Shown: positions 1 to 64,000 of the stretch, piece after piece
Position numbering within the stretch: the stretch's first letter is position 1
How the letters are laid out: each line of letters starts with the position of its first letter
Source of the DNA: Dictyostelium discoideum
Lineage: Eukaryota
Assembly (NCBI GenBank): GCA_000004695.1
Contig: CM000153.2
Coordinates: 2,880,001-2,944,000, forward strand
Reading direction: 5' to 3'
Length of the DNA: 64,000 nt
Position numbers and translations under genes: made by a program
Notes under the pieces: generated by a model
Databases searched by the model: none
What the model saw: only the letters and a program-made list of their open reading frames with translations
Told to the model about the DNA's origin: nothing

Positions 1-73
1 TTTCATTTTCATCAGAACTCTCACGACTCATACTCATACTTATAATAAATAATAAATATTAAACAAATAAATA

Positions 74-1142
<1,069 letters not shown>

Positions 1143-1700
1143 AAAAAAAAAAAGAAAAAAGAAAAAATAAAATATACAAATGGTTACCAACTAGTAACTT
1201 GTAAAAAAAGAATTAAATAGACGAAACCACTACTATCATCATATCACTGCCGCCACCACTACCTCCACTATCTCCACCACTATCTCCACCACCACCCCCG
1301 AATCATTACACTCTCTCTTTCTCACAAATAAAATATAATATCACACAAATTTAAAAAAAAAAAAAATAAAAAAAAAAAAAAGATTAATCTCTAATTTTTT
1401 ATTTTTTTATTTTTTTTTTTGGGAACAATTATAATAAAAATAAAATAAAACATCTGCAAAGATTTAATGTTTTGAAAAAAAAAAAAAAAAAATTAATTTA
1501 TTCCAATTGTTTCCGAAAAAAAAAAAAAAAAAATTACCAATTTATAAAACTATTTCCTTTTTTGAGATGTTTATTTTTTTTTTTTTTTATTTAATCTTTT
1601 AGTTTTTTTATTAATGTAAACTCACTTTTTTATATTTTATTTTTATTTTTTTTTAAAAGGAAAAAGTCATTAAAAATTTTTTGAAAAAAAAAAAAAAAAA

Positions 1701-1997
1701 ATGGAAGAAATAGAAACTATAATACAAGAACCATCCAAACAAAGTCATCCATTATTATCATTTTCATTATCAGGTGATTCAGCAGTTTTTTATCCATCAG
1801 TAGAGGATTTAAGATTAATTTATGCTTTAAGTGAAAATAAACTAAAAGAATTACTAAATCAAAAGAGACAAATAGAAGAAGAGATAAGAAAAATACAAGA
1901 CAAAATCATTAGAATGGAGATTGAATTACAAAATAATCAATTTTGTGAAATTAGAAAAATTCAATCAAATTTTAATAATATTAAAATAATCGAATAA
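1701..1997 (+). CDS. Hypothetical small coiled-coil protein (98 aa).
   Basis: Clean single-exon ORF with a heptad-like charged C-terminal half. No recognisable domain. Confidence 0.3.
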   Translation: MEEIETIIQEPSKQSHPLLSFSLSGDSAVFYPSVEDLRLIYALSENKLKELLNQKRQIEEEIRKIQDKIIRMEIELQNNQFCEIRKIQSNFNNIKIIE

Positions 1998-2031
1998 ATA
2001 ATTGTTTATTTTTAAATTTAATATTTTATTT

Positions 2032-2082
<51 letters not shown>

Positions 2083-2149
2083 GCTTTTTTTTTTTTTTTT
2101 TTTTTTTGCTTTTTTTTATTCAAAATTACACAAACGAATCATTGGTATT

Positions 2150-4091
2150 ATGCAGTTTGAAAAGGTAATTGAAGGATTTAAAAGTGGGATAAATAATGAA
2201 AAATTGAATTTACCAATCCCATGGGATTGGGTTTGTAATAATTTAATATCACTACTACAAGAGTATTCTGATGGTGTTACTTCAACAATAGTAAAAACAG
2301 ATTTACAAAATAAGGTATGAAATACATATATTATAATTATTATATGATAAATTTTTTTTTTTTATTTATTTAAAAATACAATCTACTAACATGTAATTAT
2401 AAATAAAAATCTTAAAAAACTCTTTTTAGTGGGATTTAGAGGGTATTGATGTAATTTCTAACATTAATAATGGTTTAAATAATAGTTTCAATAATAACGA
2501 CAACGAAATTGATTATAAAAAACCAAAATCATTATATTTATCTTATAAAAGAGAAACAATACCATTTGATTCAATTATAGAGACAACAATACAATCAATC
2601 AATAGAAAAGATAATCAACCAAATACGAATGATGAACAACAAACACAAACGCAACCAAAAAAAAAATTGAAACATCATCACCATCAAAGTTTTTCAAATA
2701 TAATTACCATTGGTGATTCTTACTATATCAATCAATTATGGTTACATCCAAGATTTTATAGTTATTTATCTGAATATTTTGGTAATTCACCTTTAATTTC
2801 ACCTGGTAGAAATATTAGAATTTCAAATATTTTACAACAATATTCAAAAGCTTCAAAAATTTTTAAACTTGATAATAATAATAATAATAATAATGATAAT
2901 AATGATAATAATAATAATAATAATAAAAAGGTACAAAATAAAAAACAAATTATATTACCATCATCAGTATTAATAATGATATTAAAAGATATTGAAGATT
3001 TATCATTTACAGAAAGATTAAAACATTTTAAATTATCAAATATATTTCTTGATGGTAATAAATCATTCATTCCTGATGAAAATTCAGTATTATGGTTACG
3101 AGTTGAGAAAATATTAAAAGTAGAGGAAAAGAATACTCAATATAAATGGGATAGGATTCTACCATATGATAGTTTCTTAGGTCATAGTATGAAACAAGTA
3201 ATGATATTATCAGAGTTATTAGATTTTAGAAAAGATAATATAAAGGATCAATCATTATCAATCTCACCATACACTGTTGAATTGGTATTCTGGGATGAGC
3301 AAATCGGATATTTAAGATTACTACAAAAAGGTGAAAAAATCAGAATTAAAGGAGTTTATTATAATAATAATAATAATTTTAATAATATAAATAATACAAA
3401 TAATAATGATATTAATAGAATCGTTTTAGAAGTATTACCATCTTCAACAATATGTGTATTACCAAATGATAATAAAATAAGCCCAACTATAAATTCAACA
3501 ACGACAACTGCCACCCCTTCTACCACTTTGGCAAACACTACATCTAAAATTTCAGAAAGAATGGATATTTCTAATGCTTTTGGAACAAATTTTTCATTAT
3601 TGGTTAATATTTTAGAAGTTGATTTTTCAAAGAAACAACAAATTATTTATAAAGTTTATCAAAATAATACAATAGCAAAAACAATAGATATAGTTTTAAA
3701 AATTGATGAAAATAATAGTAAAAATAACAACAATAATATAATTAGCAATAGCATATATAAAAATAATAGAATCGAAGAAGGTCAATTAGTTTATTTTAAA
3801 AATTTAAATATAAAAGATGGTGTTGTTTATTGTATTGAAAACAACAACCCATTATACAATAATAATAATAATAATAATAGCTATAACTATATTATTATTT
3901 CAAAAATTCAAGGTTTATTATCAAGTAGATTTCTATATAATCAAATTAATATTGATCAATTAAATGATTACTCAAATTCAGTTTTCATTGGCGCAATAAT
4001 TGGTATAAATAATGAAAGTAGAAAAAATTTACAAAAGGTTCATTCAGTTTGTAATAAAGAAATTAATTTAACAAATACCAATATTATAGAA

Positions 4092-4156
<65 letters not shown>

Positions 4157-4484
4157 TAATAATAAAGATTTTATATTTTGTCAACATTGTAATAGATCAA
4201 TTAATCAAGTTGAAATAATGTTAAAATTTAATTTCACTTATAAAATTTGTAGTCCCATTGGTATTGGTAATGATGTAACAACAAAAACTAGAATCAATTT
4301 AAGTGCAACATCAACAGCCCATTTTCAATTCCTACAACTAAATGAATCAGAATTTGAGTTATTACCAATTGAAAAACAAACCAAACTATTCAATTTAATA
4401 ATTGGAAAATTTTATTATCTTTCAATATCAAAAATTGACGAAAATCAATTTAGAATTGATAATTGTTCAAATTATCAATATTAA
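2150..4484 (+). CDS. Hypothetical N-rich protein, 2 exons: join(2150..2314,2430..4484), ~740 aa.
   Basis: ATG at 2150. Donor aag|GTATGA at 2315; acceptor tttttAG at 2429. The frame stays open from the first base after the acceptor through to the stop at 4484. The ORF track only starts at a TTG at 2667 because an in-frame TAG lies inside the intron. Contains poly-N and a Thr-rich linker. I do not recognise the family. Confidence 0.55.
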
Positions 4485-4597
4485 ATAATATAAAATAAAA
4501 TAAATACAATTTATTATGTTTTTTATGTTTTTTATTACTTTTTTATTCTTTATTATTTATTTTTTTTTTGTATTATTAAAATTAATTATTTAGTTAT

Positions 4598-5473
4598 TTA
4601 ATCTTCTAATCTTCTATTCCATAATCTTTTACTTTGTAAAATGACAGAATTATAAATCCAAATATTAATTTGAAGTTGTAAAGATTCTTTTGAAAGATGA
4701 CCAGTGTATCTAATTGGATTATGAGAAGTTTTATCAGTGTAAACCACTTTAGCACCACCATCAACGGCATTAACACCAACACCACTTTTATCTAAAAAGT
4801 TTTGAATCTCTTCAATTAGAGATACTATATAATTTGAAGTGATATCAGTATCCAATAAAGCATCACCATCATTGAAACCATATTTTCCAAAGATTGAAGA
4901 TAATGTACATCTTTCAAAAACGATTGATTGAACACTATGTTGATTTTTTAAACGAGTAACAGTACCTCTTGAACCAAATGTTAAAACTCTTAAAAATTCA
5001 ACGATTTGTGAACTATAAGGTTGAAATAATTCATCATCACAATCTAATGGGAATAATGAAAAATTGAAATAACCAACGACATCACCAGCATATGGTGAAT
5101 CTGAAGAATGTTTTTCTAACCATTGATTACCATTAAATTTTAAAAGTGCATCTTCTTTATCTATAAATCTAAATGCACCAATTGGTGTATTCACTTTACC
5201 ATTTAAAACGATATTACCAGTTGGACAACGACTATCTAATCCTACTTCTTCATCATCTTCTTCATCTTCATCTTCTTGATCATCATCATTTTTATTACTA
5301 TTATTATTATTATTATTGCTATTATTGCTATTATTATTTAAAATAAATGTTGTCATTGTCAAACCTTTTGACATTTCTTCAATAAATCTTTTTCTCCACC
5401 AACTTCCGTTTGGATTTATAATTTTCTCTGATTTCCATCTGCCTGGTTCTGTAAATTCACTACATTCACTCAT
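4598..5473 (-). CDS. Conserved hypothetical protein (at least 291 aa). An upstream 5' exon is possible.
   Basis: Long complex ORF on the minus strand with an acidic/poly-N linker, then a globular C-terminal domain (…CPTGNIVLNGKV…GTVTRLKNQ…DGGAKVVYTDKTSHNP…). The frame upstream of the ATG at 5473 is still open (…KDLEEKKRLGFKPEQYIVSI-M), so the true start may lie upstream or be spliced. Confidence 0.45.
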   Translation of the reverse strand: MSECSEFTEPGRWKSEKIINPNGSWWRKRFIEEMSKGLTMTTFILNNNSNNSNNNNNNSNKNDDDQEDEDEEDDEEVGLDSRCPTGNIVLNGKVNTPIGAFRFIDKEDALLKFNGNQWLEKHSSDSPYAGDVVGYFNFSLFPLDCDDELFQPYSSQIVEFLRVLTFGSRGTVTRLKNQHSVQSIVFERCTLSSIFGKYGFNDGDALLDTDITSNYIVSLIEEIQNFLDKSGVGVNAVDGGAKVVYTDKTSHNPIRYTGHLSKESLQLQINIWIYNSVILQSKRLWNRRLED

Positions 5474-5879
5474 AATTGATACTATATATTGTTCTGGTTT
5501 AAACCCTAATCTTTTTTTCTCTTCTAAATCTTTTGGAAAAAAAATAAAATAATATTTTTAATATTAGTATACATTCAAACAAAATAATATTGATTGGTTG
5601 GTTGGTGTGAAATTTCCAAATTGTGAATTCGTTTTATAAAAAAAAGCCTACATTTCTTTTTAAAATATTCTTTATTTTTATTTCTAGTTTCCTCAAATGG
5701 ATAAATTTGATGTAAATTCCATCTATCAATAGAATATTGAATCCAACATTTATCTAATTTTATTAAAACTGAATTCCATTTTTTATTTAATTTTGAACAA
5801 CTAAAATAATAACAATAATGAAATCATTTATTAGTATATATCATTTATATTTATAAATTTATTTATAAATAATATAAAA

Positions 5880-6076
5880 TTAATTAATTTCAAATAAATA
5901 CTTTGTAAAATCTTGAGGTGATATTGATTCAAAGATTTGATATAAAATTTGATGTGGTAATGAAATAAGTTCAATATCTTTCTTTTTTTGGGTATTATTA
6001 TTATTATTATTGTGTTGGTTAATATTTTTATTATTAATATTATTGCTACTACTTTTAATATTAGTTTTATTTTTTA

Positions 6077-6167
<91 letters not shown>

Positions 6168-6443
6168 TTCTGAATCAATATTTGTAGGTTTTAATTTATT
6201 TATTTCTTCTTTTAATTCATCTAAAATATCATCTTGATGTTGTTTTGTTTTATTTATATTTTCATCATCTTTATTTTTATTTTTATTATTATTATTTTTA
6301 TCATTTTTATCATTATCTGGTGGTGAAGGTTTAATTGCTTTAAATAAACCAAATGTTAAGACAATCACTGAGGCAATAACACCAAATATATATTTATTTT
6401 TAAAAAGTGTTGTAAAAAACGATGCATTATTTGGTGATTGCAT
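5880..6443 (-). CDS. Hypothetical signal-anchor protein with a long poly-Asn tract (187 aa).
   Basis: N-terminal hydrophobic segment (FGVIASVIVLTFGLF), (AAT)n-encoded poly-N, short conserved C-terminal tail. Confidence 0.4.
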
Positions 6444-6738
6444 CTCTTTACTTTTTTTTTATTTTTAAATATTTATTTATATGAGTGTGAAAATAGTAAA
6501 TTTCTTTTGCCAATGTTTTTTTTATTTAAAAAAAAAAAAAAAAAAAAAAACTAATGAAAACATGAAAAAATTGAAAAAAAAAAAAAATTTGTCAAAGGAC
6601 CATCAAATATTTGTCCCGTGAAAAATGTTTAGCTATTATAATACAACTTTTTTTTTTTTTTTACAGTTTGTAATTAATTTTTTAATTGATTAAGAAATTA
6701 GACAATAGATGAATAATTATCATTATAATAAATAGATT

Positions 6739-7924
6739 TTATTTTATTTTAATTGACGAAGTTGTATTATTATTATTATTATTATTATTTGTTGTATTAT
6801 TTGAATTTAAATTTATAAGAGTAATTTCAGGATCACAAAATATACGAAAAGGTGGATGAGTACCAAGTCCACGATTTACATAAAAGTTTAATTTATGAGA
6901 ATTTTGTAAGATTTGAAAATAACCTTTACCAAATTTCCAATTTTTTAAAGTTCTTTTACCAGGATATTTAATATTTCTAATGAATTTAATTGGAATCTTT
7001 TGAATAAAACTTTCAAAGTATGGTAAAAGTGGATCACCATTTGTAAATCTAGTTTTAAAAATTCCATTAAATTTTGGAAAACAAATTTGACTACCATGTG
7101 AATGACCAGCAATAACCACATCAACATTTACATTATTCTCTTTTAATAATGATACATGATCAGGATTATGTATTAAAAGGAATTTAATTAAATCATTTGA
7201 TGTTGTTGAATTTATTTCTCTATATAATCTATCCATTTTATTCTGATCCGTATTTGCATAACTATCAATACCAATTAATTGAATGGCACCACCACCACCA
7301 CCAACTTTATCTTTACCCATTGGATAAACAATATCATTTTCCAATAATGTTATATTTGTATTCTTTAATGCATTTTTAATAATTTCTGGTCCCAATGTTG
7401 TTTTATAATCATGATTACCAAGTATAGCATAAATACCATATTTTGACTATTTTTTTTTTTTATTGAAGATATAGATTATTAATAATCTATTATTATTATT
7501 ATTTTTAATATTTTTTATTAATATTAATTACCTTTAATTGTGATAAATGTTTTTTATATAATTGAGTTATTGGTTCTGGATCCCTTTCAACTAAATCACC
7601 TGTTATTAAGATTAAATCAGGATTTAAAGCATTTGTTGAATTTATAACTTTTTGAAGAAAAGAATCAGATATTCTTAAAGGTAATTTGTCATAGTGTATA
7701 TCTGATAATTGAACTATTTTGAAACTTTTTTTATTTGTTTTACCTTCTACTCTATCTATATTTAATTCTAATGTTTCAATCTTTAAATTACTTGAAAAAA
7801 TTGGATAAAAAACTTTACTAATTAAAAATAATATAATTTTAAAAAATAAAACTTTTAAAATAAATTTTAAAATTATCTTTTTTAAAAATAATATAATTTT
7901 AAAAAATATTGTTTGTAATATCAT
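6739..7924 (-). CDS. Calcineurin-like metallophosphoesterase with N-terminal membrane anchor. join(complement(7532..7924),complement(6739..7446)), ~367 aa.
   Basis: Motifs LSDIHYD, ITGDLV, GNHDY and GHSH are the metallophosphoesterase signature blocks. Intron donor aag|GTAATT (minus strand) at 7531, acceptor ..aatAG at 7447. Frame checked on both sides. Confidence 0.8.
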
Positions 7925-8297
7925 CTTTTATTTTTATCTTTTATTATTTTTATCTTTTTTTTTTTTTTTTTTTTTTTTTGTTTTTTTTTAATTAAATGAT
8001 AATGTTTTAATAAAAATAAAAAATAAAAATAAAAAAAAAAGGAGAAAAAAAAAAATGAAAAAAATTAATATTAGGGGACTTAATTTTTTGGGTTAGTGAC
8101 TCATTTATATTGTTTTGATGAGATGACGAATCTTTTTTTTTATTTTTTTTTATTTTATTTTTAATTTTATTTTTAAACTCGGAAACCCTTTTATGGAAAA
8201 TGTAAGAACAAAAAAAAAAAAAGACAAATGTTTTTGTTTGTTTTTTTTTACAATCAATTTTATTTATAGAAGGAGAAGGAAGGAAGCGTATTATTGA

Positions 8298-8391
<94 letters not shown>

Positions 8392-8445
8392 TTTATTATT
8401 TTTATTTAATTAATAGTTTATTAATTATTTGTTTATTTTTATTTA

Positions 8446-10076
8446 TTATTTAGTAGTTAAAGGATCTATTGTTTGTGGAATCTCAATTTCAAATTTGATT
8501 GTAAGTTTATTGCCAACAACAAAACCCTCACCCAAAGTATTTATAGTTTTACATTCTGCAAATTTTTCCCATCCAATACCTTTATCGTTTTGAAAGTATG
8601 AATTTTTTTCTAAAAACAATTATTATTTTTTTTTTTTTTTTTTTTTGGTTTAGACAATATAATAAAAATTATATAAATTAAATATTACATAAATTAAATA
8701 ATATAAATTATTTAAATATTTTTTTTTTTAAAAAAAAAAACATAAAATAAAAATTAATAAAATGGATATTAATTAAACATATATATATATATATTTTTAA
8801 AAAAATAAAATAAAATAAAATAAAATTTACCTTTTTTAATTGATTTTGTTGGATCGGAATTTACAATTTCAAAAGAGAATTTAATATTAATATTTGGGGA
8901 AGCTTCATGTAAATGAAGATAAAGTGAAATGTAATCTTTATTTGCTGGAGTGAAACCATTTGGAAAACAAGACACATTATATTTTCTAGAGTTAAAGTAA
9001 AACATTGGACAAGATACTCGCTTGGTAGAGGTAACTTCATCGTTTGGGATATCGATTACTTTTTGCATCCAATTTTCAATTACCCATTGATTTGAGTATT
9101 TATTTATATTGGTTAACCTTTTCTCCAAAGTTTCATGACTACATTTCAATCGTTTGAAACATCTATCACTCTCATCCAGTAGGATACGATGTTGATCTAT
9201 AATGTTTTGAATGAAACCTATATGATTATTCTCTGATGCTAAATGATTGGCTTGATGTTTTCTTTGAAAGCTTACTTGACATCCACCCTCTTTATATTTA
9301 CATTGAATGGTCATCTCGGGACATACCTCCAAATGCTCCGATAATTCCATTCTCAACATCTCTAATTTACAATGTGTACACTTTATTTTGTATGATTGAC
9401 ATTCGCTCTCCAAATGATCCTTATTGATTTTGGCTATTGGTGTTTTACAATATTGACATGGTACTTTTAAATATTCACAAGACTTATTATGTTCCTCCAA
9501 TTGATTCTTTCTAAATCTACTATTAATTTTACATTCATCACCATTTGGACAATTTATAAATGCATATTGACAATTTTTAAAATGTGTTTCCATCTCTTCA
9601 ATTCTAATTATATCTTTACATCCATTCTCTTCATCTTTAATTATTTTACCATCTTCTTTTTCTTCTTTATATTGATATTTACAATATACCTTTAAAAAAA
9701 AATAAAAAAATAAAAATAATATAAAATAAAAATAAAATAAAAAATTAAATGTTATTATTAATTTTAATCCTTTTTTTAAAAATTATTTATTATTAAAAAT
9801 ATTATTTATTCTTACCTTTTTCTTTTTAAATTCACTTTCTAAAAATAAATTACGTGATAAAAACTCTAATTTTACTTTTGCCCTACAGATTGGACATTCT
9901 TTTTTCTTATTTTCAATCTGTTTTGTCCAACAATCTGAGCATAAACAATGGCCATGAGGACATTGATTAACTTGAATTTTATCGTGACTCTCACTAAGGA
10001 GATCTGTACACACTATGCATGAAAAACTTTCTGATAATGGTTTAACTAATAAATCACTAATTTTAAACTCTGTCAT
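8446..10076 (-). CDS. RING finger + TRAF-type zinc fingers + MATH/TRAF-C domain protein (TRAF-like E3 ligase). 3 exons: join(complement(9816..10076),complement(8831..9689),complement(8446..8609)), ~428 aa.
   Basis: Exon 1 is a C3HC4 RING (CIVC…CPHGHCLCSDCW…CPICR). Exon 2 has repeated TRAF-type CX2CX11-12HX3C fingers. Exons 2–3 form a MATH domain (…NVSCFPNGF…KFSFEIVN…FQNDKGIGWEKF…KLTIKFEIEI). Introns are GTAAGA..AG and GTAAAT..AG, with phases consistent. Confidence 0.8.
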
Positions 10077-11115
10077 TTCATAATATTATTATTATTATTG
10101 TTACGTATTAAAAAAAAAAAAAAAAAAAAAAAATTTTTGATTCTATTTTGTTTCTTAAATTATTATAATTGTTAATATTATTTACAATGTTTATTTATGT
10201 TTTATTATTATTATTATCTTTATTATTTAATATCTTTTATTAATTAATTAATTAATTTTTTTTTTTTCTTTTTAATTGGTTTTTTTTTTTTTATTAAATT
10301 TTTTTTTTTTTTTTTTTCTATCTCTTTCTTTAATATTTCTATCTTATCCTTTTAAGTGTTTATTTTTTTTTTTTTTTTTATTTTTTTTTTCTTTTTTAAA
10401 AATAAAAAAATAAAAAAAATAAAAAAATTAAATGCAAAAACAATTTAAAATTTTTTTTTTTTTTTTTTCTTTTTTTTTTTTTAAAAAATTTCAAGAATTA
10501 TTGGAATTATGATCGCGCTCCCACTAAATAAAAAAATTTTAATTAAAATAAAAAATAAATTAATTATTAAATGGATATTTTTAGAAGTCGAGCTTAGGTT
10601 TCGAAGATCTTAGCACAAATTCGTTCTATTCATTTATTAATAAATTAATTTTCTTTTTTTAGGTCAAAATTTCAATATAAACACAATTTTTAAGGTGTAT
10701 TTTCATAGGATGATTCCTTAATATGAAATCAATTAATTAAAAGAATATGTAAAACCCAATTAATTTTCGATTTGATGATTTTTTAATTTTTCTTTTGATT
10801 TGGATTGGACAAAAAAAAAAAAAAAAAAAAAACTGTTTAAAATTCAATCCACTCGTTAATTAATTAATTTTCTTTTAATTAAAAAAAATTAAAAAAAAAA
10901 GACGATAAAAATAAAAATAAAAATAAAAATAAAAAAAAAAAAGAAAATATCTTCACATCAAAAAGAAAAATATCAAGCGAGTGACCTTTCGGTTTAATTT
11001 TATTTACACATGCATGAGAAGTATATTTAAATGAAATTTAATTACTAAATTTTGATTGGATATGGTTTTCATTTTTTTTTTTTTTTTCCTTTTAAAAAAA
11101 TTTAATAATTAAATT

Positions 11116-11158
<43 letters not shown>

Positions 11159-11264
11159 AAATAAAAAAAATAAGGAAGTAAATAAATAAATAAATATATA
11201 AAATAAAAATTTTTTAAAAAAAAAAAGAAAAATAAAAAACTAAAAATAAAAAATCTAATAATCT

Positions 11265-11400
11265 GTGCGACACAAGCAAAAAAAAACACCATTTCTTTTT
11301 TTTCTGACGAAAATGATCATCACAAAAGTTTTGAAATAAAAAATAAAATAATAAAAAATAATTTCCAAACCACCAGGACAAAAAAAAAAAAAAAAAGAAA
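11265..11400 (+). repeat. ~135-bp dispersed repeat, copy 1 (direct repeat with 14735..14885).
   Basis: Shared blocks GTG[C/T]GACA…AAAAAAACACC[A/G]TTT…CTGAC[G/A]AAAATGATCA…AATAATTT[C/T]CAAACCACCAGGACA. Confidence 0.45.
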
Positions 11401-11852
11401 AAACCATTAAAAATTCAGTCCAACCATTAATTAATTTTAAAAAAATTAATAGACATGTTCATTTGGTGATTTTCTTAATCAAAAAAAAAAACGATAAAAA
11501 AAAAAAGACGATAAAAAAAAAAGGTAAAAATAAAAAAAAAAAAAAAAAAAAAAAAAAATTCTAAACAGCCAAAGAATTACAACATCGCCATTATTCCAAA
11601 CATTAACAAAATTGATAGGTATTAGTTGAGAAGGTTCTAATTTATCACCGGAAAGATATTGGGGTGTTTTCTTAATTTTCTATTCAACTTTTACTCAAAA
11701 AATAAATAAAAAATAAAAAAAAGTTTATATGTTTAAAAACTAAAATTTTAATAAAATAATTTTTATTATTTATTTATTATTTTTTATTCCCTCCTTTTTT
11801 TTTAAAGTATTATTTAAATTGTTATTATTATTATTATTATTATTATTTAAAT

Positions 11853-14129
11853 TTAATTATTAATAATTCTAAAATTTAAAACCTCTTTAAAGTAAATTAT
11901 AAACTTTGGTTGAAAACAAGTATAAGCTTTATCTATTAGATAATTTATATCATATATTGTTAGAATTTTTGAAGTTGGAGTTATTTCATTTAATAATATA
12001 TTTTTATGTTTTTCAGAATTTACTATATATTCAAACATTTCTAATTTACCTAACGATATTGAATAAGATAATATTCTAGTAATTACTCTTGAACAATGAC
12101 TTAATGATAATATTCTTTCAAATAATTTAAAATCCGATCTAACTGCAATTTCAAATATTAATGAATCATTTAAAATAATATCCTTATCAGCAATATGTAA
12201 ACCTTGATGATAATAATATAATAATAATGGTGCATTAATAATTTGGGATGGATCTTGAACTAGATGAGTTGTTTTTGATTTCATTCTCCTAATTTCATTA
12301 AAAAGGTATGAAATTTTCTCTATTGACCCATGTAAATAATATTTTGATTTAAAAAGTGTTACAAGGTCAGTTTCTTTTAAAAAGTCTTTAATATTATCGT
12401 TATCTAATATAAAATCTATAGTTTCATTTGAACAAATTCTAATTTGATAAAAAATATAAACATTTCCTAAATCAGCAAAATAATTAATTGGATAATTATT
12501 TTTATAATGATACAATAATTGATAATTATTATTATTATTTCTTAATTCATCATCACCATCACCATCGCCATTATCTTCTCCTTGTTCTCTTTTAGTAAAT
12601 AAACAATCGATTTTAAATTTAATAATTGGTTTTAGTTCTAAATTATTTGGTGATAATAAATAGTCAATTACTTGAGTTGATTTTGGGAATACAAATGTTT
12701 GATGTGGTAAAGTAGCATTTGAAGTTGTGGTAGAAGATCTTCTAATTTTATCTTTTAATAAATTTCCAACCATTTCAATTAAAATAATATCATTTAATGA
12801 AACTAATAAATCAAATAAATCAATCATAATTCTAAAACTAATATTGCCACCATCTAAAAAATAATCTAAATATTTTATTTGTAAATCTTTTCTTCCATTA
12901 CAATTTTCAAATAAAAATTTTCTTGCATCAAATCCAACTAAATATCTAAACCATTCATAATTTTCATTATTACCACTACCACTACTTTTAAACATTATAC
13001 AATAATATAAATAATTTCTAATAGATTGTTTTTCAACACTATATGGTATTATCATTTTAAATAATTTTGAAATTAATAATTTTATTTTTTCATTTTCATT
13101 ATTAATATTATTATTATTATTATTATTAAAATTTATATTTTTAATTATTATTGATAATGGTAAATTTAAATTTTTAAATTGTAATTTTATATTATCTAAT
13201 TCCTCAATTGATAATGGTTCATCAATTGTTTCTTTTAAAAGTGGATTAATTAAAATATCAGATGACCCAAAACTTTGATTATTTAATTGTTTTTTTTTTA
13301 ATTCCCAGTTTTCTAATGATGGTAAATTTAAAATTGAAATACTATAACATGAATTTAATAATGACTCTAATGTTGATTTGAAAAATAGTGTATTAATTTT
13401 ATAATCTATTGGTTTTAATTGATTTGGTATTGTTTTATTTGATAATTGTAAAGTTTTAAAAACTAAATATTGTAATTTTTTATCGATATCAATTGACCGA
13501 TTTTCTTTATTTATTATTGAATTCCATAAGATCTGATTATCCATTTCTGGGCAACCCAATTGATTATAAATATAGTTTGCCATTTTAAATGAATTCAATC
13601 TAACTGATGATATAAACATAGTAAGAGTTGGTTCAATTAATTTATATTCCATATAAAGTAAATCTAATGCTATATAATTATCATATGAAATTAACTTTTC
13701 AACTAATAATTTAATATTCATAAATTTAAAAAAACTTGAATAATAATTTTTAAATAAATAATAATAAAATTCTATATCATTATGTAATGAAATAATTTCA
13801 ATTGATTCCTCTTCTTCTTCATCTTCTTCTTCTTCTCTAGTTGTTTTTATTTTTTTTATTTTTTTTTTTTTTTTAATATCTGGAATTGAAAAAATTGAAA
13901 ATAAAAAATCAGATTTCTTTGGATCAAATTTAATTTCTTCATTTTTTTTTAATTCATTTTTATTTTTATTTTTATTTTTATTATTTTCACAATTTCCAAA
14001 GAATCTATTTATATCATGAGGATATTGTAGAGGAAAATATATTTCATTTGATACTGGGTAAAATGATAAATTCTCTTTACCTATTTTAACTTTATCTTTT
14101 AATAATGAATAATGTTTATTATCTATCAT
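11853..14129 (-). CDS. Hypothetical 758-aa protein. Distant paralog of the 48529 and 53402 genes (lineage-specific family).
   Basis: Single long ORF. Shares sequence blocks with the two ~900-aa paralogs downstream, e.g. MANYIYNQLG here versus VAQYIFNQLF there. No known domain recognised. Confidence 0.5.
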   Translation of the reverse strand: MIDNKHYSLLKDKVKIGKENLSFYPVSNEIYFPLQYPHDINRFFGNCENNKNKNKNKNELKKNEEIKFDPKKSDFLFSIFSIPDIKKKKKIKKIKTTREEEEDEEEEESIEIISLHNDIEFYYYLFKNYYSSFFKFMNIKLLVEKLISYDNYIALDLLYMEYKLIEPTLTMFISSVRLNSFKMANYIYNQLGCPEMDNQILWNSIINKENRSIDIDKKLQYLVFKTLQLSNKTIPNQLKPIDYKINTLFFKSTLESLLNSCYSISILNLPSLENWELKKKQLNNQSFGSSDILINPLLKETIDEPLSIEELDNIKLQFKNLNLPLSIIIKNINFNNNNNNNINNENEKIKLLISKLFKMIIPYSVEKQSIRNYLYYCIMFKSSGSGNNENYEWFRYLVGFDARKFLFENCNGRKDLQIKYLDYFLDGGNISFRIMIDLFDLLVSLNDIILIEMVGNLLKDKIRRSSTTTSNATLPHQTFVFPKSTQVIDYLLSPNNLELKPIIKFKIDCLFTKREQGEDNGDGDGDDELRNNNNNYQLLYHYKNNYPINYFADLGNVYIFYQIRICSNETIDFILDNDNIKDFLKETDLVTLFKSKYYLHGSIEKISYLFNEIRRMKSKTTHLVQDPSQIINAPLLLYYYHQGLHIADKDIILNDSLIFEIAVRSDFKLFERILSLSHCSRVITRILSYSISLGKLEMFEYIVNSEKHKNILLNEITPTSKILTIYDINYLIDKAYTCFQPKFIIYFKEVLNFRIINN

Positions 14130-14734
14130 CCATTGAACACTAGTTATTTCGTCATATTTAAATTTTCCCTATTTTAAATAATAATTTTTTTTTTTTTTTT
14201 TTTTTTTTATTATCATTAGTGTGTTGTAAATTATTTTTTTTAATTACTATTTAAAACAACTAATTAAAAGATTTAATAAATACCCCCATAAAAGATGAGG
14301 TTGAAATAAATGAAAAAATTAAAGATGAAATATATTTATTATTAAAAACTTTAAAAAATAATTGTTTTTCCATTTTAACAAAAATCTAAAAAAAAAAAAA
14401 ACCTATAATGATTTAAAAAAAAAATAAAAAAAAAATAAAAAAAAAAAATTCTTTTTTATTTCTAAAAAATTTTTTTTTTTTTTTTTTTTTTTTTATGATT
14501 GGTAACCTTGTTTTCTAGGTTGGAAAAACAATTGGTTTTAGCGTGTCATTTCAAAATATGCATTACCACGTTTTATAAAAATTTTCTAGTCACCAATAAA
14601 AAATTCCTATTACATTTTGAAAAAACACGATAAAACCAATTGTTTTCTCAAACTAGAAAACTTGTTGTTGTTCATCTAATTTGAAAAAAAAAAAAAAATA
14701 AAACTAAAAATAAAACTAAAATAAAAAATCAAAT

Positions 14735-14885
14735 AATTGGTGTGACATGAACACTAACAAAAAAAACACCGTTTTCTGACAAAAATGATCACAAAAATAA
14801 AAAATAAAAAAAAATAAAAAAAATTTTTTTTTTTTTAAAAAATAATTTTCAAACCACCAGGACATACACAACACCAACTTTTCAT
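14735..14885 (+). repeat. ~135-bp dispersed repeat, copy 2.
   Basis: See copy 1. The two copies flank the 758-aa gene (11853..14129). Confidence 0.45.
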
Positions 14886-14960
14886 AAAAAAAAAAAAAAA
14901 AAAATATCACAATAAAATATAAATAAATAAATAAATATTTAAACGTTTCATCTCTATAGA

Positions 14961-15072
14961 ATGAAATTCAGAGAGAAAATAATATGCATTTGTTTAGTTA
15001 TTTTTTCATTATTAACATTAATTGCAACAATCATTATAGTGGTATTTGATTTATTACCTAGTGTAAGTATAG

Positions 15073-15114
<42 letters not shown>

Positions 15115-15998
15115 AATAATTATTTTATGGTTTATTAATAACATAATTTAATTCTTATATTTGATATAATATCAATATTAATTTATTATATGTATATGTA
15201 TATAGATGAAATTTGCAAAAACATATATACCATCAGATTGTAAAGTTATAAATCATTATTTTAATACTACAGTCATACCAAGTGATGAAAGATGTATGGA
15301 ATTAAATAATGATGTATGGTGGTACAATAAATTGGGTGCAAATGCATTCTATTATGGTGTAATTGAACATAAAGATAAAGATAATAATAATAATATTAAT
15401 AATAATACAAATAACACCACTGATAATGGTGGTGGTGGTGGTGGAAGTAGTAGTAGTAGTAGTAGTAGTGATAGTAATAGTGAATATGGTAGTAGTTATA
15501 GTTATAGTTATGATGAAGATAGTAGTTTAGGACCAAATGAAAAGATATGTTTTCAAGGTTTATTTGAAGTAGAATATAGTGATCAAAAATCATCAATGAT
15601 CGTGTCTAATATTAGTGGATTATGGAGTCCAAATTGGAGATGGTGTTATACTTATTTAAAATCATTTGGGGTATGTCTTTTTTTTTTTTTTTTTTTTGGT
15701 AATAAATCAAATTTAAAAATAAAAATAGAATATTTACATTAATTTTATAAATTTTTATATCAAATTTATATAGGTTGGAGATACAGATAATTGTTTTTAT
15801 GAATCAACAGATATTTATAATGCAAATTGGTTTGGACCATCAAAATATAGTATTTTTTCAATTGTTGGAATTTGTGTTGGTGGTGGTTTTTCATTAATTT
15901 GTTTCATATTATTTATATACTTTTATAGAAGATTTAGTAGAGTAGATTTAAATTCATATATAAGAATATCTCCTGATGGTACTCATATATTTTATTAA
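14961..15998 (+). CDS. Hypothetical type-I membrane protein with a Ser-rich acidic stretch and a C-terminal TM. join(14961..15062,15206..15670,15774..15998).
   Basis: Exon 1 encodes a signal peptide/TM (MKFREKIICICLVIFSLLTLIATIIIVVFDLLPS), donor agt|GTAAGT. Exon 2 is the ORF-track ORF, donor ggg|GTATGT. Exon 3 is a Cys-containing segment plus a TM helix and a short cytoplasmic tail. Frames checked. Confidence 0.5.
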
Positions 15999-16239
15999 AA
16001 AAAAAAAAGAAAAAAGAAAAAAGTAACAAACAAACAAACAGACAAACAAACAACCAAACAATATTTATTTATTTAATAAAAAAAAAAAAAAAAAAAAAAA
16101 ACCAAATTTATGTATATCCAAAAAAAAAAAAAAAAAAAGAAAAAAAGATACCAAGTGTTTGTTATTATTTTTTATAATACATTATTTTATTTTATTTTAT
16201 TTTGTTTTATTTTATTTTATTTTATTTTATTTTATATTA

Positions 16240-17333
16240 TTATTGTTGATCTAAATCATCTTCATTTAGAAAGTTTTGTACTGGTTGTTGTACTTCTTGT
16301 TGTTGTGCTTGTTGTACTTCTTGTTGTTGATGTGCATCTACAATTGGTTGCTCTTGTCCATCCATAAGATTTTTTCTATATTTGTAATAATATTTTTTAA
16401 AAATTATTATTATTATTATTGGAAATAAATAAATAAATAAAATAAAAAAATACATACAAAAAACCAGGAGTTTTTAATAATCTTCTATTACTAATTAATG
16501 GATAAGCATCTTCAAGGAAATAATAAGCATGACCTGCAACAGCACCTAATAAATCAGTTGTTAAATCATGATTGAATAAATAACCCATTATTAAAATTAC
16601 CCAAGGTAAATATGGTGCACTAAATGTAAATAAACCTAAAAAGCTAATATGCATATTAGGATTTCTTCTACTCCACACATAAATTACCATAAATGCTATT
16701 GATGGTGCTAAAAATAAAACTTTTGTAACAATTTTGGTATAAAATAAAAATGCATCCATTATCTATATAAAATAAATATATTATTATAAATATTATTATT
16801 ATTATTATTCGTTAATTAAACTTTTCTATCTATCTATCAATCTATCTATCTTCATTTATTTTTCGTTTGTGTATATTTGAATATATGTATGTACATACTA
16901 ATAATAAAAATGATCCAAATATCCACATAAATAGATAATCAGCTGATCTACCTCTAAATGATGATTCCTCTAATAGCCTACTGTGTCTAACCCTATATAT
17001 ATAATTTAGTTTAAATTAATTAATAAGGAAATAAATAAAAAAAAAAGAGAAATCTAATGTATATGATGATGATGGTGGTGATGATGATGATTATTTTACT
17101 TACAGGAAATACATATGGAAAAAGAAATTCATACCAATTTCATCATAGAAAAAAAAATTTGTAAAAAGTCTCCAAAATTCATACTTGCCAAATACTAATG
17201 GAAAATTTAAATATAATCTTAATGGACCAACCAATCCAAGATAAACACTAACTGATGTAACAACACATCCTGTCATATATATCTTTGTAACAATAGGTAA
17301 ATTTTTATACCAATCCTCAAAAGGTTGTGCCAT
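16240..17333 (-). CDS. Derlin (Der1-like ERAD component). 4 exons: join(complement(17104..17333),complement(16899..16992),complement(16458..16762),complement(16240..16375)).
   Basis: N-terminus MAQPFEDWYKNLPIVTKIYM…QIWRL-like. Exon 2 RHSRLLEESSFRGRSADYLFM. Exon 3 VWSRRNP…APYLPWV…GHAYYFLEDAYP. Exon 4 is a Q-rich tail. Introns are GTAAGT/GTATGT..AG; phases 2,0,2 verified. Confidence 0.8.
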
Positions 17334-17540
17334 CTTTAAATATTATATATATATATATATGTGATGTGTGTGATTGTGTAAATTAATTATTTAAATTATT
17401 TAATTTATTGTTTGGTAATATATATTTTAATTTGTTTTTTTTAATTAAAAAAAAAAAAATTAATAAATAAAACAATAAAAAAACAATATATTTTGGGTGT
17501 ACAATAATAAAATATAAAAAAAAAAAAAAAAAAAATGAAA

Positions 17541-17587
<47 letters not shown>

Positions 17588-18079
17588 GTGCACCGTCATA
17601 AAAGTTTAATTTCATTGATCAAAAAATCAGTTCTCAATTTTTTAATTAAATTAAATTTAAAATAAATAAAAAAAAAAAAAACCCCAAAGTTTTTAAGAAA
17701 CGATTTTCATCCCCTAATATCATTAATTAAAATTTTATTCATTCATTAAATTTTAAATTGTTTTTGGAGATGCTCCAAAAAAAAAAAAAAAAAAAAAAAA
17801 AAAGTATTTTTAATAAAAAGTAAAACAAAATTATTAAAATTTTTTGAAAAAAAAGAAGAAAAACAAAGACGAATCAAAAAATGTCATCAATTTAATTTGA
17901 GATTGAAAATAAATAAAAAAATAATAAAAAAAAAAAATTTAAAGATAAAAATAAAAATTAAAAAAAATAACAAGAAGATAAATTTATTGGAATACTTAAA
18001 TCACTTGATTTAGAGAAGGTAAATTCATTTCAAAAGAAGAATCATTGGAAAAGTGATAAAAGATAATAAAACTAATCTC

Positions 18080-18110
<31 letters not shown>

Positions 18111-18657
18111 GATTTTAGGTTTTAAAATAAATAAAAAAAATAAAAATACTTTCTGGGAATCCATATCAAAAAAAAAAAAAAAAAATTTTATTAAAAACAA
18201 TACATTTGCATAGCAAAATGAAACCAACCACAAACTTAACCGATTTTTGGTGGTTATTATTTTATCTTTATTTCCAAATTTTTTTTTATTTCTTCATTTG
18301 ATTTTTTTTCTTTCATTCTTTATTAATTTATATATTAATTTTTTTTCAAGAAAACTCACAATAAGATTGAAATGCCAATCACACGACAAAAAAAAAAACT
18401 GAAAAAAAAAAAAAAAAACAAATAAAATTAAATGTGTTTGCAAAAACTGTTTTTTTTTTTTTTTATTTATTTTTATAATTTTTTTTTTTTATTTTCATAA
18501 TTTTAGTTTTTTTAAATGCAACAAAATAATCAGTCATTTGGACAATTATCTAAATAACCTTTATTATAATTAAAAAAAAAAAATAATTAATAATAATATT
18601 AAAATCAATTTTCGCACAAACTTTTTTTTTTTCATCTTGTTATTCACCAGAAACAGA

Positions 18658-18700
<43 letters not shown>

Positions 18701-18786
18701 GATTTTTTTTTTTAAAAAAAAAAATTTATGTTGGGTCTGATTATCATAATAATAACAATTTAAAAATAAAAATAAAAATAAAAATA

Positions 18787-19088
18787 ATGAATAAACTGGA
18801 ATTTAAAATTATTTACAAAGATGGGAAATATTGGTTTGACGAAAAATTTCCAAATCAATTAAATGGGGTAATAACTCCACAAGAATATTCAATGATAATA
18901 AATGGACTTCACTCAAGATTAAAAAGTGTTTCTTTCTTTATTTATTTATTATTTGCGTTGGTTTCTTGTCTTCTTTTCCTATGTAAACTTTTCAACTTGA
19001 ATTTTGTCCCTTTTATAACAATTATTATATTAACATCAGTAATTGATTTAGCACTTATTATATATTGCATAGTATTTGTTGCATATGT

Positions 19089-19089
<1 letters not shown>
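18787..19089 (+). CDS. Possible Erf4/GOLGA7-like small membrane protein (model incomplete).
   Basis: KIIYKDGKYWFDEKFPNQLNGVITPQEYSMIINGLHS resembles the GOLGA7/Erf4 core, followed by hydrophobic segments. It is flanked by long poly-A/T runs and an anomalous downstream region, so start and 3' end are uncertain. Confidence 0.25.
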
Positions 19090-19129
<40 letters not shown>

Positions 19130-19158
19130 CCCACAAACTAAAATTTGGAAATTATTTT

Positions 19159-19192
<34 letters not shown>

Positions 19193-19850
19193 CCAAAAAT
19201 CCCACCAGGTATAAAAAATTTTTAAACCTACCCAGGGAACAATTCCAAAGAAAATCTATTTCTTTCCCAAGCCCAAAAATTCTTTTCAAGTTGAAAAAAC
19301 TTTACCCAAAATTAGAAGGGGAAAATTTTATGGCCAACAAAAATATTAATATTAATAAAAATAGCAAAAAAAGGGATAAGGATAATAATAATAATAATAT
19401 TTTTCCCGGTATTAATAATGAAAACAATAATGAATTTCCCAAAATTCCCCCCCTTTTAAATAAATCTGAGAATATATAATTCAAAGACTCATTGTAAATA
19501 AATAATCTAAACAAATTTTAATAAATATCAAATACCTTATTCAAAAAAAAAAATTATTTTCACTTTTTTTTTTTTTTTTTTTTTTTTTTCCAACTTTTTC
19601 ATCACCAACAATTTTTTTTTTTCAACTTCATCATCACCAATTTTTTTTTAATTTTTTTTTTTTTCAATTTTTTTTTTTTTTTTTTTTTCAATTTTTTTTT
19701 TTATTTTTATTTTTTTTTTTTTTTTTCATAAATTAATTTTTATAGATTTTGTTATTTTAGTCAATCAATATTGTGTGTATATGTATAATAATTGTGTATA
19801 TTAGTGTATAATATATATCTATTTTTAAACAGATCAACAATAAGAAAAAA

Positions 19851-20280
19851 ATGAAAAGATCAGAAAAATCAAGTACATCTGTTGTTAGTAATAACAAACA
19901 ACAAGATGTAAATATCATCAGTTCAAATGAAGTTGGTGTTAAAGAAGAAAATAAAGGACATCAAGAATTCTTATTAAAAGTTTTAATTCTATCAGTCATT
20001 TATGTTTTAGCATTTTCAACTCGTTTATTCTCAGTATTACGTTATGAAAGTGTTATTCATGAATTTGATCCGTAAGTAAAAAAATAAAAAAATAATTATA
20101 AATCAATAAAGAAATTTCCTTTTTTTTATTTTTTTCATTGAACTAATCAATTTCCTTTTTTTAAAAAAATAAAAAATTTAAAACAAAACTTAAAAATTTC
20201 CACTTTTGGTAAAAAAAAAAAAAAAAACACCCACTTAAAAAAAATGGAAATTAAATATATATCTTAAAAATTTTTATATC

Positions 20281-20311
<31 letters not shown>

Positions 20312-22292
20312 ATTTTATTTTTAAAAAAAAAAAAAAAAAAAAAATTATTATTATTATTATTATTATAGATATTTTAATTATAGATCAACAATATATCTTG
20401 TTCAAGAAGGTTTTTATAATTTTTTAAATTGGTTTGATGAAAGAGCATGGTATCCATTAGGACGTATTGTAGGTGGTACAATTTACCCAGGTTTAATGGC
20501 AACAGCAAGTTTAGTTCATTGGTCATTGAATTCATTGAATATTACAGTTAATATTAGAAATGTATGTGTATTGTTATCACCATGGTTTGCATCAAATACA
20601 GCAATGGTAACCTATAAATTTGCCAAAGAAGTTAAGGATACACAAACTGGTTTGGTTGCAGCAGCCATGATTGCAATTGTTCCAGGTTATATTTCACGTT
20701 CAGTAGCAGGTTCATTCGATAATGAAGGTATTGCAATCTTTGCATTGATTTTCACATATTATTGTTGGATTAAGTCAGTAAACACAGGCTCATTGATGTG
20801 GGCTGCCATCTGTTCATTGGCCTACTTTTATATGGCAAGTGCCTGGGGTGGTTATGTATTCATCATTAATTTAATCCCATTGCATGCCTTTTTCTTGCTT
20901 TTGACAGGCCGTTATTCACATCGTCTCTACATAGCCTACAGCACAATGTTTGTCATTGGTACAATCCTCTCTATGCAAATTACATTCATTAGTTTCCAAC
21001 CAGTTCAATCATCTGAACATTTGGCTGCCATTGGTATCTTTGGTCTCCTCCAATTGTACGCTGGTTTGTCATGGGTAAAGAGTCACCTCACCAATGAAGC
21101 CTTCAAGAAACTTCAACGTTTGACAGTGTTATTCGTTTTATCTTGTGCTGCTGCCGTACTTGTCGTTGGTACATTAACTGGTTACATCTCACCATTCAAT
21201 GGTCGTTTCTATTCATTGTTGGATCCAACCTATGCTCGTGACCACATTCCAATCATTGCATCAGTATCAGAGCATCAACCAACCACTTGGGCATCATACT
21301 TTTTCGATCTCCATATCTTGGTATTCCTTTTCCCAGCCGGTTTATACTTTTGTTTCCAAAAATTAACCGATGCTAATATTTTCCTCATTCTCTACGGTGT
21401 CACCTCCATTTATTTCTCTGGTGTAATGGTACGTCTTATGTTGGTTTTAGCACCAGTTGCATGTATTTTAGCCGCCGTTGCCGTCAGTGCAACCCTCACC
21501 ACCTATATGAAGAAGTTAAAGGCTCCATCATCACCAAGTGATGCTAATAATTCCAAAGAGAGTGGTGGTGTTATGGTTGCAGTCTTAACTGTTCTTTTAA
21601 TTCTCTACGCTTTCCATTGTACTTGGGTCACTAGTGAAGCCTACTCATCTCCATCCATTGTACTCTCTGCCAAACAAAACGATGGTAGTCGTGTGATTTT
21701 CGATGATTTCCGTGAAGCCTACCGTTGGATTGGTCAAAATACTGCCGACGACGCTCGTATTATGTCTTGGTGGGATTATGGTTATCAATTATCTGCAATG
21801 GCCAATCGTACCGTATTGGTTGATAATAACACTTGGAACAATAGTCATATCGCTCAAGTTGGTAAAGCATTTGCATCCACTGAAGAAGATGCTTACATAC
21901 AAATGAAAGCATTGGATGTCGATTATGTTTTAGTTATTTTTGGTGGTTTAACTGGTTACAGTTCTGATGATATCAATAAATTCCTTTGGATGGTTAGAAT
22001 TGGTGGTAGTTGTGATCCAAATATTAAAGAACAAGATTATCTCACCAATGGTCAATATAGAATAGATAAAGGTGCCTCACCAACAATGTTAAATTCTCTC
22101 ATGTACAAACTTAGTTACTATCGTTTCTCTGAAGTTCACACTGACTATCAAAGACCAACAGGTTTCGATCGTGTAAGAAATGTTGAAATTGGTAATAAAA
22201 ATTTCGATTTAACTTATTTAGAAGAAGCTTTCACATCTGTTCATTGGTTAGTTAGAGTTTATAAAGTTAAAGATTTTGATAATAGAGCTTAA
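19851..22292 (+). CDS. stt3: STT3, catalytic subunit of oligosaccharyltransferase. join(19851..20071,20369..22292).
   Basis: Very strong match to STT3 throughout: EFDP|YFNYR across the intron, WWDYGYQ, DNNTWNN, the C-terminal KVKDFDNR. Donor cc|GTAAGT (phase 2), acceptor tattatAG at 20368. Confidence 0.9.
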
Positions 22293-22513
22293 ATCTTTTT
22301 TTTAAAAAAAAAAAAAAAAAATAAAATAAAAATAAATAAAAAAAAAAAAAAAAAAAAAAAAAAGTAATATAATAATAATAATGATAATAATATTTATTTA
22401 TTTATTTGTTTTTTGTTTTTAGTTTAATTGGAATAGTTTAGAAGGAAATCTGAATTAACATTTTCTAATTCTTTTTTTATTTTTTTTTTTTTTTTTTTAA
22501 AACAAAATGAGAT

Positions 22514-22867
22514 TTAACCTCCGCTGACTGGTGGTATAATGGCAATTTCATCATTAGAATTAATTTTAATATCTTGGTCTCTTGAAATGTATTCTTGATT
22601 TACTGCCAATAAGCTAACTTCCAAAGTCTATTTAAAAATTAGAAATAGTGAGCACAGCACTTTTAACAAATTAACTTTTTTTTTTTTTTTTTTTTTTTTA
22701 GAAAATTAATAAAAACATACAGATGATATTTGTGGATATATATGTTTAAGCTTTCGAATTAAATTGAATGATGTACTTTCATCAAGTGGAAGATCAATAA
22801 ATATAGAATCTTTTCCTATAACTTCCTTTACCTTTGCAAATAATAATATTTTAAATTGATTTGACAT
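22514..22867 (-). CDS. Molybdopterin synthase small (sulfur-carrier) subunit MOCS2A/MoaD. join(complement(22721..22867),complement(22514..22627)), 86 aa. Not in the ORF track.
   Basis: MSNQFKILLFAKVKEVIGKDSIFIDL… ubiquitin-like fold. The C-terminus …DEIAIIPPVSGG* is the diagnostic MoaD Gly-Gly end. Intron donor tct|GTATGT, acceptor aaatAG. Confidence 0.7.
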
Positions 22868-22890
22868 CTTGTAATTATACTATATTTTTT

Positions 22891-22930
<40 letters not shown>

Positions 22931-23242
22931 CTAACTTTTGTAAAATAAATTAAAAAAAATTAAAAATTAAAAAAAACCAAATAAAGGAGGTAATAAAAAA
23001 AGGTTTAAAATTTATTTAAAATAACATTACTAATTCAGTAAAGTTTATTTTTTATTGTTTTTTTTTTTTTTTAAAGAATTTAAAAATATTAAAGATAGGT
23101 TTTAATTCAAATTAATTGATTAAATAATTGTAGATTTAAAAATTATCATTTGTTTAGTACAAATTAAAATATTAAAAAAATTAATTTTTAATAATTCCTG
23201 TAAAAAAAAAACTAAAAAAAAAACTAAAAAAAAAAAAAAAAA

Positions 23243-23902
<660 letters not shown>

Positions 23903-24230
23903 ATTGTTTTATTTTTTATTTTTTTATTTCAAATGAAATAGTGATATTAATTTTTAAAAAACCATAAATAGAAATTAAATAAGAATAAATTTTTTAAAAA
24001 AAAAAAATAATAAAATAAAAAAACCACACAAAAGTGTTTAATTAATGAAATGAAAGTAAAATGTTAAAAAAAATGAATAAATAAAAAAAAAAAAAAATAA
24101 AAAAGGGGTTTGTCAAAGGTCGAAAACTATCATTCAATTAAAAACTTATTTTTATTTTCATCTTTTTTTTTTTTTTATTTTTTTTTTATTTTTTTTTTTT
24201 TTTTTTTTTCGTTCGTTTTTTCATTTTTAA

Positions 24231-24238
24231 TCCCATAA
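24231..24238 (+). promoter_or_regulatory. DUSE (Dictyostelium upstream sequence element, TCCCATAA) ~55–60 nt upstream of U3 copy A.
   Basis: Exact match to the [A/T]CCCA[C/T]AA consensus at the expected spacing upstream of the U3 start. Confidence 0.6.
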
Positions 24239-24290
24239 TTTATATATTATTAATGGTTAAAATAAAAGAAATGTTTTATTGAAATTTAAA

Positions 24291-24505
24291 AGTTATGACC
24301 AAACTCTTAGGATCATTTCTAGAGTATCGTCTATTAAAATTATTCATCAATAATTTTTCCTCTTTCACAGCTAGGATGATGATATACACTCACTACACGA
24401 AAGCGTGAAACCGTTATTATCGAATGATTCATTTATTCTTTATTAACATTGATGACCGTCTAATTCAGGGATGAATTGGTTGTGTGGTGGGATTCGTACT
24501 GGCTC
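24291..24505 (+). ncRNA. U3: U3 small nucleolar RNA (box C/D), copy A.
   Basis: 5' region …CTTAGGATCATTTCTAGAGTATCG is the U3 box A/A' (compare the human GGATCATTTCTATAGT). Also present: box C' GGATGATGA, box B-like AGCGTGAAACCG, box C TTGATGACC, and a 3' end followed by a T-run. Same 215-nt sequence in 4 copies. Confidence 0.75.
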
Positions 24506-24788
24506 TTTTTTAATTTAATTAATGAAAAAAAACCAAAATAATTTAAGTTTTTTATTTAATATTGTACTAAATAAAAAATATTTTTTATTATTTGTTTAAA
24601 ATTAAAATTCTTTGTTTGATAATTAAGAATTAAAAAAAGAATAGTTTCTTAACATTTTAAAATTAAAATTCATAAATAAACTATTAACTATTAATTATTG
24701 TTTATTTCCTTTAATGGATAAACACTGATTTATCAATATTTAAAAAATAAATAAAATAAAATAAAACTATTAAAATTTTGACTAAATT

Positions 24789-24851
<63 letters not shown>

Positions 24852-25080
24852 AAAATAATTATTCCTTTATTTTATTTATAATGATTTTGTTTTGTTTAGC
24901 ATTGTTTTTTTTTTTTTTTTTTTTTTTTTTATAAACAAGATATTTTTTTATTTTTTTTAATTTCCCAATTTAATTTTAATAAAAAAAATCTTTTATTAAT
25001 TTTTTTTTTTTTTTCATTTCATTTCAAAAAAAAAAAAAAACCAAACAAGAAAATAATAATAATAAAAAAACACATATGCA

Positions 25081-26497
<1,417 letters not shown>

Positions 26498-26557
26498 TAA
26501 AAATAAAATAAAATAAAATAAAATAAAATAAAATAAAATAATATTAATCAAATAATA

Positions 26558-26611
<54 letters not shown>

Positions 26612-26668
26612 GAAAAATCTAAAATTCAAATAAATTTTAAAAATAAATCAATTAAACAAAAGAAAGAA

Positions 26669-26711
26669 GTGAAAAATTATTTATTAAAATTAATAAATTC
26701 TAGTTTTATTA

Positions 26712-26755
<44 letters not shown>

Positions 26756-27266
26756 TCAAAATTACAATATATTCAACAAAGAAATTATTCAACCAATAAA
26801 AATAATCAAAACCTGGAAAATAATGAATTTTCACATATTACTAAAGATGGTAAATTGCCAACAATGGTTGATATTTCCGATAAAATCATTACAAAGAGAA
26901 CTGCACATGCACAGTCAATATTGGAATTCCCATCAAATGTTTTATCTCAATTATTAAATTTAGAAAAAAATAATGATATTGATAATGATAATAACATTTC
27001 AAAAAATAAAGAAATAGTTTCTAAAAAAGGACCAGTATTTGCTACATCAATTGTTGCAGGTACAATGGCTGTAAAGAATACTTCAAATTTAATACCATTT
27101 TGTCATCCAATACCAATTGAGTCATGTAAAATAGAAATAACAATAATAGATTCAACAAGTGTAAAAGTAGATTGTATAGTTTCAATGAGTGGTAAAACTG
27201 GTGTTGAAATGGAGGCATTAACAGGTAAGAATAATTTTATTTTTTAGTTTTAATTTTGTTTTTTAT

Positions 27267-27311
<45 letters not shown>

Positions 27312-27503
27312 CATTTGTATTAACATTTAACTATTTTTGGAAAAAAATAAAAAATAAAAAATATAAAAAAAAAAGGTGCTACTATTACTAGTTTAACAAT
27401 TTATGACATGTGCAAAGCACTTTCAAAAGATATAGTAATTAAAGAAACAAAGTTAATTTCAAAATTTGGTGGTAAATCCTCGTCTCCACAAATTACAAAA
27501 TAG
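26669..27503 (+). CDS. MOCS1B / MoaC domain (cyclic pyranopterin monophosphate synthase). join(26669..27224,27376..27503). No ATG of its own before the conserved domain.
   Basis: [19 protein letters not shown]…[13 protein letters not shown]…[14 protein letters not shown]|[14 protein letters not shown] is MoaC. The ORF opens at a GTG. The first in-frame ATG is inside the conserved core (…PTMVDIS). Same strand, 170 bp downstream of the MoaA GG-stop. Confidence 0.7.
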
Positions 27504-28175
27504 GTATTAAAAAAAAATAATAAAAAAAAAATAAAGGAGAATTTGGTAAAAAAAAGTTATCAAAGGAATTAAAATGCTCAGCATTTTAATATTTTTTTTT
27601 TTATTTTTTATTTTGTTGTTTTATTTTTTTTTTTTATTAAATTCTCATTCACAGGATAATTATCATATAAAATTAAATTAGTTTTTTTTTTTTTTTAAAT
27701 TCTCTAAAAAATAAAAATTAAAAATAGTTTTAAAATAAAATTTCCAGATATATTTTTTAAAAAAATTTATTTAATTTTCTAAACACATTTTTTTAATAAT
27801 AACACAAAATAAAAATAAAATAAAAAAAAAAAGTTTTTTAATTAAATATTCAAAAAAGTGTGGGTAAAATGTTTGAAAAAAATGAAATATCTAAGTTTTT
27901 AAATGAGATATTAATTGTATGTGCATATTATTGTAATTACAAAATATTCTAAATTTAAAACACTGTTTTCCCCCCAATGTCACCACCATTTTTTTTTTTA
28001 ATTAACTTTTAAAATAATTAGTGGTGTTTTTATTTATTTTTAAAAATGAAATGGTTTATTCCTCCTCCACAAAATTAAAATTACTTTTAATAAAATAATT
28101 TTTTTCATTCTAAAAATAAAAAAAACAATTATTTCATTTTTAAAAATAATATTCAAATAAATAATTATAAAACAA

Positions 28176-28213
<38 letters not shown>

Positions 28214-28293
28214 ATTTAAACCACTACAAATCATTTTAAAAAAATAAAAATAATTAAAATTTTCTGTTAATTATAATTTTAAAAAAAAAAAAA

Positions 28294-30216
<1,923 letters not shown>

Positions 30217-30217
30217 C

Positions 30218-30252
<35 letters not shown>

Positions 30253-30486
30253 ATTTATTAAATAAAAAATACAAAGCGAGTATTATTAAATTTGTATAAT
30301 TTAAATTTTCCAAATATTTATTTTTTTTTTAAAAAAAAAAAAAAAGTTATTATTAAAAAAGGTTTTTTTTTTTTTTTTTTTTTTCTATATATTTTTTTAC
30401 AATCGGTTTTATGGTTTGGTTTTTTTTTTTTTTTTTTTTTTTTTTATATATATATAAAATATATTTTTTAATTAATCAATTAAATT

Positions 30487-31503
30487 TTAATTGTTTTTCA
30501 TAATTTCTTTTCTAATTTCAATTAGTTTTGAGTAATAGTATACATTATTTTGGTTAGCGCTATCTTCATTGTCATCATTATCAACTTTGATGAAATTTTT
30601 TGGAATCCAAGGTTTACCTTCTCTAGTTTTTGCTAAATTTCTTTGATTCTCTTCGACTATAGTTTTTTGTTTTGAAGCTTCATCTTCATTATTATTTAAA
30701 AGGTTTTCGATTACATGTTTCCAAACAACTCTTGAATTATTTTCTTCCAATTCATGTAATGGAGAAGTAATTGGTTGAATTTGATCACTATTTATATCGA
30801 AAAAGGCAGTGGTTTTACCAGTTTTTGTAGAGGTTATTGAAACTGTACCATCGAATTTACCTTCCAAAGTATATAATGCTTTCTTTGATGAAGGATGTTT
30901 AACTTTTACCAATAGTGAATGTTTACTCTTAAATAAACCTTTACCTTTGAATTCAATCTCAGCAGAGTAACCAGTTTTCTTACAAGTTAAATTTGTTGAA
31001 CCAACTGTTTCAGTTGATAATGATCCAACCAATACTCCTTTTACAATGATTTTTGGTGCCTCTACAATGTATTCCTCCTGTAGTGATGGTATTTCATAGA
31101 CTAATTTACCTTCCATACTATTCTCTAGGGAATTACCCCAAAACTTTGATGTTGGTGATAAATGAGAATGAAATATTACACCATTTTGTTGATTATGCAT
31201 ACAAAAACTACTTGATGGTGGATGATGTGAAATTTGTTCTGCTATATATTCTGTGGTTGATCCATCTTTATGAACCCATTTACATTGGTATGTCTCTCCA
31301 ATCACTGGATTAAATGGACTTTTTGCAATCTTTTGTTGAATCCAACCTGATAAATAAAATTTTAAAATTTCTAAAAATCTATCATCTTCATTTTCAATAT
31401 TTTTAACTCTTTAAAAAAAAATAAAAAAAAAAAAAAAAAATTTTATTAATTATTTAAATTATTATTATTATTATTATTATTTTTAATTTTTGGTGTTGGA
31501 AAT

Positions 31504-31538
<35 letters not shown>

Positions 31539-31551
31539 ATTTTTTATTTTT

Positions 31552-31595
<44 letters not shown>

Positions 31596-31602
31596 CAATA
31601 AT

Positions 31603-31639
<37 letters not shown>

Positions 31640-31895
31640 CTTACTTTAAAAGAATGTCTAAAAAAGAACCCTGGTCAGATAATTTCTCAAGAAATGATCT
31701 TGGTTCAGAATAACTGATTGGTAAAGACATTTTATAAAATGGTTGTTTTGAAGCAAATTGTTTAAGAAAACCAGAATTTTTCTTTTTATCTTCGCCATCA
31801 CAACCATCATTATTTATATCTAAATCATCTTCCATAATTTCTTCTTCAACCTCTTCTTCATATCCTATATTAGACTCATCTGAAATATCTGTCAT
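30487..31895 (-). CDS. Oxysterol-binding protein (short OSBP/ORP). join(complement(31645..31895),complement(30487..31408)), ~390 aa.
   Basis: OSBP fingerprint EQISHHPP. KSPFNPVIGETYQC. Exon 1 …SEPRSFLEKLSDQGSFLDILLK. Donor aa|GTAAGT (phase 2), acceptor tttaaAG at 31409; frame verified. Confidence 0.8.
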
Positions 31896-32744
31896 TTTTT
31901 TAATTTATTTATTTATTTATTATTTATTTTTTTAATTAAAATTTTTTTTTATTGTTTAAATTTTACTAAAATAATTTTGATATTTTTTATTATTTAAATT
32001 ATTAATATTATTATTAATATTGTTATTTTAAATTATTTTTTATTTGAAAAAAAAAAAAAAAAAAAAATCGCAATGGTTTTATTATTATAATAACAAAAAG
32101 AAAACAATATTTTTTATAATGGAAAATTTGTAGTAGTACAAAAAAAAAAAAAAAAAAAATTTATTGGTATTACAAAATTGTGTTGTTGATATTAAAATTG
32201 TTCGGTAATAGAATGATGCAATAAAAAAAAAAAAAAAAGAATCCTAGAATATAAAGGCCAAAATTAAAATAAAAAAAAATAAAAATTAAAATAAAATTAA
32301 ATTAAAAAAAAAAAACAATTAAATTTCATTTTTTTTTTTTTTCCAATGTCAACATGTCGCGATTTTTTTCTAACTGAAAAAACCAATCGACTTGGTTAGG
32401 TTATCAAAGCCAATTAGGATAAATTTTTTTTAAAAAAATAAAAAAAAAAAAAAAAAAAATTAATAAAAAAAAAAAAAAAAATTAAAATAAACAAAAAACA
32501 AGTTTTTTTTTTTAAACTTAAAAAAAAACCGTAAAAATAACAATGCAACAATGATTAGATTTTTTTTTTATTTTTAGATATTTTTAAATTTTTTTTTTTT
32601 TTTTAAATAAATATGTAAATAAAGCTAAGCTTAGTTTTTTTTATTTTAAGTGTTAAATATTTTATTTTATTTTATTTTTTTTTTTTTTTATTCTAAAAAT
32701 AGATTTTTATTTTAATTTATTTGAGTTTAATTTTTAATTTAATG

Positions 32745-32935
32745 AACGGAGTGCGCTTGTTCTTCTTACTCGTGCTGTCTGAGTATGAAATCAATGGATT
32801 CGTACAGCTGTACTCTTTCAGTGGTGTATCTTTTGTTGGTAAATACATGACTAGTATATGACTTCCAAAGGTGGAGTTTGATGATAGTTATTATACAACC
32901 AAGTATAATAAACTGGAGGTTAATCATTAAGTGTG
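32745..32935. ncRNA. Candidate novel small non-coding RNA or repeat. GC-rich (~40% GC) ORF-free island ending in a T-run. Strand unknown.
   Basis: GGAGTGCGCTTGTTCTTCTTACTCGTGCTGTCTGAGT…GGATTCGTACAGCTGTAC…GGAGTTTGATGATAG…, followed by TTTTTTTTTT. No coding potential, no DUSE nearby. Shares the 10-mer GGATTCGTAC with the U3 3' region. Confidence 0.25.
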
Positions 32936-32969
32936 ATTTTTTTTTTTAAAAAAAATTTTTAATTTTTTT

Positions 32970-33000
<31 letters not shown>

Positions 33001-33005
33001 TAAAT

Positions 33006-34361
33006 TTAAAATGGTTCAATTGATAATAATTTTTTACCTAAATCCGATAAATGAGGTGGTGAATAGTTAACGGTTTCTAAATTTGAAAATTTTTTAGCAA
33101 CATAACTTGGATGTTTTCCAGTTTGATACCAAATTTTTTGAGCCTCTGCGTATTGAATATTTATAGGTACCATTGGTAAATGAGCGGCATAAACCACCTC
33201 TCTAATTGATGGACCGATATGAATTGTATCATTACAATGTGGCATTCTCCAATCCCAAAATAAAACATCACCTCTTTCAATTGGAATATACTTTAATTGA
33301 TCAATTATATCTAAATGTTGACCATCTTGAAAATCATATGCATTACCTCTTTTTAAAATTTCTGTTGGTATTGGTGTTGGTATTTGATGGTCAGATGATG
33401 ATGATGATTGTTGTTGTTGCTGTAATTGAGATTTATGTTGATTAAAATATTTTACACATTTCTTATGAAATTTAGGTATTGTCCAAAAACCACCTTGACC
33501 AGGTTTTGGTGTATCAGTGCAACTAATGAATGCTTGAATTGGTTGCCAAAATCTTAAAGGAATATGTTCAATTTGTTTATCTTTATTTAAATGTTCACCT
33601 CTAAATAAATGAAATGGGTTACAATCTAAATGTAAACCTGTACCTTTTTGAAGTTTAATTTGTTGTTCTATAACTTTATTATTATTATTACTATTACAAT
33701 TACTATTACCATTACCATTACTATCTTCAATGATTGTTGGTATTCTAAAACCACATCTATTTACAAACATAAACATATGTTGTGGATCAAATTCACCATA
33801 TTCATTTGGCCATTCATTTTCATCGTTATAGGATAGATCTAAATCATCTTTGGTGATTGGTGTTGTTGAATAAGTTGATTGGAATAGTTGAACAAAACTA
33901 TCGTATAGATTTTTATCTTCTCTAATTTTATATTCATATTTACCATGATAAAAATTAACCATACCTCCGAATCCATTTGAAACATTTCCCATCTTTAACT
34001 CTTGTTTCCATAATAATTCAGACTCTTGAATTGAACCAATTGTTGTATTACCAAAATCAATGGATGCATTATTCTTTAAATATTCTCTAACTTCAATTTG
34101 ATGATTAGTTAATAATCTATCATCAATTAATTTGCTTTTAACTACAACATATCCATTTTCATTGAAATGTTCTATTTCTTCTTTTGTCAATGGTCCTTTA
34201 TATACAGGTTTCATCATACTATTATCTTGAAATTCCATTGTCGATGTTGGTACTATATTAAATGGTTTACTTAATGTTGTCATTGTTGATAAACCTAAAT
34301 TATTATTATTATTGTAACCACCATTAAATAATTTTTTTGTAATATTTTTAATTTTTAACAT
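33006..34361 (-). CDS. PhyH-like (phytanoyl-CoA dioxygenase superfamily / DUF1479-like) Fe(II)/2OG oxygenase, 451 aa.
   Basis: N-terminal LTKEEIEHFNENGYVVVKSKL is typical of PhyH. HLDCNPFH (HxD). Downstream His in TIHIGPS. Poly-Q/S insert. Confidence 0.5.
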   Translation of the reverse strand: MLKIKNITKKLFNGGYNNNNNLGLSTMTTLSKPFNIVPTSTMEFQDNSMMKPVYKGPLTKEEIEHFNENGYVVVKSKLIDDRLLTNHQIEVREYLKNNASIDFGNTTIGSIQESELLWKQELKMGNVSNGFGGMVNFYHGKYEYKIREDKNLYDSFVQLFQSTYSTTPITKDDLDLSYNDENEWPNEYGEFDPQHMFMFVNRCGFRIPTIIEDSNGNGNSNCNSNNNNKVIEQQIKLQKGTGLHLDCNPFHLFRGEHLNKDKQIEHIPLRFWQPIQAFISCTDTPKPGQGGFWTIPKFHKKCVKYFNQHKSQLQQQQQSSSSSDHQIPTPIPTEILKRGNAYDFQDGQHLDIIDQLKYIPIERGDVLFWDWRMPHCNDTIHIGPSIREVVYAAHLPMVPINIQYAEAQKIWYQTGKHPSYVAKKFSNLETVNYSPPHLSDLGKKLLSIEPF

Positions 34362-34770
34362 TATATATAGATATCATTTGTAAATTAAAAATTATAATAT
34401 TAATATTAGTAATGAAACAATAAAAAATAAATGAAAATATAAAAATTTTTTTTTTTTTTTTTTCTTTTTTTTTTTTGTCTCATTATTAAAATAAAAAAAA
34501 AATTAAATTTTAAAAAAAAAAAAATCTTTTTGAACAAATAGTTTGTTTTAAACTTCTGAAGGAAAATCTTTATTTGATGTTTATGGTGAAAAAATTACGC
34601 ACTTAAGCCAAAATTAAAATAAAAAAAAATTAAAAAAAATAAAAAAAAATTAAAAAATAAAAATAAAATCTTTATTTGGTGTTTATGAAAAAAAAAATTA
34701 AAAAAAATAAAATTAAAATAGTAATAATAATTAAATTGTTTTATTATATATTAATTTTGAAATTATATGT

Positions 34771-34973
34771 TTCAATGTGTATTTGATGGGTTTTTTTATA
34801 TTTAATGATGGAATATAGGCTTGAGTGAATAGTATCAGACTCTTATTAGGGAAAAGTCAGATGTGGAAACTGCCTAGGTTTTTTCTCTGCAAACGAAATC
34901 TAAACTCACTAAAGATGGAATCCCTAATGAATCGGATTGAAATCCGAATGCAAGATCTTTTCATAACTTTTAA
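34771..34973 (+). repeat. ~200-bp GC-richer element, copy 1 of 2 near-identical direct copies (candidate ncRNA gene or small TE terminal repeat).
   Basis: Identical to 35388..35592 apart from a few indels. Contains GGGAAAAGTCAGATG (eukaryotic RNase P/MRP CR-I-like) and a terminal hairpin TCGGATT-GAA-ATCCGA followed by a T-tract. Confidence 0.4.
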
Positions 34974-35334
34974 AATTCAATTCAATTACACTTAAATTAT
35001 AGTTACATATAGTGGATATGTTATGGGAATAAAAAAAAAAAATGAAAATTTTTTTTTTTTATTTTTTTTTCGTTTTTTTTTTCGTTTTTTTTTTTTTCAA
35101 AATTAATAATAAATTAAGGGGGTCACATAGAAAATAAAAAAATAAAAAAGATGACAAACCCACCATCACACTGCATAAAATTACTTTTCACTTTAATGCT
35201 GAAATTATTACATCCAACCCTTATGATAGTGTAATAGTATTTTAAAGTTTGGAAAAACAGTGAAGGTTATGAATTTTATTTACAGTTTTTAAAATATTTT
35301 ATAATTTTTTTTTTTTTTTAAATTTAATAAAGAA

Positions 35335-35592
35335 ATATTGGCCGTAGTGAATAGTACCTGACTCTTATAAGAGAAAAACCATATGTTTTCAATGTGTATT
35401 TGATGGGTTTTTTTTTATATTTAATGATGGAATATAGGCTTGAGTGAATAGTATCAGACTCTTATTAGGGAAAAGTCAGATGTGGAAACTGCCTAGGTTT
35501 TTTCTCTGCAAACGAAATCTAAACTCACTAAAGATGGAATCCCTAATGAATCGGATTGAAATCCGAATGCAAGATCTTTTCATAACTTTAAA
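35335..35592 (+). repeat. Copy 2 of the ~200-bp element (35388..35592), preceded by a 50-bp partial third copy (35335..35385).
   Basis: See copy 1. The partial copy …GGCCGTAGTGAATAGTACCTGACTCTTATAAGAG matches the internal segment GGCTTGAGTGAATAGTATCAGACTCTTATTAGGG. Confidence 0.4.
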
Positions 35593-35676
35593 AAATAATT
35601 TCAACTTTTGCTAAACTAATGTTTTGTCCAAACACTTGTTATGGGTTTTACAAAACTTTTCATTTTTTCATTTTTC

Positions 35677-35744
<68 letters not shown>

Positions 35745-35966
35745 CACCCACTTTTTTTTTGTTTTATTTTATTTTTTAAAGAGGTATAAAAAAAAGAGAC
35801 AGGGGTTGATTTTAAAAATTATAAAAAAAAAGACCTTGTAATTTGTGTTTTTTTATAATTAAATTTAATATTTTCAAAATATCTTAATGTTTGGATATTT
35901 TTTTTTTTTTTTTTATTTTTTTTTTATTTTTTTTATTTTTTTTTTTTTATTTTTTTTTTTTTTTTT

Positions 35967-37295
35967 GTGAATAAGCAATTTGTTTATAAAATGAGTGATA
36001 TATTTATTGGTGTAATGTCAGGTACATCATTGGATGGTATTGATGTTGTAATTGTTGAATTTAATGATAATGATGATGATATAAAAAGAATAAATGTTAA
36101 ACAAAGTTATTCACATCCAATGCCAATTAATATAAAGAATGATATATTATCAATGTGTCAAGGTCAAAAAACTACATTATCAGAAGTTGGTAATTTAAAT
36201 AGAAGATTAGGTATAGTTTATTCAGAAGCAATAAATGAAGCAATAAAGTTATCATCAATTGATCCAAATTCAATTTCAGCAATTGGATGTCATGGTCAAA
36301 CTGTTTGGCATCAACCACCAACCAGAAAACATGGTGATGATGGTGATAATGATGATAATGATGATGATAATGATGGATTTACAATTCAATTAGGTGATTG
36401 TAATAGAATTGCAACATTAACTGGTATAACTACAATTGGTGATTTTAGAAATAGAGATATTTCATATGGTGGACAAGGTGCACCATTAACACCATCATTT
36501 CATAAATATTCATTATCAAGTTTCAATGAAAATAGAATCATTTTAAATATTGGTGGAATTTCTAATATAACTTTATTACCATCATTATCATCATCATCAT
36601 CATCATCAAATAATATTCAAGTTACAGGATTTGATACAGGAGCAGGTAATATTTTATTAGATAGTTGGATTCAATTAAAAAAGGATGGTACACCATATGA
36701 TAAAGATGGTGAATGGGCAAATCAAGGAAATGTAAATGAAAAACTTTTAAAATCATTATATGATCATAGTGATTCATTTTTAAATAAATTACCACCAAAA
36801 TCAACTGGTCGTGAATTGTTTAATATTCAATGGTTATTAAATGTAATTGAATCAATTAAAAATGATGATGATGATAATGATAATGATAATATTATTATAA
36901 AAGATGAAGATGTTCAAGCAACACTATTAGAATTTACATGTAAAACAATAGTTGATGAAATTAAAAAAATTAAAATTTGTAAAATTGATAGAGTTTTAGT
37001 TTGTGGAGGTGGTAGTAAAAATAAATTATTAATGGATAAACTTTCTAGATTATTAAAAAAAGATGAAAATGAAAATGGATGTGGTGGTAGTGTTAGTAGC
37101 GGTAGTAGTGGTAGTTGTAAACTTTCAATAACTGATGAATTTGGTATCAGTAGTCAAGATATGGAGGCAATTGCATTTGCATGGTTTGCAAAAAGAACTT
37201 TAAATAATCAACCTTCAAATTTAATAAGTGTGACTGGTGCTTCAAAAGAAACAATCTTGGGTGCAATTTATTTAAAAAATAATTTTAATAATTGA
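35967..37295 (+). CDS. anmK: Anhydro-N-acetylmuramic acid kinase (AnmK) homolog, bacterial type. Real start probably the ATG at 35991. Single exon, ~434 aa.
   Basis: Collinear with bacterial AnmK along its whole length: GVMSGTSLDGIDVV, AIGCHGQTVWH, GITTIGDFRNRDIS.GGQGAPL, NIGGISN, GFDTG.GN, PPKSTGRELFN, VCGGGSKN, DMEAIAFAWFA, SVTGAS. Interrupted by poly-D/N and poly-S low-complexity inserts typical of this genome. Confidence 0.85.
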   Translation: MNKQFVYKMSDIFIGVMSGTSLDGIDVVIVEFNDNDDDIKRINVKQSYSHPMPINIKNDILSMCQGQKTTLSEVGNLNRRLGIVYSEAINEAIKLSSIDPNSISAIGCHGQTVWHQPPTRKHGDDGDNDDNDDDNDGFTIQLGDCNRIATLTGITTIGDFRNRDISYGGQGAPLTPSFHKYSLSSFNENRIILNIGGISNITLLPSLSSSSSSSNNIQVTGFDTGAGNILLDSWIQLKKDGTPYDKDGEWANQGNVNEKLLKSLYDHSDSFLNKLPPKSTGRELFNIQWLLNVIESIKNDDDDNDNDNIIIKDEDVQATLLEFTCKTIVDEIKKIKICKIDRVLVCGGGSKNKLLMDKLSRLLKKDENENGCGGSVSSGSSGSCKLSITDEFGISSQDMEAIAFAWFAKRTLNNQPSNLISVTGASKETILGAIYLKNNFNN

Positions 37296-38160
37296 TTAAA
37301 AAAAAGAAAAAAAAAAAATAATGAAAAAAAAAAAAAAAAAAAGGAAAAGGTTGTGGTGTAAAATTTGTAAATTGTTTAAGTGTTCGATAAAAATAATAAA
37401 AAATAAAAAATTAAAAAATCAAGTAGGGTGTGTGTGTTGTTGTTGTTAATGATCAATCAAATTGAATTTAATTTCGATGGGTGAGTAAACACACACCAAA
37501 AATGTGGGTGAAAGTGTGGAATATTCATAATTTTTAAAAAACTAAGATCATAAACAAAATAAATAAATAAAAAAATAATTAAAAAAAAAAAAAAAAAAAA
37601 AATTATAAAAATGATTGGTTTACTAAGGTATTAAGAATTAAATATCAACATAAATTGTGCTAAAAATAGAATTTCAAAAAAAAAAAAAAAAAAAAAAATG
37701 GTTGTTGAAAATTTTCCATTTACACACACACAAAAAGAAATGATGATTTTTATTTTATTTTTTTTTTAAATTGATTAAGATTTTTTTTTTATTATATACA
37801 TATACATATTTAAAAAATTTTAATTTAAAAAAATAAATTAAAAAATAAAAAGATGATTTTAATAATTGATTTATAAAAAAAAAAAAAAAAATAATAATAA
37901 TAATAATAATAATATAAAATTTTAATTATTATAATGATTAAAAAATAAAAAGAATAAAAAAAAATCAATTTTACTACAATAAAATTCATTTTAATATAGA
38001 GTGAAATAAAAAGCATCGATTCATAATCTAGTGATAATACCATTGGTACAAACTAAGAATTTTATTTTTAAATAATCTCAAAAAGTGAGATTAAAAATCA
38101 CCGAACTTGAGATTAAAAAAATATTTATTTTCCTTTTTATTTTGATTTTACTAATAATTT

Positions 38161-38262
38161 ATTATATTAAATCAACAATAACAACAACAACACAACCACA
38201 ACCACAATAACAAAAACAACAACAACCACAACCACAATAACAAAAAATCACTTCCCCAATAA
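38161..38262 (+). repeat. Tandem duplication (2 × ~42 bp) of CAACAACAACCACAACCACAATAACAAAAA.
   Basis: Read directly; intergenic. Confidence 0.6.
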
Positions 38263-38326
38263 TCAACACACTCAAAAAACTTTACACCCTTCTCTACCCA
38301 CTATTACCATTTGGGTGTTTTTATTA

Positions 38327-38361
<35 letters not shown>

Positions 38362-38762
38362 ATAATAGTAGTATAATATAATATATAGTACACAGTGGTG
38401 CTTTTTTGTGGTGATGTGGTTGTACCAACACTATCAAAACTTTTTTATATGTGTGTGTTAAAATAAAAAATAATAATAATAATAATAATAATAAGTAATA
38501 ATAATAATAATAATTAAATTAAAATTTTTTTTTTTTATTTTTAATTATATTTATTTTTAATTTTTGATTTATTATTTTTAATAAAAATTTACAAATAAAA
38601 AAATAATTATAAATACATTTTTTAAATATTTTTTTTGTAATTGACATATTTAAATCTTTATTAAATATAATCAAACACACTCCAACACACACATTTAAAA
38701 TTTTTACTTAATAAACATACATATAATTTTTAAGAGTAATTATATTTATTAAGATATATAAA

Positions 38763-38806
<44 letters not shown>

Positions 38807-39192
38807 TACCAATAACAACAATAATAACATTTAATAACAAATCTACTCTACATATACTTTTTTTAACTCTCTTTACTACAAATAATTAATATATAATAAA
38901 TTTAATTTTAAAAATTTAAATATATATATTATTATCAAAAATTTTATTTATTTAATTATTTAAAATTAAAATTAATTAATTTTTAATTTAATAATTTTTT
39001 TTTTTTTTCCTTAAAAATAAAAAAAAAAATTTTTTTTTCTTTTCCTTTTTTTTTAATCCATTAAAATTTAATACCCACAATTTAAAAAAAAAAAAATATA
39101 TAATTTCAAAATATACGCAAATATAGGCTAAAAAAACAAAAATAATTTTTTAATTTTTATTTAAAAAAAAAACCTTATTCCTATTTTTTGGT

Positions 39193-39292
39193 NNNNNNNN
39201 NNNNNNNNNNNNNNNNNNNNNNNNNNNNNNNNNNNNNNNNNNNNNNNNNNNNNNNNNNNNNNNNNNNNNNNNNNNNNNNNNNNNNNNNNNNN
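39193..39292. other. Assembly gap (100 N).
   Basis: Run of N characters. Confidence 1.
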
Positions 39293-39304
39293 AAAAAATA
39301 TATA

Positions 39305-39342
<38 letters not shown>

Positions 39343-39388
39343 AAATAATTATAATAATAATAATAATAATATAATATATAAATAAAAA

Positions 39389-40363
<975 letters not shown>

Positions 40364-40712
40364 TCTATTTAATAATTTAATATAATAATAAATATTTAAA
40401 ACTGGTAGCGAAATAAATAAAAGATAAAAATATATTTTTTAATCTATCTTTTAAAAGAAAAACTTGTTTACTTTTTTTTTTTATTTTATTTTTTTTTTTT
40501 TATTATTTTTATTTTTATTATTATTATTATTTTTATTTTTATAATTATAATTATTTTTATTATTATTATTACAGCTAGTTGAAAAATAATCAAAGATAGG
40601 TTTTTGTTTCTCTTGTAATTATTATTATATTATTATTTTTATAATTATTATTTGGATTATTTTATTTATTAATATCGTTATTTTTTGGTTTAATAATAAT
40701 TATTTATTACCC

Positions 40713-40755
<43 letters not shown>

Positions 40756-40796
40756 GTCCAAAGTTACATAAAATATATATATAATATTGAGAGAGG

Positions 40797-40837
<41 letters not shown>

Positions 40838-41849
40838 AAATAAATAAATTAATTAAATAATCAATTAATTTATTTATTTATTTATTTAATAGTTATTTCT
40901 TAATTCCAACAAAACCAATTGACTCAACTTTTTGAATTTTTTTCAATCCAACGGCTAAAAAAAAAAAAAAAATTTAAAAAAAAATAAAAAATGTGTAAAA
41001 AAATTTAAAAAAAATAAAAAATGTGTAAAAAAATTTAAAAAAAAAAAAAAAAAGTGAAGGATAAAAAAAAAAAAAAAAAAAAAAAATTATATAAAATAAA
41101 ATCAATCCCTTTTTTGGAGGTTCCCGAATAGAATATTTTAGAATGTATAACATAAATAAATAAATAAAATAAAAATAAAATAAAATAAAAAATAAAATAA
41201 AATAAATAAAAAAAATTAAAAAGAAAATAGAAAAAAAAAAAAAAAAAATTAAAAAAATAAAAAAAACCAACTCGCCACATAAAAATTTCAAATTTTTTTT
41301 TTTTTTAAATTTTTTTTTTTATAAATTTTTTTTTTTTTTTTTTTACTCATAAAAATTTTTTGTTTGTTATTCAACTAAAAAAAAAAAAAAAAAAAAAAAA
41401 TAAAAAATAAAAAAAACTTTTTTTTAAATTAAAACTACGCGCGATCTATCTCCCCACACTTTTTTCATTAAACAAGTAATTAATTGGTTTAAACCAGGAG
41501 AAAGAACAAACAAAAGTTTATTTCACTCTATTTCAATTTATTTATATATATACATATTTTTTTTTTTTTTTTGTAAATTTTCATTCATTCATTCATCCAT
41601 TCATTCAAACAAATAATAATAAATAATATTATATATGTACTAAAAAAATAAAATAAAAATAAAACAAAAACAAAAACAAAAACAAAAAAGAATCAAATTA
41701 AAGCAAACACAATCAAATTTAGAAAACTAATTTCATTCGATTTGTTTGTTTTTCATTTTTTTTTTTAAAAATTTAATTTATAAAAAAAAAAAAATAAAAA
41801 AAAAGTTCCCACTTCCATCAATTTATTTTTAAAAAAAAAAATCAAAGCA

Positions 41850-42740
41850 ATGACACCACCTAATGTCCCCGATGTTGGTAAGATTTCAATTTAACTATTT
41901 TTACATATTTTTATTTTTTTTATTTTTCTCAAAAAGAAACTAACAACTTTTTTTTTTTTTTTTTTTTTTTTCTATCTCTTTCTGTAAACACAGAAATGGG
42001 TATTGATAGAGTTAATAATGAAGATGATTCATTAAATAATATTTATAATCCATCAAAAGATCCAAATTATATAAAGTTAGTAAATGTAAGCTATTATTAT
42101 TATTATTTTTTTTTATTTTTTTATCATATAGTTTTTTATTATTTTTTATAAAGTATGTTAACAACAACAATAATTAAAAATTAATATTATATCTAGGTTT
42201 TAACTGAACTTAAATCAAATGGAATTAGTGATTCTGATCCAACATTTACTTCAATCTTACAAATTACTAAACTATATTTAATGAATAAAACTAATAGTGG
42301 TATCAATAATAATGGTGTCAATAATAATAATGGTAATAACAATAGTAATAATGATAATATAGTTGAATTATTTAAAGCACAAGTTGAATCATATAAATAT
42401 ATATCTAGAAATTTACCAATACCAGTTGGAGTTTTACAAAAGATGTCACCAATTTTAGAGAATTCACCACATGTACCATCATTTAAAGAGGAATTATTAA
42501 ATTTGAAATATTATCCAAAGGGATTAATTAAATTGGATCAAAATAATAACCCTATCACTACAAACACAATGGCATATCAACAATTGAGTTGTAACCAAAG
42601 AATGATTCAACAACAAAAAGAGAGAATACAACAAGAACAACAACAAGCACAACAACAAGAGCAAATTAGAATTTTACTACAAGAGAAACAATTAAGACAA
42701 ACTGAAACTTTAAATAATACAAATAATAATAACAATAATA

Positions 42741-42829
<89 letters not shown>

Positions 42830-42847
42830 AGCGCAAATGGTAATAAT

Positions 42848-42880
<33 letters not shown>

Positions 42881-45800
42881 ACAAACACAAATGGTAATAA
42901 TAATAATAATAATAATAATGAAATTGAAACATTAACAAAAGAAGAAGAATTAGAAAAAGAAAAAGAAATACAAAGATTAAGAGATTTACAAAAACCAATA
43001 ATTTATAAGAGTTGTATACCAGCAAGTGTTGAAAATATTAAAGGTTTACCAGAGGCTATTCATTCTATAAATGAGAGAGAAATGAAAATTCAAGCAAAAG
43101 TGATAACACGTATTGATGAATTGAAGGAGATACCAACTCATTATTTACCAACTGATGTTAGAATTAGATCAGAGATTGAGAGTAAACAATTGAAACTATT
43201 GGAATTACAAAGAAAACTTCGTAATGATGTATCGTTAGAGATGGAGGATCAAGTATTGATACGTTCAATTCAAAACAATAGCAAGGGATATGATGACAAT
43301 GATTACAATCTCTACGTACGTTCAATTCCACGTTTAATCAATAGACCTATCGATCAAACTAGTTCAATCTACGATACTACTACAACTCAATTACCAGAGA
43401 GTATATTGGTGACAAATAAAAAGAAATTCTTGGAAGCAATTGCAATTCATGCAAGAGATTTCAAAGTGTTTCATAGTAACAATGAGAAATTTCTTCGTCA
43501 AAATGTTATCAAAGCAATACATCGTTATCATAAAGAGAAAGAAAAGAGAGAGATTGAACGTTTATCAAAGGAACGTATTCGTTTACTTAAAGCACGTGAT
43601 ACCGAAGGTTATAGAGATCTTTTAGCAAAAACAAAGAATGAACGTTTAGAAATGCTTTTAGGTGAAACTGATTCCCTCTTAAGTAGTATTCATCAATTAA
43701 TGGAAAAAGAACAAACTGAAAAAAGAGCACGTGAATTAGAAGAAGAATTAAAACAAAATGAAGAACAATTAAATGATCATAATGGTACAAATACTAATAA
43801 CAACAATACCACCACCACTACCACCACTACTTCTACTACAACATCAACATCATTATCAAATGAAGGTCAACCAATTGCAAATATAACTTCACCACTCCAA
43901 TCAACTACAACTATTTTAGCAAAGAAATCAAATAATTTAGTGATTGAACAACCAGATCTTATGACTGGTGGTAAATTAAAAGAATATCAAGTAACTGGTT
44001 TAGAATGGTTAATTTCATTGTATACACGTAATTTAAATGGTATTTTAGCCGATGAAATGGGTCTTGGTAAAACTGTACAAACCATTGCATTCATTTCATT
44101 CCTTTATGAACGTATGAATGTTAGAGAGCCATTCTTGGTAGTAGCACCATTGTCAACCATTAGTAATTGGGTATCAGAGTTTGCACGTTGGTCACCAAAA
44201 CTTCATGTGATCGTTTACAAGGGTAAACAAGATGAGAGAAGAGAGACAGCAAGAACCATACCAAGGAATGCATTTTGTGTAGTTATCACCTCTTTTGAAT
44301 ATATCATAAAGGATAGAAAAACATTGGGTAGGGTTCATTGGATCTATATTATCATTGATGAAGGTCATCGTATCAAAAATAAAAATAGTAAACTCTCTGT
44401 ACAATTACGTCAATATCATAGTAGAAATAGATTACTACTCACAGGTACACCATTACAAAATGATTTGGGTGAGTTGTGGGCATTGTTAAACTTTTTGTTA
44501 CCAACTATTTTCAATTCAGCTGATACTTTCCAAAATTGGTTCAATGCACCATTCCAAGCAAAGGGTAAGAATTTAATCAATGTCAACGAAGAGGAGTCTT
44601 TGATCATTATCAATCGTCTCCATCAAGTTTTAAGATTTTTCTTATTACGTCGTTTGAAATCAGATGTAGAGAGCCAACTTCCAGACAAGAAGGAAAAAGT
44701 TATCAAATGTAATATGAGTGCACTTCAAATTGCAATGTATAGATCATTGGTAGAGTATGGTGTACTCCCAATCGATCCAGATTCAAAGGAGGGTAGAAGT
44801 GGAAGATTGAAAATGAAAGGTTTCAATAATATCGTTAAACAACTTCAAAAGATTTGCAATCATCCTTACCTCTTTAAAGATGAATGGGATATCAATGAGG
44901 ATCTCATTAGAACCAGTGGTAAATTCGATACTATGGACCAAATTCTAACGAAAATGCATGCCTCCAAACATCGTGTTCTCATTTTCACTCAAATGACAGA
45001 GGTTATCAATCTAATGGAGGAGTATTTCTCTTTGAAAGAATGGACTTTTCTTCGTTTGGATGGTTCAACTAAACCAGAGGAACGTGCTCATTTGGTTGTC
45101 GAATGGAATCGTCCTGATTCACCATTTTGGATTTTCGTACTCTCAACTCATGCCGGTGGTTTAGGTATGAATTTACAAACTGCCGATACTGTAATCATTT
45201 TCGATTCCGATTGGAATCCACAAATGGATCTTCAAGCTCAAGATAGATGTCATCGTATTGGTCAAACTAATTCTGTGTCGGTGTTTCGTTTAATCTCTGC
45301 CAACTCTATCGAAGAGAAAATTCTAGGTAGAGCCACCGATAAATTGGAGATCGATGCAAAGATTATTCAAGCCGGTATGTTTAACACTCATTCCAACGAT
45401 CAAGAAAGACGTGCAAAATTGGAACAATTCCTTCATGGTTTCCCCAATAATACTTTGGATGAAGTACCAGTGGATCTAAAGGAAATCAATAAATTGATTG
45501 CTCGTGATGACTTTGAATTCAAACAATTCCAAGAGATGGATAAAGAACGTTTGAAAGTGGATCAAGCAAATTCAAAGAAAACTAGACAACCAATTAAACC
45601 ACGTCTAATGATCGAAAAAGAATTACCTGAATGGGTTTTGGCAACTCCTGTCACCGATAAGGATGAAGATATCGCTGGTAAGAAACGTTCAACCGCCATT
45701 GCTTCTGCCAATAGTTTTGTTCATGATAATTTAACCGATAATCAATATGCTAGAATGATTGAAAAGAATATGACCTTTGAACAGTATAAAGCTCATTTAG

Positions 45801-46921
45801 AGGCAAAGAAATTAAAGAATGGCAAATCTAAAAAAGATGGTGAGAAAAGTAAAAAGAAAAAAGGTAAAAGTAGAGGTAGAAAGAATAAATCTGATGATGA
45901 AGACTCTTCCGATGATGAACTTGATGATGAAGGTATTTCATCTGATGATGATGATAATAATATTAATAATAATAATAATAATAATGATAATAATAATAAA
46001 AACAATAATAATAATGATGATGAAGAAACTGGTGCTATTCAAAAACAAATCGTTGAACGTCGTCGTGCTACCCCTCAACAACGTAAACAACAACGTCAAC
46101 AACAACAAGAAAAACAAAATCATGAAAATAATAGTGATAATGAAAATCAAGATGATATTATTCAAGTTGATGATCATCCAACTAATGGTATTGAAAATAG
46201 TAGTAACAATAATAATAATGATGATAATAATAGTAATGGTAATAGTAATCAACAACAACAACAACAACAATCCAATAATGGTGAAACACCAACACCTGCT
46301 AAAAAAGGTAGAGGTAGACCAAGATTATCAAATAATCCAACTCCAATTAAAAGAAAATTAGATGATCTTAAGGGTAAATCTGATGATAGTCCAAAACCAT
46401 CAAAGAAATCTTTAATGTCTGAAACAGAAACGAGTGACAACGAACAATCAATGGATTCTGGTGATAATAGTAATAATAATAATAATAATAATAACAGTAA
46501 TAATAATAATAATAACAATGAAAAAAATAATAATAGTAATGGTGAACCAAGTGAAAATGGTAGTCAAGAAAATGTAAATGGTAATGGTAATGTGGCTTCT
46601 ACTGCTGCAACAAATGGTACATCAGTTCATACTCCAGGTAAAAGAGGTAGAAAGAAGAAGATTAGACCAAACCCTGAAGATGAAGAAAAGGATAAAGATA
46701 AAGAAAATGAAAATGAAAATGAAAATGAAAAGGAAAAGGGAAATGAAAAAGATAAGGATCCAACTTCAACCACTTCTCCTACCACAACTACCACTTCAAC
46801 TTCAGCAGGCACTTCTTCTGGTTCATCATCATCAGTTTTAAATACCCCACTTTCTCCTGAATCTCCTTTTACAACTAGATCAGGTAGAACAAGATTTCCA
46901 AAAAATTCAACTGAACAATAA
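41850..46921 (+). CDS. SNF2-family chromatin-remodelling ATPase (SWI2/SNF2-Brahma-like). join(41850..41877,41994..42085,42197..46921), ~1614 aa.
   Basis: HSA-like region (FLEAIAIHARDFKVFH…). SNF2_N motifs LADEMGLGKTVQTIAF and DEGHRIKN. Helicase-C block LDGSTKPEERA…QAQDRCHRIGQ. SnAC-like segment. C-terminal AT-hooks (GRGRPR, KRGRKKK). Two small 5' exons join in frame (GTAAGA..AG, GTAAGC..AG). Confidence 0.85.
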
Positions 46922-47112
46922 AATAACACCAACCATGTTAATCCAAACAAAAAAACAAAAAAAAAAAAAATATTTAAAAAAAAAAAATAAAAAAAAAAAT
47001 TAAAAATATCTATTTTCGTTCATTTTTTTCATTTCATTCGTTCGTTTTTTCATTTTATTTCGTTTTTTTATTTTTATTTTTATTTTTTTTTATCAAATTT
47101 CATTTTACAATA

Positions 47113-47120
47113 TCCCATAA
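47113..47120 (+). promoter_or_regulatory. DUSE upstream of U3 copy B.
   Basis: TCCCATAA about 55 nt upstream of the U3 start. Confidence 0.6.
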
Positions 47121-47172
47121 TCTGCAATGAAAATTGGGGTAAAATAAAAGAAATGTTTTATTGAAATTTAAA

Positions 47173-47387
47173 AGTTATGACCAAACTCTTAGGATCATTT
47201 CTAGAGTATCGTCTATTAAAATTATTCATCAATAATTTTTCCTCTTTCACAGCTAGGATGATGATATACACTCACTACACGAAAGCGTGAAACCGTTATT
47301 ATCGAATGATTCATTTATTCTTTATTAATATTGATGACCGTCTAATTCAGGGATGAATTGGTTGTGTGGTGGGATTCGTACTGGCTC
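47173..47387 (+). ncRNA. U3: U3 snoRNA, copy B.
   Basis: Same 215-nt sequence as copy A. Confidence 0.75.
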
Positions 47388-47540
47388 TTTTTTTAATTAA
47401 TTTAACGAAAAAAAAAAAATAAAAATTAGATATTTGTTAATAATTTTTTATTTTTTTTTTTTTATTTTTATTTTTTTTTTTTTTAATTATTATATTTTTT
47501 CTATGATATTAACAATTAGTATAAATTAAAATTAAATAAA

Positions 47541-48150
47541 ATGGGTAATTTTTTTTTTTTAAACAACAAGAAAAGGAAATTTCAATTGTTGTAGTAAACA
47601 AAGAAAGAGAACTTGATGTTTTTTTGGTATGTTTATTTTATTTTTTTCTAAATTTTTTTTTTCATAGCACTATATCGAAACTAATTACCAATTTATTATA
47701 TGTATAATATAGAACGTCTATGCAAATTCAAGTGATCAATTAATTGGTGAGAAAATTTACAAGAAAGGCGATATTGAAGAATTGGTTGGTACCAATAGTG
47801 GTCATTATTCAATTATCATTGATAGCAATGGTGAATCCGATGACGACCAACATCCAGTTGGTATTGAAACCCATTTGGTAATAAAGAGACCAAACATTTC
47901 CAATGAAACTGGTTTTGGTAGTTTCGCACATAGGAACTATAATTCAGATAAATTAATTAAAACAGTAAAAGTTGGTAAAGCACTTTTATTACATACAAAA
48001 GAATATGTTGAGGCTGATAATTGTAACAAATTTTTCATTCTTGTTAAACATTTTAATGATTTATTTTATAAATTCATTCAAGAACAATGTAGTGGTGACA
48101 TTTACTGGGTAGAAAGAATAATTGCCATAACTATGCAAGATTTTGCTTAG
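47541..48150 (+). CDS. LRAT/H-RAS-like suppressor (NlpC/P60 superfamily) small protein, copy 1. Exon 2 is 47713..48150. Exon 1 (47541..47626) is frame-ambiguous.
   Basis: GHYSIIID…THLVIK (His box) and EADNCNKFF (NCEHF-like catalytic Cys motif). Donor ttg|GTATGT at 47627, acceptor atatAG at 47712. A 12-T homopolymer puts the exon-1 ATG out of frame by 2 relative to copy 2. That is either a sequencing error or a real lesion. Confidence 0.5.
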
Positions 48151-48528
48151 AATATTTGCATTTATCATGGCCTGATTCTGTTGTATAACCAACCGATGAC
48201 TATCCATTTTTATTGGATGTTTTAAAAATCCAAAAATGTCCATCGATTGCAACAAACCAATCATAAAAATTTCCCTAAAACATTTGAGAAAAAATAAAAA
48301 AAAAAAAAAAAAAAAAAATAATAATAATAATAAATTATATTCTCATAGTAATTAATTAAATTAAAAATTAATTTATAACATGATTTTTAATAAAATTAAT
48401 TTTCATATCTTTTTTGAATAAATTATAGAATTTTTTACAATTAATAAAAAAGGCCAAAAACAGATAATTGTTATTTTGTTTTATTTTATATTATTTTTTT
48501 TTTTTACTTTAATATATTAAAAACCTAT

Positions 48529-50101
48529 TTAGTTGAATTCTTTTCCAAATACTTTTTCAAAGTAAGATATTAATGTATAATTATTAGATGATGATTGGTT
48601 TTTTAAAGTTTCTTCAAATATTTCTAGATTTGGTTTAAAATTTAAGTCTTTAATTATAAAATCAATAAAGTCAATATATCCATATTGAAAAGAAGTCTCG
48701 AATATACCTTCAAAACCGATTGTTGCAATTTCATCTTTATATTTTTTATAAATATTAAGGTTTCCATAAATTCGAGCAGCATTTTTAGTTACTGCAATTA
48801 ATTCAAAGAAAGGTCCATATGGTCGTGTTTGTTCATTTAGTTGTTGTTGTCTTGAATTTATTAAAAATTCAATTGTTGATATATCATTTTTTTTAACGAT
48901 TTCCAAAACTGTTTTAATCTCAACAAAATTTCCATATCTATTATATCCATTGTTTGAAAATATCATTTCTTTCATTTTATCAAATTGACCATTTAAATAA
49001 TAGCAAGTAAATAATCCTTCATTATCATCAGTTTTAATTTTATGGGGATAATTTTTTAAAATATGATATTTGTTTTCAACTTCTAGATAAATATATCTTA
49101 AACTTTCAATTTTACTATTTTCAATACAATCTATTAGTTTGTTTAAAGTTGATACTTGAATTTCTTTATATGGTTTTCTTGTAAATTGTTGGTCAATATA
49201 TTTTTTTAAATTAATATTATTTTTGAAATCATTAAAATTTTCAATCATAAAATTAATATCACATTTTAAAATTGAAATATTTTTTTGACTAGATAATAAT
49301 GTATATTGTTGATAATAATTATTTTTAAAATGGTTTGCAATTTTATAATTTGAAATTATTTGACCAAAACAAAATGATTTTTCAATTACAGTTGGTCCAG
49401 AAAGTTTTTCAAGTTGATTTTTAATATAATCAAACATCAATGGTGATTTAATTGATTCAATCACTGATGTATTACAAATTGGCGGAAGACTCTCAAATGC
49501 CATCTTAACCAACTCGATATCATCTGATAATATGACCTCTTTAATTAAGTCGATTTTAATATTTGGAATTGATTCAGAATAAATAGCTGGAATTTGTTCG
49601 ATTGCATCTTTATAATATTGATGAATTAATTCTTTTTGATTTTTAACAAAACGAAATTTACTATCTGAAAATTTACCAGTTTGTACTTCTTGAAATGGAT
49701 GTTTGTATTCAATTCTACCAAAAGAAGAAAATTTTTCAGGATAAAATATACCAAACATATTTGGATGAAGACATGAACTAGGTTGTGATTTTAAATCTTC
49801 ATTTGATATCATTTTGCTATTGTATTTAAATTTATGAAATAAAAAATTTTCAATTATACTTTCTTTTTTAAAAATGTGTATTATTGCCATTTCATAAATT
49901 GATTTAACTCTTTCATCATTTGGGTTGAATTCACCAATTGTTGTTGATAACTCTTGTTTTGTAAATGATTTTGAAATTTCATTTAGTTCATTTTGATTTT
50001 TAAAACTTTTAAAACTTTTAATTTCATTTATATATTTTATTACTTGGTTTTGATTATTTTTCATTTGATCATTCTTTGAAGGTAATATAAATGGATTGTT
50101 A

Positions 50102-50172
<71 letters not shown>

Positions 50173-50194
50173 TTTATTATCATTATTTTTATTA

Positions 50195-50273
<79 letters not shown>

Positions 50274-51348
50274 CATTATTATTATTATTTTTATTACTAC
50301 TATTGTTGTCGTCATTCAAAATTGACTTTAATTTTGGTTTATATGAATCACTAAAACAATTTAAATTATTTAACCTTAAAATTGTTTTACATAAATCTAT
50401 AATTGAAGATAAAGGATAAGAGAATGCATAAAGTTGAATACAAAGTTTTGTATTTTTTGAATTTAATGATTCATTTGGTGTTTCGTTGATAAATTGTGGT
50501 ATTTTAATCTTTTCAATTAAAAATTCAATCTTTTCATTAAAGTTATTATTATCTTTAGTGAAATAAATATTTTCAGGTGAAAATACAGTTTCAAACCATA
50601 TACTATTTAATTGCGATTCTGTAATATCATCATTTGATTTAAATAATTGATTGAAAATATATTGTGCAACTTTTAATGACCCAATTGCAATAGCATTTTT
50701 AAAAAAGTTAAATGATAATTTTTTACCATTTGAATAATAATAATATTCATTAATTACTTTCATCGATGCAACATTATCATAAACCAATGATAAATATTTA
50801 ATTTCTCTTAATGATTTTAATTTTTTATTTTTAATACCATCATCATTAATTTCTGTTGACAATGGTGGCAATTGAAAATATAATTTATAATTTTTAAATA
50901 AATTTTTAAAAAATTCTTCATCATCTTTGAAAACATTGAAAATTGATGATTTATAATAAACTCTTATTTTTTTAAATTTTTTAGCATCTAATTTATCTCT
51001 TGATAAATTTATAGGTAAATAAGTTTTATTTAAATCACCTCTCGAGTTTGAATCGGTTTGCTGATCATCTTCTGGTGAATTACTACTGAATATTAATTGT
51101 TCACCTCTGATAACTTTACATTTTAATAATTCTGTATAACCATTTTTTATCATCCATCCTACTCTAACAATTTCTTCATATCTATAAATCCCATTTCTAA
51201 ATTCTGATTTTAAACTTGTGAATATTAAATTTTTTATATATTTATTTCTAAAAACAGAAAAAAATAATTTTTCAATGTCATAATTATTATTATGATTATT
51301 ATTATTTTCAATCTTTAATTTTTTTTTATAACGAAATGGATCATCCAT
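48529..51348 (-). CDS. Hypothetical 939-aa protein, lineage-specific family, paralog A of the tandem pair.
   Basis: Intact ORF, ~85% identical to 53402..56143. (AAT)n-encoded poly-N insert present only in this copy. Confidence 0.6.
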
Positions 51349-51584
51349 TTATGATTTTGATTTCAAAAAAAAAAAAACAAAATTTTTTTTTTTTTTTTAA
51401 GATTTTTTTTTTTTTTTGATCAATAAAAAATAAATAATAAAGAAAAAAAAATCTTTTTAAAAAATAAAAAAAAAATGTAATAAAAACACAAAAAGAAAAT
51501 TTAATTTTAAACTTTTTTCTAAAAATTTTATACTTTTTTCTTTTTATTTTTTCGTTATTTTTTAATTTTTTTTTTAATTTTTAA

Positions 51585-51592
51585 TCCCATAA
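51585..51592 (+). promoter_or_regulatory. DUSE upstream of U3 copy C.
   Basis: TCCCATAA. Confidence 0.6.
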
Positions 51593-51643
51593 TTGTATTA
51601 ATTAATTGATATAAATAAAAGAAATGATTTATTGAAATTTAAA

Positions 51644-51858
51644 AGTTATGACCAAACTCTTAGGATCATTTCTAGAGTATCGTCTATTAAAATTATTCAT
51701 CAATAATTTTTCCTCTTTCACAGCTAGGATGATGATACACACTCACTACACGAAAGCGTGAAACCGTTATTATCGAATGATTCATTTATTCTTTATTAAT
51801 ATTGATGACCGTCTAATTCAGGGATGAATTGGTTGTGTGGTGGGATTCGTACTGGCTC
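51644..51858 (+). ncRNA. U3: U3 snoRNA, copy C.
   Basis: Same sequence as the other copies. Confidence 0.75.
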
Positions 51859-52276
51859 TTTTTTTAATTAATTTAATGAAACAAAAATAATTTTATAAAA
51901 AAATTGGTAAATCAGATTTCATCCAATAAAGGCAATAATTAATGATGTTATTTTATTAATAAAAATTATTATTTTCATTTTTTTTTTTTAAATTTTAAAT
52001 TAAATATAATAAAAAAAAACTAATTAATTTTTGATGATATTTCTTGATTTTTTTTTTATTTTGTGAAAATAAAATTAAAGGAAGTAAAAAAATAAATAAT
52101 TAAAAAAAAAAAAAAAATTTTTATATATTTTATTTTATTATTTTGACACATTTATATACACTTTTTTTTTTTTATAATATATTTTTTTTTTTTTTTAATA
52201 ATTTTTTTTTTTTTTTTTAGTTATTTTTTTTTTTTTTTCTGATGTTAATAATTAGTAAAAATTAAAATTAAATAAA

Positions 52277-52920
52277 ATGGGTAATTATTTTTTTAAACAA
52301 CAAGAAAAGGAAATGTCAATTGTTGTAGTAAACAAAGAAAGAGAACTTGATGTTTATTTGGTATGTTTATTTTATTTTTCAAAATTTTTTTTTTTTTCAC
52401 AGTACTATATTGAAACTAACTAATAATTTATTAATGTATAATACAGAACGTCTATGCAAATTCAAGTGATCAATTAATTGGTGAGAAAATTTACAAGAGA
52501 GGTGCTATCGAAGAATTAGTTGGTACAAATAGTGGTCATTATTCAATTGTCATTGATAGAAATGGTGAGTAGGATGACGACCAACATCCAGTTGGTATTG
52601 AAATCCATTTGGTAATGAAGAGACCATACATTTCCAATGAAACTGGTTTTGGTAGCGCCCCAAGAAACTATATTTCAGATAAATTAATTAAAACAGTAAA
52701 AGTTGGCAAAGCACTTTTATTACAAACAAAAGAATACGTCGAGGCTGATAATTTTAAAAAAGGTGTCATTCTTGGTCAACATTTCAATAATTTATTTTAT
52801 AAATTCATTCAAGAACAATGTAGTGGTGACATTTACTGGGGTAGAAAGAATAATTGCCATAACTATGCAAGATTTTGCTTAGAATATTTGCATTTATCAT
52901 GGCCTGATTCTGTTGTATAA
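52277..52920 (+). pseudogene. LRAT/NlpC-P60-like gene, copy 2, probably a pseudogene. Exon 1 is 52277..52360; exon 2 from 52447.
   Basis: Exon 1 is intact (MGNYFFKQQEKEMSIVVVNKERELDVYL). An in-frame TAG lies in exon 2 at ~52570 (GGTGAGTAG where copy 1 has GGTGAATCC). The catalytic Cys codon is lost (DNFKKG versus DNCNKF). The C-terminal frame differs from copy 1 by one G. Confidence 0.5.
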
Positions 52921-53401
52921 CCAACCGATGACTATCCATTTTTATTGGATGTTTTAAAAATCCAAAAATGTCCATCAATTGCAACAAACCAAACCTCTAA
53001 TCAAACAAATTAAAAAAACAATAAACTTTTATTCTTTATTATTATTTTTTTTTTTCATAAAATGATATCATTTATCATTAAATATAATAATATTATATTA
53101 TTTAATTTATTTTATTTATTTTAAAATCTTTTAAATGATGTTTAAGGTAGTTTTTCACACATTTTATATATGATTGTTTAAAGTTAAATAAAATTTTATT
53201 GGTATGGTGTTTGTATTTATTGTGTTTTTTTTTGCTTGTATGTGTGGAAACTCTGCCAACTAGGTTGGAACGAAAAATTTGAAATGGATCGAATTGAACA
53301 AGTTTTTTTAATATTCAAAAAAGGAATTAAAAAGTTTTGCCAGTATTAAAAAAGGCAAAAAACAGATAAATGACATTGTTATTTGTTTATTTAATACTAT
53401 T

Positions 53402-56143
53402 TTATTTTAATATTGAAAAACCTATTTGGTTGGGTTCTTTTCCAAATACTTTTTCAAAGTAAGATGTTAATGTATAATTATTAGATGATGATTGATTTTT
53501 TAAAGTTTCTTCAAATCTAGAAAGATTTGGTTCAAATTTTAAATCTTTAATTATAAAATCAATAATGTCAATATATCCATATTGAAAAGAAATATAGAAA
53601 TCACCTTCAAAATCCATTGTTTCAAAATAATCTTTAAGGTTTTTTAAAATATTAAGGTTTCCATAAATTCGAGCAGCATTTTTAAGTGCCCTAATTAATT
53701 CAATGAAAAGTTCTTTTGGTCTTGTTTGTTGTGTTTGATCATTTTGTTGTTGTAGTTGTTGTCTTGAATTTATTAAAAATTCAATTGTTGATATATCATT
53801 TCTTTTAACGATTTCAAAAATTGTATAAATTTCAACAAATCTAACACATCCATTTTCTGAAAATATCATTTCTTTCATTTTATCAAATTGACCATTTAAA
53901 TAATAGCAAGTAAATAATCCTTCATTATCATCAGTTTTAATTTTATGAGGATAATTTTTTAAAACATGATAATGGCATTCAACTTTTGGACAAATATATC
54001 TTAAACTTTCAATTTTACTATTTTCAATACAATCTATTAATTTATTTAAAGTTGAAACTTGAATTTCTTCATTTGATTTTCTTGTAAATTGTTGACCAAT
54101 GTATGTATTTAAATTAATATTATTTTTGAAATCATTAAAATTTTCAATCATAAAATTAATATCACATTTTGAAATTGAAATATTTTCTTGACCAGAAAAT
54201 AATGAATATTGTTGATAATAATAATTTTTAAAATGGTTTGCAATTTTATAATTTGAAATGATTTGATCGAAACAAAGTGAATTTTCAGTTGGTTTAGAAA
54301 GTTTTTCAAGTTGATTTTTAATATAATCAAACATCAATGGTGATTTAATTGATTCAATCACTGATGTATTAAAATTTAGTGGATGAAGACTCTCAAATAC
54401 CATCTTAACCAACTCAATATCATCTGATAATATGACCTCTTTAATTAAGTCTATTTTAATATTACCAGAAAAGTGAGCTGGAATTTGTTCGATTGCATCT
54501 TTATAATATTGATGAATTAATTCTTTTTGATTTTTAACAAAACAAAATTTACTATCTGGAAATTTACCAATTTGTACTTTTTCAAATGGATTTTTATAAT
54601 CAATTTTAGCAAAAGAAGAAAATTTTTCAATTTGTATTTTTTCATGATTTTTATAATCACTACTAATAAAAGCAAAAGGTGAAGAAATTTTTTCAAGATA
54701 AAATATACCAAACATATTTGGATGAAGACATGAACTAGGTTGTGATTTTAAATCTTCATTTGATATCATTTTGCTATTGTATTTAAATTTATGAAATAAA
54801 AAATTTTCAATTATACTTTCTTTTTTAAAAATGTGTATTATTGCCATTTCATAAATTTTTTTAACTCTTTTATCATTTGACTTGAATTCACCGATTTTTG
54901 TTGATAACTCTTGTTCTGTAAATGATTTTGAAATTTTATTTAATTCATCTAGATTTTTAAAACTTTTAAAACTTTTAATTTCATTTATATATTTTATTAC
55001 TTGGTTTTGATTATTTTTCATTTGATCATTTTTTAAAGATAATGTAAATGGATTGTTATTTTTATTATTATTATTATTACTATTGTTGTCATTCAAAATT
55101 GATTCCAGTTTTGATTTATATGAATCATTATTTAAAATATTTAGTAGTAAAATTGTTTTACATAAACCTATTATTAAAGATAAAGGATAAGAGAATGCAT
55201 AAAGTTGAATACAAAGTTTTGTATTTTTTGAATTTAATGATTCATTTGGTGTTTCGTTGATAAATTGTGGTATTTTAATTTCTTCAATTAAAAATTCAAT
55301 CTTTTCATTAAAATTATTATTATCTTTAGTGAAATAAATATTTTCAGGTACAAATACGGTTTCAGACCATATACTATTTAATTGTGATTCTGTAATTTCA
55401 TCATTTGATTTAAATAATTGATTGAAAATATATTGTGCAACTTTTAATGACCCAATTGCAATAGCATTTTTAAAAAAGTTGAATGATAACTTTTTACCAT
55501 TTGAATAATAATAATATTCATTAATTACTTTAATTGATGCCACATTATCATAAACCAATGACAAATATTTAATTTCTCTTAATGATTTTAATTTTTTATT
55601 TTTAATACCATCATCGTCATCATTGTCATCATCATTAATTTCTTTTTCTTGATTTTTTTGATTTTGTTCTGGTAATTGAAAATATAATTTATAATTTTTA
55701 AATAAATTTTTAAAAAATTCTTCATCATCTTTGAAAACATTGAAAATTGATGATTTATAATAAACTCTTTTTTTTTTAAATTTTTTAACATCTAATTTAT
55801 CTCTTGATAAATTTATAGGTAAATAAGTGTTATCGAAATCACCTCTCAATTTTGAATCATAATAAGTTTGTGGACCATCTTCTGGTGAATTACTACTGAA
55901 TATTAATTGTTCACCTCTGATAACTTTACATTTTAATAATTCTGTATAACCATTTTTTATCATCCATCCCACTCTAACAATTTCTTCATATCTATAAATC
56001 CCATTTCTAAATTCTGATTTTAAACTTGTGAATATTAAATTTTTTATATATTTATTTCTAAAAACAGAAAAAAATAATTTTTCAATATTGTTATTATTAT
56101 TTTCAATTTTTAATTTTTTTTTATAACGAAATGGATCATCCAT
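53402..56143 (-). CDS. Hypothetical 913-aa protein, paralog B of the tandem pair.
   Basis: Intact ORF, collinear with 48529..51348. Confidence 0.6.
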   Translation of the reverse strand: MDDPFRYKKKLKIENNNNNIEKLFFSVFRNKYIKNLIFTSLKSEFRNGIYRYEEIVRVGWMIKNGYTELLKCKVIRGEQLIFSSNSPEDGPQTYYDSKLRGDFDNTYLPINLSRDKLDVKKFKKKRVYYKSSIFNVFKDDEEFFKNLFKNYKLYFQLPEQNQKNQEKEINDDDNDDDDGIKNKKLKSLREIKYLSLVYDNVASIKVINEYYYYSNGKKLSFNFFKNAIAIGSLKVAQYIFNQLFKSNDEITESQLNSIWSETVFVPENIYFTKDNNNFNEKIEFLIEEIKIPQFINETPNESLNSKNTKLCIQLYAFSYPLSLIIGLCKTILLLNILNNDSYKSKLESILNDNNSNNNNNKNNNPFTLSLKNDQMKNNQNQVIKYINEIKSFKSFKNLDELNKISKSFTEQELSTKIGEFKSNDKRVKKIYEMAIIHIFKKESIIENFLFHKFKYNSKMISNEDLKSQPSSCLHPNMFGIFYLEKISSPFAFISSDYKNHEKIQIEKFSSFAKIDYKNPFEKVQIGKFPDSKFCFVKNQKELIHQYYKDAIEQIPAHFSGNIKIDLIKEVILSDDIELVKMVFESLHPLNFNTSVIESIKSPLMFDYIKNQLEKLSKPTENSLCFDQIISNYKIANHFKNYYYQQYSLFSGQENISISKCDINFMIENFNDFKNNINLNTYIGQQFTRKSNEEIQVSTLNKLIDCIENSKIESLRYICPKVECHYHVLKNYPHKIKTDDNEGLFTCYYLNGQFDKMKEMIFSENGCVRFVEIYTIFEIVKRNDISTIEFLINSRQQLQQQNDQTQQTRPKELFIELIRALKNAARIYGNLNILKNLKDYFETMDFEGDFYISFQYGYIDIIDFIIKDLKFEPNLSRFEETLKNQSSSNNYTLTSYFEKVFGKEPNQIGFSILK

Positions 56144-56363
56144 TTATGATTTATTAATAATTTAAAAAAAAAAAAAAAAAAAACAATAAAAAAAAAAAAC
56201 TTTTTTAATAAAAAAAACTTAATTTAATAAAGAAAAAAAAAAATAAAGAAATAATAAAGAAAAAAAACCCTTAATTTGAAAAAAAAAAAAATTTTAAAAA
56301 AAAAAAAAAAAAAATGGAGGGAAAAAAATTAGGTTTTCATTTTTTTTTTTTTTTTTTTTTTAA

Positions 56364-56371
56364 TCCCATAA
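56364..56371 (+). promoter_or_regulatory. DUSE upstream of U3 copy D.
   Basis: TCCCATAA. Confidence 0.6.
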
Positions 56372-56422
56372 TTTCTTTAATTAATTTATATAAATAAAAC
56401 AAATGTTTTATTGAAATTTAAA

Positions 56423-56637
56423 AGTTATGACCAAACTCTTAGGATCATTTCTAGAGTATCGTCTATTAAAATTATTCATCAATAATTTTTCCTCTTTCAC
56501 AGCTAGGATGATGATACACACTCACTACACGAAAGCGTGAAACCGTTATTATCGAATGATTCATTTATTCTTTATTAACATTGATGACCGTCTAATTCAG
56601 GGATGAATTGGTTGTGTGGTGGGATTCGTACTGGCTC
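56423..56637 (+). ncRNA. U3: U3 snoRNA, copy D.
   Basis: Same sequence as the other copies. Confidence 0.75.
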
Positions 56638-57305
56638 TTTTTTTAATTAATTTAATGAAAAAAAAAATGAATTTAAAATTCTTTAACCAATAAACCAGAT
56701 TTTATTCTTTTAAGGCAATAAAAATTTAATTATTTTTTTAAATGGTTCCTGATTAATACATATTAAAAAAAAAAAAAAAAAAAAAAAAATTATAATTATT
56801 ATATCATATAAATAATTTTTTTTTTTTTTTTTTTTTTTAATTTAAATAATTTCAATTATCATGATATTTAATTTTAAATTTTTTTTTTTTATTATTTTAT
56901 TTTTTTACTTCCATTAATTTTAATTTCAACAAAACAAAGCAAAACCAAAAATAGACGAAAAGAAATCACACAAATTTGTGTTTATAAAAAAAAAAAATAA
57001 AAAAAAAAAAATCTTTTTTATTTTTATTTTTTATTTTTTAATTTTTTTTAAAAAAAAATTTTAAATTTTTCAGACGAGCATTTTTGACTCATCTATTTTT
57101 TTTTTATTTTTTTTAAAATTTAATTTTTTTTTTTTTTTCCCTTTTCTTTTTTTTTTCTTTTATTAATTATTTATTGTGTTTCATTGTTTATAACAATACC
57201 AATATAAAATTTAAATAATAATAATAATAATAGTAATATAAATAAAATTAAAATAGAGAATAAGATTAGACTGTAAAATAAAACAATAAAAAAAAAGAAG
57301 AAATC

Positions 57306-58234
57306 ATGGGTAAAAGTAATACGATAGTATTATCCAATGAAAAGGATATACAATTAAGAATTCAACAATTAGAAGAAAGAAAAGAGAAAAGAAAGAATGT
57401 TAAACTTTTATTTAGTCCAATTAAAACAACAAAATACTTTTTATATATTTTAAAAGATACCCTTGTCAGTGGAATTCGATATTTTCAAACTAGACCATTC
57501 TTATTATTCTTTATTGCATTATTTGCATCATTAACTTTTATTGCAGTTTATGTACCAGGTGAACATCAAAAGGTAAATAAATAACAACAATAATAATAAT
57601 AATAATAGTAATGCTATATATATATGTATATTAAAATTTTAATATATTATTTTTTTTATTTTTTTTATCAAAAGTATATGGGTAAATATTCAGATTTAAT
57701 TTCAGATTGTATTTGGTGGGTTGGGTTAGGTGTATTATCATCAATTGGATTAGGAACAGGATTACATACATTTGTATTATATTTAGGACCACATATTGCC
57801 AAGGTAACATTGGCAGCAACCGAGTGGAATAGCGTAAATTTCAATGTTTATGGTGCCAATAGTTTTATTCAACCAGCAACAGCAATGATTGGTGGTGTTT
57901 CATTTTGGATGATTTTACAAAAAGTGCAATGGGCAGCACTATTTTGGGGTGCAGGTACAGCCATTGGTGAATTACCTCCATACTTTGTCGCTCGTACTGC
58001 AAGATTAAAAGGTTTGAAATTAGAACAAGAAAAGAAACTAAAAGAACAACAAGAAAAACCAATCGATGAAAAAGATCAACCAAAGAAAGGTCTTTTAGAA
58101 AGATTATCTGAAAAAGTTCCAGCTTTAATTGGTAATCTTGGTTTCTTTGGTATTTTAGCTTTTGCTTCTGTATGTTTTTTTTACTTTTTTTTTTTTTTTT
58201 CATCACCAATCATCCATTTTATATTAATATTAAT

Positions 58235-58270
<36 letters not shown>

Positions 58271-58857
58271 TATTGTTTTTATTTATTTAGATACCAAATC
58301 CATTATTTGATTTAGCAGGTATTACATGTGGTCACTTTTTAGTACCATTTTGGAAATTCTTTGGTGCAACATTCATTGGTAAAGCAGTTGTTAAAGCACA
58401 TATTCAAGCATGTTTTGTAATTTTAGCTTTTAATATGGAAACACTTACAATGGTTATTTCTTTTATTGAAGATAAAATTCCATTCCTTAAAAATAAAATT
58501 CAACCAATTTTAGAAAAAGAAAGACAAAAATTAAATTCAACTGTATCAGCAAATTCACCAGTAAGTTATTTTTTATTTTTTTATTTTTTTTTTTTGATCA
58601 CTTTAAAATCTAAAAAATATCTACAAATACTAATATATTAATTTTTTTTTTTTTTTTTTTTTTAAAAAAAAATATAGAAAAGTTTAGTAGGACTTGCTTG
58701 GGATTGTGTTTTATTTTTAATGATTTCTTATTTCTTAATGTCAATTGTTGACTCAAGTGTTCAAGAATATCTTATCGAAAAAGATAATAAAAAGATTGAA
58801 TTATTGAAATCAAAACTCGAAAAACAACAACCAAAAGAAACTAAAAAAACAAAATAA
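57306..58857 (+). CDS. vmp1: VMP1 (vacuole membrane protein 1, DedA/TMEM41 family). join(57306..57572,57675..58169,58291..58560,58678..58857), 403 aa.
   Basis: WGAGTAIGELPPYFVARTARLKG is the VMP1/DedA core. Multiple TM helices. Introns GTAAAT/GTATGT/GTAAGT..AG with all phases 0 and frames verified. Confidence 0.85.
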
Positions 58858-58886
58858 AGATTTTAAATAAATTATCATTCTTTTTA

Positions 58887-58925
<39 letters not shown>

Positions 58926-58980
58926 AATTTTAAATATCTATTTTTATTTTTTTACTTTTTTTTTTTATTACTATTTTTAC

Positions 58981-59013
<33 letters not shown>

Positions 59014-59039
59014 ATTATTATTTTTATATTACAAAAAAT

Positions 59040-60437
<1,398 letters not shown>

Positions 60438-60746
60438 GATTGCTTTTCTTGATTTTATTAATTTTTTTTTTTAAATTTATGATTATTTTAATTTGATTTT
60501 TGATTGATGATGGATTAATAATTTTTTTTTTTTTTTTTTCTTTTTTTATTTAAGAGATTGATTAAATCAAATATTTGAGTGAATGAATATATGAATTAAA
60601 ACAAAGAAATAATTATTTTTTTTATAATTTTTATTTTTTTTTTTTGTGTGTTGTATGTTTTTTTTTTTATTTTTTTTTAATATTTTTTTTTTGTTTTTTT
60701 TTATTTTTTTATTTTTATAAAAATTAAAAATTTAATTAAAAAAAAA

Positions 60747-60789
<43 letters not shown>

Positions 60790-61520
60790 CCCAAATTCAT
60801 CGAATTTCGAAAATAAAAAAATAAAATTACTCCATTTGAAATAGATATGATCTCAGATAATAAAATAAATATTTTTCATAGGTAAAAATAAAATTTAATC
60901 AAAAAATTTCCACAAAAATAAAATACCAAACTAAATAGAAATTTTAGAATAAAAATAGAAATATTTAATTTGTTTGTAATAAATAAAAATAATCCCTATT
61001 TAAAATTTTTTTATTTTTTTTTTTATTTTTTTAATTTACCCAGCTATTGTTTTTTTTATTTTTGGTATTTAAAAGATATAACCATTTTTTTTTTTTTTTA
61101 ATTTTTTTTATTTATTTAAATAGGAAAGTATATTTAATTTATTTGTATATTATCAATTTTAAAATTTTAAATATTTTCAAATAATATTGTAAAAAGAATT
61201 TTTTTACATGTAAAAGTAAATGAAAAATAAAAAAAATTAATCAATAATTTTTTTTTTTTTGATAACATTAACAAAATTTTGTATACCATTTACCAGATCA
61301 GTTATCTACATTAAAAAAGAAGGGGTGTTTAAAAATACAATCAGTTTTATTAATAGAAAAAAAATAGATATTTGGTGGGTAAATTATTAGAAAATATGGG
61401 TTTTTCAAATTTTTTTTTTTTTTTATTTTTAATTTTTTTTTTTTTTCCATTTTTTTTTTTTAAAAATTATTTTTAAACCTTTTTTTTTTCACTTTTATTT
61501 ATATAATTATTTATTAAAAA

Positions 61521-61856
61521 ATGAAAAAAGTACAAACTGAAAAGTGTGATCAATGTAGCACAACTGTTTATTTTGCCGAGCGTGCAACTACTGATGGTAA
61601 TGAATAAAATCCAGATATTTATGTTAACATTTTTAATTAATTCTAACTAAATCAATTATTTAATAATAGGCAAAATTTTCCATACAAAATGCTTAGGTTT
61701 ATATTTAAAAACTAAAAAAGTTCCATTACTTGGAAGATATCCAGGGTAAGTCATCAATATTAATAATCTCACCACATCTCAAAAAAATAAAAATAAACAA
61801 TCAAGGTTATAACTTTCAGAACTTTTATTTTCATCCAAAAATTAAAAAAACAAAAA

Positions 61857-61898
<42 letters not shown>

Positions 61899-61979
61899 TT
61901 ACTGACACTTTCATACTTTCCTATTTTTTAAATCAGTGACGAAGATAGAATTGCATGTCAATTGACACCAAAAAATTAA
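61521..61979 (+). CDS. Small CRIP-like (half-LIM) zinc-finger protein, tentative 3-exon model: join(61521..61596,61670..61745,61937..61979), 64 aa.
   Basis: CDQCSTTVYFAERATTDGKIFHTKC closely parallels the CRIP1 first zinc knuckle ([25 protein letters not shown]). The second knuckle cysteines are absent in my model, so the splicing may be wrong. Confidence 0.3.
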
Positions 61980-62481
61980 TTGTAATATAAAAAAAAAAAA
62001 AACAAAAAAAAAACAAAAAAAAATTTTAAATAAAAATACTTTATTACTTTATTTATTTATTTTTTAAATTTAATTTATTACATCAAAATTTTATTTTATT
62101 TTATTTATTTTTATTTTTTATTTTTTATTTTTTATTTTTTTTTGGTAAAATTAAGAGATATAAAAATTAATTTAATAACTTTGGTTTTTTTTTTTTTTTT
62201 TACCAATAGAGTTCCTAAAAAAAATTGATAAAAAAAAAAAAAAGTTTGGAAATTGTTGTCAACCTAAAAAAAAAAAACTTTTTTTAACTCAAAAAAACAA
62301 AAATATTTTGGTCATTTGTCCCTTGTGTTTGTTACAAAAAAAGTATGAGAAAATTCTCTTAATGTTTTTTGTTTTTACCATTTTTTTTTTTCCTTATTTT
62401 ATAAAAAAAAAAAAAAAAGTTTTTAAATAAAAATCTTTTAAAACAAACAAAATAAAATAAATAATAATAACAAATCAATAC

Positions 62482-64000
<1,519 letters not shown>

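Follow-up and report, generated by a model that had tools for sequence, protein, structure and literature searches.

Four U3 snoRNA loci with a DUSE at fixed upstream distance in a 64-kb window of the Dictyostelium discoideum genome

U3 snoRNA is needed by every eukaryote to make the small ribosomal subunit. In the 64,000-nt window of D. discoideum DNA analysed here, which has an overall G+C content of 21%, an element of about 210 nt occurs four times, and the question it raises is whether these four loci are functional U3 genes, each with its own promoter, or copies of a generic repeat. The Rfam covariance model of U3 (RF00012), which had been proposed beforehand as a check, yields full-length matches (model positions 1-219) at all four loci, i.e. 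at 24295-24503, 47177-47385, 51648-51856 and 56427-56635 on the plus strand, with 85.8-89.1 bits at a gathering score of 34 and with E-values of about 1e-17 to 1e-18, and thus scores each of them well above threshold. No Rfam family beyond these four U3 matches was detected in the entire 64 kb, and no tRNA genes were found in the window. Furthermore, the 16-mer GGATCATTTCTAGAGT is present exactly four times in the window, always on the plus strand (at 24310, 47192, 51663 and 56442), with a chance expectation of 0.03. Model matches and 16-mer count together bear out the original prediction of four U3 elements of about 210 nt at these places on the plus strand. Its length of 215 nt, however, has to be corrected, since U3 comprises 209 nt under the covariance model and 210 nt in GenBank V00190, of which nucleotides 62-271 are cited as D. 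discoideum U3. The loci are referred to below as copy A (24295-24504; 89.1 bits), copy B (47177-47386; 86.1 bits), copy C (51648-51857; 85.8 bits) and copy D (56427-56636; 88.6 bits), all on the plus strand. Judged by their sequence features, they are very probably functional, independently transcribed U3 snoRNA genes of D. discoideum, with an RNA product that has historically been termed D2.

The D2/U3 multigene family of D. discoideum was described by Wise and Weiner (Cell 1980), with the sequence deposited as GenBank V00190. The loci in the window agree with these genes in organism, length (about 210 nt), U3 boxes and multigene organization, and by size, boxes and multigene nature they are members of the D2/U3 family. 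Three of the supposedly 'dispersed' genes form a local tandem array in the window (see below).

Both the conserved boxes and the fold are those of U3. In the alignment to the RF00012 consensus, the boxes GAC and A'/A (AUGACC...ACUCUUAGGAUCAUUUCUAGAGU) are placed with high posterior probability, and these 5' domain boxes are invariant in nine of ten dictyostelid U3 sequences. Boxes C', B and C are present as GAUGAUGA, AGCGUGAA and UUGAUGACCGU and between them provide the B/C motif plus the 5' half of the C'/D motif; none of the boxes originally predicted (A/A', C', B and C) is missing. Folding of the single sequence gives a U3 architecture (z = -2.5), and the consensus fold of the ten dictyostelid U3 sequences contains 67 pairs, with compensatory double changes at 13 of them.

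It is box D, not mentioned in the original prediction, that departs from the canonical CUGA of the C'/D motif in RF00012, as a lineage variant of this one box. At 24493-24499 in copy A and at the same place in copies B-D, box D reads CGUA, a reading shared by the three sister species D. firmibasis, D. citrinum and D. dimigraforme, while the D. purpureum box (L019:9627-9633) is CUUA; none of these species has the otherwise near-universal CUGA, which is near-perfect in 310 fungal U3 sequences. Within the dictyostelid C'/D motif, the first sheared G.A pair persists, A-U takes the place of the second, and the pair adjoining this A-U covaries between D. discoideum and D. purpureum (U.G versus A-U). 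The alignment of box D is secured by the six-base-pair terminal stem with its compensatory changes and by this U.G to A-U switch, and box D is therefore a real lineage-specific C'/D variant and not a misalignment. Having no CUGA in box D also means that this C'/D motif is not a textbook kink-turn. Membership in U3 is unaffected, because the sequence is that of the published U3 of D. discoideum.

By analogy to established U3 biology, the RNAs encoded in the window would act in the earliest steps of ribosome production. Their 5' domain (GAC, A' and A) would base-pair both with the small-subunit rRNA, at its 5' end, and with the 5' external transcribed spacer, and would be followed by hinges and by a 3' domain carrying the B/C and C'/D protein-binding motifs. 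This 3' domain would bind Snu13, Nop56/58, fibrillarin and Rrp9. As a component of the small-subunit processome, U3 is expected to chaperone the early pre-rRNA cleavages by which the small-subunit rRNA is set free. As regards the predicted rRNA pairing, nucleotides 14-21 (UAGGAUCA) are complementary to UGAUCCUG in the universal 5' end of small-subunit rRNA, which was used here in place of the D. discoideum sequence; the putative duplex has an energy of -20.9 kcal/mol, matched by 13 of 500 shuffles. Several gene copies may serve the supply of an abundant RNA.

If the four loci are genes of their own, their flanks should tell how they are transcribed. Upstream of each copy lies the sequence TCCCATAA, the DUSE, on the plus strand. 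Measured from its first base to the beginning of the U3 model match, it is situated 64 nt upstream of the RNA start of copies A (24231-24238) and B (47113-47120) and 63 nt upstream of that of copies C (51585-51592) and D (56364-56371). Thus, the DUSE originally predicted is present in all four copies, with the distance revised from approximately 55-60 nt to 63-64 nt; measured to the start assumed in the original prediction (24291), the DUSE of copy A is found 60 nt upstream. The published DUSE is [AT]CCCA[AT]AA at about 63 bp upstream, or about 60 nt from the start site, and the spacing observed here is in this sense canonical. DUSE was defined in 2004-2006 by the Soderbom laboratory (Aspegren 2004, Hinas 2006), with later confirmation in D. 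purpureum and across Dictyostelia (Sucgang 2011, Kjellin 2021). Among the papers searched, none named both DUSE and U3 or explicitly placed U3 among the DUSE genes.

What makes the DUSE of these genes convincing is its fixed position and its conservation across species, i.e. positional and comparative evidence, and not over-representation. TCCCATAA occurs five times in the window as compared with 3.55 times expected, which is not above chance, and the degenerate WCCCAWAA shows no enrichment there either (15 versus 21 expected); AAAAGTTATGA with one mismatch is no more than weakly enriched. By contrast, six further U3 genes from four species also have a DUSE 63-64 nt upstream, including the U3 gene of D. 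purpureum with ACCCATAA at -63, and in an alignment of ten sequences CCCATAA is invariant, whereas the neighbouring columns vary. The same alignment shows two further elements to be conserved at least within the D. discoideum group, namely a TATA-like block (AAATAAAAGA at 24260-24269, plus strand, in copy A), which is located at about -35 to -26 and may serve as a TATA-type promoter element, and AAAAGTT, which directly precedes +1 of the RNA (starting with AUGACC...). Each of the six WCCCATAA sites in the window is followed, at a distance of 63-64 nt, by the start of a conserved RNA gene. The notion that DUSE can be used as a landmark for RNA starts holds accordingly for the combination of DUSE, spacing and start context.

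DUSE is reported to serve genes transcribed by RNA polymerase II as well as by RNA polymerase III. At the other end of the gene, a TAA[ATC]GAAA block followed by A's is found at +17 to +20 in ten out of ten U3 genes from five species. In copy A, this conserved 3' block reads TAATGAAAAAAA (24520-24531, plus strand, beginning at +17) and is a candidate signal for 3'-end formation; in copies B, C and D it is located at 47403-47416, 51874-51880 and 56653-56666, respectively. The 3' T-run of the original prediction is present in D. discoideum but does not hold up as a conserved 3' signal, the TAATGAAAAAA block being conserved instead. A run of 5-7 Ts begins 2-4 nt past the U3 3' end in D. discoideum (6-7 Ts), D. 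firmibasis and D. citrinum, is down to TT in D. dimigraforme, and is replaced by ATAAACTTATTTTA in D. purpureum, where four Ts begin only about 10 nt downstream. 3'-end formation may thus be directed by the downstream TAATGAAAAAA block, 17-20 nt past the U3 3' end.

The same genes could also be read as polymerase III genes, with DUSE and TATA-like box forming an external promoter and the T-run acting as terminator. This would be in keeping with the 5-7 Ts that follow soon after the 3' end in three of the species, with DUSE being used by polymerase III genes too, and with U3 being transcribed by polymerase III in plants, trypanosomatids and another protist. It fits poorly, however, with a T-run that has shrunk to TT in D. 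dimigraforme and given way to ATAAACTTATTTTA in D. purpureum, while TAA[ATC]GAAA at +17 to +20 is what all ten genes have kept. Furthermore, D2 RNA has been reported to carry a trimethylguanosine cap, a feature that would speak for polymerase II. We consider transcription by polymerase III possible but rather unlikely. From the conservation pattern at the 3' end and the cap reported for D2, we lean towards RNA polymerase II as the enzyme transcribing these U3 genes, in combination with a 3'-box-like signal, which appears somewhat more probable than not.

The U3 genes in the window can be compared with several better-known types of small-RNA genes. Like the DUSE-type small-RNA genes of Dictyostelia (snRNAs, Class I/II RNAs), which are often paired or clustered and in which DUSE is conserved in D. 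purpureum, they have DUSE about 60-63 nt upstream, but they do not have the TGTG box. Plant U3 genes, which are transcribed by polymerase III from a USE and a TATA box, likewise combine an upstream element with a TATA-like box at fixed spacing, and as in Dictyostelium U3 is encoded there by independent genes forming a multigene family; the upstream motif is different, however, and plant U3 genes end at a T-run, whereas the T-run in Dictyostelium is not conserved across species. Vertebrate U3 and snRNA genes (DSE/PSE, 3' box, polymerase II) also have an external promoter, and the conserved block shortly past the mature 3' end in the window is a candidate counterpart of their 3' box, although the sequences of the elements are unrelated.

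The start context of U3 recurs in a pair of other DUSE-driven genes, here called RNA X, which is encoded on the minus strand (34964 to about 34790 and 35583 to about 35410) with DUSE 63-64 nt upstream (35028-35021 and 35646-35639, respectively). The two copies are identical over about 200 nt and begin with the same AAAGTT/ATGA context as U3 (AUGAAAAGAUCUUGCAUUCGGAUUUCAAUCCG...). The pair is syntenic in D. firmibasis (L020, 2785 to 2606 and 3964 to 3769) with 89-92% identity; at the equivalent spot in D. purpureum, upstream of the Gig2-like gene, a U3 gene is found instead. RNA X has no Rfam match at E<=1 and no sequence match in the literature searched. Three possible identities were rejected, i.e. 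that of a box C/D snoRNA, because D. firmibasis has not kept the CUGA motifs, that of a small protein, because an indel disrupts the 33-codon ORF in the same species, and that of one of the box C/D snoRNAs of Diesend 2022, because the supplement of that study contains no sequence match. Two further observations concern the 3' side of these genes. TTAAATATAAAAAAA, which is similar to the U3 3' block, follows the RNA X genes as a candidate 3' box. In addition, directly downstream of the second RNA X gene, at approximately 35380-35325 on the minus strand, there is a partial and degenerate third copy of the 3' part of RNA X (TCTCTTATAAGAGTCAGGTACTATTCACTACGGCC...), probably a decayed duplicate.

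How did D. discoideum come to have four U3 genes within such a short distance? Copy A stands by itself, as originally predicted, between a small gene of 219 aa (23243-23902, minus strand, no Pfam match) and a MOCS1-type gene starting at 25081, with the positions as well as the Pfam domains of the latter (Radical_SAM, Mob_synth_C and MoaC) in agreement; farther upstream lies the STT3 gene, whose protein clusters with a member from D. discoideum AX4 (XP_639887.1). Copy B begins 256 nt past the stop codon of an SNF2-type gene and copy D is located upstream of a VMP1-type gene. Copies B, C and D are all part of a tandem segmental duplication (46945-56741) that self-BLAST reveals with 84-91% identity. 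The two units of about 4.5-4.8 kb each (46945-51428 and 51428-56741) both consist of a U3 gene, a short ORF on the plus strand (47782-48150 and 52609-52920) and a long ORF of 913-939 aa on the minus strand (48529-51348 and, with 913 aa, 53402-56143), for which Pfam gave no family; at the end of the array stands a third U3 gene. An exact match to the 913-aa ORF is present on record CM142510.1 (5.58 Mb) of assembly GCA_054883475.1, and exact-protein searches with two other ORFs of the window gave no match. The distance is 4471 bp from B to C and 4779 bp from C to D. Copies B, C and D are thus not independent insertions, and of the dispersal originally predicted only that of copy A remains, while the other three copies lie within one tandem duplication.

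The history of these loci can be followed in other dictyostelids, using the sequence around the orthologues of STT3, SNF2 and the Gig2-like gene as orthologous loci. A U3 gene is present at the position of copy A in three sister species, i.e. D. firmibasis (L002:14485-14692), D. citrinum (L003:14458-14667) and D. dimigraforme (L004:15223-15431). D. firmibasis also has U3 genes at the positions of copy B (L020:15340-15547) and copy D (L020:17082-17289), only 1.7 kb apart, and in its SNF2-VMP1 interval the 913/939-aa units are absent and a 233-aa CMS1/DEAD-like gene is found instead. Copy C and the large units therefore represent a duplication that D. firmibasis lacks. In D. purpureum, a U3 gene (L019:9429-9637, 86 bits) lies beside the Gig2-like gene, but none was found at the STT3 locus, and the synteny of copy A thus ends short of this species. 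A metagenome scan with ACTNNNAGGATCATTTCTNNAGT returned 13 loci with a single U3 gene (L016), which is GC-rich, not of dictyostelid origin and of no use for this comparison.

Although the four copies had been taken to be identical, they differ over their 209 nt at two C/T sites, 91 and 153, and represent four distinct haplotypes, i.e. T91/C153 in copy A, T91/T153 in B, C91/T153 in C and C91/C153 in D. The haplotype of copy D is the ancestral one, since C is present at both sites in all other species examined. Both variable sites look harmless: site 153 turns a G-C into a G-U pair in the B/C hairpin, and site 91 is located within a stretch that varies between species. One might nevertheless suspect some copies, e.g. 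A, B and C with their derived haplotypes, of being silent or pseudogenes, with a single locus supplying U3, as multigene families of small RNAs often contain pseudogenes and copy C owes its presence only to a lineage-specific duplication. This seems improbable, however, since DUSE, TATA-like block, start context and 3' block are intact in four out of four copies, whereas the spacers between these elements have diverged. Moreover, there are neither truncations nor indels in any of the four, the two substitutions preserve structure (G-C to G-U) or fall into a variable loop, and copies A, B and D have their counterparts at the same positions in D. firmibasis. With a DUSE that is invariant while its flanks vary, with A, B and D being syntenic and with variable sites that look harmless, we infer that all four copies are functional rather than dead.

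The near-identity of the copies is itself in need of an explanation. Within D. discoideum, and likewise within D. firmibasis, the identity among U3 paralogues amounts to 99-100%, whereas between the two species it is 92-94% irrespective of positional orthology, and the D. firmibasis copies have more than ten species-specific changes in common, some of which are located in the immediate 3' flank. Together with the conserved positions of A, B and D, this pattern of identity argues for homogenization of loci separated by as much as about 32 kb, which would most simply occur by gene conversion. The four haplotypes at only two sites fit gene conversion as well, with recurrent C/T transitions as an alternative, and selection by itself might account for part of the identity within species. 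Thus, the U3 copies may be held nearly identical by purifying selection in combination with gene conversion between loci.

That the element is just a generic dispersed repeat or mobile-element fragment merely resembling U3, as its multicopy nature in an AT-rich, repeat-rich genome and the location of three copies within a larger duplicated block might suggest, is effectively refuted by a covariance-model score 50 bits over threshold along the full model, by compensatory covariation in the U3 fold and by synteny kept across species, with neither terminal repeats nor transposase-like ORFs being present and the 913-939-aa ORFs having no Pfam match, and we accord it practically no probability.

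U3 genes and DUSE are both already known, and the identification of the four loci as such does not bring new biology. Beyond this core, there are three features of dictyostelid U3 that were not found described in the literature searched, namely a TAATGAAAAAA block acting as 3'-end signal, a C'/D motif without CUGA throughout the group 4 dictyostelids and gene conversion across more than 20 kb; that all three hold together is a tentative suggestion. For annotation, our analysis calls for annotating the four loci as U3 snoRNA genes instead of as a repeat, and DUSE in combination with its spacing and the start context provides a reliable landmark of small-RNA genes in the D. discoideum genome. 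If the suggested role of the 3' block is true, DUSE, TATA-like box, AAAGTT/ATGA start and TAATGAAAAAA block would together constitute a polymerase II snRNA-type gene architecture with a 3' box of its own.

Follow-up and report, generated by a model that had tools for sequence, protein, structure and literature searches.

Two near-identical stretches of DNA, lying between two divergent protein-coding genes of Dictyostelium discoideum, raise the question of what they encode and from which strand. Their surroundings are AT-rich Dictyostelium DNA (21% GC) in a 64-kb segment, here called the window, which is the whole stretch that was analysed. An earlier note on this DNA had proposed a candidate unannotated noncoding RNA (ncRNA) gene pair or, alternatively, a miniature transposable element. 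The first proposal holds and is strengthened by conservation in five genomes; judged from sequence comparison, the gene discovery is solid. The two copies very probably form a functional pair of RNA genes that are driven by the DUSE promoter element and transcribed from the minus strand. They are probably dictyostelid snRNA-type small RNA genes, with a snoRNA as their product. The class to which this RNA belongs is the second question treated here.

Genomic setting of the duplicated element

The repeats occupy the intergenic region between a Gig2-like gene and an AnmK-like gene, which are divergent (Table 1). The exact sequence of the 451-aa Gig2-like protein is present on RNA-seq-derived contigs, and its D. 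purpureum orthologue is 59% identical. The duplication itself is real. There are two direct copies of ~210 bp each, with gap-free identity across 34791-34970 and 35410-35589. A run of T residues (T7 in one, T9 in the other) is the sole difference between them, and when that indel is allowed the match reaches ~34765-34973 and 35382-35592. The element had been described as GC-richer than its surroundings, and the RNA bodies defined below indeed have a GC content of 36.8% vs 15.2% in the remaining intergenic region.

A partial copy of ~76 nt adjoins copy 2, as had been noticed (~79% identity; nhmmer E=1.2e-9). Searches for further copies, including nhmmer, found none in the 64-kb window and ~136 kb of related loci. 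A tRNA/tmRNA scan gave no hits.

Promoter elements and the transcribed strand

Published work on the Dictyostelium upstream sequence element (DUSE) puts it ~60-63 nt ahead of the transcription start site, whether an ncRNA gene is read by Pol II or by Pol III. The element is needed for expression, and Class I genes that lack a correctly spaced DUSE are unexpressed (PMC3188802, PMC7919456). The element had been said to have no DUSE. A regular-expression scan of both strands of the 64-kb window for the pattern [AT]CCCA[CT]AA overturns that statement. The pattern has 8 matches only, and six of them sit 63-64 nt before the start of a U3 gene or of a candidate copy. Four of these precede the U3 snoRNA genes, also four, that Rfam detects in the window (RF00012, 86-89 bits), and the other two belong to the candidate copies, here named d and p (Table 1). 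Placement of these DUSE matches by chance is excluded.

In each copy, the DUSE lies 63-64 nt upstream of a minus-strand context in which AAAGTT is directly followed by ATGAAAAGATC. Alignment of the promoters with those of the four U3 genes gives equal spacing from DUSE to start and a common block, ATTGAA[A/T]TTTAAAAGTT, directly followed by ATGA, so that the first four transcribed nucleotides, AUGA, are common to the candidate and the U3 genes. The RNA start of both copies is placed on the basis of this U3-identical DUSE spacing together with the AAAGTT-ATGA context. The hexamer AAAGTT is invariant in 10/10 copies and is found as well in U3 genes, in T. lacteum as in D. discoideum; the CCCATAA core of the DUSE is invariant in the same ten copies, which come from five genomes.

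Given the DUSE spacing and the start context shared with U3, the minus strand is therefore taken as the transcribed strand, and not the plus strand that had been assumed. The locus would thus hold two tandem genes, each with a promoter of its own, that both encode a single small and stable ncRNA of ~147-154 nt acting in trans. Transcription would be carried out by the snRNA-type machinery that uses the DUSE.

Table 1. Features of the locus, in window coordinates. RNA nucleotide n of copy d corresponds to window position 34965-n.
Feature	Position	Strand	Remarks
Gig2-like gene	33006-34361	minus	product 451 aa
AnmK-like gene	35991-37295	plus	
RNA gene copy d	34811..34964	minus	adjoins Gig2-like gene; predicted start 34964 (A of AUGAAAAG)
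3' end of copy d	between ~34818 and 34811	minus	RNA nt 147-154; predicted
RNA gene copy p	35430..35583	minus	adjoins AnmK gene; body identical to copy d
DUSE of copy d, TCCCATAA	35021..35028	minus	first base at -64
DUSE of copy p, ACCCATAA	35639..35646	minus	first base at -63
Proximal promoter block of copy d, ending in TTTTAAAAGTT	34965..34977	minus	-13 to -1
Proximal promoter block of copy p	35584-35596	minus	equivalent of the copy d block
3' trailer (...AUCAUUAAAUAU) and A-run, copy d	34791..34810	minus	78% conserved; resembles U3 3' flank
3' trailer equivalent, copy p	35408-35429	minus	
Perfect 6-bp hairpin, UCGGAU-UUCA-AUCCGA	34932..34947	minus	RNA nt 18-33; UUCA loop; in 5' domain
Hinge hexamer, A[G/C]AGAA	34883..34888	minus	RNA nt 77-82; fits H-box consensus ANANNA
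3' hairpin	34817..34875	minus	RNA nt 90-148; predicted fold
A[U/C]A, possible ACA box	34814..34816	minus	RNA nt 149-151; directly after 3' hairpin
Putative relic 3' half of ancestral p-type gene	35311..35386	minus	RNA nt ~101-159 and trailer; directly 3' of copy p

Conservation and concerted evolution

Syntenic loci were reached via the AnmK-like orthologues of D. firmibasis, D. citrinum and two D. cf. discoideum isolates. In all five genomes the order is the same, with a Gig2-like gene, two minus-strand copies and AnmK, and every one of the ten copies has AAAGTT directly before a start of the form ATGAAAAG together with an equally spaced DUSE. An alignment of the ten copies, spanning -85 to +230, reveals a conserved block from -6 to ~+155. 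Between species, identity is 98% for RNA nt 1-80, 88% for nt 81-155 and 78% for nt 156-175, and it falls to ~40% in the DNA beyond +176. On the promoter side, the proximal block from -13 to -1 is 82-88% identical, and the 47-nt promoter spacer ~55%.

The relationship between the two copies is of a different kind. When copies of the same genome are compared, their bodies are 95-100% identical and their spacers only ~51%, and between species the spacers are orthologous, d with d and p with p. This makes the duplication an old one, in which gene conversion has homogenised the copies across the transcribed block. The pattern indicates that gene conversion is confined to the transcribed block, as in other multi-copy small-RNA genes. 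By the same comparisons, the block is under strong purifying selection, combined with concerted evolution inside each genome.

The partial copy can be understood within this history. It matches the proximal copy of D. cf. discoideum isolate Y across that copy's 3' half at ~96% identity, and the identity continues into the flank. The alignment indicates that, in the strain from which the window derives, a d-type copy overwrote the 5' part of the old p-type gene and left its 3' half as a relic. The junction of this overwriting is a microhomology, ACAT[A/C]TG.

Protein coding offers no account of the conservation. The statement that the element has no ORF is loosely correct; ORFs of 35-56 aa are present. 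Coding potential is rejected because these short ORFs are not conserved: in the 35-aa ORF that begins at +1, all substitutions are non-synonymous, and frameshifts or loss of the stop occur between species. When the spurious ORFs were looked up by exact match among assembled transcript contigs, none was on record. Searches with blastn and nhmmer --max for homologues of the RNA covered two loci of D. purpureum as well as loci of P. violaceum and T. lacteum, all of them syntenic or flanking, and found none; exact 30-31-mers gave no hits in two metagenome scans.

Predicted structure of the RNA

The predicted fold has three parts: a 5' domain that is invariant, a hinge rich in A and a hairpin on the 3' side. 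The 5' domain (nt 1-80) is invariant except at three positions. It contains the perfect hairpin that reads TCGGAT-TGAA-ATCCGA in the window, a feature that had been correctly recognised but taken as terminal; on the minus strand it belongs to the 5' part of the RNA. Two folds of the domain, a branched fold that retains the perfect hairpin and a long irregular hairpin, are predicted at -17.7 vs -18.1 kcal/mol, a difference of 0.4 kcal/mol, and there is no covariation in this region. The hinge hexamer has a single variable column, which coincides with an N position of ANANNA, and the hinge also contains AGAA[A/U]A at nt 79-84; the hinge is A-rich, and such matches discriminate little.

In the predicted 3' hairpin, the lower stem has 4+3 bp and a bulge of 3 nt. 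Above it is an internal loop, UUCCAC on one strand and ACUAUUC on the other, that is invariant in the ten copies. The upper stem of 10-11 bp and the apical loop differ among species, with pairing always kept: the stem changes comprise one GC to AU pair and four one-sided changes to or from G-U, and the upper stem of D. citrinum is a register-shifted version. The same architecture is predicted independently in 8/8 distinct sequences, and alifold also gives the hairpin; the succession of hairpin, hinge, hairpin and tail is likewise obtained both by alifold and in single-sequence folds. The triplet A[U/C]A that follows is AUA in 8/10 copies and ACA in both D. firmibasis copies. Near-invariance stops at nt ~155, which is 3-4 nt past the triplet and 7-8 nt beyond the hairpin (UAUAUUCC).

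Taken over 154 nt, the fold has z=-2.1 relative to dinucleotide shuffles. The covariation test was not significant, with one double change that does not exceed the shuffle control, in copies whose mean identity is 94% and in which one helix varies. The candidate structure is a prediction consistent with these data. Within it, the invariant single-stranded parts of the RNA, which are the 5' leader and both strands of the internal loop, would act by base-pairing, and the likeliest target would be (pre-)ribosomal RNA.

Relation to U3 and other known small RNAs

The candidate genes resemble the U3 genes in their layout around the RNA body. It has a DUSE at -63 or -64, the common proximal block and the AUGA start, an A/U-rich trailer that leads to an A-run ~20 nt beyond the RNA, and multiple copies with concerted evolution. 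In D. discoideum and the distant T. lacteum alike, U3 genes have the AAAGTT-ATGACC start and a 3' flank of the form TCTTTTTT(T)AATTAA.TTAATGAAAA. In contrast, the body of the candidate is unrelated to U3. Its local alignment score is 12 vs a shuffle mean of 13±2, nhmmer finds no similarity, and at ~150 nt it is shorter than the 209 nt of U3. It also lacks UGAUGA (box C/C'/B) and the A/A' boxes. Identity with U3 is accordingly rejected, since RF00012 gives no match at E<=10, UGAUGA is absent and the score equals that of shuffles. An intermolecular duplex between the candidate and U3 was predicted to be no better than those of shuffles.

The genomic slot adds to this relationship. In D. purpureum, the syntenic position, which precedes the Gig2-like gene, is occupied by a true U3 gene that has a DUSE and the same orientation; at the corresponding position of P. 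violaceum and T. lacteum there is no RNA gene. Either a specialised cassette is common to both RNAs, or one small-RNA gene was swapped for another after the split from D. purpureum. A replacement in either direction between U3 and the candidate would agree with the loci compared.

Other known families are likewise without a counterpart here. Rfam 15, run on both strands of 34700-35700, gave no match at E<=10, and at gathering thresholds nothing was found at the element in the window or in six related loci. Within the reach of the models, several readings are therefore excluded: RNase P or MRP RNA, U3, SRP RNA, Class I RNA and the Sm-class spliceosomal snRNAs. Dictyostelium-specific models were among those that failed to match for the last three. 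With Class I RNAs (RF01414), the candidate shares a predicted dependence on the DUSE, an apparent restriction to dictyostelids, small size and multiple copies. Class I RNAs, however, are 42-65 nt long, and the candidate has neither this length nor their short terminal stem nor their conserved 11-nt motif. A box C/D snoRNA, which bears box C (RUGAUGA) and box D (CUGA) near its termini, is rejected because UGAUGA is missing and the two CUGA strings are unconserved; in D. citrinum and D. firmibasis they become CAUA/CUAG and UUGA. A complementarity of nt 129-141 to the branch-site-recognition region of U2, in the U2 sequence that we presume to apply, was judged to be due to chance, as the adjoining hairpin, which would also need to pair with U2, varies among species.

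Class of the RNA

The succession of a hairpin, an ANANNA hinge, a second hairpin and A[U/C]A tentatively suggests a box H/ACA-type snoRNA, an assignment that we regard as possible rather than probable. In its favour, the candidate is ~150 nt long and is predicted to have a 5' hairpin domain, a single-stranded hinge and, in its 3' hairpin, an internal loop of 6/7 nt, with an ANA triplet directly behind that hairpin. As in an H/ACA guide pocket, both strands of the loop are invariant, in contrast to an upper stem that varies but stays paired, and the two putative boxes vary only at their degenerate positions. The ACA box of the class lies 3 nt from the RNA's 3' end, and the point at which near-invariance stops, 3-4 nt past the triplet, also fits. 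In this mechanism, the RNA would be packaged as an H/ACA RNP with dyskerin/Cbf5, Nop10, Nhp2 and Gar1. The explanation taken as a whole, mechanism included, is offered with the same reserve as the class assignment.

Several details differ from the canonical class. The triplet is mostly AUA and not ACA. The top of the loop is 17 nt from the box, compared with 14-16 nt; leaving the 3-nt bulge out of the count brings the distance to 14 nt. An open pocket is lacking in the 5' hairpin, whose upper stem ends 14-16 nt from the hinge box; one of the 5'-domain folds leaves 7 nt from the hairpin to the H box. Furthermore, no Rfam H/ACA family matches the candidate. Each H/ACA feature is thus weak alone: hardly any hinge so rich in A would be without ANANNA, the triplet is AUA in most copies, the spacing is 17 nt and a family match is lacking. 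The literature records one H/ACA snoRNA only in D. discoideum; the class is therefore under-annotated in that organism.

With about even probability, the same gene pair, on the same strand and with the same promoter, encodes an undescribed, lineage-specific class of snRNA/snoRNA-type RNA that ends at nt ~147-150, directly after the hairpin, and uses a U3-type cassette. Its start context matches that of the U3 genes, as does the spacing of the trailer: the distance from the mature end to the A-run is 21-24 nt in U3, and that from the hairpin-closing GCC to the A-run in the candidate is 14-23 nt, mostly 19-20 nt. By this analogy, nt ~147-150 could be the site of the mature 3' end, and the ACA tail would then be lost. 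A new class would also fit the true U3 gene in the D. purpureum slot (Rfam 86 bits), the silence of Rfam for RNAs of any class, the restricted distribution among the loci examined, where D. purpureum, P. violaceum and T. lacteum have no homologue, and the point-by-point weakness of the H/ACA boxes. What it accommodates less readily is the arrangement of hairpin, hinge, hairpin and tail with a conserved loop and variable stem, which is typical of an H/ACA guide, and the continuation of near-invariance well past the hairpin.

A more specific form of the H/ACA reading can be drawn from snR30/U17, which is an essential H/ACA snoRNA for 18S processing. Like that RNA, the candidate is predicted to be independently transcribed, to have a 5' hairpin that lacks a pocket and to carry an internal loop in its 3' hairpin, and it is located among genes of an SSU-processome snoRNA, U3. 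The invariant loop would specify a target of the form 5'-...UAGU-U-N-GUGGA-3'. Such a site would fit helix 34 of 18S rRNA, whose universal sequence we take to be UUAGUUGGUGGAG, in a 4+6-bp match that is not significant alone. In snR30/U17, the 5' hairpin is without a pocket, and the motifs m1 (AUAUUCCUA) and m2 (AAACCAU) lie on opposite strands of the 3'-hairpin internal loop, by the lower stem (PMC7601244). The loop strands of the candidate, AGUUUCCAC and ACUAUUCACU, contain neither. An m1-like string, AUAUUCC[A/U/C]U, is found in the tail of 9/10 copies and not in the loop, and an m2-like string is sporadic and confined to non-conserved downstream DNA. With m1 and m2 absent from the internal loop, membership in the snR30/U17 family is rejected. 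It is unlikely, though worth stating, that the RNA is a ribosome-biogenesis snoRNA that has gone unrecognised in the D. discoideum clade and that took over the U3 cassette, with the promoter, AUGA start and 3' trailer of U3 kept around a new body, at a slot where D. purpureum still has U3. In the strongest version, it would be the dictyostelid functional counterpart of snR30/U17, which is universally essential, with diverged rRNA-binding motifs.

Explanations other than a minus-strand RNA gene

One copy has been overwritten in the window strain with a relic left behind, and the element lies in a divergent intergenic region. The conserved blocks might instead be cis-regulatory DNA of the flanking genes, or decaying U3-derived pseudogenes without RNA function. 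This is improbable. Regulatory or decaying DNA does not account for a 155-nt block of 88-98% identity with sharp edges, beginning at the DUSE-defined start, or for two copies per genome homogenised by gene conversion. The body is no more like U3 than are shuffled sequences, and the Gig2-like mRNA contigs end ~340 nt before gene d.

A still smaller probability attaches to the opposite strand and to a Pol III-type ncRNA, related to RNase P or MRP RNA, that would end there in the hairpin and T-tract to which the earlier note had pointed. The plus strand does carry the hairpin followed by TCTTTTC, and loose look-alikes of box A, box B and the U2 branch-site region may be picked out by eye. The T-tract as a terminator is nevertheless a T4 run on the non-transcribed strand, in the place where the minus-strand RNA would have its 5' end (AUGAAAAGA onward), before the 5' hairpin. 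In RNase P and MRP RNA, conserved CR-I and CR-V form P4. The string likened to the CR-I box exists (GGGAAAAGTCAGATG at 34849-34863), but it is antisense to the predicted RNA and falls in its most variable segment, which reads CAUCUGACUUUUCCC in the window, CAUCAUAUUCUUCUU in D. citrinum and CAUCUAGCUUUUCUU in D. firmibasis. The resemblance to RNase P and MRP RNA finds no support from the models, which together with those for U2 give no match at E<=10 on either strand. Upstream of a plus-strand RNA there is neither a DUSE nor a conserved block, that side falling to 40% identity, while the conserved promoter elements occupy the opposite side and orientation. The plus-strand fold, moreover, has z=-0.6.

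The proposal of a mini-transposon or a pair of solo-LTR-like ends, suggested by direct repeats around ~410 bp and a partial third copy, is effectively refuted: there are no target-site duplications, the copies are syntenic in five genomes with orthologous spacers, no other copies were found in the window or the ~136 kb of related loci, and the partial copy is explained as the relic of an older p-type gene.

Significance for Dictyostelium small RNAs

Neither the searchable literature nor the D. discoideum snoRNA paper's supplement contained the sequence strings of the candidate. The RNA may already be recorded as an unnamed candidate, for example in a de novo GC-content screen for Dictyostelium ncRNA from 2008, reportedly that of Larsson. 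In recent dictyostelid genome annotations, ncRNA genes are assigned by Rfam models only. Annotation of this kind is blind to the candidate RNA, and the small-RNA catalogue of the model organism D. discoideum is thin.

Because nt 1-80 have been kept at such high identity amid scrambled neutral DNA, with two copies retained under a U3 cassette, the candidate RNA is very likely to be functionally important. The locus is a clean example of concerted evolution restricted to a transcribed block, and it may exemplify the replacement of one small-RNA gene by another in a fixed genomic slot.

U3 Genes and Other Small-RNA Signals

Four U3 snoRNA genes lie in the window, with Rfam scores of 86–89 bits. 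All four carry the Dictyostelium upstream sequence element (DUSE, [AT]CCCA[CT]AA) at −63/−64 and match one another exactly in their 3′ flank, TCTTTTTT(T)AATTAATTTAATGAAAAAAAA. The ~4.5–4.8 kb spacing of the last three suggests a unit repeated in tandem. The U3 genes of D. discoideum share both the start context, AAAGTT directly preceding ATGACC, and the 3′-flank motif TCTTTTTTAATTAAATTAATGAAAA with those of the distant T. lacteum; D. purpureum retains ...AATTAATGAAAAAAAAAA. The motif looks like a conserved 3′-end formation or termination signal of this gene type.

Locations of RNA genes, the m1-like string, and the AnmK-like gene
Feature	Location	Strand	Remarks
U3 snoRNA gene	window 24295–24503	+	Rfam
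U3 snoRNA gene	window 47177–47385	+	Rfam
U3 snoRNA gene	window 51648–51856	+	Rfam
U3 snoRNA gene	window 56427–56635	+	Rfam
U3 gene	L007 19262–19478	−	T. lacteum locus
U3 gene	L005 9429–9637	+	D. purpureum locus
Class I RNA gene	L007 17681–17740	+	Rfam RF01414, 47 bits; T. lacteum locus
AUAUUCC[A/U/C]U	RNA nt 149–157, window 34808–34816 (copy d)	−	equivalent in copy p
AnmK-like gene	window 35991–37295	+	anhydro-N-acetylmuramic acid kinase

In T. lacteum, a Class I RNA gene is found ~1.5 kb from a U3 gene. Two additional DUSE consensus matches in the window, at 19129 (+) and 39073 (+), are probably due to chance because homopolymer or AT-rich DNA follows them, with no GC-richer RNA-like body.

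The m1-like String

The tail of the candidate RNA holds a string, AUAUUCC[A/U/C]U, with 1–2 mismatches to the snR30/U17 m1 motif, AUAUUCCUA, in eight of the ten gene copies from five genomes; D. firmibasis copy d has three mismatches, and the D. citrinum string equals the C. elegans variant AUAUUCCUU. The string lies past the 3′ hairpin and outside that hairpin's internal loop, the place of m1 in snR30/U17.

Flanking DNA

A non-coding block (34488–34669) with ~80% conservation in D. citrinum (L009 6587–6774, the related locus) lies between RNA gene d and the point, ~34467, where the Gig2-like mRNA apparently starts; it contains a 32-nt direct repeat (34563–34594 and 34665–34696). The block may be the promoter of the Gig2-like gene. 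Elsewhere, GC content is markedly above the window average of 21% at 21001–22000 (40%) and 43001–47000 (29–35%). The AnmK-like gene has dictyostelid orthologues; since its next-best matches are Enterobacterales AnmK (~47% identity), sequence comparison suggests an old horizontal transfer from bacteria to Dictyostelia.

Follow-up and report, generated by a model that had tools for sequence, protein, structure and literature searches.

A bacterial-type anhydro-N-acetylmuramic acid kinase gene in Dictyostelium discoideum, probably acquired from a gammaproteobacterium

Dictyostelium discoideum is a bacterium-eating amoeba with no murein of its own, and it carries a gene that resembles the kinase with which bacteria recycle murein. 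Where did this gene come from, does it still encode an intact enzyme, and what would that enzyme act on? We address these questions for a locus within a 64,000-nucleotide (64-kb) stretch of the D. discoideum genome (hereafter the window), where an earlier note had described a candidate horizontally transferred and domesticated gene for AnmK, the kinase of anhydro-N-acetylmuramic acid. The explanation that we favor, with a probability of roughly 0.7, combines a transfer from a gammaproteobacterium with a functional, dictyostelid-wide AnmK that salvages 1,6-anhydro-MurNAc (anhMurNAc) from prey.

The gene had been placed at 35967-37295, and the plus-strand reading frame is indeed open and uninterrupted over this whole span; however, it starts at GTG, and the start codon of DDB_G0285145 is the ATG at 35991. 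We take this ATG to be the true start because the 434-aa product that it yields is identical to XP_639894.1 (DDB_G0285145, UniProt Q54NM2), a record from D. discoideum AX4. UniProt already annotates Q54NM2 automatically as AnmK, and we found no publication on the protein. The coordinates of the gene and of its main features are collected in Table 1.

Table 1. Features of the AnmK gene in the window, with plus-strand coordinates and supporting evidence.
Feature	Position	Strand	Evidence
Upstream in-frame ORF extension (GTG start), outside the annotated protein, within a poly-T-rich 5' region	35967..35990	+	
DDB_G0285145 CDS, single exon, 434 aa plus stop, AnmK-family anhydro-sugar kinase	35991..37295	+	Identical to XP_639894.1/Q54NM2; PF03702; NF007139; AF2/Foldseek
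N-terminal nucleotide-binding loop GVMSGTSLDG (G7-G16), with S13 and D15	36009..36038	+	Invariant in 7/7 dictyostelids and 160-162/164 bacterial sequences
Insert 1, poly-D/N, aa 110-124, PTRKHGDDGDNDDND; tip of beta5-beta6, a mobile hairpin; follows PaAnmK residue 102	36318..36362	+	
Codon R153 (PaAnmK R129)	36447..36449	+	Invariant
Insert 2, poly-S/N, aa 201-208	36591..36614	+	
Codon D215 (PaAnmK D182), motif GFDTG	36633..36635	+	Invariant in 7/7 dictyostelids and 164/164 bacterial sequences
Insert 3, poly-D/N, aa 291-301	36861..36893	+	
Insert 4, E/N then G/S-rich, aa 358-375, DENENGCGGSVSSGSSGS	37062..37115	+	
Codon E392 (PaAnmK E326)	37164..37166	+	Invariant

The coding sequence occupies a single exon, as proposed; the accompanying claim that most neighbors have introns did not hold. 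Of the five closest genes, just one, the OSBP gene, clearly requires an intron—the GATA, Gig2-like, and 324-aa neighbors each form a single ORF, and nearly all of the SNF2 gene is one ORF as well. Since most immediate neighbors are single-exon too, the lack of an intron is not distinctive at this locus, and we dropped it as evidence for transfer. The divergently transcribed Gig2-like/DUF1479 neighbor, a candidate second bacterial gene, gave no NCBIfam or PDB match. Neither the window nor the regions flanking the gene in four other species contained a partner gene or cluster that could have been transferred together with AnmK.

Family membership was tested for AnmK (EC 2.7.1.170) with PF03702 and the NCBIfam PRK09585 equivalogs. 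The protein matches PF03702 at E=4.4e-122 and 408 bits (cutoff 24), over profile positions 2-366 of 367. Against NF007139, the NCBIfam AnmK equivalog, it reaches 427.4 bits, above the cutoff of 367; the remaining 13 AnmK equivalog sub-models score under their own cutoffs. The protein also aligns end to end with solved AnmK structures, and the proposed collinearity with bacterial AnmK is thus far beyond chance. Its AF2 model (pLDDT 83, pTM 0.86) contains the two-domain ASKHA (hexokinase/actin-like) fold of AnmK, with 3CQY and Pseudomonas aeruginosa AnmK (PaAnmK) as the best Foldseek matches (E 1e-32 to 5e-39; target-normalized TM 0.84-0.92).

The residues that matter for catalysis are in place. 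Nine catalytic or substrate residues of PaAnmK are kept in 7/7 dictyostelid species: S13, D15, T104, R153, N192, D215, D224, Y236, and E392, which correspond to S12, D14, T97, R129, N168, D182, D191, F202, and E326 of PaAnmK. In the bacterial enzyme, the ATP site comprises S12, D14, D191, and F/Y202; anhMurNAc is contacted by T97 at its N-acetyl group, by R129 at its lactyl carboxylate, and by N168. A preprint on tick AnmK assigns ATP and Mg2+ binding to S12 and D14, binding of the lactyl carboxylate to R129, and Mg2+ and gamma-phosphate binding, along with phosphoryl transfer, to E326 (bioRxiv 10.64898/2026.03.13.711553); D182 is the general base that activates water and opens the 1,6-anhydro ring (PMC10570956). 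More broadly, of 58 columns with at least 95% invariance across 164 bacterial AnmKs, dictyostelids retain 56-57. Judged from its sequence by family thresholds, fold, and residues, DDB_G0285145 is an intact, full-length AnmK, with ATP-dependent conversion of anhMurNAc to MurNAc-6-phosphate as its predicted activity.

The anhMurNAc-contact residues T104, R153, and N192 occur in levoglucosan kinase (LGK) too, and alone they are no proof of specificity. The protein had been described as possibly levoglucosan-kinase-like; if it worked as its fungal relatives do, it would feed 1,6-anhydroglucose into glycolysis. The fungal LGK of Lipomyces starkeyi (PDB 4ZLU/4YH5) shares the Pfam family, the fold, and the catalytic Asp and Glu with AnmK, and certain fungal proteins named AnmK phosphorylate levoglucosan. 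However, identity to this LGK is 25-28%, and the dictyostelid protein scores 125-150 bits to LGK versus 229-250 bits to AnmK, with a Foldseek TM of 0.78 versus up to 0.92; it also lies above the NCBIfam AnmK equivalog cutoff. A contrast with one LGK sequence identified 12 otherwise AnmK-invariant columns at which LGK differs—the AnmK residue is present in 7/7 dictyostelids at 11 of these and in 6/7 at the twelfth. The sole departure is an L to V change in D. purpureum, and the LGK-type residue is found at 0/12. A levoglucosan kinase function is therefore disfavored, and we consider it very unlikely.

The poly-D/N and poly-S tracts that had been pointed out are all present in the D. discoideum protein (Table 1). 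Insert 1 (pLDDT about 52) is found neither in bacteria nor in D. purpureum, Heterostelium, Acytostelium, or Cavenderia, and the hairpin that carries it closes over the active site in AnmK (PMC10570956). Insert 4 is length-polymorphic, with pLDDT <50 at residues 364-371. All four inserts are confined to the D. discoideum clade, and their lengths differ among D. discoideum isolates; since they are missing in most dictyostelids and variable within a species, no new conserved function can rest on them. We conclude that they are neutral, slippage-prone surface loops usual for the D. discoideum genome, not functional additions.

Orthologs are present in Group 4 (D. discoideum, citrinum, firmibasis, and purpureum), Group 2 (Heterostelium and Acytostelium), and Group 1 (Cavenderia), and the gene is flanked by eukaryotic genes on large scaffolds in 7/7 of these genomes. 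Synteny around AnmK is common to D. discoideum, citrinum, and firmibasis. In Cavenderia and Acytostelium the same orthologous upstream gene, a GPN-GTPase, lies in the same orientation at a spacing of about 140-170 bp, and Cavenderia AnmK has gained an 88-nt GT..AG intron. DDB_G0285145 has a GC3 of 5.7%, and its RSCU correlates with that of five neighboring genes at r=0.94, in agreement with the host-like codon usage noted earlier. The gene is under purifying selection, with dN/dS of 0.24-0.33 among unsaturated dictyostelid pairs. The long residence proposed for the gene is borne out by these flanks, by DNA that has ameliorated fully toward the AT-rich host, by the selection, and by the Cavenderia intron. 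Contamination or an assembly artifact was considered and excluded on the low GC3, the eukaryotic flanks on chromosome-scale contigs, the three-species synteny, and the same spliceosomal-type intron.

Relatives were sought by an exhaustive profile search and two word-indexed searches. The closest non-dictyostelid relatives that are named, or whose loci we inspected, are gammaproteobacterial and mostly from Enterobacterales (45-55% identity), while most of the 147 non-dictyostelid representatives in the searches and trees are unnamed metagenome proteins. Zobellella and Acidihalobacter provide other close gammaproteobacterial matches, and some of the inspected loci lie on bacterial-type contigs, for example with the gene order tyrS-M23 peptidase-anmK. 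No other eukaryote appears among the best 120 or the best 150 matches listed. An ancient eukaryotic gene, inherited vertically and lost in most lineages, might be suggested by the scattered occurrence of the family in fungi, Naegleria, ciliates, ticks, and rotifers; however, the gammaproteobacterial identity of the nearest identifiable relatives speaks against such an origin, and together with contamination we regard it as extremely unlikely. These relationships, combined with the integration of the gene into eukaryotic genomes, uphold the central proposal of the earlier note, that the gene was acquired horizontally and domesticated.

The trees define the donor less sharply. We used neighbor joining (NJ) in several variants (Kimura, gamma, Dayhoff-6 recoding), applied to full and reduced taxon sets, and a simple Poisson+F+G4 likelihood; the sets excluded Naegleria, ciliates, rotifers, and ticks. 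Enterobacterales are monophyletic with 98-100% NJ bootstrap, and among seven topologies compared by likelihood the single rejection is that of dictyostelids nested inside crown Enterobacterales (dlnL 85, SE 30, RELL 0.001). These analyses place dictyostelids outside the crown of this order, but deep nodes are unsupported across all NJ variants, and in this crude likelihood analysis at most about 1.5 SE separates the alternative positions with respect to Enterobacterales. On these sequences, the donor was probably a gammaproteobacterium related to Enterobacterales and outside the present-day order.

The number of transfers is a related question. AnmK could have entered Groups 4, 2, and 1 separately, with related gammaproteobacteria as donors in two or three transfers: the distances that separate dictyostelid groups (0.6-0.8) match in size those to Enterobacterales, monophyly of dictyostelid AnmK receives 0-30% NJ bootstrap, and the best crude-likelihood topology joins Group 4 with Enterobacterales. 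In addition, the gene neighborhood in Group 4 has no synteny with that in other groups. However, Cavenderia and Acytostelium share the GPN-GTPase synteny and are joined in 0-4% of trees, which indicates that the trees have no power at such depth. Signature residues shared by all of the dictyostelid proteins amounted to just two weak columns and were uninformative. Likewise, missing synteny is no sign of a separate origin, because Heterostelium, itself a member of Group 2, has lost the GPN-GTPase/AnmK arrangement. The monophyly topology lies only 10 lnL units (0.7 SE) below the best, and all dictyostelid copies fall outside crown Enterobacterales. Separate acquisitions thus appear improbable; most likely there was one transfer, preceding the divergence of the dictyostelid groups.

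What would a transferred AnmK do in an amoeba? A eukaryote without its own murein must obtain the AnmK substrate from prey or symbionts. In the mechanism that we propose, amoebae would digest Gram-negative prey in phagolysosomes, and anhMurNAc, released from the ends of murein glycan chains and from the prey's own recycling pool, would reach the cytosol. There, with ATP and a water molecule activated by D215, the kinase would cleave the anhydro ring and transfer phosphate to O6, so that MurNAc-6-phosphate is formed. The protein is most likely cytosolic, as no N-terminal extension precedes the ATP-binding loop, and it could plausibly serve to salvage, in the cytosol, the anhMurNAc of ingested bacteria. 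The catabolic pathway considered continues from AnmK to a MurQ/GKRP-type etherase and then to NagA/NagB; the etherase would be needed to convert MurNAc-6-P to GlcNAc-6-P and D-lactate, as in Naegleria. Amoebal lysozymes yield reducing MurNAc rather than the anhydro form, so the prey-derived substrate pool would be small.

Searches near the gene for the next step, and in published lists for a response to bacteria, gave negative results. The window contains no SIS-domain or etherase gene, none was found up to 8-10 kb from AnmK in Heterostelium, D. purpureum, Cavenderia, and Acytostelium, and we found no literature linking Dictyostelium with a MurNAc-6-P etherase. DDB_G0285145 is missing from the bacteria-responsive gene list of the RNA-seq study by Lamrabet et al. 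2020; neither the differentially expressed genes tabulated in PMC7078664 nor the PMC2443395 supplements include it.

These results bear on the possibility that the transferred enzyme was repurposed—to act on another anhydro- or amino-sugar, or to remove or sense bacterial signals derived from anhydromuropeptides, as has been proposed for ticks. The lack of a nearby etherase gene, the absence of an operon-like neighborhood, and the missing entry in one list of bacteria-responsive genes would fit such a change, as would the position of insert 1 at the tip of a hairpin closing over the active site. Tick AnmK provides a precedent: despite a full set of catalytic residues, it is weakly active and has a role in reproduction. 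Against repurposing, the AnmK-invariant positions have been kept almost completely in seven species over several hundred million years, dictyostelids keep the N168 equivalent that is changed in ticks, and the inserts are absent from most dictyostelids and length-variable within species. We regard repurposing as unlikely, though it deserves some weight. In a more speculative and quite improbable form, an intact AnmK without an etherase would serve as a cytosolic detector or neutralizer of anhydromuropeptide-derived sugars that leak out of phagosomes, intracellular bacteria, or farmed bacteria; if true, a bacterial recycling enzyme would have been co-opted to sense prey or symbionts, in parallel to the repurposing in ticks. 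Salvage of prey-derived anhMurNAc remains our preferred reading.

Comparison with known systems places the dictyostelid gene in context. Bacterial AnmKs (E. coli YdhH/AnmK; PaAnmK, 3QBW/8CPB; Shewanella SO_1313, 3CQY) are collinear with it over the full length, at a TM of up to 0.92, and share all catalytic, ATP/Mg2+, and anhMurNAc-contact residues as well as nearly all family-invariant positions. In contrast to these, the dictyostelid gene is nuclear, uses host codons, and in the D. discoideum lineage carries four disordered inserts; its locus has no operon or peptidoglycan-recycling context (AmpG, NagZ, AmpD, MurQ). The presence of bacterial anmK in eukaryotes is not new—there are published cases in Naegleria, ciliates, ticks, and rotifers.

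The tick gene (IrAnmK) was acquired horizontally from Chitinophagaceae, with an acquisition in rotifers too; its product has much reduced anhMurNAc activity, is apparently repurposed, and is the only characterized eukaryotic AnmK acquired by transfer (bioRxiv 10.64898/2026.03.13.711553). Ticks and dictyostelids resemble each other in a bacterial anmK fixed for >100 My, with ameliorated codons, intron gain, retained catalytic residues, and synteny conserved within the clade. They differ in the donor (Bacteroidota versus Gammaproteobacteria), in the host, which for the dictyostelid gene is a bacterium-eating phagotroph, and in the enzyme: the tick protein combines an N168C change with its weak activity and reproductive role, whereas dictyostelids keep N168. 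Anaerobic ciliates (PMC13198582) are, like dictyostelids, protists that eat bacteria, and they gained genes of amino-sugar catabolism, anmK among them, by lateral transfer; however, they are reported to have acquired murQ too, and their donors include CPR and other uncultured groups.

The closest parallel in lifestyle is Naegleria gruberi, which is reported to have an AnmK homolog and a GKRP-like MurNAc-6-P etherase (Veiga-da-Cunha et al. 2009; PMC9928731). It too is a bacterivorous amoeba with bacterial-type enzymes of MurNAc catabolism, read as serving the digestion of prey walls. The etherase step in Naegleria is reported to have been shown biochemically, whereas Dictyostelium is known from the kinase gene only, and Naegleria belongs to the unrelated Heterolobosea. 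The close relatives recovered for dictyostelid AnmK do not include the Naegleria protein, so the two amoebae may have acquired theirs separately. If our reading is correct, the dictyostelid gene is a well-supported ancient case, predating the dictyostelid radiation, and joins the few bacterial genes of peptidoglycan metabolism that eukaryotes have fixed. With a donor akin to ordinary food bacteria, it also fits the "you are what you eat" pattern. Dictyostelium is also a genetically tractable model phagocyte, which could show whether and how phagotrophs salvage muramic acid. Set beside Naegleria, ciliates, ticks, and rotifers, dictyostelid AnmK extends the known picture rather than changing it—a solid, not very surprising addition.

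The open reading frame (ORF) that the earlier note had assigned to AnmK (anhydro-N-acetylmuramic acid kinase) is a real gene: its product, read from an ATG, is an exact match to XP_639894.1 (DDB_G0285145, Q54NM2). The GTG at which that ORF begins is a mechanical start only—T-rich and poly-T tracts run right up to the ORF start, so the mechanical ORF reaches an upstream GTG—and the start codon is corrected here. These 5' tracts are typical Dictyostelium intergenic DNA. The protein is labelled 'hypothetical' by NCBI and carries the automatic name anhydro-N-acetylmuramic acid kinase in UniProt; we found every feature of AnmK membership that can be tested in silico. Pfam PF03702 (AnmK) spans the protein end to end (E=4.4e-122, profile positions 2-366 of 367), the NCBIfam equivalog NF007139 scores 427 bits against a curated cutoff of 367, and full-length alignment to the solved Shewanella and P. 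aeruginosa AnmKs gives 229-250 bits, bearing out the proposed collinearity; fungal levoglucosan kinase (LGK) reaches only 125-150 bits. Additionally, an AlphaFold2 model (pLDDT 83, pTM 0.86) superposes on the two AnmK structures with a target-normalised TM of 0.84-0.92, versus 0.78 for LGK.

Residue roles are available for P. aeruginosa AnmK (PaAnmK; PMC10570956 and the tick AnmK preprint, bioRxiv 10.64898/2026.03.13.711553). The ATP/Mg2+ residues S12, D14, D191, and F202 correspond to S13, D15, D224, and Y236 in D. discoideum, the anhMurNAc contacts T97, R129, and N168 to T104, R153, and N192, the general base D182 to D215, and E326 to E392; conservation at all nine positions extends from D. 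discoideum to six further dictyostelid orthologues. LGK has the same nine residues, so they do not settle specificity. We thus turn to 58 columns, each at least 95% invariant among the 164 bacterial sequences of the alignment. Each dictyostelid retains 56-57 of these columns, and LGK departs at 12; at eleven of the 12 all seven dictyostelids have the AnmK residue, and at the twelfth six of seven do. Because the dictyostelids side with AnmK at these discriminating columns, the comparison indicates a protein of AnmK type and not of LGK type; the 'levoglucosan-kinase-like' option of the earlier note is disfavoured.

Coordinates of the AnmK gene, its surroundings, and related dictyostelid loci
Feature	Position	Strand	Residues or length	Remarks
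Mechanical ORF	35967-37295	+		begins with GTG
Corrected start	35991	+	434 aa	ATG
Insert 1	36318-36362		aa 110-124	poly-D/N
Insert 2	36591-36614		aa 201-208	poly-S/N
Insert 3	36861-36893		aa 291-301	poly-D/N
Insert 4	37062-37115		aa 358-375	E/N then G/S-rich
5' intergenic DNA	35676-35966			T-rich tracts, very long poly-T (one ~70 T)
Gig2-like neighbour	33006-34361	-	451 aa	divergent from AnmK
Putative STT3 ORF	20496-22292	+	598 aa	40% GC
Assembly gap	~39200-39300			run of N, ~1.9 kb downstream of AnmK; X in ORF translation
Poly-N/Q/S ORF	39389-40363	+		
Poly-N/Q/S ORF	48529-51348	-		
Poly-N/Q/S ORF	53402-56143	-		
Poly-N/Q/S ORF	11853-14129	-		
GPN-GTPase/AnmK microsynteny, Cavenderia	L087:8562-9864			same strand
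GPN-GTPase/AnmK microsynteny, Acytostelium	L088:8564-9830			same strand
Cavenderia AnmK intron	L087:10480-10567 (GL883026.1)		88 nt	AT-rich, GT..AG

Relative to bacterial AnmKs, the protein has indeed acquired low-complexity inserts, four in number and lineage-specific: they are confined to the clade of D. discoideum, D. citrinum, and D. firmibasis, and the alignment shows none of them in the D. purpureum, Heterostelium, Acytostelium, or Cavenderia orthologues. The low-confidence stretches of the AlphaFold2 model fall only at these inserts. Low-complexity tracts of the protein are also length-polymorphic within the species—AnmK has 434 aa in AX4 and 415-425 aa in four further isolates (D. discoideum or cf. 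discoideum), with all indels within the four inserts and a D/N run at aa 24-33. The inserts resemble surface loops that are free of constraint and prone to slippage, a kind common in the D. discoideum genome. Insert 1 occupies the tip of a hairpin, beta5-beta6, whose movement accompanies catalysis in PaAnmK (PMC10570956); since most orthologues are without it, this insert is dispensable.

The window, from D. discoideum AX4, is extremely AT-rich (15-30% GC), and the intronless AnmK gene conforms to it, with 26.6% GC, a GC3 of 5.7%, and a codon usage correlated at r=0.94 with that of five neighbouring genes—host-like, as had been proposed. The genes around it are of ordinary eukaryotic kinds (CDC24-like, TRAF/MATH, STT3, GATA factor, OSBP, Gig2-like, and SNF2 ATPase), and no murein-metabolism gene besides AnmK was found within the 64 kb. 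Only the OSBP gene clearly requires an intron, so introns are not, as the earlier note stated, the rule among the neighbours, and we have dropped the argument for transfer built on it. The order GATA-OSBP-Gig2-like-AnmK-unknown-SNF2 recurs in D. citrinum and D. firmibasis, where the Gig2-like gene likewise adjoins AnmK. That neighbour has a weak, partial Pfam match to Gig2-like/DUF1479 (E=2e-11) and no match in NCBIfam or the PDB; the family is also common in enterobacteria (E. coli YbiU). Elsewhere in the window, the sole markedly GC-richer kilobase is an ORF read, by its sequence, as encoding the conserved STT3 oligosaccharyltransferase subunit, four long ORFs rich in poly-N, poly-Q, or poly-S have no Pfam match and are typical low-complexity Dictyostelium orphan genes, and the window contains no tRNA genes.

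Further orthologues in D. purpureum, Heterostelium album, Acytostelium subglobosum, and Cavenderia fasciculata extend the gene across dictyostelid Groups 4, 2, and 1, and all four lie on large scaffolds with eukaryotic genes on both flanks. In Cavenderia and Acytostelium the same GPN-loop GTPase gene (85% identity over 207 aa by tblastx) lies ~140-170 bp directly upstream of AnmK, so AnmK was already present when Groups 1 and 2 last shared an ancestor; Heterostelium, D. purpureum, and D. discoideum have lost this microsynteny. The Cavenderia gene has an intron inside the conserved DFRxRD/GGQGAPL block, and since its length does not divide by three, the conserved motifs beyond it come into frame only once it is spliced. 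The orthologues of the other six dictyostelids all lack introns, and the intron was hence gained after transfer. Unsaturated dictyostelid pairs give dN/dS values of 0.24-0.33, probably an overestimate given extreme third-position bias.

Four independent searches paint the same picture of gammaproteobacterial, mainly Enterobacterales, relatives among the named matches, and no other eukaryote is among the matches listed in them. When 5.8 billion proteins were searched by word index with the D. discoideum query, every named match listed beyond the dictyostelids was from Enterobacterales (45-48% identity). A profile of six dictyostelids, run against the same database, placed eight dictyostelid clusters first, followed by a fall from 612 to 537 bits, after which the named matches were Enterobacterales only. 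Scanned exhaustively with HMMER, 1.84 billion cluster representatives yielded D. purpureum, Acytostelium, and Cavenderia as the best matches, then metagenomic proteins, the gammaproteobacteria Zobellella and Acidihalobacter, and a gammaproteobacterial MAG; the two best metagenomic matches are on compact bacterial-type contigs, one with tyrS, an M23 peptidase, and anmK consecutively. In 185,579 prokaryotic species genomes, scanned from seed patterns that bias the outcome, the best 80 of the loci listed matched the D. purpureum protein at 48-54% identity; apart from one MAG, labelled only as 'Pseudomonadota bacterium', these 80 all belong to Enterobacterales.

A neighbour-joining tree (172 sequences, 364 columns, LGK outgroup, 200 bootstraps) recovered Enterobacterales (100%), Group 4 (99.5%), and Group 2 (97%); all dictyostelids together received 17.5%, and dictyostelids with Enterobacterales 36.5%. 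The next neighbours were an Aeromonadales-type group of Zobellella and two representative sequences, P0125 and P0131. Neither a change of distance correction, nor smaller taxon sets, nor Dayhoff-6 recoding settled the deep nodes. A self-written Poisson+F+Gamma4 likelihood test with 31 taxa found at most ~1.5 SE between monophyletic dictyostelids branching as in the species tree, several arrangements with paraphyletic dictyostelids, and a grouping of Enterobacterales with Aeromonadales that leaves dictyostelids out; placement inside crown Enterobacterales was rejected (dlnL 85, SE 30.5, RELL 0.001). Unrecovered overall monophyly might suggest two or three transfers into dictyostelids instead of one; however, Groups 1 and 2 are hardly ever united in the trees, though synteny shows one common insertion, so it is not evidence for several transfers, and we regard repeated transfer as improbable. 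Most simply, the data are read as a single transfer that preceded the radiation of the dictyostelids and came from a lineage on the stem of Enterobacterales or sister to them. A horizontal transfer with long domestication after it, as first proposed, is supported by the bacterial relatives, host codon usage, eukaryotic flanks, synteny, Cavenderia intron, and dN/dS.

As judged from its sequence, DDB_G0285145 is a complete, selectively maintained AnmK, very likely with anhMurNAc kinase function at the biochemical level; a physiological role in handling prey cell wall is plausible. No N-terminal extension precedes the ATP-binding loop, hence no signal or transit peptide, and the enzyme would act in the cytosol. 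Its substrate would be 1,6-anhydro-MurNAc freed from digested Gram-negative prey, converted to MurNAc-6-phosphate by ATP-dependent ring opening with D215 activating water. By established murein chemistry, lysozymes yield the reducing sugar, so only a minor part of prey MurNAc takes the anhydro form, which weakens the feeding hypothesis. Nutritional use would require a next-step etherase (MurQ or eukaryotic GKRP-like) giving GlcNAc-6-P and D-lactate. For Naegleria gruberi, Veiga-da-Cunha et al. (2009) are reported to have demonstrated that etherase by biochemical means; our literature search found no paper connecting Dictyostelium with such an etherase. The feeding hypothesis is further weakened because DDB_G0285145 is not among the bacteria-responsive genes reported by one RNA-seq study (Lamrabet et al. 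2020, PMC7078664), and because tick AnmK kept its catalytic residues, lost most activity, and gained a reproductive role (bioRxiv 10.64898/2026.03.13.711553).

We found no publication naming DDB_G0285145 or treating the dictyostelid gene, and the case is apparently unremarked, since no earlier report of anmK moving into eukaryotes exists according to the tick preprint (bioRxiv 10.64898/2026.03.13.711553). The biological idea of a bacterial-type AnmK in eukaryotes is not new, and those who specialise in protist gene transfer will find the dictyostelid gene ordinary; it is of value chiefly because Dictyostelium lets muramic-acid salvage by phagotrophs be tested directly. In Naegleria, a bacterial-type AnmK was noted as part of digesting prey cell walls (PMC9928731); in anaerobic ciliates, anmK is listed with murQ among lateral transfers (PMC13198582); and ticks have a transferred AnmK that was examined in detail, rotifers being another case of transfer (bioRxiv 10.64898/2026.03.13.711553). 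To these known eukaryotic transfers, dictyostelid AnmK is a new, older, and well-supported addition.

Follow-up and report, generated by a model that had tools for sequence, protein, structure and literature searches.

Non-allelic homologous recombination (NAHR) between direct repeats leaves a recognizable layout of n units and n + 1 repeats in the same orientation, with unit boundaries inside the repeats and a hybrid repeat in the middle. The U3 snoRNA genes of Dictyostelium have been listed as the D2/U3 'dispersed multigene family' (Wise & Weiner 1980, as cited in PMC5499572), with a U3 sequence of 210 nt (V00190, as cited in PMC2784804), and U3-U5 linkages in Euglena have been attributed to duplication of the locus (PMC2784804). 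The locus described here combines features of both systems. As in multicopy U3 families, it has several near-identical, independently promoted U3 genes that have multiplied with neighbouring DNA; it differs in that three of the four copies in the window (the whole 64,000-nt stretch of Dictyostelium discoideum AX4 DNA analysed) are regularly arrayed, with two protein-coding genes in each interval. A description of such a U3/protein-gene array was not found in the searched literature. The array has the layout known from NAHR, in that n units alternate with n + 1 direct repeats and the unit boundaries fall inside these, but the repeats are presumably functional U3 genes (about 0.3 kb with promoter) and not transposons, LTRs or tRNA genes, and the event is deduced from sequence, not observed. 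The duplication is real and of an ordinary kind; with a probability of roughly 0.7, we take it to have been produced by unequal crossing-over between U3 genes and modified later by gene conversion and lineage-specific decay. No general concept is changed by this reading; its value lies in annotation and in the evolution of the locus, which would be a concrete, datable case, in a protist whose genome is compact and AT-rich, of snoRNA genes acting as substrates of unequal crossing-over.

In AX4 the array sits between a SNF2-family helicase gene and VMP1 and has the order U3-[S-L]-U3-[S-L]-U3, a block of 4.5-4.8 kb being present in two copies with a third U3 at the end (Table 1). S is a two-exon, cysteine-hydrolase-like gene on the plus strand with a product of about 216 aa and L a gene on the minus strand, the two lying tail-to-tail in each unit. 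An earlier note on this DNA had proposed a twice-repeated tandem cassette followed by a third U3, and this is borne out, as the units are collinear outside U3 too and are bracketed by three full U3 genes. By blastn, 47064-51382 is collinear with 51534-56181 in six blocks of 87-95% identity, and the homology runs from about -36 of U3-1 on the left to about 40 nt past the end of U3-3 on the right. Measured from start to start, the spacings come to 4471 and 4779 nt, and global unit-to-unit identity is 89% over ungapped columns, with a mosaic of 83-100% per 100 nt in a sliding comparison. Outside the array, the window contains a 100-N gap at 39193-39292.

Table 1. Features of the U3-S-L array and related elements, in window positions
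Feature	Position	Strand	Remarks
Fourth U3, solitary, outside array	24295..24503	+	RF00012; DUSE 24231-24238; no S or L adjoining
DUSE of U3-1	47113..47120	+	TCCCATAA; 64 nt upstream of U3 5' end
U3-1	47177..47385	+	RF00012, 86.1 bits; A-type upstream flank as at the 24.3-kb U3
S1 pseudogene (DDB_G0285207)	47541..48266	+	exon 1 47541-47626, intron 47627-47712, exon 2 47713-48266
Probable gene-conversion tract	48057..48256	+	99% identical to 52788-52988; S 3' ends including shared TAA
L1	48529..51348	-	intact ORF, 939 aa; called as 939-aa gene in GCA_054883475.1
DUSE of U3-2	51585..51592	+	motif match
U3-2, middle hybrid copy	51648..51856	+	RF00012, 85.8 bits
U3-to-S spacer	51892..52166	+	in unit 2 and other-locus modules; deleted in AX4 unit 1
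S2 pseudogene	52277..53013	+	exon 1 52277-52360, intron 52361-52446, exon 2 52447-53013
L2 (DDB_G0285173)	53402..56143	-	intact ORF, 913 aa
DUSE of U3-3	56364..56371	+	motif match
U3-3, closes array	56427..56635	+	RF00012, 88.6 bits

The four U3 genes of the window score 85.8-89.1 bits against Rfam RF00012 (gathering score 34, model positions 1-219) and are 209-210 nt long, not 215 nt as first reported. The DUSE noticed earlier before each U3 is indeed there, all four copies having TCCCATAA 63-64 nt upstream; the Dictyostelium motif has been defined as [AT]CCCA[AT]AA at about -63 (PMC3188802). Calling these genes 'Pol III-type' is not supported, since DUSE promoters serve Pol II as well as Pol III genes (PMC7919456). 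For the polymerase of Dictyostelium U3 the searched literature gave general DUSE statements only, and the T6-7 run downstream of all four copies, for which the background chance is 1.7% per position, is only suggestive in this respect. Among the AX4 array copies mature U3 varies at two sites, nt 90 (T/C) and nt 152 (C/T), and the three array genes, nearly invariant and each with its own DUSE, are presumably all functional. Homology among the copies spans the DUSE, a conserved block at -35..-1 and the 3' flank (alignment A4), and the upstream flank of U3-1 is homologous to 24149-24541 (blastn; alignment A4). The proposal that U3 was multiplied by duplication at the DNA level and not by retroposition thus holds: every copy retains a conserved promoter and 3' flank and none has a poly(A) tail, whereas retroposed pseudogenes lack a promoter flank and show 3' poly(A) or truncation and a target-site duplication. 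Fragmentary U3 copies at other loci include upstream DNA as well. That the U3 copies were retroposed, or that a mobile element carried the S-L pair or the entire unit as cargo, is very improbable. S-family copies and U3 fragments do occur at several loci, as cargo might, but Pfam and NCBIfam scans gave no transposase, reverse-transcriptase or integrase domain for either S or L, L is confined in each genome to one array plus one stable paralogue locus, and the fragments of the neighbouring SNF2 gene held by locus L007 mark a plain segmental duplication.

Under the crossing-over reading, the ancestor would have had two U3 genes in the same orientation flanking one S-L pair, and unequal crossing-over inside these genes would have doubled the pair and made the middle U3 a hybrid, after which the units may have exchanged sequence by gene conversion. 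The middle U3 of two wild assemblies (L002 and L004) agrees with U3-3 at 10-11 sites from -51 to -36 and with U3-1 at 27 and 33 sites, respectively, from +237 to +322, and a middle copy with the upstream flank of U3-3 and the downstream flank of U3-1 suggests that two U3 genes already present underwent unequal crossing-over. The hybrid is clean in these two assemblies; in AX4 both mature sites switch likewise (nt 90 as U3-3, nt 152 as U3-1), the flank comparison being noisy there because the far-upstream flanks are T-rich and of low complexity and the informative stretch downstream of U3-1 has gone with the 270-bp deletion. With only two variable sites in mature U3, such a pattern could be created or erased by later conversion between U3 genes. 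Alternatively, the array may derive by deletion from a longer one; the D. cf. discoideum locus L001 has an extra partial S at the position of AX4 U3-3. The unit boundaries coincide precisely with the U3 genes, which are likelier to have been the substrates of the recombination behind the duplication than its passengers, and the view that co-duplication of a snoRNA gene with two protein genes is unusual is not upheld. Gene conversion between the units, for its part, is suggested by the mosaic identity together with a derived TAA common to the AX4 S copies only, and the probable tract at the S 3' ends lies in units that are otherwise 83-93% identical.

Both S genes are broken in AX4, because S1 has frame lesions, S2 has an in-frame TAG and both share the TAA. 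In S1, the T-run of exon 1 (47549-47560) is lengthened by 2 nt, which confirms the homopolymer frame problem recognized earlier; there is also a 1-nt deletion in the G-run 48107-48109 and the derived TAA at 48186-48188, and upstream of the gene about 270 bp have been lost between U3 and S (47421-47432 versus 51892-52166). Each S1 lesion is absent from all relatives. S2 has the TAG already reported (52570-52572) and the TAA at 52918-52920, where, as in S1, every relative encodes Ser. An insertion in unit 2 was considered for the 275 bp at 51892-52166, but the stretch occurs at other loci, so it has been deleted from unit 1. Another claim of the earlier note, that unit 2 has lost the catalytic Cys, is mistaken: it took the NCxxF of ADNCNKFF as the motif, a candidate that we reject as its Cys lies in a variable column (Y/T/C/F), and the conserved Cys codons are at 48123-48125 in unit 1 and 52855-52857 in unit 2, the unit 1 motif being out of frame because of the deletion in the G-run. 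With the motif mis-assigned and both AX4 S genes dead, an asymmetric decay of one copy is not supported. The AX4 reference lists the pieces of these pseudogenes as 'hypothetical proteins' or fragments, S1 as DDB_G0285207 and S2 as the two fragments DDB_G0285171 (69 aa) and DDB_G0285195 (101 aa).

The T-run and G-run lesions affect homopolymers, which are error-prone, and the window has an assembly gap, so one might suspect that a repeat was falsely expanded or that the S lesions are base-calling errors. Such an artefact is hardly credible. The units differ by about 7-13% plus many indels and cannot be a duplicated pile of reads; a second chromosome-scale, AX4-type assembly (GCA_054883475.1) is identical base for base over 41067-56268, with S1 unchanged and every lesion included; the TAG and TAA are substitutions and not errors of homopolymer length; and the same array is present in wild strains.

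The two-unit array or its remnants are found in five assemblies, namely AX4, two diverged wild D. discoideum and two D. cf. discoideum (loci L002, L004, L001 and L008 besides AX4), among which the DNA flanking the array is 3-7.5% diverged. The duplication was called young in the earlier note, but since it is shared by all five with this degree of flank divergence, it is fairly old and took place before AX4, other 'D. discoideum' isolates and 'D. cf. discoideum' diverged. Decay afterwards took a different course in each lineage: AX4 keeps both L genes but has only S pseudogenes in the array, while in wild isolates most of L2 is deleted and one intact S is kept in the array (216 aa in the wild-strain form), so that, of the duplicated pairs, laboratory AX4 and wild isolates keep opposite members. 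In one D. cf. discoideum strain L is gone entirely.

Copies outside the array bear on the suggestion that a cassette of U3, S and L was recently duplicated as a segment with U3 as a passive passenger, the U3 family growing by such duplications. The flank homology does reflect copying at the DNA level, and a 1.3-kb module of U3 and S recurs at L003, L007 and L009; to this extent the idea that U3 expansion rides on segmental duplications stands. Its passenger part does not, as the boundaries coincide with U3, there are n + 1 U3 copies and the middle one is a hybrid. Moreover, several dispersed U3s are defective (the DUSE is mutated at L003, only a 5' fragment is left at L009 and only 3' fragments at L001 and L008), and such copies do not expand the functional family, S has been amplified in tandem without U3 at L007, and the shared array is not young. 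On balance we regard this explanation as unlikely. More doubtful still is a bolder possibility, that U3 genes of the D. discoideum complex serve as homology anchors that are portable, repeatedly mobilising and amplifying the adjacent LRAT/PPPDE-like S gene at a strain-variable, conflict-type locus. In the S subfamily a U3 gene or U3 fragment precedes S at every locus examined, and S would be a fast-turnover gene, possibly under diversifying selection; a central patch of S has omega of at least 1, with counts too small for positive selection to be claimed. If the anchor reading were true, the SNF2-VMP1 array would be a conflict-type locus and not neutral duplication debris.

AX4 has two L genes, both intact as the earlier note has it and 86.6% identical in protein over 864 aligned codons, close to the ~85% first estimated. 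All 14 indels between their coding sequences are multiples of 3, whereas most non-coding indels are not, none of 2000 neutral simulations kept the L ORF open, and dN/dS, whose calculation the earlier note had recommended, is 0.61; on these grounds selection maintains the reading frame of L in AX4. L is an orphan of about 900 aa restricted to Dictyostelium, and its orphan status holds in Pfam and NCBIfam searches and in a sequence-profile search of the PDB, none of which gave a match. A gene at 11.8-14.4 kb was considered as a paralogue of L and rejected, the two having only a short N-terminal motif in common.

The PPPDE/DeSI, CLN5 and LRAT/PLAAT (H-box/NC) enzymes form, within the NlpC/P60 superfamily, the branch with a permuted papain fold, and the small gene had been described as LRAT/NlpC-P60-like. 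Like LRAT/PLAAT proteins, S has a conserved His N-terminal to an Asn-Cys pair, in the form of an invariant catalytic-type H...NC motif (H59 and N164-C165, 'GRKNNCHNYARFC') whose C-terminal part reads NNCHN and which is present in both units. At least 90% of the 29 sequences in the S-family alignment keep H59 and N164, and C165 is invariant in close dictyostelid relatives and replaced by Ser in a few distant members. The AF2 model of S (pLDDT 80.8; a first model from 11 close sequences, with pLDDT 52.8, was discarded) resembles solved members of both the LRAT/PLAAT and the PPPDE/DeSI families, and S models as a permuted papain (NlpC/P60) fold with PPPDE/DeSI as the closest solved structure and PLAAT/LRAT more distant. 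Neither the LRAT profile PF04970 nor the PPPDE profile PF05903 matched S or its 28-29 relatives (alignment A3), so that S is like PPPDE/DeSI in predicted fold and unlike it in profile, and Pfam and NCBIfam scans assigned no family to S, L or their relatives (Pfam cut-offs of E<=1 for window proteins, E<=0.1 for the 29 relatives and E<=10 for five members). Foldseek searches against PDB and BFVD gave no match at E<=0.001, and the best PDB profile match, a picornavirus 2A protein in which the NC motif aligns, is non-significant (E=0.25). S also differs from these enzyme families in its invariant N-terminal Met-Gly-Asn and in having no C-terminal hydrophobic membrane anchor as in LRAT/PLAAT, its end (...SPADDYPFLLDVLKIQKCPSIATNQTSNQTN) being without a hydrophobic stretch of about 20 aa. 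Among relatives with names available the S family occurs only in dictyostelids, and an unannotated protein family of this group can now be placed, on the predicted model, in the permuted papain (PPPDE/LRAT) fold. Two S paralogues, DDB_G0292844 and DDB_G0292962, are named 'LRAT domain-containing protein' in UniRef.

Compared with itself by blastn, the array region aligns 47064-51382 with 51534-56181 in six collinear blocks of 87-95% identity, in a repeat search the starts of a U3-containing 300-mer lie 4471 and 4779 nt apart, and global alignment of the two units yields 89% identity over ungapped columns (83-100% per 100 nt). The tandem duplication claimed in the earlier note is thus real and reproducible, and illustrates a known process at good resolution in a model genome that is already annotated. 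A second AX4-type, chromosome-scale assembly (L010, GCA_054883475.1) matches every base of the window (21% G+C) over 41067-56268, and outside this stretch differs only in homopolymer (A-run) lengths and by one substitution near 56269. Flanking gene order is kept in five of five syntenic assemblies.

Features of the U3 array and other sites in the window, by position.
Feature	Position	Strand	Remark
ORF	~11853-14358	-	758 aa plus upstream exon; no Pfam match
Solitary U3	24295-24503	+	DUSE 24231-24238; no adjoining S or L; upstream flank of U3-1 type to about -150
220-nt direct repeat	34765-34985, 35381-35604		96.9% identical; G+C above surroundings
Related short motif	about 35340-35365		GTGAATAGTAyCwGACTCTTAT
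Assembly gap	39193-39292		100 N in AX4 reference; bridged in L010
SNF2/HSA-domain helicase gene	42281-46921	+	upstream neighbour of array
U3-1	start 47177	+	
Inter-unit tract	48057-48256		99% identical; carries shared derived TAA
S1 G-run	48107-48109	+	1 nt lost
S1 invariant Cys codon	48123-48125	+	out of frame
S1 TAA	48186-48188	+	TCA or TCT (Ser) in all relatives
L1 AAT/ATT expansion	50097-50300	-	180 nt, in frame, encodes poly-Asn; absent from L2 (55054-55082)
U3-2 (middle)	start 51648	+	
S2 TAG	52570-52572	+	
S2 invariant Cys codon	52855-52857	+	
S2 TAA	52918-52920	+	derived, same as in S1
L2	53402-56143	-	913 aa; no difference from DDB_G0285173 (Dictyostelium discoideum AX4)
U3-3	start 56427	+	
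VMP1 and LRR/F-box-like gene	57624-60437		downstream neighbours of array

The U3 genes themselves most likely gave rise to the duplication. Homology between the units extends from ~36 nt upstream of U3-1 to ~40 nt downstream of U3-3, and beyond the left edge the upstream flank of U3-1 resembles that of the solitary U3 at 24.3 kb. The middle U3 of L002 and L004, both wild D. discoideum assemblies, has 10-11 variants in common with U3-3 at -51 to -36, and 27 and 33 variants in common with U3-1 at +237 to +322; mature U3 in AX4 has two variable sites only, at which the middle copy equals U3-3 (nt 90) and U3-1 (nt 152). Unequal crossing-over is expected to leave just this arrangement, three repeats around two units, the middle repeat being a hybrid and the boundaries falling within the repeats. 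We therefore infer an ancestor in which two U3 genes flanked a single pair of small (S) and large (L) genes and would have recombined with each other. Later conversion among the U3 genes could blur the hybrid pattern. Mosaic identity between the units, together with the nearly identical tract carrying the shared TAA, points to gene conversion between them after the duplication.

The flanks of L002 and L004 are 96.8-97.7% identical to AX4, and both loci read U3-S-L-U3-S-(0.7-kb remnant of L)-U3-VMP1, the first S being intact and the second frameshifted in L004, and the first rearranged and the second intact in L002. In D. cf. discoideum, locus L001 (flank 92.5% identical to AX4) contains a 107-bp piece from the 3' end of U3, single L, U3 and S genes (the S interrupted by a stop), a remnant of L and an incomplete S, and locus L008, with zero L genes, reads U3-S-L remnant-U3 fragment-S-remnant-U3. 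Since the array or its remnants are common to all four, the two-unit array predates the splits between them and AX4, and is old, not young as had been proposed; different members have been lost in each lineage.

Similar modules occur elsewhere. On the chromosome-scale contig of L004, 170 kb from the array, locus L003 carries a U3 whose DUSE is mutated (CTC for CCC) and, behind it, a frameshifted S; collinearity with unit 2 runs from -60 of U3 to shortly after the S stop. This module is preceded, at a distance of 2.7 kb, by an SRP RNA gene (L003 6577-6854, minus strand; RF01570, 312 bits), which adjoins eIF5A and a FEN1-like gene. At L009, a frameshifted S follows a 170-bp stretch made up of the initial ~147 nt of U3 and 21 nt of the flank upstream of it, and at L007 of D. 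cf. discoideum (6001-12000) SNF2 gene fragments and one U3 are followed by 3.5 tandem S copies with a period of ~1.76 kb and no U3 between them. Many of the U3 genes in such modules are defective, and no U3 lies near the more distant S paralogues (L005; L006 of D. firmibasis). Comparison of these modules shows that U3 and S travel together through DNA-level duplication, in agreement with the proposal that U3 multiplied with neighbouring DNA, and that S can amplify alone.

L1 and L2 are intact ORFs (939 aa in L1) with 86.6% identity, dN 0.070, dS 0.116 and dN/dS 0.61 over 864 aligned codons. Each of the 14 indels that separate the coding sequences has a length divisible by three, which is untrue of most indels in the three non-coding spacers. 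With 92 or 184 random substitutions simulated on the coding sequence, the frame stayed open in none of 2000 runs. Both genes are thus being maintained as coding in AX4. No relatives were found in Pfam, NCBIfam or by PDB sequence search, and homologues were found only in Dictyostelium; a paralogue (P0003/P0004, 27-29% identity) occupies a stable locus from which U3 and S are both absent. The N-terminal ~35 aa of the 758-aa ORF resemble the L N-terminus (47-59% identity), the rest being unrelated.

S is a two-exon gene in both units, and intact S relatives in other Dictyostelium assemblies encode 216 aa. Judged against ten relatives, all lesions of the AX4 copies are AX4-specific, and decay is not confined to one copy as had been thought: S1 has four lesions, including the suspected exon-1 frame problem (a T-run longer by 2 nt) and the loss of ~270 bp from the spacer that separates U3-1 from the start codon, a stretch that unit 2 and other loci keep, and S2 has two, among them the in-frame TAG already noticed. 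Both genes are dead in AX4, where their remains are annotated as DDB_G0285207 (165 aa), DDB_G0285171 (69 aa) and DDB_G0285195 (101 aa). Invariant residues are H59 (GHYSI), H82 and N164-C165 (GRKNNCHNYARFC). The reported loss of the catalytic Cys from unit 2 stems from mis-assignment to ADNCNKFF, a motif rejected for its variable column; the invariant codon is kept. Intact but more distant AX4 paralogues, DDB_G0292844 and DDB_G0292962, are named 'LRAT domain-containing protein' in UniRef. Since no Pfam model matched S and Foldseek gave no significant match, the label 'LRAT/NlpC-P60-like' holds at superfamily level, the nearest solved structure being PPPDE-type; a dictyostelid family that had no annotation thereby gains a fold assignment. 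S would be a Cys-His hydrolase or acyltransferase, and its invariant N-terminal Met-Gly suggests N-myristoylation. The dN/dS of U3-linked copies (0.45-0.8 overall, about 1-3 in residues 86-146), the changes among three near-identical full tandem copies of L007 (11-14 non-synonymous, 2 synonymous) and frequent pseudogenisation suggest relaxed or diversifying selection, the counts being too small for a claim.

Four U3 genes in the window are recognised over their full length by Rfam (86-89 bits; gathering score 34), each with TCCCATAA 63-64 nt upstream, in agreement with the DUSE as published, in motif as well as spacing (PMC3188802). Mature U3 measures 209-210 nt, not 215 nt, by V00190 (nt 62-271) as cited in PMC2784804. 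The -35 to -1 block is nearly invariant across all nine U3 copies compared, and a T6-7 run directly 3' of eight of them (background chance 1.7% per position) is compatible with Pol III termination, the copies not being independent of one another. The original D2/U3 work reportedly described a trimethylguanosine cap, a feature that would favour Pol II. According to PMC7919456, which cites Hinas et al. 2006, the DUSE precedes ncRNA genes of Pol II as well as of Pol III. Hence 'pol III-type', the label given to U3, is not established. The 220-nt direct repeat contains no tRNA and, up to E<=1, matches nothing in Rfam; its two copies may be ncRNA genes that lack annotation.
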